From NCBI GenBank assembly GCA_965219535.1, contig CBDCNV010000002.1, positions 1,590,001-1,622,000 on the forward strand: a stretch of DNA of 32,000 bases. Reading direction: 5' to 3'. The notes under the pieces were generated by a model. It did no database searches and had not been told where the DNA came from. It saw nothing but the letters and a program-made list of their open reading frames with translations. Below, in pieces: positions 1 through 32,000 of the stretch (positions within the stretch are counted from its first letter, which is position 1; each line of letters starts with the position of its first letter). The stretch is from Opitutales bacterium (GTDB lineage Bacteria > Verrucomicrobiota > Verrucomicrobiia > Opitutales > PNEW01). A program made the position numbers and the translations under genes.

Positions 1-703
1 CGACGTATCCGAATGTTGTCGCCATCGTCAGCATGCGGTGCTTGACGGCGTCATCCGGGGCCCACGGGGGAAACTCAGGAATATAGCCGAAGCTGAACGT
101 GCCGACGAGTGCTTGGAAGAAATCGGGCCGGACCATGAGGGTTCCGATGATTGTGCCGCTCACCAGAATTCCACAGATCAAAAGCTGTTGCTTTTCCACC
201 TTCTCGTAGGAGAGGCTGATACCGAGTCCCAGCGCGAGCGCGATGAAAAAGGTGGAGATGAGATTCTCCCACACGGGTTCCGAAAACGTGTCGGGGAATG
301 GCAGGACGTGGTGAAACAGATCCCCGCACGGTTTCGCAATTGCCACCCATCCCATGGGCGCGGCAATAATTTCCATCAATAGAATGAGGATAAGCACCCA
401 ACCTCGCGGTCCCGGGAATTTCACTATCCGGTTTCCGATAAACTCGCCGCTGACCGCGGTGTAGCGGCCGATCAAGTAGAGAACGAAGATTCCCTTGACG
501 AGGCAACTGAGCAATACGAGCCACAGCAGATCATAACCTGCCCAGGCACCGGCTCGAACGACGACGATTGTCTCACCCGCACCGATTGCCACGGAGGCAA
601 CGATGGCCGCCGGACCGAACACGCCTAGCAAGCCGACGAGCTTCTTCCACGACCACGGTTCAGAGAAGACCCCCTCGAGTTGGGGGATGTCGAACTTCTT
701 CAT
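1..703 (-). CDS. NRAMP-family divalent-metal transporter, N-terminal ~234 codons (3' end lies beyond the left edge)
   Basis: Missing from the ORF track because it is open at the window edge. The reverse-strand ATG is at 703-701. I checked every tca/tta/cta in that frame down to base 1 and found no stop. The translation MKKFDIPQLEGVFSEPWSWKKLVGLLGVFGPAAIVASVAIGAGETIVVVRAGAWAGYDLLWLVLLSCLVKGIFVLYLIGRYTAVSGEF... is multi-TM. It carries the AGA-x-x-GY-x-LLW stretch I associate with Nramp/MntH TM1-2. Track ORFs 38..382(+) and 75..524(-) are off-frame shadows. Confidence 0.65.
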   Translation of the reverse strand, partial: MKKFDIPQLEGVFSEPWSWKKLVGLLGVFGPAAIVASVAIGAGETIVVVRAGAWAGYDLLWLVLLSCLVKGIFVLYLIGRYTAVSGEFIGNRIVKFPGPRGWVLILILLMEIIAAPMGWVAIAKPCGDLFHHVLPFPDTFSEPVWENLISTFFIALALGLGISLSYEKVEKQQLLICGILVSGTIIGTLMVRPDFFQALVGTFSFGYIPEFPPWAPDDAVKHRMLTMATTFGYV

Positions 704-739
704 GGTAGCAATAATAACACCGTGCCAGTTATTCAGATT

Positions 740-853
740 TCAGATAAGAAATAGCTTTTCAGCCGGCACAGACACGCGCCCGATGAGGCAGACATGAAGC
801 AGCGGTTTCATGGTGATTCATTGCGAGACCATGCCCGAACTGCCCTGAGAAGG
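740..853 (-). repeat. Copy A of a ~113-nt repeated upstream element (inverted relative to copy B at 5986-6097)
   Basis: The reverse complement of 740-853 aligns along its whole length with 5986-6097. The core ggcagttcgggcatggtctcgcaatgaatcac is 32/32 identical (814-845 vs 5994-6025), and both copies end in atttcttatctga. The element ends 36 nt upstream of the NRAMP-like start codon. Confidence 0.85.
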
Positions 854-976
854 CAAGATTTCGCTCTTGTCTAACACACCGGCGATACAGAGCCAGCCGC
901 GGGTGTCGAAGATGTATTTTTGCTCGTGGGTCAGTTCGACTACGGGTAATCCATCCGCGTCGATGAGTTCGGACAT
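818..976 (-). pseudogene. Phytanoyl-CoA dioxygenase (PhyH) family, N-terminal stub (52 codons)
   Basis: ATG at 976-974, stop at 820-818. MSELIDADGLPVVELTHEQKYIFDTRGWLCIAGVLDKSEI matches the N-terminal pattern of the intact PhyH genes in this window (compare MLTPEQIAHFETFGFLFMRQVFSSQEM at 15077). After codon ~41 the reading frame runs into repeat copy A (LPSQGSSGMVSQ*), so the HxD / IPGSH catalytic part is missing. Confidence 0.6.
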
Positions 977-1019
977 TTTGGATTTCTCGATTGTGGGATG
1001 GTCTGATAGTCAGCGGTGA

Positions 1020-3578
1020 TTAATGTTCGTGTGAATGCCCGTGATCGTGCAGAGGCGTATGTTCGTGGAAGACGCCTTGCTTGTGCATGCGCTGGTGCAG
1101 GCGGTTGTGAGCCGCTTCAAGGGTGGCGCGTAATTGCTTGTAGCGTAGGGCTTCGGGCCGGGGGGCCAGGGTGTCGACGTAGGCGATGGCGCCTTCGATC
1201 TGTTCCAGCACGGTCATGGCGTCTTGTTTGGAGAACAGCGGTTTGTCTTCGACGACGACCTGGACGGCGCTGGTGTGGGCGGCGATTTCGCCGTGCTCGC
1301 CCTTATACGAGCCACGCACACGCAGGGCCACCCAGATGGACGAATCGATCTTGACCTGGGCGCTGCCTTCGGCTTCCAGCGCCTTGTCAAAATTGGTCTG
1401 CTCGACGGCCAATCCGCCGACGATGATTTCCACCTGATCGATGGGTACGCCGACCGATTCGACCTTCCAGGAAACGGCGACGTGGCCGCCGGATCCGGGC
1501 AGGTCGATGCGGCTGCCCGGCGCCTGACCTTCCACTTCAATAGATGCCAGCGGGCCGACGGTGACAAAGGTGTTGCCGGCTTTCACCGCGTCCATCCAGT
1601 TGTCGTAAGTGAGCTCGTGGCCGTTGAGGTTGGCGTAGGTGCGCACGCCGCCCAGTTGAGCGCTCGCCGCCATTTTATCGGAGCCGCCGCAGATCGGCAC
1701 GTGGTAGCCCAGATTCAAGTAGCGGTACCAGTCGGCCAGGCCGTAGGGGTTGAGCTGGTTGTCGAGCGGGTTGAAGGTCATCATTTCGACGGCGTGGACC
1801 AGGCCCAGAATGATATCGGCGGCGCGTTCGCACTGGGGGTTGGGGGCGTGTGGCATGACCACTAGACCGTTCTGCCTGATGCACTGTTCGGCCCATTCGG
1901 CCATGGTCAGTTCCTGCGGGTCGCCTACGGCCGATTCGGAGGGGCCGCCGGTGCACAACGGGTGGATCATGGCGCCGGAATAGCCCAATAGGGAAATGTG
2001 GCCCAGCACCTGCATGCGGTTTTCCGTGCCTACACGCACCAGGAATTCGCCGTTGCCGCCCAGTTCTTTGGCGCCGATGGTGGTCTGGCCGTCAAAGTCG
2101 GACACGTTGCTGAACATTTCGCCCCACTGGCTAGCCAGCAGGTTGACGACGTTGACGCCTTCGCCCTCGCCTTCCAGGCGGGCGGTGGTCGGCGACAAAA
2201 AGTGGACGTGAGTGTCGGCGGTAACCCAGCCCCGGCTGCGCCAGTCCAGCACATGTTCCAGTTCAAAAGTGAGTTCGTCGGTGTCGGGGGTGACGGTGAA
2301 GCTGCTGCGGATGGGCTGGATCTCGTAGCCGCGGCTGATATGGATAAAGACCTCGCCCAGCGGCAGGTCGGCGACGCATTCGCCAGGGACGTAGCAGTAC
2401 TGGTTCTGGCCGGCGATAAACTCGCCGTAGTTATCTTCAAACCAGTTGGCGTTGACCTTGCGGTGGTAGCCCTTGGGCGGCAGGTATTCGCCGCTCTGAC
2501 CGTGCAGGTGGAGGCGTGCGGCGACGGGTTGGCAGCTGGCCTTGTCGACGATTTTCAGGATGACCGGGCGGTGCGCCGGAGCTACCTCCATGGCGCCGTT
2601 AGAACCGGGTAGATCGTAGACCTGGTAGTCGCCTTCGCCTTCGCCGGTGGCGATATAGAGTTTGGCCTTGGGGTGGGCCGAGTATTCGATGACCACTTCG
2701 CGCTCCAGCCGGGTGGGCTGCACGTCGGCGGCGTTGCTTGCCCACGCTTGGGGGTCATAGTCGAGGACAGCGCGGGAGGATATGACGGTGCCCAGGTCGA
2801 TGTCGATGTCGTCGAGTTCGTAGATGCCGTTTAGCTCCACCCCTTCGGGCAGGGTCAGGCGGATCTTGCGGCGCACACCGGGGCGTAAGGGGTGTTCATC
2901 TAGTTGGGTCAGGGTGACAGCGTAGATCAGGGCGCGCTCGGTTTGCGGCGTGCAGATGATTTGGGCAATGGGCTGGTCTGGGTGCGGGTTGGGCAGGGCG
3001 TAGATCCACAGTTTTTCGGCCATGCTGTCGCGCGGCGAGCCGTGGCGGGTTTCGCCGCGGCCGTAATCATGGCATTTGTTGCCCAGCCTATTGTCTTCGG
3101 TGTTGGTCAGGAAAACTATCGGCTTCATGGCGGGCATGGCGGTAAAGGCGCTGGCGCCCCAGCCGATGTGGCTTTGCTGAATGGTAAAGCGGCGCAGCAT
3201 TGGCACGCTGGCGGTTTCGCCGTTTTGGTAGTGGAGGGCGTAGTCGGCCACGTGGTCACCCAACTGGTTGCCGTCCTGGGCGCCTTCGGCGAAGCCTTCC
3301 TGGTACTTGGTAGGGCGGTCCTCTACCCGGTGCAGGAAGAGGATGTAGCTGGCCTGGGCGCTGCCCGCGTCCAGGGAGACCGGATCTTTATCAAGCAGCA
3401 CAACGTTGTCCGCGCTTTGCTGGCCTAAAATGAAAGGGATGCCGAGGAAGTCCTGGGCGCCAAAGGCCTTGCCGGTATCCTTAAGGGGTGTCAGGCTGCC
3501 GTCGAGTTGGTCGCGGTCGGTGTTGAAGGCCGCGTCGAGCACTAGGGGGGCGAAGAGATCGGACGGGGGGATTTTCAT
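1020..3578 (-). CDS. Large metal-dependent hydrolase-like protein (PHP/CehA-McbA/amidohydrolase-type DTHVH motif) with His-rich C-terminal tail
   Basis: 852-aa ORF with strongly GC3-biased codons. All overlapping plus-strand ORFs look like antisense shadows. The central WVTADTHVHFLSPTTARLEGEGEGVNVVNLL resembles the metal-binding start of PHP/CehA-like hydrolases. The C-terminus ...HKQGVFHEHTPLHDHGHSHEH is His-rich. The family assignment is tentative. Confidence 0.85.
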   Translation of the reverse strand: MKIPPSDLFAPLVLDAAFNTDRDQLDGSLTPLKDTGKAFGAQDFLGIPFILGQQSADNVVLLDKDPVSLDAGSAQASYILFLHRVEDRPTKYQEGFAEGAQDGNQLGDHVADYALHYQNGETASVPMLRRFTIQQSHIGWGASAFTAMPAMKPIVFLTNTEDNRLGNKCHDYGRGETRHGSPRDSMAEKLWIYALPNPHPDQPIAQIICTPQTERALIYAVTLTQLDEHPLRPGVRRKIRLTLPEGVELNGIYELDDIDIDLGTVISSRAVLDYDPQAWASNAADVQPTRLEREVVIEYSAHPKAKLYIATGEGEGDYQVYDLPGSNGAMEVAPAHRPVILKIVDKASCQPVAARLHLHGQSGEYLPPKGYHRKVNANWFEDNYGEFIAGQNQYCYVPGECVADLPLGEVFIHISRGYEIQPIRSSFTVTPDTDELTFELEHVLDWRSRGWVTADTHVHFLSPTTARLEGEGEGVNVVNLLASQWGEMFSNVSDFDGQTTIGAKELGGNGEFLVRVGTENRMQVLGHISLLGYSGAMIHPLCTGGPSESAVGDPQELTMAEWAEQCIRQNGLVVMPHAPNPQCERAADIILGLVHAVEMMTFNPLDNQLNPYGLADWYRYLNLGYHVPICGGSDKMAASAQLGGVRTYANLNGHELTYDNWMDAVKAGNTFVTVGPLASIEVEGQAPGSRIDLPGSGGHVAVSWKVESVGVPIDQVEIIVGGLAVEQTNFDKALEAEGSAQVKIDSSIWVALRVRGSYKGEHGEIAAHTSAVQVVVEDKPLFSKQDAMTVLEQIEGAIAYVDTLAPRPEALRYKQLRATLEAAHNRLHQRMHKQGVFHEHTPLHDHGHSHEH

Positions 3579-3686
3579 GGTAGCACCTCAATGGTATGGG
3601 CGTTGTATTTGGCCGCGGCAAGAAGCTAAGTTAGTAAAAGGAGTCTAGCCGGGGCAAATCTAATTTTGCGTGGGAAAATATCCGGT

Positions 3687-3735
3687 TGGGGTAGCTGACC
3701 GGATTCGAACCGGCGACCCCCGGAACTATAATCCG
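3687..3735 (-). repeat. tRNA-His-derived 3'-half remnant (degenerate; putative att-site copy 1)
   Basis: The reverse complement reads cggattatagttccgggggtcgccggttcgaatccggtcagctacccca. This gives an anticodon stem ccgga/tccgg, a T arm gccgg-ttcgaat-ccggt, an acceptor 3' strand cagctac, discriminator c and CCA. The anticodon position reads ATA, against GTG in the copy at 19590-19638. No complementary 5' acceptor strand (gtagctg) lies upstream, so this is not an intact tRNA. Confidence 0.75.
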
Positions 3736-3880
3736 GTGCTCTTGATATACCTAGAGACGCTCAGTTGTAGCGGGAAGCTCCTAGGAATTGAAGTCTCACA
3801 CTGTGTTAGTGCCCACTCTTTAAATCAGCTTACATGAGAGTAGGCATTGAGGTCGGTAACCAACACTTAAGTTTTTAAAA

Positions 3881-4696
3881 TTACTTGCGGACATTTTCTA
3901 CGCCCAATTCCTCAAGTCGCGCGATCATTTTATTTCGCGCGGGACTGGTATTTCGTAGCATCAGTTCATTGTACAAGTAAGGCCAATTCTCGCTTAAATG
4001 TTGCCTATGTTGTTTTACCGTATTTCTCAATTCCAATATCTTGAGCAGGTCATTTCCGGGATCCGGCATGTATGTGTTAAAGAGCGTCCTTCGCGGGAGA
4101 CCGTCTTTTCGTTTAAAGGCAGAGTGCCAGAGGTGGTTGTTCCACAAAATAATGTCTCGTGGTTTTATGTGCACAGAAATTGCCCCAGGAATTTTATCCG
4201 GATCGAGTTGCAGGCGCGGACGGTTTCCATTTTCCCAGTAACCACAGGTCTGGAAAAGGGAAGCTGAAAATTCCGGGTGATGGCTACCGGGAATAACATT
4301 TAAAGATCCCGTATCTTTATCCTGCTCATCCAGGTAGAGTGCCATTTTAAAAGTTACGGTATCTTGAGCGGGCTTGCCATCACAATGCCAAGGCGTAAAA
4401 TCTCTGTTCTCCCACATGCTTGACCCCCCAATATAGAGACATCCAGTCCCCCAGATTTCGCACATCGCTTCCATCACTTTAGGGTGTTCGATCAAATTGG
4501 CCAGGATCTCATCCTCAAAAACGAAAGTCTCTGTTTTTTGTGTGCCGATTTCAGAGAAGCGAGTGTATTGCGGAGCAGTTGCGATTAACCGCGTATAGGC
4601 CGTTTCTATCTGTTCAAATTCATCCACACTCAAGCAATTTCTTATCACCACAAAGCCAAAGGCGTGGAACTGTCCGACTTCTAGTTCTGATAACAT
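3881..4696 (-). CDS. Phytanoyl-CoA dioxygenase (PhyH) family Fe(II)/2-oxoglutarate oxygenase
   Basis: 271-aa ORF. It has the N-terminal FHAFGFVVIRNCLSVDEFEQI, the HxD in TPWHCDG, then IPGSHH and the distal His in HLWHSAF. Confidence 0.85.
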   Translation of the reverse strand: MLSELEVGQFHAFGFVVIRNCLSVDEFEQIETAYTRLIATAPQYTRFSEIGTQKTETFVFEDEILANLIEHPKVMEAMCEIWGTGCLYIGGSSMWENRDFTPWHCDGKPAQDTVTFKMALYLDEQDKDTGSLNVIPGSHHPEFSASLFQTCGYWENGNRPRLQLDPDKIPGAISVHIKPRDIILWNNHLWHSAFKRKDGLPRRTLFNTYMPDPGNDLLKILELRNTVKQHRQHLSENWPYLYNELMLRNTSPARNKMIARLEELGVENVRK

Positions 4697-4915
4697 ATCG
4701 GCGTGAGAGAGGATTACGATTGAAGCATAGTTCTTCGGTAAGATTTTTCGCTTTATAGATCAGAGTTTGTCAAAAAGCCATCAAAAAGCTCCCTGTTTCC
4801 CGCAACGAATGTCGAATTTTCCGACTAACGATGAATATCTTCTTTGACTTGTCTAAGTACAATTGCCGAGATGATATTGCAATGCATAGTTAGAACCTAA
4901 ATCTAGAGGAAAACA

Positions 4916-5944
4916 ATGGGAATTGGCGTAGGTATAATTGGCTGGGGCGCGATCTCGGAAATTCTGCATGGCCCGTGTCTGGCGGGGATGGAAGAATGCG
5001 AATTTGTCGCTGTTTGCGACGAGCGAGAAGAGCGATTGTCGCATGCGAAGGAGGTCTACGGCTGCAAAGGATATAAGGACATCGACACTTTTCTCAAGGA
5101 TCCGGATATTCATTTGGTGCTGGTCGCTCTGCCCAATTTCCTGCACGGGCCGACTACGCTCCGCTCCTTGGAAGCGGGGAAGCACGCCATCAGTGAAAAA
5201 CCGATGGCGTTCGGGCTCGCGGAAGCAGAGAATATACTGCGAACAGCGAGGAAGAACGAGTTGATCGTAACAACCCATCAGAACCGCCGATGGGATCCCT
5301 ATTATCTAATGATTCAGGAATTCATTGACGAAGGGAGGTTCGGGAACCCCGTTTTCTTCCAATCCAGAGCCCTCGGCGGTCCCTGGAAGAAGACATGGGC
5401 GGGGAGCAGCAAACTCACCGGAAAAGGCCCGTTCATGTCGTTTGGGCCACACCTGCTGGACCAGATGTTGACGCTGGCTCCTCAGGGTCCTATCTTCGTG
5501 TCCGGCGTGGTGAAATCGATCCTGGCCGAGGACGACTACTTCAATGCCTTCCTTACCTTTTCGGATGGATCGACGGCGCTTATAGAGTTGAGCAAAGCGA
5601 CGCGATTAAAAGGCGCGGAACGGTTCCACATATCCTTTGAAAAGGGCGACCTCATGGTTACGACAGCTGATTCGGAGACGTTCTGGTTGCACCTGAAAGG
5701 GGACGGAGAAAAGGCACAAAAAGAGAAGGTTCCGGAGTCTCCTCCCTTTCCTATTCAGAGCCGGCCGTTTTATCAGAATGTATTCACCGCCATCCGGGGA
5801 GAAGAGCCCCTCATTGTCAAACCCGAGCAGACCCGCAGGTATGCCGCCGTCGCTGAAGCTATTGTGAGATCTTCCGAAGAGAAGCAATCGTTCGTCGTAA
5901 GCTGTGATGAAGCTGCGGATGAAGGTCGAATTGATCCGGCGTGA
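4916..5944 (+). CDS. Gfo/Idh/MocA family NAD(P)-dependent oxidoreductase
   Basis: 342-aa ORF. The N-terminal Rossmann motif is GVGIIGWGAISE and the family EKP motif sits in GKHAISEKPMA. A GGAAA-type purine run lies just upstream of the ATG. Confidence 0.9.
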   Translation: MGIGVGIIGWGAISEILHGPCLAGMEECEFVAVCDEREERLSHAKEVYGCKGYKDIDTFLKDPDIHLVLVALPNFLHGPTTLRSLEAGKHAISEKPMAFGLAEAENILRTARKNELIVTTHQNRRWDPYYLMIQEFIDEGRFGNPVFFQSRALGGPWKKTWAGSSKLTGKGPFMSFGPHLLDQMLTLAPQGPIFVSGVVKSILAEDDYFNAFLTFSDGSTALIELSKATRLKGAERFHISFEKGDLMVTTADSETFWLHLKGDGEKAQKEKVPESPPFPIQSRPFYQNVFTAIRGEEPLIVKPEQTRRYAAVAEAIVRSSEEKQSFVVSCDEAADEGRIDPA

Positions 5945-5985
5945 AAGCAGCTCGAAGTTTGTAGTCGTTCTCACATTGTTCTCGT

Positions 5986-6097
5986 CTTCTCGAGGCAGTT
6001 CGGGCATGGTCTCGCAATGAATCACGATAAAACCGCTGTTTCAGGTCGGCTCAACGGACGCGTGACTCGATCGGCCCATAAGCGATTTCTTATCTGA
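5986..6097 (+). repeat. Copy B of the ~113-nt repeated upstream element
   Basis: See copy A at 740-853. It ends 12 nt upstream of the aldo/keto reductase ATG (spacer gaggaaacgaag, SD-like). The track ORF 5606..6025(-) starts inside it and is probably spurious. Confidence 0.85.
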
Positions 6098-6109
6098 GAG
6101 GAAACGAAG

Positions 6110-7114
6110 ATGGATTATCGAAATTTCGGACGAACAGGGATCAAGGTCAGTCCGCTCTGTCTCGGATGCATGATGTTTGGAGGGAAAACAAATCCCAAGG
6201 ATTCATACCCGATAATAGATCGGGCAATCGATGCGGGAATAAACTTTTTGGATGTAGCTAATGTTTACAATAGGGGGCGCAGTGAGGAGGTCACGGGTGA
6301 AGCGCTCAAACGTAATGGAAAGCGCGACCGTATTATTCTATCCACTAAGGTTCACGGCGCTATGGCTGACGACGACCCCAATGCCCAGGGTAACTCACGT
6401 CGTCATATCATAGAACAATGCGATGCCAGCCTTCGCCGCCTGCAGACCGACTATATTGATCTTTACCAAATTCACCGGCCACAGCCGGACACGCCGATCG
6501 ATGAAACCCTGCGCGCTTTAGATGATCTCATGCATGCGGGTAAGGTCCGCTATATTGGCGCAAGTACTTTTGCGGCGTGGCAGTTTACAGAATCGCTATG
6601 GGTGGCAAAAGAACTGGGATTAAACCGGTTTATCTCTGAGCAGCCCCCCTATAATATACTGGATCGACGCATTGAGCGTGAACTCATACCCATGACCCAG
6701 ACTTATGGAGTGGCCGTCATTCCCTGGAGCCCTTTGGCAGGTGGCATGCTCACAGGTAAATATTCCAAAGATTGGAAAGCGCCCGGTGACGCCCAATATA
6801 ATGAGGCGAAGCCTTTATGGAGCCAAAGACTTACCGACGCGGCTTTTGTAGCCACGGAGGCGCTTAAACCGATCGCCGAAATGAAAGCTTGCCCTCTCTC
6901 GCAATTATCACTCGCGTGGTGCGTGCAGCAACCGGGTGTGACCAGTCCTATTGTCGGACCCCGCACTATGGAGCAGCTCGAAGACAACTTGAAAGCCCTC
7001 GATCTGGCTATTACTGATGATGACCGGAGGAGTATTGACGCGGTAGTGCCACCTGGTCGGATGGTATCCCCCTATTACGAGGCAGATTTTGGCCCCCATC
7101 ATTTTACTTGGTGA
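6110..7114 (+). CDS. Aldo/keto reductase family oxidoreductase
   Basis: 334-aa ORF. MDYRNFGRTGIKVSPLCLGCMMFGG is the classic AKR N-terminus. Also present are DVANVYNRGRSEEVTG, YIDLYQIHRP and GKVRYIGASTF. Confidence 0.92.
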   Translation: MDYRNFGRTGIKVSPLCLGCMMFGGKTNPKDSYPIIDRAIDAGINFLDVANVYNRGRSEEVTGEALKRNGKRDRIILSTKVHGAMADDDPNAQGNSRRHIIEQCDASLRRLQTDYIDLYQIHRPQPDTPIDETLRALDDLMHAGKVRYIGASTFAAWQFTESLWVAKELGLNRFISEQPPYNILDRRIERELIPMTQTYGVAVIPWSPLAGGMLTGKYSKDWKAPGDAQYNEAKPLWSQRLTDAAFVATEALKPIAEMKACPLSQLSLAWCVQQPGVTSPIVGPRTMEQLEDNLKALDLAITDDDRRSIDAVVPPGRMVSPYYEADFGPHHFTW

Positions 7115-7280
7115 TGGTAATAAGCGGTAAGCTTGAAGTGGATTTAATGTAAACCCATCACGGTAGGTCGAACCTATTGCACTAAAATAGTCTTACTATC
7201 ACAGATGTGAATGGCTGGCATATTCCGAAAGCACATTTTACTCGCCAGCTATTTGGCATCATATTAATCGTAATAGCAGC

Positions 7281-9500
7281 ATGAAAAAACATACTATAAA
7301 ACTAATTTCGCTTTTGATACTTTTTCTTTATCTACCGGCACGCCTCTATGCCCTTCCACAAGATTTGGAGGTGTTCACAGATTTCGAGAACGTCAGCGGA
7401 GAAGGGACTATCTTCATTGGCCAGGAGCCAAACTTTATCACCCTGACAGGTTTCACGGTGGAAACATTAGAGGATCCTGCTCAACTACATTCAGGAACAA
7501 AGGCTTTAACCCTTGGACCGGGACAGGAGGGAAGGATAATCTCATCAAGAGGAATACAGTTTCTCGAATTTTATGCGGGCGAATCAACAGGTGGGGGCAA
7601 AATGGAGATTAGGGGAGAACTGCAACCGGAACTCGGGCTAGATGACGTTCCAATTAACGTCGTCATCGGCGTAGGAGGTGTGATCGATGGTTTCCCGGCA
7701 AATATCAGCCCTGGCGCCAATCCCCCCTTATACAGTTTTGTCGCCGACAGCGGGTTTTTTCAGGATACTACCGATTTTAATTTTCTCAGCGGTATGCAGG
7801 AAGTGAAATTTTTTAATGTAGCAGGAAAATTCGTCCTCGACGACCTGGGATTTACTCTGACCGAATTTCCGTCAAACAACACTGTTTTCGAAAATTTTGA
7901 CGATATTGGCGTAGGGACAGAGTTATTGGTCCTGGGGACTCCGCCCAATACCGCAACCTTTGATGGAGGAATGGTTATCGTCCGGTTTTCAGGCAATCTC
8001 GTTTATGTGCGCTCGTATCGTCATTCTTATGGAATATTTAATGGAGGGGAGGCAACGATTACCTTTGAAACTCCAGCCTATGAAATAGATTTTTTCGGAG
8101 CTACCACCGTGGGTGCTGGCAGTACCGATCCCAACGGCGCTATTGAAGTCTATGATACGAACGATAACTTACTGGCAACCTTTTCAGATTTAGAAGGAAG
8201 TATTCAAGCTGAGTTCAAACCCGCTTTTTTAACGATTAATGCGGATGAACTGGGAGCCCCCGGCGGCATTAGCAGGTTGGTGATGAAGGATGATCCCAAT
8301 GTTAGCGCTGCTTTCAGTCGTACTACCGTCGATGATTTTGGATTTACTCCGATCGGCGCCCCGGGCACTGGCTCCGAGGGTCCCCCGCCCGCGGATGCTC
8401 CTTCGATCACCACCCAGCCCGCGAGCCAGGAAGTCGCATCCGGTGCTTCGGCGAGCTTGTCCGTTGCCGCCAGCGGTGACGATCTTACTTACCAGTGGTT
8501 TACCGGTAACAGCGGTGACACCGCAGCCCCCGTCGCTGGAGCGACAGCCGGAACTTTAGACACAGGTGCTCTCACCGTGAGCACGAGTTTCTGGGTGCAG
8601 ATTACTAACGCTGGTGGGACTGCAAACAGCGAAACTGCAGTCATCACCGTAGCCGCACCTTCAGTACCTCTCGTTCTCGATGGCTCGGGCGACATCGCGG
8701 GTGAAAACATCCAGCATGCCAACGGTAATGTCTTCGATCAGATTTTACTCACCGGGGAGTCCGTCCAACTCCAGGCCAAGCCGGGACAGATCACCCGCGT
8801 CTCCTTCATGGACGAAAACGAGGACATCGTACAGGTAGAATTTTCAGGCAACGGTACCTTTACCGTAACCCTCGATCCAGCCACCTTCCTGCCGCCAGCT
8901 GTTCCCCCACGCTACAACCAGTCCGTAGAGTATGTGACGGGTAAACCGAGCGTGGTCATCGACGGAGCAGACGCCAATACCTTCTTCAGTATCTTCACCG
9001 TGGGGAGGATCAACGCGTTTAACCAGGCCCTCTTCCCCGAAGGACAAGTCTATGACGCCCAAGCGGACGTAAGCCTCGTGGAAGTCGTTAATTCCACGGG
9101 ACTGGGAGGGGTGCAGCTTTCAAACACCGTCTTCAGTGGAAGTACCGGAAGAGTGGGTGTGGTTGCGCGCGGAGTTTCGATCGCGGTACGCTTAACGATT
9201 GGTGATATCGATGCCAGTGGCGATGCGGTACCTCACATATTGTTTGGCTCAGGCTCCTTCACGGTACCCGCGGGCAACCCCGGGTTACGCATCACCGGTG
9301 GAGACTTACTGCAGACAAATGGAGCCGCGGTCGTAGTCGCGGAGAGTGGATCGACAACGACAGGATTCGATACCTTGATCACACAGAACAATTTTAAATC
9401 GGACAACACACCTCAGCCGACCCTGAGCGTTGACGCTACCTTCTCCAACGAGGACGGAGATGCGATCGAAGTGGTTATTGATGAGATCACGATAGAGTGA
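7281..9500 (+). CDS. Secreted Ig-like-domain protein, paralog 1 (739 aa)
   Basis: Signal peptide MKKHTIKLISLLILFLYLPARLYA. There is an Ig-like module ITTQPASQEVASGASASLSVAASGDDLTYQWFTGNSGD...WVQITNAGGTANSETAVITV. The C-terminal ~360 aa are near-identical to 12371..14578. Confidence 0.9.
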   Translation: MKKHTIKLISLLILFLYLPARLYALPQDLEVFTDFENVSGEGTIFIGQEPNFITLTGFTVETLEDPAQLHSGTKALTLGPGQEGRIISSRGIQFLEFYAGESTGGGKMEIRGELQPELGLDDVPINVVIGVGGVIDGFPANISPGANPPLYSFVADSGFFQDTTDFNFLSGMQEVKFFNVAGKFVLDDLGFTLTEFPSNNTVFENFDDIGVGTELLVLGTPPNTATFDGGMVIVRFSGNLVYVRSYRHSYGIFNGGEATITFETPAYEIDFFGATTVGAGSTDPNGAIEVYDTNDNLLATFSDLEGSIQAEFKPAFLTINADELGAPGGISRLVMKDDPNVSAAFSRTTVDDFGFTPIGAPGTGSEGPPPADAPSITTQPASQEVASGASASLSVAASGDDLTYQWFTGNSGDTAAPVAGATAGTLDTGALTVSTSFWVQITNAGGTANSETAVITVAAPSVPLVLDGSGDIAGENIQHANGNVFDQILLTGESVQLQAKPGQITRVSFMDENEDIVQVEFSGNGTFTVTLDPATFLPPAVPPRYNQSVEYVTGKPSVVIDGADANTFFSIFTVGRINAFNQALFPEGQVYDAQADVSLVEVVNSTGLGGVQLSNTVFSGSTGRVGVVARGVSIAVRLTIGDIDASGDAVPHILFGSGSFTVPAGNPGLRITGGDLLQTNGAAVVVAESGSTTTGFDTLITQNNFKSDNTPQPTLSVDATFSNEDGDAIEVVIDEITIE
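8400..9500 (+). repeat. High-identity 1.1-kb duplicated segment (partner 13480-14578)
   Basis: Hand alignment shows scattered third-position differences only across most of the segment. The N-terminal halves of the two genes are far more diverged. Confidence 0.85.
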
Positions 9501-9564
9501 TCTCATCAATAAGTGTTAAGTTTTAGGTGTTAAGTGTTAAGTAAAGAGAGGTACAAGGTACAAC

Positions 9565-10922
9565 CAGGACATGGTTTACAGATTTAGATCAAGACATGGT
9601 TTACACTTTGTGAGGGATGCTGAACGGTAATCGGGTTATATAGTTAAGTTAATGTTATGCGGTTTTAGAGGTTTGGCTGGCATTGTTGGGGCCGCAAGCG
9701 GCCCCAATGAAAGCAGCCGTTGAAAGGTCAATCTGACCGATTCTGAGAGTGGCAAAGTAAACATCGAAGTGTACCGTGTCTAGTGGTTTTAGTCCAACGC
9801 TCCAACCGGCGAGGGCGGTGGAGATAGGAATCTGGAAGCCATCGAGTTTGATAGACCCGCTTTTTGAGACCCGGCGAGTCATCAAATCATAGCTGATATC
9901 GGCAGGAGTGCCACCGTAAGGATGAGAGCTGTGCTGATAGATTTCAGAGGGCGTGCTCATGGCAAGAGCCGCATGGGGGCGTTCTTCATTGAAGGTCTTG
10001 CGCCACAGATCGAAGGCCACCTGTTGGGTGCGAAGATCGTCCTGGGCATGTTTTTGCAACTCCTCTTTGATATCGCGATGGAGACGCTCATGGGCACCGT
10101 TATCCTGGGGTTTACCCGGACGTCCACGCTCGAGATTGATCCCTAAGGCCAGCCACCAGGCCGCCAGTTTGCTCAGGCCCAGGACCGCATTGGCACTGGC
10201 AAAGGGACTGCCGTTGTCGCTGCGGATGCAAGCGGGAAGTCCATAGCGTTCAAAGAGTTTTGTGAAGCATTCACGCACCGCTTCGCTACGGGCTGAACTG
10301 AGCACCCGCACCTCTAATACATAGCGGCTCCATTCATCCCGTACCGTCAAAGGTTCACAACGGTTGCCATCAACGGTGTGCCACCACCCTTTGAAGTCTA
10401 CGCTCCACACTTCGTTACAGCCACTGGCCTTGACGCTGCGGTAAAGGCGTCCGCTTTTTTGAGCGCTTCTGCGCCGACGCTTTTGCACCAGTCCCGCACG
10501 TTCCAAGACCCGTTTCACGCTCGAGTCTGAGGGGGCCTTCCCGTAACGCCTCTGGTAAAGCTCGCGGATCTTGTAGGGGCCCCACGTCGGGTGATGATGC
10601 TTGAGTTTGATCAGCGTACATACTACTGATTCGGATAGTTCCTGAACACTTCCATGCGGTCGGCGTGAGCGCTCGTGCAACCCCTCCATCCCTTCGCTCA
10701 GGAAGCGCTTCTTCCATTTATACCCTGTCGGTCGGCTGATCCCGTAGTCTTCACACAGCTCGTTCATCTTTACTCCCGGTTGCATCGATTCCAGGGCGAA
10801 TTGGTATCTTTGGTCCATTTTATTTGTTTCCTTCCATGACATCATACCCCTTACTTAGCATCCTTCTTTCTTTGGCAATCTGTAAAGGATGTCCTGAACC
10901 TTTTGTGTAAAGAATGTCTTGA
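9565..10922 (-). mobile_element. IS481-family insertion sequence (~1.36 kb)
   Basis: It carries the 396-aa DDE transposase. Each end has two ~17-bp units in inverted orientation: left caggacatggtttaca (9565-9580) and caagacatggtttaca (9590-9605), right tgtaaaggatgtcctg (10882-10897) and tgtaaagaatgtcttg (10907-10922). The trinucleotide aac flanks both ends (9562-9564 and 10923-10925). Confidence 0.8.
9655..10845 (-). CDS. IS481-family transposase (rve/DDE integrase core)
   Basis: N-terminal HTH (MNELCEDYGISRPTGYKWKKRF). DDE-core signatures are WSVDFKGWW, CIRSDNGSPFAS and GRPGKPQDNGAHERLHRDIKEE. Confidence 0.9.
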   Translation of the reverse strand: MMSWKETNKMDQRYQFALESMQPGVKMNELCEDYGISRPTGYKWKKRFLSEGMEGLHERSRRPHGSVQELSESVVCTLIKLKHHHPTWGPYKIRELYQRRYGKAPSDSSVKRVLERAGLVQKRRRRSAQKSGRLYRSVKASGCNEVWSVDFKGWWHTVDGNRCEPLTVRDEWSRYVLEVRVLSSARSEAVRECFTKLFERYGLPACIRSDNGSPFASANAVLGLSKLAAWWLALGINLERGRPGKPQDNGAHERLHRDIKEELQKHAQDDLRTQQVAFDLWRKTFNEERPHAALAMSTPSEIYQHSSHPYGGTPADISYDLMTRRVSKSGSIKLDGFQIPISTALAGWSVGLKPLDTVHFDVYFATLRIGQIDLSTAAFIGAACGPNNASQTSKTA

Positions 10923-11077
10923 ACCTATACCCAGGATTTATGTTTGAAAGATGTCGTCCCGCAGTTTCGGGACGAGATATTACAAGCGCAACCTGATCCC
11001 TTTCTTATTTTGATAATTATGATAGAGCGCTGTAGTGAAGTCGTAACCAGGCAGCTGTTCCATACTCAAGGAGCAAC

Positions 11078-12241
11078 ATGAACACAACAGAACAGCACTT
11101 CGTCGCCAAAGCAATCACCCAAGGCCCCAAGCACCACTTCTTTGGCTACTATGGTATCTGTCCTTGGGATGCCACAGGTCAGTACGTCCTCTGTTTGGAG
11201 TCGGATTTCCACGACCGGCCACCGGGCGCAGGGGACACGGCCGTAGTCGGTTTGGTAGAACTGGCATCGGGCAAATTCGAACCGCTGGCGGAAACCCAGG
11301 CCTGGAATTTGCAGCAAGGCTGTATGTTACATTGGCTGCCCACCGCACCGGATCGCCTGATCACCTATAATGACCTGCAGGATGATCGGTTTGTCAGCGT
11401 GGTACTCGACATTCATTCGAGTGAGAAACGCATTCTTCCCCATCCCATCAGTGCGCTGAGTCGTGATGGCCGCCAGGCGCTGAGCCTCAACTATGCTCGA
11501 CTCAAGTCGCTACGTCCGGTGGTCGGTTACGCCGGCTTGCCTGACCCCTTTGCCGATCAGAACCACCCCACCGACGATGGGATTTATCTGATGAATATAG
11601 AAACCGGCCAGACCAAAGTCTTGGTCTCATACGAAGATGTGCGGGCTTTCTTCAGTGACAATTCTGAAGTCCAGAGCCATAAATTATGGTTCAATCACAC
11701 CGTTATCAATCGAGACGACACTCGGGTTGCCTTTGTCGTACGCTGGAATGAGCCAGGGATTGAGATCAAGCACACCATCCTCATGTCAGCCAGCCTGGAG
11801 GGCGGCGATCTGCGTGTGCTGACAGACTTGTGTGCCTCCCACTTCGACTGGCAGACATCAGAAATTCTTTTTGGCTGGGTCATGATGCCGGAGGGATACC
11901 ACTATTACTTGATCAACGACAACAGCGGCGAATATCAGGTAGTTCGACCTGATATCCTGACCAAAAATGGTCACTGTAGCTTCACCCGAGATGGCACCTG
12001 GCTTCTGACGGATGAATCCCCGGACAAGGAGAATCGCCAAACCTTAATGCTGTGGCACATGCTCGAAGAGCGCCGGGTCGTTCTGGGGCGTTTTCTAGCT
12101 CCCCCGCCATTTAGAGGCGAAATCCGCTGTGATCTGCATCCCCGCTGGAGTCGGAATGAAACGCAGGTTTGCTTTGATTCGATTCACGATGGGACGCGGC
12201 AGGTTTATGTGGTGGATGTGTCCGCAGCCGTTAACGTATAA
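11078..12241 (+). CDS. Beta-propeller protein (TolB-like / PL22 oligogalacturonate-lyase-like fold)
   Basis: 387-aa ORF with an AGGAG-type SD (caaggagcaacATG). HHFFGYYGICPWD near the N-terminus and the C-terminal CDLHPRWSRNETQVCFDSIHDGTRQVYVVDV resemble the last blade of Ogl/TolB-like propellers as I recall them. The function is uncertain. Confidence 0.8.
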   Translation: MNTTEQHFVAKAITQGPKHHFFGYYGICPWDATGQYVLCLESDFHDRPPGAGDTAVVGLVELASGKFEPLAETQAWNLQQGCMLHWLPTAPDRLITYNDLQDDRFVSVVLDIHSSEKRILPHPISALSRDGRQALSLNYARLKSLRPVVGYAGLPDPFADQNHPTDDGIYLMNIETGQTKVLVSYEDVRAFFSDNSEVQSHKLWFNHTVINRDDTRVAFVVRWNEPGIEIKHTILMSASLEGGDLRVLTDLCASHFDWQTSEILFGWVMMPEGYHYYLINDNSGEYQVVRPDILTKNGHCSFTRDGTWLLTDESPDKENRQTLMLWHMLEERRVVLGRFLAPPPFRGEIRCDLHPRWSRNETQVCFDSIHDGTRQVYVVDVSAAVNV

Positions 12242-12370
12242 ATCGCCTATAGCCCTCGACTGTTACCAAGTTATGTTTATACAAGTGGCTACCCAACCCG
12301 TCAAAAAATACCCAAATAAGCGGTTAGTGCTTGCGCTGATATTTGGCACTTCCACAATCGTTATTACAGC

Positions 12371-14578
12371 ATGAGAAGAAAACCTATAAAAATAATTCCG
12401 TTTCTGATTGTTTTACTCTATTTACCGGTGATTCTGTCGGCTCTACCTCAAGATCTGGAGGTGTTCATAGATTTCGAGGACATAAGCGGTGAAGGTGAAT
12501 TTTTCATTGGGGAAGAACCCAACAGAATCAAGTTAGTTGGCTTTACGGTGGAGACTTTAGAGGATCCTGCGCTCTTACATTCCGGAACAAAGGCTTTAAC
12601 CCTCGGCCCAGGACAGGAGGGAAGGATCGTCTATGAAAGGGGGATTGATGAAATTGAATTCTACGTAGCTGAAAACACGGGCGCGGGTAAGATCGAGGCT
12701 CGAGGTTGGCAATTAATCCCAGATACATTAGATTTAATAACCCTAATATCGCCGCAGTATGTAGTAACTGGATTACCGACCAGTATCAACCCTGATAGCA
12801 ATCCTTCGGTGCAACGGTTCGTCGCGGTCAGAGATGATTTTCGGGATTTAGGCTTCATCGGCTACTTTGATGGTATAGCTGAAATTAAGTTCTTTAATGT
12901 CACGGGAAAATTAGTCATCGATGATCTTGGTATTACCCCTTCAGATGAGCCAAGGAATAATACCGTGTATACGACATTTTGTGAATTCAACGAAGCAGAA
13001 CAAGAAATTACGGTTGGATCATCTCCTAATGCCGCCACGTTTACTGATGGCTTTGTAAGAGTAGGTGAATTGGGAAATCAACGCCGATCATGCAACCTCT
13101 GGAGAGTGCTAAATGGTGAAACCTCAACGATCACTTTTGAAACCCCAGCAGCGCGCGTTCAATTTTATGCCACAGCGGTATTTAACACAGCAACACAAGG
13201 CGGAAGTGACGGTACTATTGAGGTATTTGACACTGAAGATAATTTGCTCATTACGCTCGAAAATTTCCCGGCGGATATTCGAGAAGATTCCCTTCCTCTT
13301 AATTTTAAATTGGTTGCCAGTGAATTGGGAGCCGTGGGCGGCATTGCCAAAATGACTTTAAGCGATAAGGAGAATGTAAATCCATCGTTCAGCCTAACTG
13401 GTATCGCAGACTTCGGCTTTACCCCTATCGGAACACCCGGTTTCGATAGCGGCGGCGAACCGCCCCCCGCAAACGGTCCCTCCATTACCACCCAGCCCGC
13501 GAGCCAGGAAGTTGCATCCGGCGCTTCTGCCAGCTTGTCTGTCACCGCCAGCGGCGACGACCTCACTTACCAGTGGTTTACCGGTAACAGCGGGGATACT
13601 GCCAGTCCCGTTGCGGGCGCGACTGCTGGGACTTTAGACACGGGTGCTCTCTCAGTGAGCACGAGCTTCTGGGTACAGGTTACTAACACGGGCGGCACCG
13701 CGAACAGTGAAATAGCGGTAATCACTGTAGCAGCAGCCTCCGTCCCCCTCGTCCTCGATGGCTCGGGCGACATCGCAGGTGAAAACATTCAGCATGCCAA
13801 CGGAAATGTCTTCGACCAGATTTTACTCACTGGAGAGTCCGTCCAGCTCCAGGCCAAGCCGGGACAGATCACCCGCGTCTCCTTCATGGACGAAAACGAG
13901 GACATTGTACAGGTAGAATTTTCAGGCAATGGTACCTTTACCGTAACCCTGGATCCAGCCACCTTCCTGCCGCCAGCTGTTCCCCCACGCTACAACCAGT
14001 CCGTAGAGTATGTGACGGGTAAACCGAGTGTAGTCATCGACGGAGCAGACGCCAATACCTTCTTCAGTATCTTCACCGTGGGGAGGATCAACGCCTTTAA
14101 CCAGGCCCTCTTCCCCGAAGGACAGGTCTATGACGCCCAGGCAGACGTGAGTCTCGTGGAAGTAGTCAATTCCACAGGACTTGGAGGGGTGCAGCTGTCG
14201 AATACCGTCTTCAGTGGAAGCACAGGAAGAGTGGGAGTGGATGCGCGCGGAGTGCCGATTGCGGTGCGCTTAACGATTGGCGATATCGATGCCAGTGGCG
14301 ATGCGGTACCGCAAATATTGTTTGGCTCAGGCTCCTTCACGGTACCCGCGGGCAACCCCGGGTTACGCATCACCGGTGGAGACTTACTGCAGACAAATGG
14401 AGCCGCGGTCGTAGTCGCGGAGAGTGGATCGACAACGACAGGATTCGATACTTTGATCACACAGAACAATTTCAAGTCTGACAACACGCCTCAACCGACT
14501 CAGAGTATTACTGCCACGTTCGCTAATGAGGATGGTGATGACATTACCGTAACAATAGATGAGATTACGATAGAGTGA
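12371..14578 (+). CDS. Secreted Ig-like-domain protein, paralog 2 (735 aa)
   Basis: Signal peptide MRRKPIKIIPFLIVLLYLPVILSA and the same architecture as 7281..9500. The last ~35 nt before the ATG are also conserved: tatttggca...aatcgt.at..cagcATG. Confidence 0.9.
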   Translation: MRRKPIKIIPFLIVLLYLPVILSALPQDLEVFIDFEDISGEGEFFIGEEPNRIKLVGFTVETLEDPALLHSGTKALTLGPGQEGRIVYERGIDEIEFYVAENTGAGKIEARGWQLIPDTLDLITLISPQYVVTGLPTSINPDSNPSVQRFVAVRDDFRDLGFIGYFDGIAEIKFFNVTGKLVIDDLGITPSDEPRNNTVYTTFCEFNEAEQEITVGSSPNAATFTDGFVRVGELGNQRRSCNLWRVLNGETSTITFETPAARVQFYATAVFNTATQGGSDGTIEVFDTEDNLLITLENFPADIREDSLPLNFKLVASELGAVGGIAKMTLSDKENVNPSFSLTGIADFGFTPIGTPGFDSGGEPPPANGPSITTQPASQEVASGASASLSVTASGDDLTYQWFTGNSGDTASPVAGATAGTLDTGALSVSTSFWVQVTNTGGTANSEIAVITVAAASVPLVLDGSGDIAGENIQHANGNVFDQILLTGESVQLQAKPGQITRVSFMDENEDIVQVEFSGNGTFTVTLDPATFLPPAVPPRYNQSVEYVTGKPSVVIDGADANTFFSIFTVGRINAFNQALFPEGQVYDAQADVSLVEVVNSTGLGGVQLSNTVFSGSTGRVGVDARGVPIAVRLTIGDIDASGDAVPQILFGSGSFTVPAGNPGLRITGGDLLQTNGAAVVVAESGSTTTGFDTLITQNNFKSDNTPQPTQSITATFANEDGDDITVTIDEITIE
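13480..14578 (+). repeat. High-identity 1.1-kb duplicated segment (partner 8400-9500)
   Basis: See 8400-9500. Confidence 0.85.
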
Positions 14579-15076
14579 GGCGATTGCGGATTGCCGAATT
14601 TAGATTGACGATTGAAATACCTTGTCATCGCGAGGCTGCTTGTCAGCCGTGGCGATCCAGGGGACTGTCGGTTGCGTTTATTCATTCGCCTGGAATGGAA
14701 GATGTCGGACTTCGTCCTCGGAAGCCACGTCGCGTTGCTCCTCGCAATGACAATAAAAAAAATCCACATTCTGCAATCCGACATCCTGAATACTGCATCG
14801 TGCATCCGGTAACTTGCAGCATGCATCATAAATCAATCGACCACCGCTATCGCGTAGGCAACATCCACCATTGATAATTTAAATAACTTTTTAGGCGATG
14901 AGGGTTGAAAGTTGAAGGCCATATCAATTGCGAATTGCGGATTGATATAGAATGCAAGGAACAAAATAACCCTAACGACTTTCTTTCCACCTATATTTAA
15001 TTTCTACCTTTGACTCTAATTCTCCACCTCCCTAAAACTTAAAACCTAACACTGAAAAATCCATAATTTTTTCATT

Positions 15077-15871
15077 ATGTTGACTCCAGAACAAATAGCA
15101 CACTTTGAAACCTTTGGTTTTCTTTTTATGCGGCAGGTTTTCTCTTCACAGGAGATGGAAAAGTTTACACGCGAAGCTGAAAAACTGTGGGAGGAGTATC
15201 GTCGCAATGAGGCCGTAGGTGATGATGGTATACACATGAATTATTTCGCGGAAACGAGTCCAGTATTAACCGAACTGGTGGATGATGACCGAATATTTCA
15301 ACCCGCTGAACAATTGCTTGGACCCGATTTTATCTGGTTTGGATCTGAAGGGAATGTTACGAAAAGAGCCGTCCATAAATGGCATTCGGACCGTAAATGC
15401 TGGCGAAAAGAGGAAGAAGAAGATGTAAGTTATCGCCGCCTGAAAATTATGCTCTATCTTGACCCGGTCACGAAAGATACCGGCTGTCTCCGCATTATTC
15501 CTGGTTCACATCAGATGCCTTTTCATCAGGAACTGGGGGCCCAGGAAATGGATCCACAATCGATGCCATTTGGTGCACTTGGAGAAGATCTTCCTTGTTA
15601 TTCACTGGAGTCAGATCCGGGCGACGTTGTTTTATTTAATCAATGCCTCTTTCACAGCGTCTTCGGTGGCTGGGAAGGTCGCCGCATCATCGCCTTAAAA
15701 TTAGCGGCACACCCAACTAACGATCGTGACCTCAATGCGCTTAATAATACATCATCAATTTACTACGCCAGGAGTAAAGTTTTCCGACCCCATCAAAATT
15801 TTCTCAATAGTAAACGACCGCGTATTCGAGGTATGGTTGAAAATCTCGTCGAGCTTGGTGCGAAAATTTAA
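15077..15871 (+). CDS. Phytanoyl-CoA dioxygenase (PhyH) family Fe(II)/2-oxoglutarate oxygenase
   Basis: 264-aa ORF with LTPEQIAHFETFGFLFMRQVF, HKWHSD (HxD), IIPGSHQ and LFHSVF. Confidence 0.85.
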   Translation: MLTPEQIAHFETFGFLFMRQVFSSQEMEKFTREAEKLWEEYRRNEAVGDDGIHMNYFAETSPVLTELVDDDRIFQPAEQLLGPDFIWFGSEGNVTKRAVHKWHSDRKCWRKEEEEDVSYRRLKIMLYLDPVTKDTGCLRIIPGSHQMPFHQELGAQEMDPQSMPFGALGEDLPCYSLESDPGDVVLFNQCLFHSVFGGWEGRRIIALKLAAHPTNDRDLNALNNTSSIYYARSKVFRPHQNFLNSKRPRIRGMVENLVELGAKI

Positions 15872-16200
15872 CATAACTTAAAAAGGGTCAGGCTTCGCAT
15901 ATCAGCAAAATAAATTGTGCGAGTAAGTGAAGCGCTTGCGATCGAATAACTTTTATAAAAATCTATGCCTACGTATACATTATTTTTCATCTTCAGGGAT
16001 TCCTTCGGTTAGGTGTTTTTGTCGCAATCAAAGATTTTTCTTTTCATGTTACGTGATCCTTCTTTATTGCAAACTGATACAAACGCGCTGAGGACAGCAC
16101 GTTCCACCATTTATTAAATAGTAATTCTTATATACCGCGATCGCGTCTGCAACGTTATGACTATTTGACCTTTTGACTTTTTGACGGGGGAATGTTCGCT

Positions 16201-19200
16201 TCAGCGAACTCCCCCCTCCATCCGTATGCGAGGATCGAGCCACAATAGGAGCAGGTCGCTGACCAGGGTACCCAGAACTCCGAGCAAGCTGAGAATCATG
16301 AGCATCGATCCGGCCAGATACATATCTTCCTTCATCAGTGCCTCCAGCATTAACGGTCCTACCGTGGGTAAGCTGAGGACCATCGCGACGATTGCGCCCC
16401 CGGAGACCAGTTGAGGGAAAATTGCCCCGATACTGGATATGAACGGGTTAAGTGCCAGTCGCACGGGGTATTTGAATAACAGTTTAAAGGGGCGTACCCC
16501 CTTGGCCATCGCGGTAATGACATAAGGTTTTTTCAACTCGTCCAGCAGGTTACCTCGCATTACCCGGATCATACTCGCGGTTCCCGTGGCGCCGAGGACG
16601 ACAACGGGTACCCAGATGTGCTGCAAGAGGTCAACTATTTTACCTTTAGTCCATTCTGGTTGGATTGAATATTCAGGTGAAAATAGACCCGAAATATTAA
16701 CGCCCAGATACTTACTGCTCCAATAAAGAAGGATCAAGGCGAAGAGAAAACTGGGAATACTCATTCCAATGAAACCGATCAATGTAAATACATAATCACC
16801 CAAGGTATATTGGCGAACTGCTGAATATATTCCGATGGGTAAGGCTACTGCCCAGGTAAAGAGTATAGTGCCCATCGAAATGAGCAAAGTTAGAAGGATA
16901 CGATCGCCCACCACTGCATTGACCGTGCTCTGGTTTTCCATGGATAAACCCAAGTGACCCTGTAATAAACCCTGGTCTTTTTTTTCAAAGGAAGTAAACC
17001 AGTTAAGACCTAGCCAAAGTAAATAACGTTCGGCAATAGACTTATCGAGATGAAAGATCTCCCGCAGCTTTTCAATCTCATCGATGTCTACCTGACTACC
17101 TTTTAACTGTAATTCTATAATTTTAGTATCGATATAATTTCCCGGTGGCAGCTGAATGATAACAAAAGAGATCATCGAGATAATGAGAAGAGTCGGACCC
17201 ATGATGAGTAGTCGCCTGCCGATATAAGGATGCCGTATCCCGATCAAAATTATTCCGCAAACGGCAACACCTAAAAACAGTTTTTTTATAAGCCATGCCA
17301 TGCGTTCATTACTGCTTGATGTTGGATCATCTTGGCTGGATCCGTAAGAAGCAGGGGTGATTTCTATCAATTCTTTTTTCATTTGCGCAAGGGTTCCAGG
17401 CGAATGATAAGGCTTCTCAAAGTAGTAGGTTTCCATTCCCGCGTTAGATGGCGTAAGGAAGAATCCACTATAGGCGGCATTGTATGGAACGTTTTTAAAA
17501 TCGTTTTTGACCACTACCGGGAACGGTGGTGAAGTGGTTACATTGATTGACCAGACATTCTCTGCGGCGATGTCGAAAAGCTTATTGAAAATTAACCGTT
17601 GATCTTCACGATTAATTGCACTGTATGATTCATCGATCAGCTTCATTGTCTGTCGCATGGGGTGATCTATCGGTGGTTCAATGCCGCCTAACTCTGTGGC
17701 TTCAGGATTTCCGTAAAGTCCCCCTCCCTTGTACCAATTCTGATAGCCATAGGCTTGATATGCTGATATTCCAGCAATTTTTTTACCCCCTATAACAGGA
17801 ATATATTCTGCGTTCCCAGGATAAATGGAAAATTCGACTTTGCGCGAATTTAGTTGTACTCTAAAGAGGGCCGATGGCGGCTGACGTTGGATGGCGCGAA
17901 TGCCAATACGGCTCCAGTCTTCGATGATGAGCTCCGTCGGTCCTTCGTCTTCTCCCTGTTTAATGGTATAATACCAGACCATACGCGTACCGTCCACAAA
18001 TGTACGGTATCCCTTGGAATCCCTCTGGGTTAGACCGAGCTCGTCGAGTAAGGCGTTAGCCTTGTCGGGTGAATATTCGGTGAAACTTTTATAAAGTTTT
18101 TCATGGTGGAAATATGACTCCCTCCCGGGTGATAACTGTGCGGGTTCTCCCACTCCATTGTATACATTTTCGATTATTTGGCGTCGATTGATGGCGAGGG
18201 AAAGTGCCTGGCGGAACCGTTTGCTGTTGAGCAGATCATGTTTCATTTGGGTAACCGGATCGTCAGGGTCCACCAATAAATTTAGATTTGGATGGATGAG
18301 GTAGCGTGAACGTGAAGCTGGAAACCAGTGATACACTTCGTAATTGTTTATTTCGCGTTGTGACATGAGCAGGGTATAATAGAGATCCATACTGCCAAAA
18401 ATTTTAAAGGTGACGGCTCCACTGGCCGCAGTTATTGGTATAAGCTTATAGGTTTTTGCCTCGGTAAATAATTGGTCCACATAGGGGAGCTGATTGCCCT
18501 CGGTATCAACTGCCCAGTAGAAGGGATTGCGGACAAACACCTGGGGTGGATTCGCTTTAAAAGTGCGATAAAGCCAGGGCCAAATCCTCGGGTGTTCTGG
18601 GTTATTCCAGAGTTTCAATGAAGCATATAGGCTCCTACGCGAAGGTAGCCTCCTTTCTTCCATGTTCGCTTCGATAAAGGCGTCATCACCAAATACCGGG
18701 TGGTATATTTCCAGGTAATGTTGAGGCGAGCAAATATCATTAAATTTAGCCAAGGCTTCTAAAAATGCTCCATAGGGGTGAGGGAAAACGAACTTTACGG
18801 TGTGATCATCGATTTTAGTTATCTCCCCTTTCTTACCGCCTATATCCATCCATTCGGCAGTAGCAACCCCAGGGATATTAAGCGGTATTTCTTTTTCCCA
18901 CCAGTACAGGAGATCATCGGCAGTAAAAGGGTGGCCGTCAGACCACTTCATGCCTCTTCGCAGGTAAAATGTCCATGCCCTCTTATCGGGACTGGAATCC
19001 CAACGCTTAGCGATATGAGGGACGATCGGGTAACCGAGCGGCGACCAGCGAACAAGAGAAGATCCGGCAAAGAAGCTACCGACGTATTCTGCCTGGTGTG
19101 GTGATCCTACCACTTGAAACCAGGTGCCGCCGTATCTACCAATACTGTCCACGCCTTTTAGAACTAACGGCTCGGATCCCACACGTTTGGCCACCGGTGG

Positions 19201-19488
19201 AAGTTTGCCCTCCTCTACCAGCTCGGTGATAATGGGGGATTCGGATTTTGGATACCACGGGCCAGATTTGCCCTCGCGGTAATCAACATCCTGTTGTATT
19301 TTGAAAAGGTCATCCTCGGTGAAACTAACGTCTCTTAACTTTTGAGTGTATTCAATTGTTTCCGGGGTATAGTAAATGGGTTCCTCCTCCAGCTCCGGCT
19401 TTAAAACATCACCCCAAAAATACAAAAATACAAAAAAGGAACAACCCGTAAGAAAAAGAAATCCGCTATACTTCGAAATTTTATTCAT
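16201..19488 (-). CDS. Fusion protein: family-5 (Opp/Dpp-type) ABC substrate-binding domain + DppB/OppB-type ABC permease
   Basis: 1095 aa. It has an N-terminal signal anchor and a ~600-aa solute-binding region (RYGGTWFQVVGSP..., WSDGHPFTADDLLYWWEK). From about aa 735 there is a six-TM permease with the typical N-terminus RRLLIMGPTLLIISMISFVIIQLPPGNYID and an EAA-loop region MRGNLLDELKKPYVITAMAKGVRPFKLLFKYPVRLALNP. No second permease or ATPase gene is nearby. Confidence 0.85.
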   Translation of the reverse strand: MNKISKYSGFLFLTGCSFFVFLYFWGDVLKPELEEEPIYYTPETIEYTQKLRDVSFTEDDLFKIQQDVDYREGKSGPWYPKSESPIITELVEEGKLPPVAKRVGSEPLVLKGVDSIGRYGGTWFQVVGSPHQAEYVGSFFAGSSLVRWSPLGYPIVPHIAKRWDSSPDKRAWTFYLRRGMKWSDGHPFTADDLLYWWEKEIPLNIPGVATAEWMDIGGKKGEITKIDDHTVKFVFPHPYGAFLEALAKFNDICSPQHYLEIYHPVFGDDAFIEANMEERRLPSRRSLYASLKLWNNPEHPRIWPWLYRTFKANPPQVFVRNPFYWAVDTEGNQLPYVDQLFTEAKTYKLIPITAASGAVTFKIFGSMDLYYTLLMSQREINNYEVYHWFPASRSRYLIHPNLNLLVDPDDPVTQMKHDLLNSKRFRQALSLAINRRQIIENVYNGVGEPAQLSPGRESYFHHEKLYKSFTEYSPDKANALLDELGLTQRDSKGYRTFVDGTRMVWYYTIKQGEDEGPTELIIEDWSRIGIRAIQRQPPSALFRVQLNSRKVEFSIYPGNAEYIPVIGGKKIAGISAYQAYGYQNWYKGGGLYGNPEATELGGIEPPIDHPMRQTMKLIDESYSAINREDQRLIFNKLFDIAAENVWSINVTTSPPFPVVVKNDFKNVPYNAAYSGFFLTPSNAGMETYYFEKPYHSPGTLAQMKKELIEITPASYGSSQDDPTSSSNERMAWLIKKLFLGVAVCGIILIGIRHPYIGRRLLIMGPTLLIISMISFVIIQLPPGNYIDTKIIELQLKGSQVDIDEIEKLREIFHLDKSIAERYLLWLGLNWFTSFEKKDQGLLQGHLGLSMENQSTVNAVVGDRILLTLLISMGTILFTWAVALPIGIYSAVRQYTLGDYVFTLIGFIGMSIPSFLFALILLYWSSKYLGVNISGLFSPEYSIQPEWTKGKIVDLLQHIWVPVVVLGATGTASMIRVMRGNLLDELKKPYVITAMAKGVRPFKLLFKYPVRLALNPFISSIGAIFPQLVSGGAIVAMVLSLPTVGPLMLEALMKEDMYLAGSMLMILSLLGVLGTLVSDLLLLWLDPRIRMEGGVR

Positions 19489-19589
19489 CTACAGGACTAA
19501 GCTAAATGTTGGTTGTCGAAGACACGGATTAGCTCGGCATTGTATTAATCATAAGTCTCTAATTAAAAATATCATATGATTAAGCGAAG

Positions 19590-19638
19590 TGGGGTGGCTG
19601 ACCGGATTTGAACCGGCGACCCCCGGAACCACAATCCG
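19590..19638 (-). repeat. tRNA-His 3'-half remnant (anticodon GTG; putative att-site copy 2)
   Basis: The reverse complement reads cggattgtggttccgggggtcgccggttcaaatccggtcagccacccca. The anticodon loop ttGTGgt reads His, and the discriminator C plus CCA are as expected for tRNA-His. It is 45/49 identical to 3687-3735. The upstream sequence (gaaactatcttatataactacagtcct) has no D arm or 5' acceptor strand. Confidence 0.8.
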
Positions 19639-19928
19639 AGGACTGTAGTTATATAAGATAGTTTCATAAATACTTATTACTTATATAAATACCTTAATCG
19701 CATAGGTTAATGTATTTAATATACCTAATACTTAATTAGCATGAAAAGGCAAGATTAGGAATTAAAATGCGTGTATTATGATAGGAATTAGTAGGAATAA
19801 ATAAAAAGGGAAGGGGTTGGTATTCGAGAGAATACGTTACGTACTAATTAGAATTATATGTTATCTGCTAATTCTAGGCTAGATTTTTATAAAAAAACTT
19901 GAGTTGAACTGCGCCCGTTTAATGTAAC

Positions 19929-20105
19929 AGCGCCAGAGTTATATCCAGCTGGGTGGTCTTTTAGTATTATAATCAGACCAATAGGTTTCGAGTTTTCTCT
20001 CACTTCAGCCAGTTTACATAATATCTCTGTGTTAAGAAGTTCATCACGTAAGCGTTCATTGAAGCTCTCAATATAACCATTTTTACTGTTTTGCCTTGGT
20101 CGAGA
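19929..20105 (-). pseudogene. ISb-like transposase orfB 3' fragment
   Basis: It aligns with ISb 26990-27175. For example, gttaagaagttcatcacgtaagcgttcattgaagctctcaatataaccatt matches gttaagaagttcatctcgtaagcgtccattgaagctctcaatataaccatt. It is truncated on both sides. Confidence 0.75.
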
Positions 20106-20710
20106 TCACGGAAACTGGGCCACCTGGAAAGGACACAGACAATGAAAGGCAAAAGCTACACAACAAAAGAGAAAATGCGGATACTGAGGCAGGCGGACAA
20201 ATGGATAACGATCATGGAAGCATGCTGCGAGAACAACATAAACGAACATACCTTCCACCGCTGGAAGCGTGAGTTTGAGATGATGGATGTCAACGAGGTC
20301 AAGCGGATGATGAAGCTTTTTGGATAAAAACGCACAGCTAAAACGGAGGCTGACGGACAAGATGCTAGGGATAGAGATCCTGCAGGAGCCCCTAGGGAAA
20401 AAATGGAAAATGTCGATTAAGCTAGGTAGTAAGGTCCTGGGACTTTGTCCATGATCGCACAGACAATGACGGTCCATTAAAGATGATGACTCTGATCGAT
20501 GAATATACGCGTAAATGCCTCGATATCCGGGTAGCTCGTCAACTCACCTCAGCCGATGTCCTCTCTGTGCTTAGCGAGGCCATTGAAGAGGAGGGAGCTC
20601 CTAGCTATATCCGTAGTGACAACGGCAGTGAGTTCATTGCTCATCAAGTGTAGCAGTGCTTGTCTGACAAAAACATCAAGGCGGTCTATATAGATCCGGG
20701 CAGTCCCTGG

Positions 20711-20755
20711 CTACCGAGCGAAGCGACACCTCAACGAGCCATAGCGAGAATAACA
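20711..20755 (+). repeat. Mini-insertion I3 (45 nt) in ISa copy 1
   Basis: ctaccgagcgaagcgacacctcaacgagccatagcgagaataaca splits the canonical IS3 motif PGSPW-x-NGFIESF, adding LPSEATPQRAIARIT. Confidence 0.7.
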
Positions 20756-20795
20756 AACGGCTTCATCGAGTCGTTTCACAACCGCTTACGCGATG

Positions 20796-20832
20796 TACCG
20801 AGGAACGTAGTTACGACATAACGAAGCGCTCA
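20796..20832 (+). repeat. Mini-insertion I4 (37 nt), present in ISa copy 1 only
   Basis: Copy 2 reads cgcgatgAGtgtttgaacc (RDECLN). Copy 1 reads cgcgatg-taccgaggaacgtagttacgacataacgaagcgctca-tgtttgaacc. Confidence 0.7.
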
Positions 20833-21094
20833 TGTTTGAACCGTGAAGTGTTGCTCAGCATAGCTGAAGCACAAGTGGTAATCGAACAATGGCGTCATAC
20901 CTACAATAATGAACATCCCCACAGTCGTTTAGGCTTCAAAAGCCCACAAGAGTTTGTCAGATTCCTTTCCGATCTTGGCCGCGTTCAGGCTACGCCCTCA
21001 CTACGCCTAGATCTCTCCTATACATCAATCCTAAAACCATTAACACCCGGTAACTCTCTCACTTAAAAATTAGTACGAAAGACGGGGTCCAATC

Positions 21095-21850
21095 ATGACT
21101 TTCGATTCATTAATTTCTGATGCGCTGAATCACAAAATTTCTGGTTGGAACTTTTCCTATATAGAAGAGAGATCCCTGATGGAAGATCTCAAGTGGAATT
21201 ACCGAGAGATTGTGTCCAGCAGATTTAAGCCTGACATTACTTTATTGGATATGGGAACGGGCGGTGGTGAGCTTTTGGCATCCTTCAGGGGCTTACCCGA
21301 GAATACGATTGCTACAGAGGGCTACCCTCCCAATGTCCCTGTCGCCCGTAAAAGACTGGAGTCACTGGGTATTCAGGTCTTCGAGGTATCAGAGGATCTC
21401 ACCTTGCCTTTTGATGACAAGTCCTTTGACTTAATCATCAATCGTCATGAAGCCTATTCATCCGACGAAGTTTATCGCATTCTGAAAGATGACGGCCAGT
21501 TCATTACTCAGCAGGTAGGCGGATCAAATAATTTCAGGTTAAACGAGCTCTTACAGGATACCCCGACTAATAGCTTCGCACACTGGAATTTAGACTTCGA
21601 TTTAAAGGAGATTGAAAATGCATGGTTTAAAATAGGTGAAAAAAGGGAGGCGTTTCCAAAAACACAATTTCTCGATGTTGGTGCCATTGTATTTTACATT
21701 AGGATGCCCCCTTATCAGTTCTCCGATTTTTTTATAAATAAATACCGCGACGGATTATTTAAAATCCATCAATACATCCAAGAAAAGGGAAGTCTGGAGG
21801 TTCAGAGCCATCGTTTCCATTTTGAAGCATATAAATCTCCTCTCAACTAA
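21095..21850 (+). CDS. Class I SAM-dependent methyltransferase
   Basis: 251 aa. Motif I is LLDMGTGGGELL, followed by an acidic post-I region and FDLIINRHE. No DNA-MTase motifs (D/NPPY, PCQ) were seen. The ATG lies 3 nt after the ISa copy 1 terminus. Confidence 0.85.
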   Translation: MTFDSLISDALNHKISGWNFSYIEERSLMEDLKWNYREIVSSRFKPDITLLDMGTGGGELLASFRGLPENTIATEGYPPNVPVARKRLESLGIQVFEVSEDLTLPFDDKSFDLIINRHEAYSSDEVYRILKDDGQFITQQVGGSNNFRLNELLQDTPTNSFAHWNLDFDLKEIENAWFKIGEKREAFPKTQFLDVGAIVFYIRMPPYQFSDFFINKYRDGLFKIHQYIQEKGSLEVQSHRFHFEAYKSPLN

Positions 21851-21909
21851 CAATAAAGATTCGATACAGTAGGTATTATAGTACATTCATTTGAAAGTTA
21901 CTTATTCAG

Positions 21910-22656
21910 ATGAACGAATATACAATGTTATGTACCGAGATGTATGATCTCGATAAACCAAGTGCTCCGGACGATGTTTTATCTTTTTACCTGGATTATG
22001 CAGAAAAAGCTAAAGGACGCGTGTTAGCACCGATGTGTGGTACTGGCCGATTTCTGATTCCGCTATCGGAGAGAGGTTTTTCCATAGATGGATTCGACAA
22101 CTCTGTATATATGTTAGAAGCCTGCAAAAGAAAGTGTGAGACTATGCAACTTAATGCAAATTTATGGAAAGCGAATTTAGAAGATTTTGATGCCAGCAAG
22201 CAGTATGCTCTGATTCTCATACCATCGGGTTCGTACGGGTTAATAATCTGTGACGATGCTGTTGCAAAAAGTTTAAAAAATATGAAAGACCATCTTTTGC
22301 CGGGTGGCACCCTTGTCCTGGAAATCGAGACCCCTTCAATTAAACCCGATAACTCTATTGAATGGGTCGAATCTAAGAGAAGAAAAAGAAAAAATGGGGA
22401 CATCATAGTCGAAAATGTTAAAACGAGCTATGATACAGAAAAAAGATTGGCGATTTTTCATCTCCGGTATGAATTATTGACTGGGAATAAAATTGTTGAA
22501 ACCGAGTGCATGGATTTAGTTACACGGTTATATTACATCGAGGAATTTGAAGACATTCTTAAAGCCAATGGGTTTAATAAAATTAAATCATTAAAAGCAT
22601 ACGATCAAACTACACCGGGTGTAGATGATGGGACAGTCGTTTTCGAATGCAAATAG
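21910..22656 (+). CDS. Class I SAM-dependent methyltransferase
   Basis: 248 aa. Motif I is VLAPMCGTGRFLIPL, then DGFDNS and YALILIPSGSYGLI. The segment is AT-rich compared with neighbouring blocks. Confidence 0.85.
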   Translation: MNEYTMLCTEMYDLDKPSAPDDVLSFYLDYAEKAKGRVLAPMCGTGRFLIPLSERGFSIDGFDNSVYMLEACKRKCETMQLNANLWKANLEDFDASKQYALILIPSGSYGLIICDDAVAKSLKNMKDHLLPGGTLVLEIETPSIKPDNSIEWVESKRRKRKNGDIIVENVKTSYDTEKRLAIFHLRYELLTGNKIVETECMDLVTRLYYIEEFEDILKANGFNKIKSLKAYDQTTPGVDDGTVVFECK

Positions 22657-22810
22657 CCAATCTTGAGAAAATGATTGGGTGTTGATCATCATGGCCGAAT
22701 ATATGATCAGTCCACAGGGAGTCCGTATGGGACGGTCAAGCCGTATTCATATATCCATACTTGTAACGGATCAGAAAATCGGGTTGTGTCTCAGTTTAAA
22801 TTTACATGGA

Positions 22811-22854
22811 GTGCCCCAAAAATCGTATCATTTACAGAGAGAGGTTATCGGGAT
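22811..22854 (+). repeat. Solo left terminal repeat of ISa (remnant)
   Basis: gtgccccaaaaatcgtatcatttacagagagaggttatcgggat matches the ISa copy 2 left end tgaccccaaaaaatggtatcatttacagggagaggttatcgggat. Homology stops after ~44 nt. Confidence 0.75.
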
Positions 22855-23475
22855 CGTTTGTCGATAATTTACGGCCATTTTAAAGGGGTGCCCCTGCTAG
22901 ATTTTTTGATTATACCCCCAATTGTAGCGAGTGCCTCATCAGTAATTACTGGAGCATCATGGAGCCGGGCTGACCCTACATTGTAGTATATACCTCCCCT
23001 TGTCCCTATTGCAGTGTAATATAGATTTTATATGCTAAAGGGCTTCATTTTGGTGTCAAAAGCGAAGCTTTTGGGGACTGTAAGCGTTTTAATTTCGGAC
23101 CTTCGGTATAGGACAATATAACATAACATCACTATATTAAGGGCAAAGGAAACCCCTGTGGGAATGACGGGGGGTAGTTCAGCGAAGAGCAAGCAGATCA
23201 GCTGATCGAGGGAGTAGCACCTAGGCAGCCACATTTAATAATTGCTTACTAGCATAACATAGGTTATTTTAATAGCTAGCAACAAACCAAAAACGTGAAA
23301 ATTAGTTAACGGATTTTAACCCCAAAATTATCTCAATCAGCAGTGATAAAATGAATTTATTGGTGTCTGAACTTAATGATACTAGGGGCATCTATTTTAA
23401 AGACTATTCTAAGCTATTTAGATGGTGAAAACTTGCACTTACTCTGCATTAGATAAAATATTAAACTGAATCGTT

Positions 23476-23910
23476 ATGGATAAGAAACAAAAACATTTTG
23501 AAATGATACAAGGAGTTATTAATAGGTTATCTCAAAACTCTTTCCTCCTTAAAGGGTGGAGTGTTATCTTGGTTTCTGCACTATTTGCTCTAGCTGCGAA
23601 TAATACTAATCCCGCTTTTATATTTCTGGCATATTTCCCAGCGTTAGCGTTCTGGATTTTAGATGGATACTATTTATGGCAAGAACGCCTATTTAGAGCT
23701 CTATATGATTATGTCAGAGGATTAGATAATGAGGATATCGATTTCTCGATGAACACATCCGTCGTAAGTAAAAGCGTGGATTCATGGCCATGTGTTATAG
23801 TATCAAAAACACTTTTAATATTTCATTTAGCAGCTGTTCTTGGTGCTATTACAATTGTCGCGGCTATAATGATAATTCAAATATGTGGAGGTTTATGCAA
23901 TGCCTCGTAG
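23476..23910 (+). CDS. Small three-TM membrane protein (144 aa), candidate effector partner of the adjacent TIR-like protein
   Basis: An in-frame tga lies 2 codons upstream of the ATG. Predicted TM segments are GWSVILVSALFALAA, AFIFLAYFPALAFWILDGYYL and TLLIFHLAAVLGAITIVAAIMIIQICG. An amphipathic linker WQERLFRALYDYVRGL lies between TM2 and TM3. The 3' end overlaps the next gene by 11 nt. Confidence 0.7.
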   Translation: MDKKQKHFEMIQGVINRLSQNSFLLKGWSVILVSALFALAANNTNPAFIFLAYFPALAFWILDGYYLWQERLFRALYDYVRGLDNEDIDFSMNTSVVSKSVDSWPCVIVSKTLLIFHLAAVLGAITIVAAIMIIQICGGLCNAS

Positions 23911-24346
23911 AGTATTTTTCAGCTTTCATTACCAACGAGATATTTGGAGGGTTAACCAAATTAGAAGCATGCAAAATATAATAGGTAGTTCTGCTGCTGG
24001 TTTTGAAGATGCTTCATTATGGGAAGCAACAAGAAAAAGAGGTAGTTATGCAATTAAAAGACTTATAAATAATGGATTAAAAAATACATCTGTTACTGTA
24101 GTATTCATCGGTGCAAAAACTTCTCGAAGAAAATACGTAAACTATGAGATTGACCAATCAATAAAGAGGGGAAACGGAATAGTTGGCATCCAAATACACC
24201 ATCTAAAGAATGAGAAGGGTTATGGAGATATGAAAGGTCTTATCCCTTACAAACTCAAGGGTAAAGGTTACAAAGTTTATAAATATTATAATCGCGTATT
24301 ATTGGCTAAACAAATTGAAGAAGCTGCCAAAGCAGCAGGTAAGTAA
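23900..24346 (+). CDS. thsB: ThsB-like TIR-like (DUF1863 type) domain protein
   Basis: The track ORF starts at GTG 23885, but ATG 23900 has a GGAGG (23887-23891) 8 nt upstream, so I prefer it. MPRRVFFSFHYQRDIWRVNQIR...AAGFEDASLWEATRKRGSYAIKRLINNGLKNTSVTVVFIGAKTSRRKYVNYEIDQSIKRGNGIVGIQIHHL closely parallels the Bacillus cereus ThsB sequence as I recall it (RVFFSFHYQ...RVN, ASLWE, LKRLIN-GL-NTSVT, R-x-V-x-YEI, GN-I-GI-I). Confidence 0.85.
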   Translation: MPRRVFFSFHYQRDIWRVNQIRSMQNIIGSSAAGFEDASLWEATRKRGSYAIKRLINNGLKNTSVTVVFIGAKTSRRKYVNYEIDQSIKRGNGIVGIQIHHLKNEKGYGDMKGLIPYKLKGKGYKVYKYYNRVLLAKQIEEAAKAAGK

Positions 24347-24378
24347 TATTAGTTTTATGCCTAACCAAGGCGCTGCAT

Positions 24379-24428
24379 CTTAGCTAGTCTATACCTTGGC
24401 TTATGGTAGACTGCACCAGCTAAGTTTT
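24379..24428 (+). terminator. Possible intrinsic terminator after the TIR-like gene
   Basis: The outer stem is cttagct (24379-24385) / agctaag (24418-24424). The inner stem is agtcta (24386-24391) / tagact (24407-24412). It is followed by tttt (24425-28). The loop is long and the T-run short, so the call is weak. Confidence 0.3.
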
Positions 24429-24633
24429 GCTCACCGCATAGGTTTCCACTAACCATTCGACAATCGCCTTCTTGCGCACAGGTTTTATAACTTTTTTGCG
24501 ATAACTTCCTGCAGCATGTGCTTGTCCAGACTCAGCTCAGCTACCAGCTTCTTCAAGCTGGCGTTCTCTTCGTCGAGCTGCTTCAGCCGTCTTAACTTGC
24601 TCATTCCCATGCCCGTGTATTTACCTTTCTGGT
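24424..24633 (-). pseudogene. ISb fragment (orfA 3' end / orfB 5' end), truncated by ISa copy 2
   Basis: It aligns with ISb ~27727-27938, including the slippery run cttttttgcga. It stops abruptly at the ISa terminus at 24634. Confidence 0.8.
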
Positions 24634-24934
24634 TGGACCCCGTTTTTCGTATCAATTATTAAGTGAGAGAGTAACCGGGTGTTAATGGTTTAAGGATTGA
24701 TGTATATGAGAGATCTTGGCGCAGTGAGGGCGTAGCCCGAACGCGGCCAAGATCGGAAAGGAATCAGACAAACTCTTGTGGGCTTTTAAAGCCTAAACGA
24801 CTGTGGGGATGTTCATGGTTGTAGGTCTGACGCCATTGTTCGATTACCCCTTGCGCTTCAGCCACGCTGAGCAACACTTCACGGTTCAAACACTCATCGC
24901 GTAAGCGGTTGTGAAACGATTCGATGAAACCATT

Positions 24935-24979
24935 TGTTATTCTCGCTATGGCTCGTTGAGGTGTCGCTTCGCTCGGTAG
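24935..24979 (-). repeat. Mini-insertion I3 (45 nt) in ISa copy 2
   Basis: Same block and same site as 20711-20755. Confidence 0.7.
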
Positions 24980-25057
24980 CCAGGGACTGCCCGAATCGAT
25001 ATAGATCGCCTTGATGTTTTTGTCGGACAACCACTGCTGCACTTGATGAGCAATGAA

Positions 25058-25090
25058 TGGCTTCGCATGTCGTCGCTTCGCTCCTCGGAA
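25058..25090 (-). repeat. Mini-insertion I2 (33 nt), present in ISa copy 2 only
   Basis: Copy 1 reads aacggcagtgAGttcattgc (DNGSEFIA). Copy 2 reads aacggcagtg-ttccgaggagcgaagcgacgacatgcgaagcca-ttcattgc. The net change is +31 nt, which breaks the frame. Confidence 0.7.
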
Positions 25091-25217
25091 CACTGCCGTT
25101 GTCACTACGGATATAGCTGGGAGTACCCTCCTCTTCAATGGCCTCGCTAAGCACAGAGAGGACATCGGTTGAGGTGAGTTGACGGGCGACCCGGATATCC
25201 AAGCATTTACGCGTATA

Positions 25218-25261
25218 TGTCTTCGCTTCGCTTGAGTGTCGTCGCTTTCAGCTCCTCGGTA
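25218..25261 (-). repeat. Mini-insertion I1 (44 nt), present in ISa copy 2 only
   Basis: Copy 1 reads gatcgatgAAtatacgcg (LIDEYTR). Copy 2 reads gatcgatg-taccgaggagctgaaagcgacgacactcaagcgaagcgaagaca-tatacgcg. The net change is +42 nt. Confidence 0.7.
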
Positions 25262-26023
25262 CATCGATCAGAGTCATCATCTTTAATGGACCGCCATTGT
25301 CTGTGCGATCATGGACAAAGTCCCAGGACCAAACGTGATTGCGACCGGTTGCTTTAGTAGGCGACCCTGTAGAGATCCCTTGACGGTGTCTACGCTTTTT
25401 CGGTGGCTTTACCTGCAACCCTTCTGAACGTCGTACCGCCTGAACAAACTTCCTGCTTGTTGTCCAGCCTTCCTTTACAAGCAAGGCACGGATGCGACGG
25501 TAACCGTAGCGAGGATGTTCCCAGGACAGGGTTACAATCCGCTCGGCCAATCGCTGAGCTTTCTTATTGGCCTGCTTGGGCCGGTAGCTGTACGTTGACC
25601 AACTGAGGCTGAGATAAACACAAGCCCTCTAAAACGAGCACAGCCCTCGCTCAGCCGCATCTTTTACTACTCGCTTCTTCTGCTTTGGGCTCACCACTTT
25701 TTTGACAACGTTTCCTCCATTACCTGATTCTTGAGCATTTGATCAGCAAGCAGCTTCTTCAACTCGGTGTTTTCTTTTTCCAGTTCTTTAAATCGCTAGA
25801 GCATCGGCCAGTTCTAAATGGCCATACTTTTTACCCCAGCGATAGAAGGTCTGTTCACTTAGATTGTTGCCTCGGCAGATTTCCTCTACCGTTTTCCCGG
25901 TATCGGCTTGCCGCAGTATTGCGATTATCTGTTCTGTTGTCTATCGTTTTCTTTTCATTGAGGTTATCTGTTTATCCCGATAACCTCTCCCTGTAAATGA
26001 TACCATTTTTTGGGGTCACTCAA

Positions 26024-26172
26024 CCCACAAGAGTTTGTCAGACTCCTTTCAGATCTTGGCCACGCTCGGGCTGCGCCCTCACTTCGCCAAGATCTCTCAT
26101 ATACATCAATCCTTAAACCATTAACACCCGGTTACTCTCTCACTTAATTATTGGTACGAAAAACGGGGTCCA
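26024..26172 (+). pseudogene. ISa 3'-terminal fragment (copy 3), abutting copy 2 in opposite orientation
   Basis: cccacaagagtttgtcagactcctttcagatcttggcc...cacttaattattggtacgaaaaacggggtcca matches the last ~150 nt of ISa copies 1 and 2, including the terminal repeat. Confidence 0.8.
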
Positions 26173-26463
26173 ATCACCACTAAACATGGGATAATTAATC
26201 GGGATGTTCACTTCAGAGGCGGATGCCCACTTCCGGGTAATCTTCAGTCTCTTGAGGATAATATTTCCTGTCATAAGGGCGCGAACATCTTCTCGATGCT
26301 GTGCTAATTGACCTCGAAGATTTTTATTAGCTGTATTGATCCTCTCATTAATATGTTTTGTCAGTCGACATTCCATTTTAGACATATCCTTGCTTAATTC
26401 AGTCACGCCGTTTTTTAATGTTGCCAGATCATTGCGCAATGGCTGAACAGCTTTAGTAATCAC
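26140..26463 (-). CDS. Hypothetical coiled-coil protein fragment, C-terminus replaced by IS sequence
   Basis: The ORF uses a GTG start, but the frame stays open upstream to ~26511 with no convincing start. It has a heptad-like sequence LRNDLATLKNGVTELSKDMSKMECRLTKHINERINTANKNLRGQLAQHREDV. The last 11 codons are encoded by the ISa copy 3 terminus. It is probably a disrupted gene. Confidence 0.3.
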   Translation of the reverse strand: MITKAVQPLRNDLATLKNGVTELSKDMSKMECRLTKHINERINTANKNLRGQLAQHREDVRALMTGNIILKRLKITRKWASASEVNIPINYPMFSGDWTPFFVPIIK

Positions 26464-26606
26464 ATCTCTAAAAGAAGTAGCCAGAGATTGAACACTGCCG
26501 TTTAATTCATTATTATTAATAATTTAATTTAGGAATGATGTTGTATCTGTGAACGATGATCATTGCGGGTTAGGTGTAGTTTGATCTTTTCCCATGACCG
26601 GCAATC

Positions 26607-26900
26607 TCAATTCCTTTCACGGAAATGAACGCGAAAAGAATAAGGACCTGTTTCTTTAGGATAACGCTTATTCGAACCGCTGACGCTGATGCAGTATGTT
26701 CCAGGTTTGAGCATCTGCGTGAATAAGAAATTTTTCCCTGAACCACCGTCGTTATTGGATATGGGAAAATCAAAGGTTAAAAAATCAGGCCATAATATTC
26801 CAAGGGTATCGGTATCACCTGCTGTAAATGCAGTTATTGTTCCAGCTCTATTTAGGACAAAACGAAAACAATCAATGTCATCGTATCTTTCTAAGTTACC
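26607..26900 (-). pseudogene. PPC (pre-peptidase C-terminal)-like domain ORF, 3' part; split by ISb
   Basis: This ORF is not in the track. The translation is GNLERYDDIDCFRFVLNRAGTITAFTAGDTDTLGILWPDFLTFDFPISNNDGGSGKNFLFTQMLKPGTYCISVSGSNKRYPKETGPYSFRVHFRERN*. It shows the D-x-D-x-F-x-F ... GDTDT ... DDxG ... GTY ... G-x-Y pattern of PPC domains. The frame continues exactly across ISb into 28145-28204 (V/M-RFTEIVSILKGVETKIQIP), where a GTG at 28204 follows aaggga. Confidence 0.55.
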
Positions 26901-26914
26901 TGACCTGCACCCGT

Positions 26915-27780
26915 TTACTGTACCAGAGCCAGTGTTAGATCCGGCAGGGTGGTAAGGTTTTTGATTTGCTTAGACACGGCTCTCTGGGCGTATTCGGCCG
27001 GAGGCCGATAGCCCAGAGAACTGTGTGGTCTTTGAGTATTATAATCAAGCCGCCAGGTTTCAAGTTTTTCTTTCGCTTCAGCGAGCGTACAAAATAGCTC
27101 GGTGTTAAGAAGTTCATCTCGTAAGCGTCCATTGAAGCTCTCAATATAACCATTCTCTACGGGTTTGCCTGGCCGGATAAAATCCAGCTTGATGCCATGG
27201 CCATAAGCCCATTCATCGAGTACTTTCCCTGCAAACTCGGGACCATTATCGACGGTAATGGTTTGGGGAAGACCGATTCCTGCAGCGGCTTTCATAAGTG
27301 CGGCAGCGACTTTGTACCCACCGATGGACGTATCGACCAAAAGCAGTGGGCAAGCTCGGGTGTATTGATCGACAACGGTGAGTATGCGGAAGGGGCGGCC
27401 GTTGACCAGCCGATCGCTCATAAAGTCCATCGACCAGCGCTCCTGGGCTGCTGTAGCCGTGGGCAGTGAGACCCGCCTTTGGCGGCACGCTTCTTTCGTT
27501 TCTTCGTGCGCACTTCCAGCCCTTCGGCCTTGTAGATACGATAAACGCGTTTCTTTCCTACCGTCCAGCCTTCCCGCTTTAATAACACCGTGATTCGCCG
27601 ATACCCGTAGCGCACCCGCGCGGCGGCGAGGTCACCGATGCGCATGATCAGCGCACGTTCGTCCTTCTTCACCGGCTGGTAGTTATAACTCGACCAAGAC
27701 AACTGCATCAACCTGCACGCCCGGCGTTTGCTAACCGCATAAGCTTCCACTAACCAGTCAGTAATCGCCTTCTTGCGCAC
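26915..27780 (-). pseudogene. ISb transposase orfB (DDE/rve), broken by a 1-nt frameshift near 27470-27490
   Basis: Track ORFs 27418..27780 (…[26 protein letters not shown]…) and 26915..27430 ([27 protein letters not shown]…TVDNGPEF…[24 protein letters not shown]…[12 protein letters not shown]) are two parts of one orfB. The expected ...[13 protein letters not shown] continues in the other frame upstream of 27430. Confidence 0.8.
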
Positions 27781-27785
27781 AGGCT

Positions 27786-28058
27786 TTATAACTTTTTTGC
27801 GATTACTTCCTGCACCATGTGCTTGTCCAGGCTCAGATCAGCTACCAGCTTCTTCAAACTCGCGTTCTCTTCGTCGAGTTGCTTCAGCCGTCTTAATTCG
27901 CTTATTCCCAGGCCCGCGTATTTACCCTTCCAACGATGGTAGGTCTGTTCGCTTACGCCTAACTCTCGGCACACTTCGGCAATCCTTCGACCGCCATCTA
28001 CCTGCCTTAGGGCATAAGTGATTTGTTCTTTATGATAACGTTTGCCTTTGCTTTTCAT
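27786..28058 (-). CDS. ISb transposase orfA (HTH, IS3/IS911 type)
   Basis: MKSKGKRYHKEQITYALRQVDGGRRIAEVCRELGVSEQTYHRWKGKYAGLGISELRRLKQLDEENASLKKLVADLSLDKHMVQEVIAKKL is the canonical IS3 OrfA with a leucine zipper. Confidence 0.9.
   Translation of the reverse strand: MKSKGKRYHKEQITYALRQVDGGRRIAEVCRELGVSEQTYHRWKGKYAGLGISELRRLKQLDEENASLKKLVADLSLDKHMVQEVIAKKL
27792..27798 (-). promoter_or_regulatory. Programmed -1 ribosomal frameshift heptamer A AAA AAG at the orfA/orfB junction of ISb
   Basis: The minus strand reads gca aaa aag tta taa. Slipping -1 gives AKK-VIKPVRKKAITDWLVEAYAVSKRRAC..., joining orfA to the orfB frame as in other IS3-family members. Confidence 0.75.
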
Positions 28059-28239
28059 GGGTGGTTCTTTCTCCTATCTTATATTAGGTTTTTCACCCAT
28101 GCCAGACTAAATCTTTGCTGGTCCAGTTTTTCGGGGACAGGTCACGGAATCTGAATCTTCGTTTCAACTCCTTTCAGAATTGAAACGATCTCTGTGAATC
28201 GCACAGCTCATCCCTTTGCCAGTGGCTATCTTCGCTCGG

Positions 28240-30786
28240 TTACTCGGCTAACTGCATCATCCCTGTTTCCTGTATTATGTGCCTATCTAGAAAACACTTC
28301 CATTGCATATTCTCATAGAAGAAGTGAAACGGCATAATAGGTACCCAGATAAAGGGTTCTGCATCTGAGTCGGTTTGTAAGCGGGGATGAAAATTCGAAG
28401 GGGGAGGCAACTCAGGAATTACTTTATCATCTGGACCCCACGAAGGATATTTGTCCTGTTTTTTGTCCTTTCTTAAGTAAAAGAGCGCTGCCCCAGAAAT
28501 CACTAATTTTGCATCATTTCCATACCAGCGACGATTTAACATGACCTCTTCAATCCAGAAAACATTGGTAGATTGGAAGTGCAGATTTAGTATAATTTCT
28601 CTCAGACTATCCCTCTTTTTCTCTACCCCTGCATACTCATCAGCCAATCTAGGATGAATCATAAGCATGGAATCGATTTCGGCCTCGGTCAGGTTATCGA
28701 TCTCTACTGGTTTTATCCGATTGAGCCGGTCGATGAAGTTGTTTAATTCGTCCGTAACCTCCCCATACCTTGATGATGCTTCGATAAACGCTTCGATGAA
28801 CTCCCGAGACAAAACAAGGTGATTAACCCCATCCTCTTCTATGATGGAAGTATATGTACCTCTTGTAGCTTTAATACTAGGATGAGCCCTTCTGCCTGAT
28901 TGCATTAGAAAAAATTTTGTTTCCACTTCACGATCATCTATTTGGAATTTATCAGAACGAGCGCCTTCCCAACCGCGTTTTTCAACTTTGTAATCATGAG
29001 CAAACTCACCAGACTCAAAGAGATTACTGACCGTCCAGATTAACTTGGCCTTGTCGAGGTTTTCATAATCGCCATCTTCAAAAATGACAGGGAACTCGCT
29101 TGTGCCCGCCTTCACCCGCAAATCCTCTCCCTCCACGGGTTCACTCTGAGCTTCCCCATCTTTTAGCTCTGTTGCTACGTCTGGATCTGAAACAGAATCT
29201 GTATTAATACCCTGCTTTGTTTTGAATAATTTTTCTTTCCATTGATACCACTTTTCCACTCCTTCCTTATATTCTGCGGTTTTTACCATTCTATCTGATG
29301 GATACGACCAAGGTGGATTGGGGACTAGTTTACTGAGTATTTTCATACTTTCCTCATCAAGAAATTTAAATTCTGCAAGTGTATGATCACCAATATAGTT
29401 TGCCAATGGTTCGATAACTCGATCACCGCCAATCGCTTTAAGTTTCATTAATGCGGTATAACGTACCAACCTATCTTCATGTCTCGTGTGCTCAACGATT
29501 CTTTGAAATATCGCATCATCACCTAATAAGACTAGGGCGACTTCTGCTCTACCTTGATCTGAGTCATAACGAACAATATCCTTATACTCTCTTACGTGCG
29601 TTAGATAGTTTATCATTGGACGATTTGCTACTTCACGCAAGAAGGGTATTGCTTCAGGATCGCCAAGACGTCCTATTTCGACGATGATATCATTGTAGCG
29701 CCTTGGCATATTTGCTGTATCTTTAGCTTTCGCGTTTTCATACTGGTCCTTGAGTTCAACCCAATTTGGTATCTCCCCATATAATGATAATTTCACTTCT
29801 CTGAGTATCCTCATACTTTCTATTTCTAAAACTACACTGTTATCACCAATATAGTTTGCCAAAGGTTCAATAACTCGCTCACCGCCAATCGCATTAAGTT
29901 TATTTAATGCGGAACGACGGACAAACACATCATCATATCTCGTGTGCTCAACGATTTTTTGAAATATATCATCATCACCTAATAAGACTAAAGCAACTTC
30001 TGCCTTACCATGATCTGATTCATAACGAGCAATATCCATATACTTTGCTGATGCGGGTGTTCTAGGGGGCATAGGTTGCGTCGCTACTTCACGCAGGAAA
30101 GGTATTGCTTCAGGGTCACCAAGTCGTCCTATTTCGACGATGATATCATTGTAGCGCCATGGTTCATTTTTGTAGCGCCATGGGTGAATTGATAAATATT
30201 TAGCTTTCGCGATCTCATACTGGTCCTTGAGTTGAACCCAATTTGGTACCTCCCCATATAATGATAATTTCACTTCTCTGAGTATCCTCATACTTTCTAT
30301 TTCTAAAACTATACTTTTATCTCCAATATAGTTTGCCAATGGTTCAATAACTCGTTCACCGCCAATCGCATTAAGTTTCTTTAATGCAGAATGACGGACA
30401 AACACATCTTCATTTCTCGTGTGCTCAACGATTTTTTGAAATATCGCATCATCACCTAGTAAGACTAAAGCAACTTCTGCCTTACCATGATCTGATTCAT
30501 AACGAGCAATATCCTTATACTTTGTTGATACGGGTGTTCTAGTGGGCATAGGTTGCGTCGCTACTTCACGCAAGAAGGGTATTGCTTCAGGGTCGCCAAG
30601 ACGTCCTATTTCGACGATGATATCATTGTAGCGCCATGGTTGATTTCCTAAGCCTTTGGCTTTCGCGTTCTCATACTGGTCCTTGAGTTGAACCCAATTT
30701 GGTGTCTCCCAAAATAAATATAAGTTCACAACAGAAAATATTATTACCAGGAAAATAAATAATAACTGAGATGATTTTATTGTCAT
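28240..30786 (-). CDS. Membrane-anchored protein with 3 tandem ~150-aa HEAT/PBS-lyase-like repeat units and an unknown ~360-aa C-terminal domain
   Basis: 848 aa. The N-terminal TM is LLFIFLVIIFSVVNLYLFW. The repeated unit is PNWVQLKDQYENAKAK...RYNDIIVEIGRLGDPEAIPFLREVA...AEVALVLLGDDAIFQKIVEHTR..D.FVR.SAL.KLNAIGGERVIEPLANYIGD. I recognise no family in the C-terminal domain. Confidence 0.88.
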   Translation of the reverse strand: MTIKSSQLLFIFLVIIFSVVNLYLFWETPNWVQLKDQYENAKAKGLGNQPWRYNDIIVEIGRLGDPEAIPFLREVATQPMPTRTPVSTKYKDIARYESDHGKAEVALVLLGDDAIFQKIVEHTRNEDVFVRHSALKKLNAIGGERVIEPLANYIGDKSIVLEIESMRILREVKLSLYGEVPNWVQLKDQYEIAKAKYLSIHPWRYKNEPWRYNDIIVEIGRLGDPEAIPFLREVATQPMPPRTPASAKYMDIARYESDHGKAEVALVLLGDDDIFQKIVEHTRYDDVFVRRSALNKLNAIGGERVIEPLANYIGDNSVVLEIESMRILREVKLSLYGEIPNWVELKDQYENAKAKDTANMPRRYNDIIVEIGRLGDPEAIPFLREVANRPMINYLTHVREYKDIVRYDSDQGRAEVALVLLGDDAIFQRIVEHTRHEDRLVRYTALMKLKAIGGDRVIEPLANYIGDHTLAEFKFLDEESMKILSKLVPNPPWSYPSDRMVKTAEYKEGVEKWYQWKEKLFKTKQGINTDSVSDPDVATELKDGEAQSEPVEGEDLRVKAGTSEFPVIFEDGDYENLDKAKLIWTVSNLFESGEFAHDYKVEKRGWEGARSDKFQIDDREVETKFFLMQSGRRAHPSIKATRGTYTSIIEEDGVNHLVLSREFIEAFIEASSRYGEVTDELNNFIDRLNRIKPVEIDNLTEAEIDSMLMIHPRLADEYAGVEKKRDSLREIILNLHFQSTNVFWIEEVMLNRRWYGNDAKLVISGAALFYLRKDKKQDKYPSWGPDDKVIPELPPPSNFHPRLQTDSDAEPFIWVPIMPFHFFYENMQWKCFLDRHIIQETGMMQLAE
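29326..30708 (-). repeat. Three tandem in-frame repeats (~456, ~474 and ~453 nt) inside the 848-aa gene
   Basis: Units cover aa ~27-178, 179-336 and 337-487. Units 1 and 2 are very similar at DNA level. For example, gataacactgt/ctatacttttatc...caatatagtttgccaa(a/t)ggttcaataactcg recurs at ~29835 and ~30310. Unit 3 is more diverged. Confidence 0.85.
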
Positions 30787-31157
30787 GATTTCTTATTAAG
30801 GATTTCCGGTGCTGGATCGCTCCAGTTGACAATCGTTGTATTTGAGGTGGCCGTGCCCCCATCGTTGTCCGTTGCCACGGCATAAAAGCGATAACTACCG
30901 GGCGTCTGGGGACTGTCACTACTATAGTTATAGGGGGCGCTGATGTCAATCTTGAATAACGCTCCGTTACGGTAAAACTTCACGCTTTCAATACTCCCGT
31001 CGGAATACCTGATGTAGCCGTGACGAGGGCATTTTTATCGACTTCCAGTGAATTACCGCTCGTAGTGATCGACACCGTGGGCGCGAAATTGGGCTGAGCG
31101 TTGACTCTGTTCACCAGCGTGATGACCATCAGAATCAAAAACAAAAACAGTTTCATG
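30783..31157 (-). pseudogene. Small secreted Ig-like (Big-type) domain protein, frameshifted
   Basis: ATG at 31157-31155 gives the signal peptide MKLFLFLILMVITLVNRVNA, then QPNFAPTVSITTSGNSLEVDKNALVTATSGIPTGVLKA*. The Ig-like motif continues in another frame as YIRYSDGSIESVKFYRNGALFKIDISAPYNYSSDSPQTPGSYRFYAVATDNDGGTATS (track ORF 30783..30983). The stop overlaps the 848-aa gene start (ATGA). Confidence 0.65.
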
Positions 31158-31219
31158 GCAGAGGCTTTCTAACTATGTTGATGGCGTGTTTCCCATCCCG
31201 GATTAAAGACTCGGGGTTG

Positions 31220-31383
31220 AATTTTATCCGCCCAGGCAAACCCGTAGAGAATGGTTATATTGAGAGCTTCAATGGACGCTAACGCGATGAACTTCTTAAC
31301 ACCGAGCTATTTTGTACGCTCCCTGAAGCGAAAGAAAAACTTGAAGCCTGGCGGCTTGATTATAATACTCAAAGACCACACAG
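31220..31383 (+). pseudogene. ISb-like orfB 3' fragment with an in-frame stop
   Basis: It encodes [49 protein letters not shown], with a taa at 31280-31282 where ISb has tta. It is truncated on both sides. Confidence 0.8.
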
Positions 31384-31734
31384 GCCTTTGTTATAGAGTT
31401 TAACTCTTCCCACTGGAATCCCCTATTAATCAACGTTTTATATTAACTATTAAGTATTTATAAATCATATTATCGCTTGATTCCAGAGAAACTAAATAAA
31501 AGCATATAGCGTTAAATAGCAATAAGTGGGGAGCATTGGGGGGTGCGGAAGTCGCTTGATCCCATGGTATGTTATTAATTGTAATAACCGACGACAATTT
31601 CTAGATTCAATTAACAGTTCGATTCATTGGTGACCGAATTCAGAAATTTGCATGTATAACTCCGAAGCTTAATTCTAAAAAGACGGCATTCTTACTTATA
31701 ATTGTGAGGGCGATTACGCTCCCCCCCTGTAGTC

Positions 31735-31878
31735 CATCTGGCCATAATTATTTCGCAAGCGATGGTAGCTTTGTGGACTGATGTTGTGTTCACGACAGAC
31801 TTCCTGAATGCCTCTGCCGCTGTCTATTTCGCACGGGATTGCTATTATCTGCTCGGTGCTGTGTCTTTCCGATCTTAT
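31735..31878 (-). pseudogene. IS3-family orfA-like remnant (no start codon)
   Basis: The minus strand reads *IRSERHSTEQIIAIPCEIDSGRGIQEVCREHNISPQSYHRLRNNYGQMDY. This is the IS3 OrfA HTH pattern (TEQIIAIL.E...G..I.EVCR.H.IS..(T/S)(F/Y)(Y/H)RW), preceded directly by a stop. Confidence 0.6.
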
Positions 31879-32000
31879 TTACAGAAAGACTCTCACTGGC
31901 AATGATCCAATCCTTGGCGACCACGCCATATAGTGGGTGATGATGATGTCCGGCTGGATATCCTATATCGTCTCTCCCAGCTCCAGCAGATTTTACCGCG

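Follow-up and report, generated by a model that had tools for sequence, protein, structure and literature searches.

Transposase genes and inserted blocks in the window

The window, a 32,000-nt stretch of an Opitutales bacterium genome (GCA_965219535.1, CBDCNV010000002.1:1590001-1622000), carries two copies of an IS3-family element, ISa. Copy 2 (24630..26022, minus strand) is a full-length element with orfA and orfB, and is a pseudogene containing three of the short blocks described below (I1, I2, and I3) along with other stops. Copy 1 (20440..21095, plus strand) comprises the 3' two-thirds of orfB and the right end, bears blocks I3 and I4, and forms, together with a different IS3 element (20091-20439), a fusion whose junction lies at the WSWDFV motif. 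The two copies share only 93% identity and fall into different sublineages.

A MAFFT alignment of copy 1 (plus strand) with copy 2 (minus strand), together with the raw sequence, reproduced all four blocks where a first-pass annotation had placed them, with I1 and I2 confined to copy 2, I4 to copy 1, and I3 present in both. I1 (25218..25261, minus strand, 44 nt; TACCGA-GGAGCTGAAAGCGAC-GACAC-TCAAGCGAAGCGAAGA-CA) replaces the AA of the Glu codon in LIDEYTR and contains an in-frame TGA; I2 (25058..25090, minus strand, 33 nt; TTCCGA-GGAGCGAAGCGAC-GACAT-GCGAAGC-CA) replaces the AG of the Glu codon in DNGSEF, with a net gain of 31 nt that shifts the frame. I3 (TACCGA-GCGAAGC-GACAC-...-CA), which occupies 24935..24978 on the minus strand in copy 2 and 20712..20755 on the plus strand in copy 1, replaces the AA of the Gln codon in PWQNG, and I4 (20796..20832, plus strand, 37 nt; TACCGA-GGAACGTAGTTAC-GACAT-AACGAAGCGCT-CA) replaces the AG of the Glu codon in RLRDECLN, with a net gain of 35 nt. 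Exactly two bases are lost per block, AA for I1 and I3 and AG for I2 and I4, so that the replacement reported in the first pass stands but not its size of 2-3 nt. Similarly, I3 had been delimited as 45 nt adding 15 codons; one C of that stretch is also present at empty sites, so the unit is 44 nt long in both copies and adds, in frame, 14 residues. All but one of the four blocks either disrupt the reading frame or bring in a stop, and the genes that host them are transposase pseudogenes.

All four blocks, I3 included, start with T(A/T)CCGAG from the first base and end with CA, the form in which the previously suggested shared head and end hold. The blocks are beyond chance resemblance because the pattern CCGAGGA-N0-12-CGACR produces 7 matches in the window against 0.05 expected, and the same heptamer, in identical register, opens all four independently delimited indels. 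Nor are they assembly artefacts, given that they were seen again in independent assemblies, namely, two ENA samples, two GTDB MAGs, and another ENA contig. Intact 306-aa OrfB relatives (96% identical) lack all four blocks and read LIDEYTR, DNGSEF, GSPWQNGFIESF, and RLRDECLN uninterrupted; the blocks are therefore insertions, as already argued in the first pass, and not deletions in the other copy.

A family of short dispersed hairpin repeats

Blocks I1-I4 belong to a repeat family with the plan T(A/T)CCGA-[G...C hairpin]-GACAY-[tail]-CA, the members of which span 24-45 bases and the core form of which is 28 nt long, TACCGAGGGC-NNN-GCCCGACATCTTCCA (core units, 24-28 nt). The 25 units examined all share the same termini and a stem closed by G...C, with a mean stem length of 2.76 bp compared to 0.53 in shuffled sequences. 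The stems consist of 1-7 contiguous base pairs, the first of which is always G-C, enclose loops of mostly 3-6 nt, and covary (GGGC/GCCC, GGAC/GTCC, GCGT/ACGC, GTCG/CGAC, and GTCCCGC/GCGGGAC). The blocks carried by the IS copies are longer variants, whose stem contains tandem G.A pairs and whose tail holds a second mini-hairpin (GCGAAGC). Nearest-neighbour folding of the I-blocks yielded no significant stability, and the blocks matched no Rfam family. A narrow 28-nt covariance model, trained solely on metagenome units from outside the window, detected the unit at 14696-14723 (minus strand) with E = 2.6e-7, which bears out the relationship previously noticed for 14700-14751. The same model scored the I-blocks weakly (I3, E = 0.4; I4, 0.9; I1, 2.6; I2, unlisted), and I3, I4, and I1 align to it from their first base.

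A fifth IS-borne unit, missed in the first pass, lies at 20404..20428 (minus strand; TACCTAGCTTAATCGACATTTTCCA) in the foreign IS3 fragment that makes up the 5' part of "copy 1"; in paralogues, the filled site CTTAC-unit-TTTTTT is matched by the empty site CTTAC-AG-TTTTTT. A canonical 28-nt core unit (14696..14723, minus strand; TTCCGA-GGAC GAA GTCC-GACATCTTCCA) lies within the right arm of a REP-like dimer in intergenic DNA, and a core-type unit without the head (10945..10972, minus strand; TCCCG AAACTG CGGGA-CGACATCTTTCA) is intergenic as well. An inverted dimer of "A units" (TTGTCA-TYGCGAGG...) spans 14622..14753, with no strand assigned. Near the 3' end of orfB, there is a 22-nt hairpin unit of the same style (20982..21003, minus strand; reverse complement TAGTGA-GGGC GTA GCCT-GAACG) with further copies at 24723-24744 and 26066-26087; it is present in all ISa copies, including intact ones, and missing from some relatives.

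Beyond the window, copies of the 28-nt core are scattered across related Opitutales genomes and marine metagenomes, where they lie between genes, in heptamer arrays, and within other repeats; the arrays that hold core units are of the CCCTGAA and AATCCGC types, and A units contain core units as well. The marine metagenome loci (71 loci, 557 kb) contain 110 further units, and 30 of the 71 show 67-92% identity to Opitutales loci over 0.5-7 kb. The search for further copies that the first-pass annotation had recommended thus yielded more than 100 dispersed ones, and its view of a single related family, with one orientation of the blocks, extends to members outside the IS. No unit was detected inside real non-IS coding sequence in 1.47 Mb, and about 2 Mb of sequence yielded no parent element of greater length with these termini. 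A tblastn search of the 1.47 Mb with IS200 TnpA and E. coli RAYT probes (approximate sequences) revealed no mobilising gene linked to the units; the sole match was IS200-like and came from a different MAG, without flanking units.

Junctions and target sites

At comparable filled and empty sites, the units replace the AR of (T/C)G-AR-T-type sites, or that of GC-AA, without target duplication. The replacement of an AR dinucleotide is seen in five paralogue comparisons (I1-I4 and the L010 unit), and in CCCTGAA arrays, the unit follows CCCTG, where AA would otherwise stand. The target motif anticipated in the first pass is apparent in orfB, where TGART occurs at only 4 sites on the sense strand, 3 of which are occupied (I1, I2, and I4). 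Upstream of the units, no strictly conserved target of 4-5 nt was found; the insertion points follow TG, GC, or CG, and the single base before each of the 110 metagenome units was G in 61 cases, C in 37, A in 6, and T in 6. Away from the IS, TG precedes units no more often than GC, CG, or AC does, and in ISb, the same blocks are preceded by CG. The junction rule is broken by L075, a variant at the I2 site with a 17-nt head and a 4-nt AGTG duplication. No complementarity between blocks and flanks able to guide targeting was found; I4 and the IS sequence upstream of the I2 site have 9 nt (CGTAGTGAC) in common.

Distribution of the blocks among IS3 copies

Across 38 ISa-clade copies, drawn from two MAGs and the window, the same four sites hold near-invariant blocks; of the 16 possible combinations, 10 occur. 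The same blocks were found also in more distant IS3 relatives; in relatives, the bases immediately before I2 vary (GGCAGTG, GGTTCCG, or GATTCGG) while the homologous site is unchanged. Most block-bearing copies contain additional stops. Nucleotide diversity is 0.008-0.025 in the blocks vs 0.09-0.125 in the flanks, and two lineages, X and Y, separated by a dS of 0.35 (dN/dS 0.16), share 73 of 73 block bases, with I1 and I2 identical, which indicates that the blocks are younger than the IS lineages. Differences between the X and Y flanks lie as near as 10-17 nt to both blocks, so long-tract gene conversion is not an easy account of this identity. Lineage Y comprises at least 12 near-identical copies with a premature stop common to all, and hence copy number is no proof of function. 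Lineage X includes at least 8 near-identical copies with I1 and I2, in which orfB is fully open once the blocks are removed in silico. In the MAG CBDANS01, there was no block-free ISa among the copies retrieved.

Recombination among the IS copies is evident from the presence of all four gametes in 18-53% of SNP pairs, from chimeric ISa/ISb copies with the junction exactly at I2, and from protein P0040, which has an I2-I3 deletion joined within the shared GCGAAGCGAC. The four-gamete fraction for a block and the SNPs within 40 nt is 0.79 for I1, 0.50 for I2, 1.00 for I3, and 0.92 for I4; the corresponding values for 38 frequency-matched control SNPs average 0.21 and reach at most 0.67. Because the same blocks occupy the same sites across many IS copies and are identical across a dS of 0.35, the window copies appear to have inherited different allele combinations. 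The difference between them is thus shown, in part, to result from sorting of inherited alleles via recombination among IS copies and not from fresh insertion, so that the arrival of the blocks after the duplication of the IS, as proposed in the first pass, is not upheld.

Origin and spread of the blocks

We conclude that I1-I4 probably represent DNA-level insertions, into decaying transposase genes of the IS3 type, of lineage-specific, non-autonomous miniature hairpin repeats that resemble REPs or SDRs; the host is a marine Opitutales bacterium. As the distribution of the units suggests, insertions into ordinary genes would presumably be purged, so that the surviving units would be those between genes, in heptamer arrays, in other repeats, or in dispensable transposase genes, the last of which they would inactivate via a frameshift or an in-frame stop. 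Each block would have originated once at its site and then spread through trans-mobilisation of block-bearing copies, for which the multiplication of lineage Y despite its common stop counts, and through ectopic recombination or gene conversion among IS copies, for which the 10 combinations, the chimeras at I2, and the P0040 deletion count. During recombination, a block may act as a discrete heterology, which would give rise to all presence/absence combinations. By analogy with the proposals made for REPs, our best guess at a candidate enzyme would be a single-strand, hairpin-recognising activity of the HUH/Y1 type. Several observations count against the repeat-insertion interpretation: HUH/Y1 (IS200/IS605) transposition does not yield a loss of two target bases, no mobilising gene or fixed 4-5-nt upstream target was found, L075 is an exception, and the I-blocks have weak folding and covariance scores; the decoupling of blocks from SNPs above the matched controls and the proximity of the X/Y differences to the blocks likewise count against it.

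These last two features would fit homing mini-elements, that is, a dedicated mechanism that copies a 31-44-nt block precisely into, or removes it from, the homologous site of diverged transposase genes while the flanks stay unconverted; so would the occupation of homologous sites by the same blocks despite the differing immediate flanks, and the fact that each site has its own block sequence. Nevertheless, we consider homing unlikely: no guiding complementarity and no gene is associated with the blocks, recombination among the IS copies is rife, and gene conversion bounded by or restricted to large heterology can mimic the pattern. The specific proposition that machinery copies or excises a particular hairpin block of 31-44 nt at the homologous (T/C)G-AR-T site of diverged IS3 transposases, without co-conversion of the flanks, appears slightly less likely again. 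If homing were real, an inactivating insert would have spread through a transposase family, as either a selfish mini-element far smaller than any known homing element or a form of IS silencing favoured by the host. Templated repair patches, an option raised in the first pass, are quite improbable; under this view, breaks in the IS would have been mended by end joining or template switching, with REP-like hairpins as the template for the filler DNA. The loss of two target bases without duplication, the variable tail lengths, the odd L075 variant, and the 9 nt shared by I4 with the IS are compatible with such patches, but the fixed first base and last two bases of every unit, the defined target motif, the single orientation of all four IS blocks, and more than 100 dispersed copies with the same boundaries and covarying hairpins are not readily reconciled with them.

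Another option envisaged was that a larger element having TG...CA ends left the blocks behind as excision footprints. The TG before the blocks and the CA at their end resemble IS3-family ends. IS3 elements move by copy-out transposition and leave no footprints. Considering, in addition, the non-TG dinucleotides that precede units outside the IS and the same blocks in ISb, the failure to find a longer element with these termini in about 2 Mb, and the conservation of the 28-nt form as a hairpin-covarying unit in itself, footprints are a very improbable source. The least probable possibility, in our assessment, is that the blocks are intron-like or bypassed inserts, taken out of the mRNA or passed over by the ribosome, such that the transposases are still functional. 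The open orfB of lineage X without its blocks, the absence of block-free ISa among the CBDANS01 copies, and coding flanks less conserved than the blocks could be taken to point this way. However, no contiguous deletion restores the conserved Glu or Gln (the best outcome is Ala, Ala, Pro, Ala, with GCA or CCA left), and no unit occurs in any sampled non-IS gene, which together make this reading unlikely; moreover, there are no matched take-off and landing codons, lineage Y multiplied with a common stop codon, and there is neither an Rfam match nor a folding signal.

Comparison with known classes of repeats

The first-pass annotation knew of no described class of bacterial elements this small; REPs, however, are 20-40 bp long (PMC3733652). 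The kinds closest to the units described here are the CGTC/TGTC-tagged REP superfamily (Di Nocera, De Gregorio & Rocco 2013; PMC3733652) and the cyanobacterial small dispersed repeats (SDRs), and the units are strict members of neither. Like the CGTC/TGTC REPs, for which no transposase is known, they are small palindromes, mainly intergenic and sometimes located within other palindromes or genes, as REP-type repeats notably are in Opitutus terrae (PMC3733652). Those REPs carry an unpaired CGTC (or TGTC/CCTC) tag abutting the stem, and in 25 of 25 units the stem is followed directly by GACA or GACG, equivalent to (C/T)GTC on the opposite strand. Unlike these REPs, with their stems of 8-9 bp starting with A-T, loops of 4-5 nt, 3-nt CCA tail, and predominance of head-to-head dimers, the units have stems of 1-7 bp that start with G-C and a long asymmetric tail (TCGGTA/TCGGAA on one side, ATCYYYCA on the other), and are single or tandem. 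They also offer clean filled and empty sites with AR replacement for REP- or SDR-like elements, which distinguishes them from REPs as described in PMC3733652.

The SDRs, as they are reported, resemble the units in having hairpin cores (24-28 nt here), nesting in arrays and repeats, and filled/empty paralogues. SDR1-8 of Nostocaceae, reportedly the subject of Elhai et al. 2008 (Genome Res 18:1484), are said to be 21-27 nt long with a predicted hairpin, another class of this small size, and to be nested in other repeats and tandem heptamer arrays, with insertion inferred from filled/empty comparisons. The units come from a different phylum and apparently differ in sequence. SDRs have been reported only in Nostocaceae (see also PMC5861425).

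The units share with Rickettsia palindromic elements and the intragenic REPs of O. terrae, a member of the same order, Opitutales, the occurrence of short palindromes in protein-coding genes (PMC3733652). Those repeats are mostly in-frame "decorations" of expressed proteins, whereas three of the four blocks disrupt pseudogene hosts; besides, the O. terrae repeats are GTAG-tagged. The units lack GTAG at either end, in contrast to GTAG (GTRG) REP/REPINs with RAYT, where the tag lies 5' of the hairpin. Hairpin-based recognition, the lack of target duplication, and strand-specific orientation are reminiscent of REP/RAYT and of the miniature elements derived from IS200/IS605 (PATEs), and the unit 3' end, ~11 nt past the hairpin foot, is similar to the IS608 right end. 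Those systems target the position 3' of a fixed tetra- or pentanucleotide, which is left intact, whereas the units have a variable left flank (TG, GC, or CG) and replace the AR beyond the insertion point. In GTAG REP/REPIN systems, a RAYT (Y1 HUH) gene is flanked by the repeats of the same genome; the 1.47 Mb searched here showed no Y1 gene linked to the units. The ultra-short MITE-like element suggested in the first pass does not fit: a MITE has terminal inverted repeats that match a parent IS and a target-site duplication, whereas the unit termini, TACCGAG and ...CA, show no inverted repetition and two bases are lost without duplication. The A-unit dimer at 14622-14753, for its part, fits the description of CGTC/TGTC REPs, with a TGTC tag, an AT stem start, a CCA tail, and a head-to-head arrangement (PMC3733652), and the A-unit consensus has a 36/36 identical match in a Methylosinus plasmid.

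Four short blocks in the transposase genes

Four short blocks, I1 to I4, interrupt orfB in two decayed IS3-family copies, located at 20.1–21.1 kb and 24.6–26.2 kb of the window and made up of orfA (HTH_Tnp_1) and orfB (rve / rve_3). As the first-pass annotation had described, pairwise alignment places I1 (25218–25261) and I2 (25058–25090) in ISa copy 2 only, I4 (20796–20832) in ISa copy 1 only, and I3 in both; I3 proper spans 20712–20755 (copy 1) and 24935–24978 (copy 2), the extra C previously included being flank rather than block. All four start with T(A/T)CCGAG, finish with CA and replace two bases, AA in the case of I1 and I3, and AG in that of I2 and I4. The near-identical intact OrfB relatives (306 aa, 96% identity, on Mb-scale contigs) carry none of the four, so that the blocks are insertions, as had been proposed; the feature is real and statistically solid.

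ISa copy 2 (24630–26022, minus strand) is full length, ISa copy 1 (20440–21095, plus strand) comprises only the 3′ two-thirds of orfB, and a third ISa 3′ fragment occupies 26023–26176. Copy 1 is a hybrid, with orfA and the start of orfB derived from a different IS3-family element (20091–20440) and the junction in the stretch coding for WSWDFV. The window sequence lies within a 722-kb ENA metagenome contig, the closest public relatives of which are long-read Opitutales (Verrucomicrobiota) metagenome-assembled genomes (MAGs); a second sample contig matching the window sequence at 99.8% added no information and was set aside. Pfam matches of the window ORFs are limited to IS3/IS481 transposases, methyltransferases, ThsB-TIR and the like, with no HUH gene among them.

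Judged from the reading frames, the blocks are predicted to inactivate the transposase genes: I1 places a TGA in frame, the net gain is 31 nt for I2 and 35 nt for I4, and most block-bearing copies contain further stops. If the blocks were removed at the RNA level instead, the joints would be GATG/CATATACG or CAGTG/CATTCATT. Such removal or bypass could account for the observations that orfB of lineage X, one of two ISa sublineages in the related Opitutales MAG CBDANS01, becomes fully open upon block removal and that no block-free ISa copy was returned for this MAG. However, no contiguous removal brings back the codons for the conserved Glu/Gln residues (Ala, Ala, Pro, Ala is the best that can be obtained), and neither Rfam nor folding yielded anything for splicing or bypass: the Rfam scan of the whole window (E ≤ 1) matched nothing, and folding of the blocks with and without flanks (z-scores −0.9 to +1.7) gave no thermodynamic support and no exon–intron pairing. 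Nor does any core unit, the ~28-nt form of the repeat described below, lie inside genuine non-IS coding sequence in the 1.47 Mb of Opitutales loci surveyed, the two candidates being upstream of real starts. The blocks are probably not spliced or bypassed, and we give RNA-level removal only a small probability.

A dispersed hairpin repeat family

In 1.47 Mb of Opitutales sequence, retrieved from the surroundings of IS copies, approximately 25 more units were found at positions other than the four IS sites, with the general form TACCGA - stem/loop - GACAT - C-YYY-CA. In each of the 25 units analyzed, I1–I4 included, the stem is closed by a G...C pair that lies directly between the conserved flanks, and the contiguous stems average 2.76 bp, compared to 0.53 bp for shuffled inserts. 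The stems covary with pairing retained (GGGC/GCCC, GGAC/GTCC, GCGT/ACGC, GTCG/CGAC, GTCCCG/CGGGAC, GTCCCGC/GCGGGAC). The stems of I1, I2 and I4 contain two tandem G.A mismatches (GGAGC...GCGAC, GGAAC...GTGAC, GGAGCT...AGCGAC), and their tails include an extra mini-hairpin of the GCGAAGC type. A K-turn reading of the GGAGC...GCGAC stem, made by eye, was dropped given that the G.A pairs are missing in the core units.

A scan of JGI metagenomes produced 71 stretches with 110 units (stems ≥3 bp) and the consensus TACCGAGGGC-NNN-GCCCGACATCTTCCA; 30 of these 71 loci are 67–92% identical over 0.5–7 kb to Opitutales loci or to the window, which points to a single marine clade. A covariance model built from the metagenome units only detected the intergenic unit at 14696–14723 of the window with E = 2.6e-7 and recovered two more units, at 20404–20428 (missed in the first-pass annotation) and at 10945–10972 (head-less). 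The same model aligned I3, I4 and I1 from the first base but only at E = 0.4–2.6, and I2 was not listed; given these weak scores, the I-blocks are relatives of the 28-nt core that have diverged from it and are longer. Their putative membership in the family is based on three features: the first seven bases are identical and in a fixed register, GACAY follows a stem closed by G...C, and the last two bases are CA.

Searches with core units yielded only chance-level matches in the plasmid database and two chance matches, both in coding DNA, in viral contigs; a literature search by sequence string returned primer matches only. As for a longer parent element, the matches to the I3 tail that did not look like IS sequence (L006 and L007) turned out to be degenerate IS fragments.

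Insertion junction and target preference

Filled and empty sites were parsed as indels from gaps inside BLAST alignments. The same junction was observed in five paralogue comparisons: AR (AA or AG) is exchanged for the unit (T...CA), with nothing duplicated. With the replaced bases between slashes, the four IS sites read, in I1–I4 order, TG/AA/T, TG/AG/T, GC/AA/A and TG/AG/T, and a core unit in another IS, with 13 empty paralogues, occupies CTTAC/AG/TTTT. Metagenome units also reside, in a single phase, in tandem heptamer arrays, such as CCCTGAA CCCTG/unit/CCCTGAA, where the AA after TG is replaced by the unit; AATCCGC-type arrays harbor units as well. The block-free orfB (921 nt) has only four TGA[AG]T sites on its sense strand: those of I1, I2 and I4, and a fourth at the catalytic IES codon, which was found empty in every copy.

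A single variant departs from this rule. At the I2 site of contig L075 (3563–3583), TTCCGAGGAGCGAAGCG is accompanied by a 4-nt AGTG duplication, for a total of 21 nt, in frame; the product, P0014 (a cluster of 42 sequences), keeps the Glu codon and the 313-aa ORF intact. This variant may reflect an insertion or repair event with another outcome. Comparison of metagenome contigs with MAG loci for filled and empty orthologous sites produced one case only, L145 (3725–3785) versus L128, 98%-identical contigs, one with two tandem core units and the other with only one. The allele with one unit appears to combine the head of the first unit with the downstream flank of the second, which is better explained by recombination between tandem units than by insertion.

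The spread of very small bacterial repeats, such as REPs without RAYT, CGTC-type REPs and cyanobacterial small dispersed repeats (SDRs), is a long-standing question. Small repeats are usually known only as static intergenic copies. A multicopy IS is a natural trap that shows the same sites in many copies, some filled and some empty, and here it defines the exact ends of the unit (T...CA), the rule at the junction (replacement of AR with no duplication) and a preferred target (TG/AR/T), all of which are concrete constraints on any proposed enzyme. The value of the case lies in these exact junctions and in the unexplained precise, site-bound reappearance of the blocks in diverged transposase genes.

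History of the blocks among IS copies

In a MAFFT alignment of 48 IS copies, 38 of which form the ISa clade (two MAGs and the window), the same four blocks occupy the same four sites in 10 of the 16 possible combinations. More distantly related IS3 elements contain the same blocks at the homologous positions, with differing immediate flanks; for instance, I2 is preceded by GGCAGTG, GGTTCCG or GATTCGG. Nucleotide diversity is 0.008–0.025 in the blocks versus 0.09–0.125 in the 100-nt flanks. Both CBDANS01 sublineages, X (at least 8 near-identical copies) and Y (at least 12), carry I1 and I2, with 73 of 73 bases identical, even though X and Y differ at dS 0.35 (dN/dS 0.16), with SNPs within 10–17 nt of each block. 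Block presence is incompatible by the four-gamete test with 79% (I1), 50% (I2), 100% (I3) and 92% (I4) of the SNPs within 40 nt, compared to a mean of 21% (maximum 67%) for 38 frequency-matched control SNPs. The identity of the blocks across diverged lineages and their decoupling from SNPs imply that they are younger than the IS lineages and that they have been repeatedly and precisely gained or lost at the same sites.

Recombination among IS copies is clearly common. Four gametes are present in 18–53% of SNP pairs, the joint in ISa/ISb chimeras (L006, L010, L033; ISb is an ISa-related IS3 element) is located exactly at I2, and the database protein P0040 corresponds to an I2–I3 deletion with the joint in the shared GCGAAGCGAC. 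The units act as discrete entities in recombination between diverged IS copies, and their reticulate spread among these copies is partly demonstrated. The presence/absence differences had been taken to indicate arrival after the IS duplicated; this dating does not hold, because the blocks represent old alleles that have been reshuffled among the IS copies rather than newly arrived insertions. We favor gene conversion in which a 31–44-nt heterology would act as a discrete unit, either passed on as an unrepaired loop or limiting the conversion tracts. A dedicated homing step moving the blocks between IS copies would also produce precise, site-bound gain, but we consider it quite improbable; guide-like pairing of each block with its own flanks spans 5 nt at most and is no better than the pairing of non-cognate combinations.

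For annotation, some caution is due: transposase ORFs are broken up by the blocks, which also generate recombination joints from one IS to another and give rise to spurious peptides, for example, VPRSEAT and LPSEATPQRAIARIT.

Two recent IS bursts are apparent in CBDANS01 (L044–L051, at least 8, and L054–L065, at least 12 near-identical copies), both with I1 and I2, and one of them shares a premature stop at orfB codon 22. The expansion of lineage Y despite its common premature stop implies that trans-mobilization occurs and that copy number is uninformative on function.

Relationship to known repeats and possible mobilization

The first-pass annotation recognized no described class of such small elements. 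The units are, nevertheless, of the REP / small-dispersed-repeat kind, of which they are a new, lineage-specific variant. SDRs of Nostocaceae, reportedly 21–27 nt long, nested in other repeats and associated with heptamer arrays (Elhai and colleagues, 2008), resemble the small units in these three respects. Unlike MITEs, the units have neither terminal inverted repeats nor target duplication, and unlike IS200/IS605 elements, they do not leave the target intact. REPs have been split into GTAG- and CGTC-tagged superfamilies, the latter with a CGTC/TGTC tag, stems of 8–9 bp that begin with A-T, a tail reading CCA, a head-to-head dimer arrangement and no known transposase; Opitutus terrae was picked out for intragenic REPs (Di Nocera et al. 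2013, PMC3733652). As in CGTC REPs, a (C/T)GTC tag adjoins the stem of the small units, but they differ from CGTC REPs in stem, tail and dimer arrangement and are therefore REP-like, outside the described REP families.

The window also contains an intergenic inverted dimer (14622–14753) of a larger REP-like repeat, the A unit, TTGTCATTGCGAGG...GAAGCAATCCAGG, which fits the description of CGTC/TGTC-tagged REPs; a variable inner hairpin lies between ATTGCGAG and GAAGCAAT. The A-unit consensus is identical at 36 of 36 positions in a Methylosinus trichosporium OB3b plasmid and recurs, always unannotated, in Methylocystis, Novosphingobium, Legionella, Halomonas and Nostocales plasmids; copies are located in L076 and L077 (2501–2590 in each) and L078 (301–420). 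The A-unit dimer is a pan-bacterial element.

The small units are discrete; their ends are fixed, their hairpin covaries, they prefer a certain target and replace AR, and all four blocks within orfB have the same orientation; their distribution suggests that they survive only in dispensable DNA. Such units could be mobilized in trans by an enzyme recognizing a folded single strand, on a REP/RAYT-like or HUH-like model. This model is our best guess, held with low confidence because two-base replacement is atypical for it and no gene was found: tblastn with approximate IS200 TnpA/RAYT queries produced no convincing HUH candidate in the 1.47 Mb of Opitutales loci.

Other features of the window and related IS3 elements

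A ThsB-like TIR-domain gene (Thoeris-type, PF08937; 23476–24346) lies between the two IS copies; an upstream ORF encoding a 144-aa membrane-like protein overlaps it, and two class I methyltransferase genes adjoin. This region may be a small defense islet bracketed by ISs. The G+C content of the window is strongly uneven, 55–63% at 1–4 kb versus 36–47% around 19–32 kb.

Near the 3′ end of orfB, a 22-nt hairpin unit (20982–21003, 24723–24744 and 26066–26087, antisense; reverse complement AAGTGA-GGGC GTA GCCC-GAACG) is embedded in the palindrome GATCTTGGCCG...CGCCAAGATC. It is present in every ISa copy, even in intact ones, whose C-terminal tail it partly encodes, and is missing in some relatives. 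Polymorphic blocks of another style occur in orfA of related IS3 elements (L005, 19372–19399; L007, 18460–18487; L004, 352–388): TTCACGAGGCGCAGCCGAGAAGGCCTGA (28 nt), after codon 5 (MKSKG), creates an in-frame TGA, and TTCACGAACCCAAGCGAGAAGGCCTGAC lies in the leucine-zipper region.

Follow-up and report, generated by a model that had tools for sequence, protein, structure and literature searches.

Within the 32,000-nucleotide stretch of DNA analyzed here (the window), which derives from an uncultured Opitutales bacterium, a gene for a TIR protein overlaps a gene for a 144-aa protein with three predicted transmembrane (TM) helices, and the question raised by this pair is whether it encodes an anti-phage system and, if so, which one. 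An earlier note on the same DNA had proposed that the small protein is either a SLATT-like membrane effector or an undescribed effector class, and it had ranked the pair as the strongest candidate for a novel system in the window. A survey of TIR operons in December 2025 provided experimental validation for seven new Thoeris types (Yirmiya et al., bioRxiv 10.64898/2025.12.03.692087). In one of these, type V, the TIR protein is accompanied by ThsF, a three-TM effector that was labeled DUF2270 (10.64898/2025.12.03.692087). As described below, the pair in the window is a new example of this known system, which had already been catalogued as PDC-M50 and has now been characterized experimentally as type V Thoeris. 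We refer to the two genes as thsF and thsB (Table 1).

Table 1. Positions of the thsF-thsB pair and its flanking features within the window.
Feature	Position	Strand	Description
Left IS3-family fragment	20433-21095		Inverted copy of 24630-25330; context, outside the system
AT-rich intergenic region upstream of thsF	23235-23475	+	Putative site of the operon promoter (inference only)
thsF	23476-23910	+	ATG start; 144 aa; type V Thoeris effector by homology
GGAGG ribosome-binding site for thsB	23887-23891	+	Within the 3' end of thsF; read from the sequence
thsB	23900-24346	+	ATG start; 148 aa; ThsB/DUF1863-type TIR protein; predicted infection sensor and signal synthase
Right IS3-family fragment	24630-25330		Inverted copy of 20433-21095; context; ORFs with rve_3 and HTH_21

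The thsF and thsB genes overlap

Both open reading frames (ORFs) were confirmed as the earlier note had drawn them, on the same strand and with an 11-nt overlap (23900-23910) that contains the thsF stop codon TAG (23908-23910). In the mechanical list of ORFs, the TIR frame begins at a GTG (23885) that lies 5' of the ATG at 23900. Because homologs and the solved ThsB structures align from the Met encoded at 23900, we placed the thsB start at this ATG, which is the biologically supported start and yields a 148-aa protein that begins MPRRVFFSFHYQ. The proposal that a GGAGG inside thsF serves thsB held in its substance, with the motif found 8 nt from the start codon, but its position is one base away from the one that had been implied. 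Among 14 related loci, the junction between the two genes varies, with an overlap of 23 nt at one extreme and a gap of 34 nt at the other, and the same 11-nt overlap is present in four of them.

The TIR protein belongs to the ThsB family

The identification of the second protein as a ThsB/DUF1863-type TIR protein, which had been read from motifs, was borne out by profile and structure searches. The protein matches the Pfam family ThsB_TIR (PF08937, E 5.3e-25) and the ThsB models of PADLOC (E 2.7e-50), is 55% identical to ThsB of Bacillus cereus MSX-D12, and aligns with two solved structures of B. cereus ThsB, 6LHY and 9B7D (E 2e-29). In the alignment with B. cereus ThsB (MSX-D12; 6LHY, 9B7D), residue E83 of the motif VNYEIDQS falls opposite the Glu of RYEI, which we take to be the catalytic residue E85. 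By this alignment, E83 is a candidate catalytic Glu that has been retained in the window protein. B. cereus ThsB reportedly makes 3'cADPR.

The pair can be compared with type I Thoeris, in which ThsB is accompanied by a SIR2-SLOG ThsA. The two systems have closely related ThsB proteins and probably the same signal, 3'cADPR, whereas the window contains no SIR2-SLOG ThsA, and its effector is predicted to act on the membrane rather than to deplete NAD+. In line with the earlier note, Pfam searches of the approximately 20 larger ORFs of the window, ten of which were also searched against PADLOC, revealed none with a SIR2, SLOG or Macro domain.

The membrane protein is homologous to a validated type V effector

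As the reference for ThsF we used the 141-aa gene that adjoins the TIR gene of the type V system of Bacillus thuringiensis DAR 81934. This gene was located by taking the TIR sequence in Table S1 of the preprint, finding a 100% identical protein (P0121) and reading its contig, in which the 141-aa gene starts 13 nt after the TIR gene, and this arrangement agrees with the consecutive IMG gene numbers of the TIR and the effector. The window ThsF is 48% identical to this B. thuringiensis ThsF over 118 aa (E 2e-41). In addition, the window ThsB is 59% identical (E 4e-50) to TIR 2517691597, which carries the label 'DUF2270 - Type V' in Table S1; the authors state that these effector labels were taken from the representatives of clusters and are noisy (10.64898/2025.12.03.692087). 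We assigned the pair to type V because its ThsF is homologous to the validated ThsF and because type V TIR proteins of Table S1 are close to its ThsB. Very likely, thsF-thsB constitutes an intact anti-phage system of Thoeris type V.

The label DUF2270 was of little help in making this assignment. The corresponding Pfam family, PF10028, showed no match to the window ThsF at E<=10, the validated B. thuringiensis ThsF likewise had no PF10028 match, and among 30 diverse ThsF relatives only four were matched, all weakly (best E 0.0038). Since the label does not discriminate ThsF, we rejected it as a membership criterion and used homology to the validated ThsF instead. Other family models were similarly silent on the 144-aa protein: Pfam assigned no family, with DUF3325 as the sole sub-threshold match (E 0.022), and NCBIfam gave no meaningful match. 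SLATT families were absent from the Pfam matches of the window ThsF and 30 relatives, even at E<=10, and SLATT effectors characterize another Thoeris type, type VII. The earlier reading of a small membrane effector that is presumably gated by the product of the TIR protein, with no ThsA, is essentially correct, but its SLATT-like part finds no support in the sequence.

A PADLOC search returned, besides the ThsB models, matches to a candidate defense system. The window ThsF matches PDC-M50A over its full length (E 4.7e-50), the B. thuringiensis ThsF also matches PDC-M50A (both proteins at ~1e-48 to 1e-50), and the window ThsB matches PDC-M50B (E 2.2e-45), such that both the A and B models of PDC-M50 (PADLOC-DB v2.0.0, 2023) are matched by adjacent genes. 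PDC systems are candidates that were predicted by 'guilt by embedding' in known defense loci (Payne et al., bioRxiv 10.1101/2024.01.29.577857), and PDC-M50 is a purely bioinformatic candidate with no mechanism attached. A literature search for 'PDC-M50' found no paper naming the system. With the pair already catalogued under this name and its ThsF homologous to that of a validated type V system, the proposal of an undescribed effector class, and of the strongest novel-system candidate, had to be abandoned.

Within type V, the window pair shares with the B. thuringiensis system a two-gene operon in which a TIR gene adjoins a gene for a three-TM protein of ~140 aa, and it differs in three respects. 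The order of the genes is thsF-thsB in the window and thsB-thsF in B. thuringiensis; the window TIR protein is of the short DUF1863/ThsB_TIR type (148 aa), whereas the B. thuringiensis TIR protein is 252 aa long and belongs to another clade; and the window copy, which comes from an uncultured bacterium, is known from sequence alone.

ThsF is predicted to combine three membrane helices with conserved cytoplasmic segments

Hydropathy analysis of ThsF revealed three hydrophobic stretches (~27-43, ~47-62 and ~105-135). The AlphaFold2 (AF2) model of the monomer is all helical with a mean pLDDT of 82, and it features a long helix at residues 2-43, helices that span 47-81, two short helices and a helix at 111-143. 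Taken together, the hydropathy profile and the predicted model support three membrane-spanning helices, as the earlier note had described. The predicted layout begins with an N-terminal amphipathic helix, continues through TM1 and TM2 into a conserved helix, LDGYYLWQERLFRALYDYVR, that is predicted to be cytoplasmic, and ends with the motif IDFSM followed by TM3.

Invariant or nearly invariant residues of the family fall within the N-terminal amphipathic helix (H7, Q12, R17, S22, F23 and K26) and within the helix and loop that follow TM2 (L62, D63, W68, Q69, E70, R74, R81, D89 and M92), and every invariant residue is kept in the window protein. According to the positive-inside rule, both conserved segments, with all of the conserved polar residues, would be cytoplasmic. 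An AlphaFold3 (AF3) model has been published in which ThsF assembles into a homo-heptameric channel, and its basic pockets lie where protomers meet (10.64898/2025.12.03.692087; model only). The placement of R17, K26, R74 and R81 on the predicted cytoplasmic side of the window protein is compatible with such an inter-protomer signal pocket. The earlier note had considered the 144-aa protein too small to hold a known sensor domain, a view that conflicts with the published model, in which the signal is bound in pockets between ThsF protomers.

Searches for structural relatives of ThsF gave no lead. A Foldseek search of the PDB with the ThsF model returned no match at E<=0.001, with generic helical bundles as the best hits, and a profile search of PDB sequences with ThsF returned no match. 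In its predicted function, ThsF resembles the effectors of type II Thoeris (TIR plus TM-Macro), type VII Thoeris and CBASS SLATT systems, which are also membrane-disrupting effectors and respond to a small nucleotide-derived signal. Unlike them, it has no separate globular sensor domain. It differs from the type II effector in that it contains no Macro domain, and the type II signal is His-ADPR; it differs from the effectors of type VII Thoeris and CBASS SLATT systems in that it has no SLATT match, and the type VII signal is canonical cADPR.

ThsF forms a widespread family that is linked to TIR genes

We searched for ThsF homologs and found 3,749 in a collection clustered at 90% identity; the best 120 of these 3,749 are 131-168 aa long and none carries a Pfam domain. 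A ThsF profile search yielded 4,985 clusters at 50% identity. Most family members are ~130-150 aa long and nearly all are ~130-170 aa (best 120 of 3,749; best 150 of 4,985), and the few longer homologs among the best 150 of 4,985 are SLOG fusions or carry N-terminal extensions without a Pfam domain. The earlier note had raised the possibility that the 144-aa ORF is the truncated N terminus of a longer ThsA-like gene. We rejected this possibility because the protein is as long as intact members of its family and because thsF has a TIR gene as its neighbor at 20 of the 29 genome loci surveyed.

These 29 loci, one genome per species, were drawn from more than 10 phyla, including Chloroflexota, Bacteroidota, Latescibacterota, Planctomycetota, Poribacteria and Bacillota. 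Among the 20 TIR-linked loci, a ThsB-type TIR gene is found directly downstream of thsF in 15 and beyond an inserted gene in 3, with a TIR_2-type neighbor in 1 and a CAP12-type TIR in 1. Most of the remaining 9 loci are interrupted by IS elements or contig ends. The co-localization with TIR genes on which the earlier note had staked its proposal was therefore found, and it extends to further metagenomic loci, which have TIR neighbors in 4 of 4 cases; one locus adjoins genes for Vsr, Dcm and Mrr. On plasmids, the ThsF family occurs in 141 records, which include 40 from Klebsiella and 36 from Escherichia, and the pair is annotated as 'hypothetical protein' and 'TIR domain-containing protein' on Priestia megaterium p1, Desulforapulum pHRM2a and Klebsiella pneumoniae pCuAs. 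Across relatives, both gene orders occur (thsF first and thsB first), and the partner TIR proteins are of the ThsB_TIR, TIR_2, CAP12 and B. thuringiensis types. No SIR2-SLOG or TM-Macro ThsA was found beside thsF at the surveyed genome, metagenomic and plasmid loci, nor did a canonical thsA adjoin the relatives, a finding that the earlier note had named as a refutation of its proposal.

A few loci show ThsF in other company. Two proteins, P0252 and P0254, are apparent SLOG-ThsF fusions, with the SLOG domain detected by Pfam in P0254 and by sequence resemblance in P0252. In one MAG, a SLOG gene overlaps the start of thsF with no TIR gene nearby, and at three Latescibacterota loci a Macro-domain gene lies just upstream of thsF. 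From sequence, these arrangements suggest that the ThsF TM module may serve as a portable output cassette for a nucleotide-sensing domain.

The signal of the window system is predicted to be 3'cADPR

The type V system of B. thuringiensis DAR 81934 protects Bacillus subtilis against phage, and its TIR protein produces 3'cADPR upon infection (10.64898/2025.12.03.692087). Furthermore, when supplied externally, 3'cADPR is toxic only to cells that contain the system, whereas 2'cADPR and cADPR have no such effect, and the 3'cADPR sponge Tad1 stops type V defense (10.64898/2025.12.03.692087). The same study reported that the system of Bacillus sp. 1NLA3E, one of two defensive type V systems, is unresponsive to external 3'cADPR, and that a type V system from Vibrio cholerae failed to defend Escherichia coli (10.64898/2025.12.03.692087). 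Based on these two cases, neither signal identity nor activity can be transferred to the window pair with certainty.

The lack of response in 1NLA3E makes a different or additional signal a live alternative, in which the architecture would be the same but the signal would be 2'cADPR, canonical cADPR or a new molecule, or in which ThsF would require a second input. The differences in signal between Thoeris types (10.64898/2025.12.03.692087) favor this alternative, as do the pairing of ThsF with at least four distinct TIR families and the presence of two TIR genes at several loci. We nevertheless judge it unlikely, given that the window ThsF is 48% identical to a ThsF that responds specifically to 3'cADPR. 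The 55% identity of the window ThsB to the type I ThsB of B. cereus, itself reportedly a 3'cADPR synthase, points in the same direction. In a variant that we consider distinctly unlikely, ThsF is an exchangeable output cassette rather than a self-sufficient receptor, and the thsF-first ThsB_TIR arrangement could be gated either through direct contact with the coupled ThsB or by a different signal derived from ADPR.

The pair could also function without signaling, with the TIR protein as a toxic effector that depletes NAD+ and the small membrane protein as its anchor, regulator or sensor. Such a role is conceded in the preprint for unverified TIR configurations (10.64898/2025.12.03.692087), and the translational coupling of the two genes would fit a stoichiometric complex. 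However, the type V effector answers an externally supplied small molecule and its defense is stopped by a 3'cADPR sponge (10.64898/2025.12.03.692087), and ThsF exchanges its TIR partner freely across unrelated families and is in some cases fused to a SLOG sensor domain, which is how a signal-receiving output module would behave, rather than a dedicated partner of a single protein surface. We regard the non-signaling arrangement as highly improbable.

The pair lies in AT-rich DNA between IS3 fragments

The earlier description of the surroundings as an AT-rich patch amid IS3 debris proved accurate. The GC content at 23.0-24.5 kb is 0.36, compared with 0.39-0.64 over 0-19.5 kb (mostly 0.41-0.58 over 3.5-19.5 kb). 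The left and right IS3-family fragments (Table 1) are 92-99% complementary (inverted repeats I1, I2, I4 and I5) and enclose two SAM-methyltransferase genes in addition to thsF-thsB. A solo IS end of 41 nt (22814-22854) matches 25974-26014, and a second repeated element is found at 24426-24629 and 27727-27930. The ORFs of the IS copies encode HTH_Tnp_1, HTH_21 and rve domains, the domain set of the IS3 family, and HTH_Tnp_1 and rve are also present on called genes of the matching contig. The AT-rich DNA that carries thsF-thsB between IS3 fragments was probably acquired horizontally.

Two neighbors of the pair were considered and set aside. The methyltransferase genes (21095-22656) were rejected as a sign of a defense island, their PADLOC 'mad2' matches being weak, partial and confined to the generic SAM-methyltransferase core. 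A HEAT-repeat protein adjoins thsFB on Desulforapulum pHRM2a and another is encoded 4 kb from the pair in the window; because the pairwise similarity of the two reaches only E 0.019, we consider this a coincidence rather than an extra component of the system.

The location of thsF-thsB amid IS debris is a point against an active system, and expression is only predicted. The pair might be an inactive relic, left behind among the IS3 fragments after it had lost its expression or its protective activity. Degraded IS copies are present on both sides, and a consensus-based scan for promoters and terminators found sites no more common than in shuffled sequence, with no promoter above chance. A second assembly of the same locus departs from the window just downstream of the pair, inside the right IS element, which indicates local rearrangement, and five relatives are visibly disrupted (L005, L006, L021, L026 and L028). 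In contrast, both ORFs are intact and full length relative to their families, the invariant ThsF residues and the ThsB Glu are kept, and the sequence of the pair does not differ among three independent assemblies, which together make a relic improbable.

Discussion

Homology to a validated effector, the operon structure, the conserved catalytic and pocket-candidate residues and the linkage to TIR genes were each observed for the pair in the window, and we infer signal identity, oligomer formation, membrane damage and protection from the published homolog. By analogy with that homolog, ThsB would sense phage infection and use NAD+ to make an isomer of cyclic ADP-ribose, most probably 3'cADPR. 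The signal would be held in positively charged pockets between the protomers of a membrane-embedded ThsF homo-oligomer, and the oligomer would then breach the membrane, resulting in growth arrest or cell death before the phage cycle is completed. Since ThsF would act as both sensor and effector, a ThsA would not be needed.

The locus adds a further case of type V Thoeris, this one in an uncultured bacterium. Its arrangement, with thsF first and a TIR protein of the ThsB_TIR type, recurs commonly among environmental genomes; laboratory tests have instead used that of Bacillus. The survey of relatives adds that the 'DUF2270' label fails to detect ThsF and that SLOG-ThsF fusions exist. It also places the ThsF family, with approximately 5,000 clusters at 50% identity, in many phyla and on plasmids of Klebsiella and Escherichia.

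Insertion sequences and other genes around thsF-thsB

We found that the thsF-thsB pair and two SAM-methyltransferase genes lie within a bracket resembling a composite transposon, which is formed by inverted copies of an IS3-family element. A second assembly of the same locus, L001, is 99.93% identical to the window over positions 13476-24892 and diverges thereafter, inside the right IS copy, which indicates either an IS-mediated rearrangement or a difference between the assemblies. Another IS3-family element, nearly complete, carries its HTH_Tnp_1, HTH_21 and rve ORFs in the usual order, and these ORFs are apparently broken up through frameshifts.

Two paralogous genes of the window each encode an Ig_7 (CHU_C-associated Ig-like) domain, and their final 1.1 kb are approximately 89% identical at the DNA level. 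A single 1095-aa polypeptide combines an ABC substrate-binding domain (SBP_bac_5) with a permease domain (BPD_transp_1), which is an unusual fusion. The GC content of the block at one end of the window is 0.61-0.64, in contrast to 0.35-0.58 for the remaining window, and the 852-aa ORF in this block had no match in searches against Pfam and PADLOC. The HEAT/PBS-lyase-repeat protein contains long internal repeats, e.g., residues ~39-200 recur at ~219-390. Kinship of this protein with the HEAT protein encoded next to thsFB on Desulforapulum pHRM2a was considered and rejected (pairwise E 0.019).

Features of the window surrounding the thsF-thsB pair
Feature	Position	Strand	Remarks
GC-rich block	1-3578		
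852-aa ORF	1020-3578	-	inside GC-rich block
Ig_7 gene	7281-9500		739 aa
IS481-type transposase gene	9655-10845	-	between Ig_7 paralogues
387-aa ORF			no family; between Ig_7 paralogues
Ig_7 gene	12371-14578		735 aa
1095-aa ORF	16201-19488	-	
IS3-family copy, left	20433-21095		inverted relative to right copy
Two SAM-methyltransferase genes	21095-22656		inside bracket
IS3-family copy, right	24630-25330		
IS3-family element	26915-28058	-	
HEAT/PBS-lyase-repeat protein	28240-30786	-	848 aa

ThsF homologues and their gene neighbourhoods

In the plasmid collection, ThsF homologues were found on 141 plasmids, mostly conjugative plasmids of Klebsiella and Escherichia, where they adjoin a TIR gene and are annotated solely as 'hypothetical protein'. 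One such pair is present on pCuAs of K. pneumoniae ATCC BAA-2146.

Three Latescibacterota genomes have a Macro-domain gene directly upstream of thsF (L013:3328-4026, L016:3454-4026 and L020:2865-3914), and the two genes overlap in two of these loci. The product of the Macro-domain gene could be an enzyme that breaks down an ADPR-derived signal, or the gene could be a neighbour without relation to thsF. L013 and L016 also feature an AAA_22 ATPase gene between thsF and thsB.

Among the profile-search matches listed (the best 150 of 4,985 clusters), a SLOG domain is fused N-terminally to the ThsF transmembrane module in P0254 (378 aa), as confirmed with Pfam; P0252 (362 aa), which had no match in the Pfam search, appears to be the same fusion based on sequence resemblance. 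In a Desulfobacteraceae MAG (L010:2828-3896), a separate SLOG cluster3 gene directly precedes the ThsF module and overlaps its start, and the flanks of these genes in L010 contain no TIR gene. These SLOG-ThsF arrangements may correspond to the 'SLOG and 4TM' candidates of Yirmiya et al. (bioRxiv 10.64898/2025.12.03.692087).

Two TIR genes were observed in each of several thsF loci (L040:4001-5385, L017:1576-3142, L033:2495-5147, L015:2989-4973 and L041:4001-8417), one of which has a TIR_2-NACHT protein nearby. Such loci contain either a pair of ThsB_TIR genes or a combination of different TIR families, and versions of type V Thoeris with multiple TIR genes seem common.
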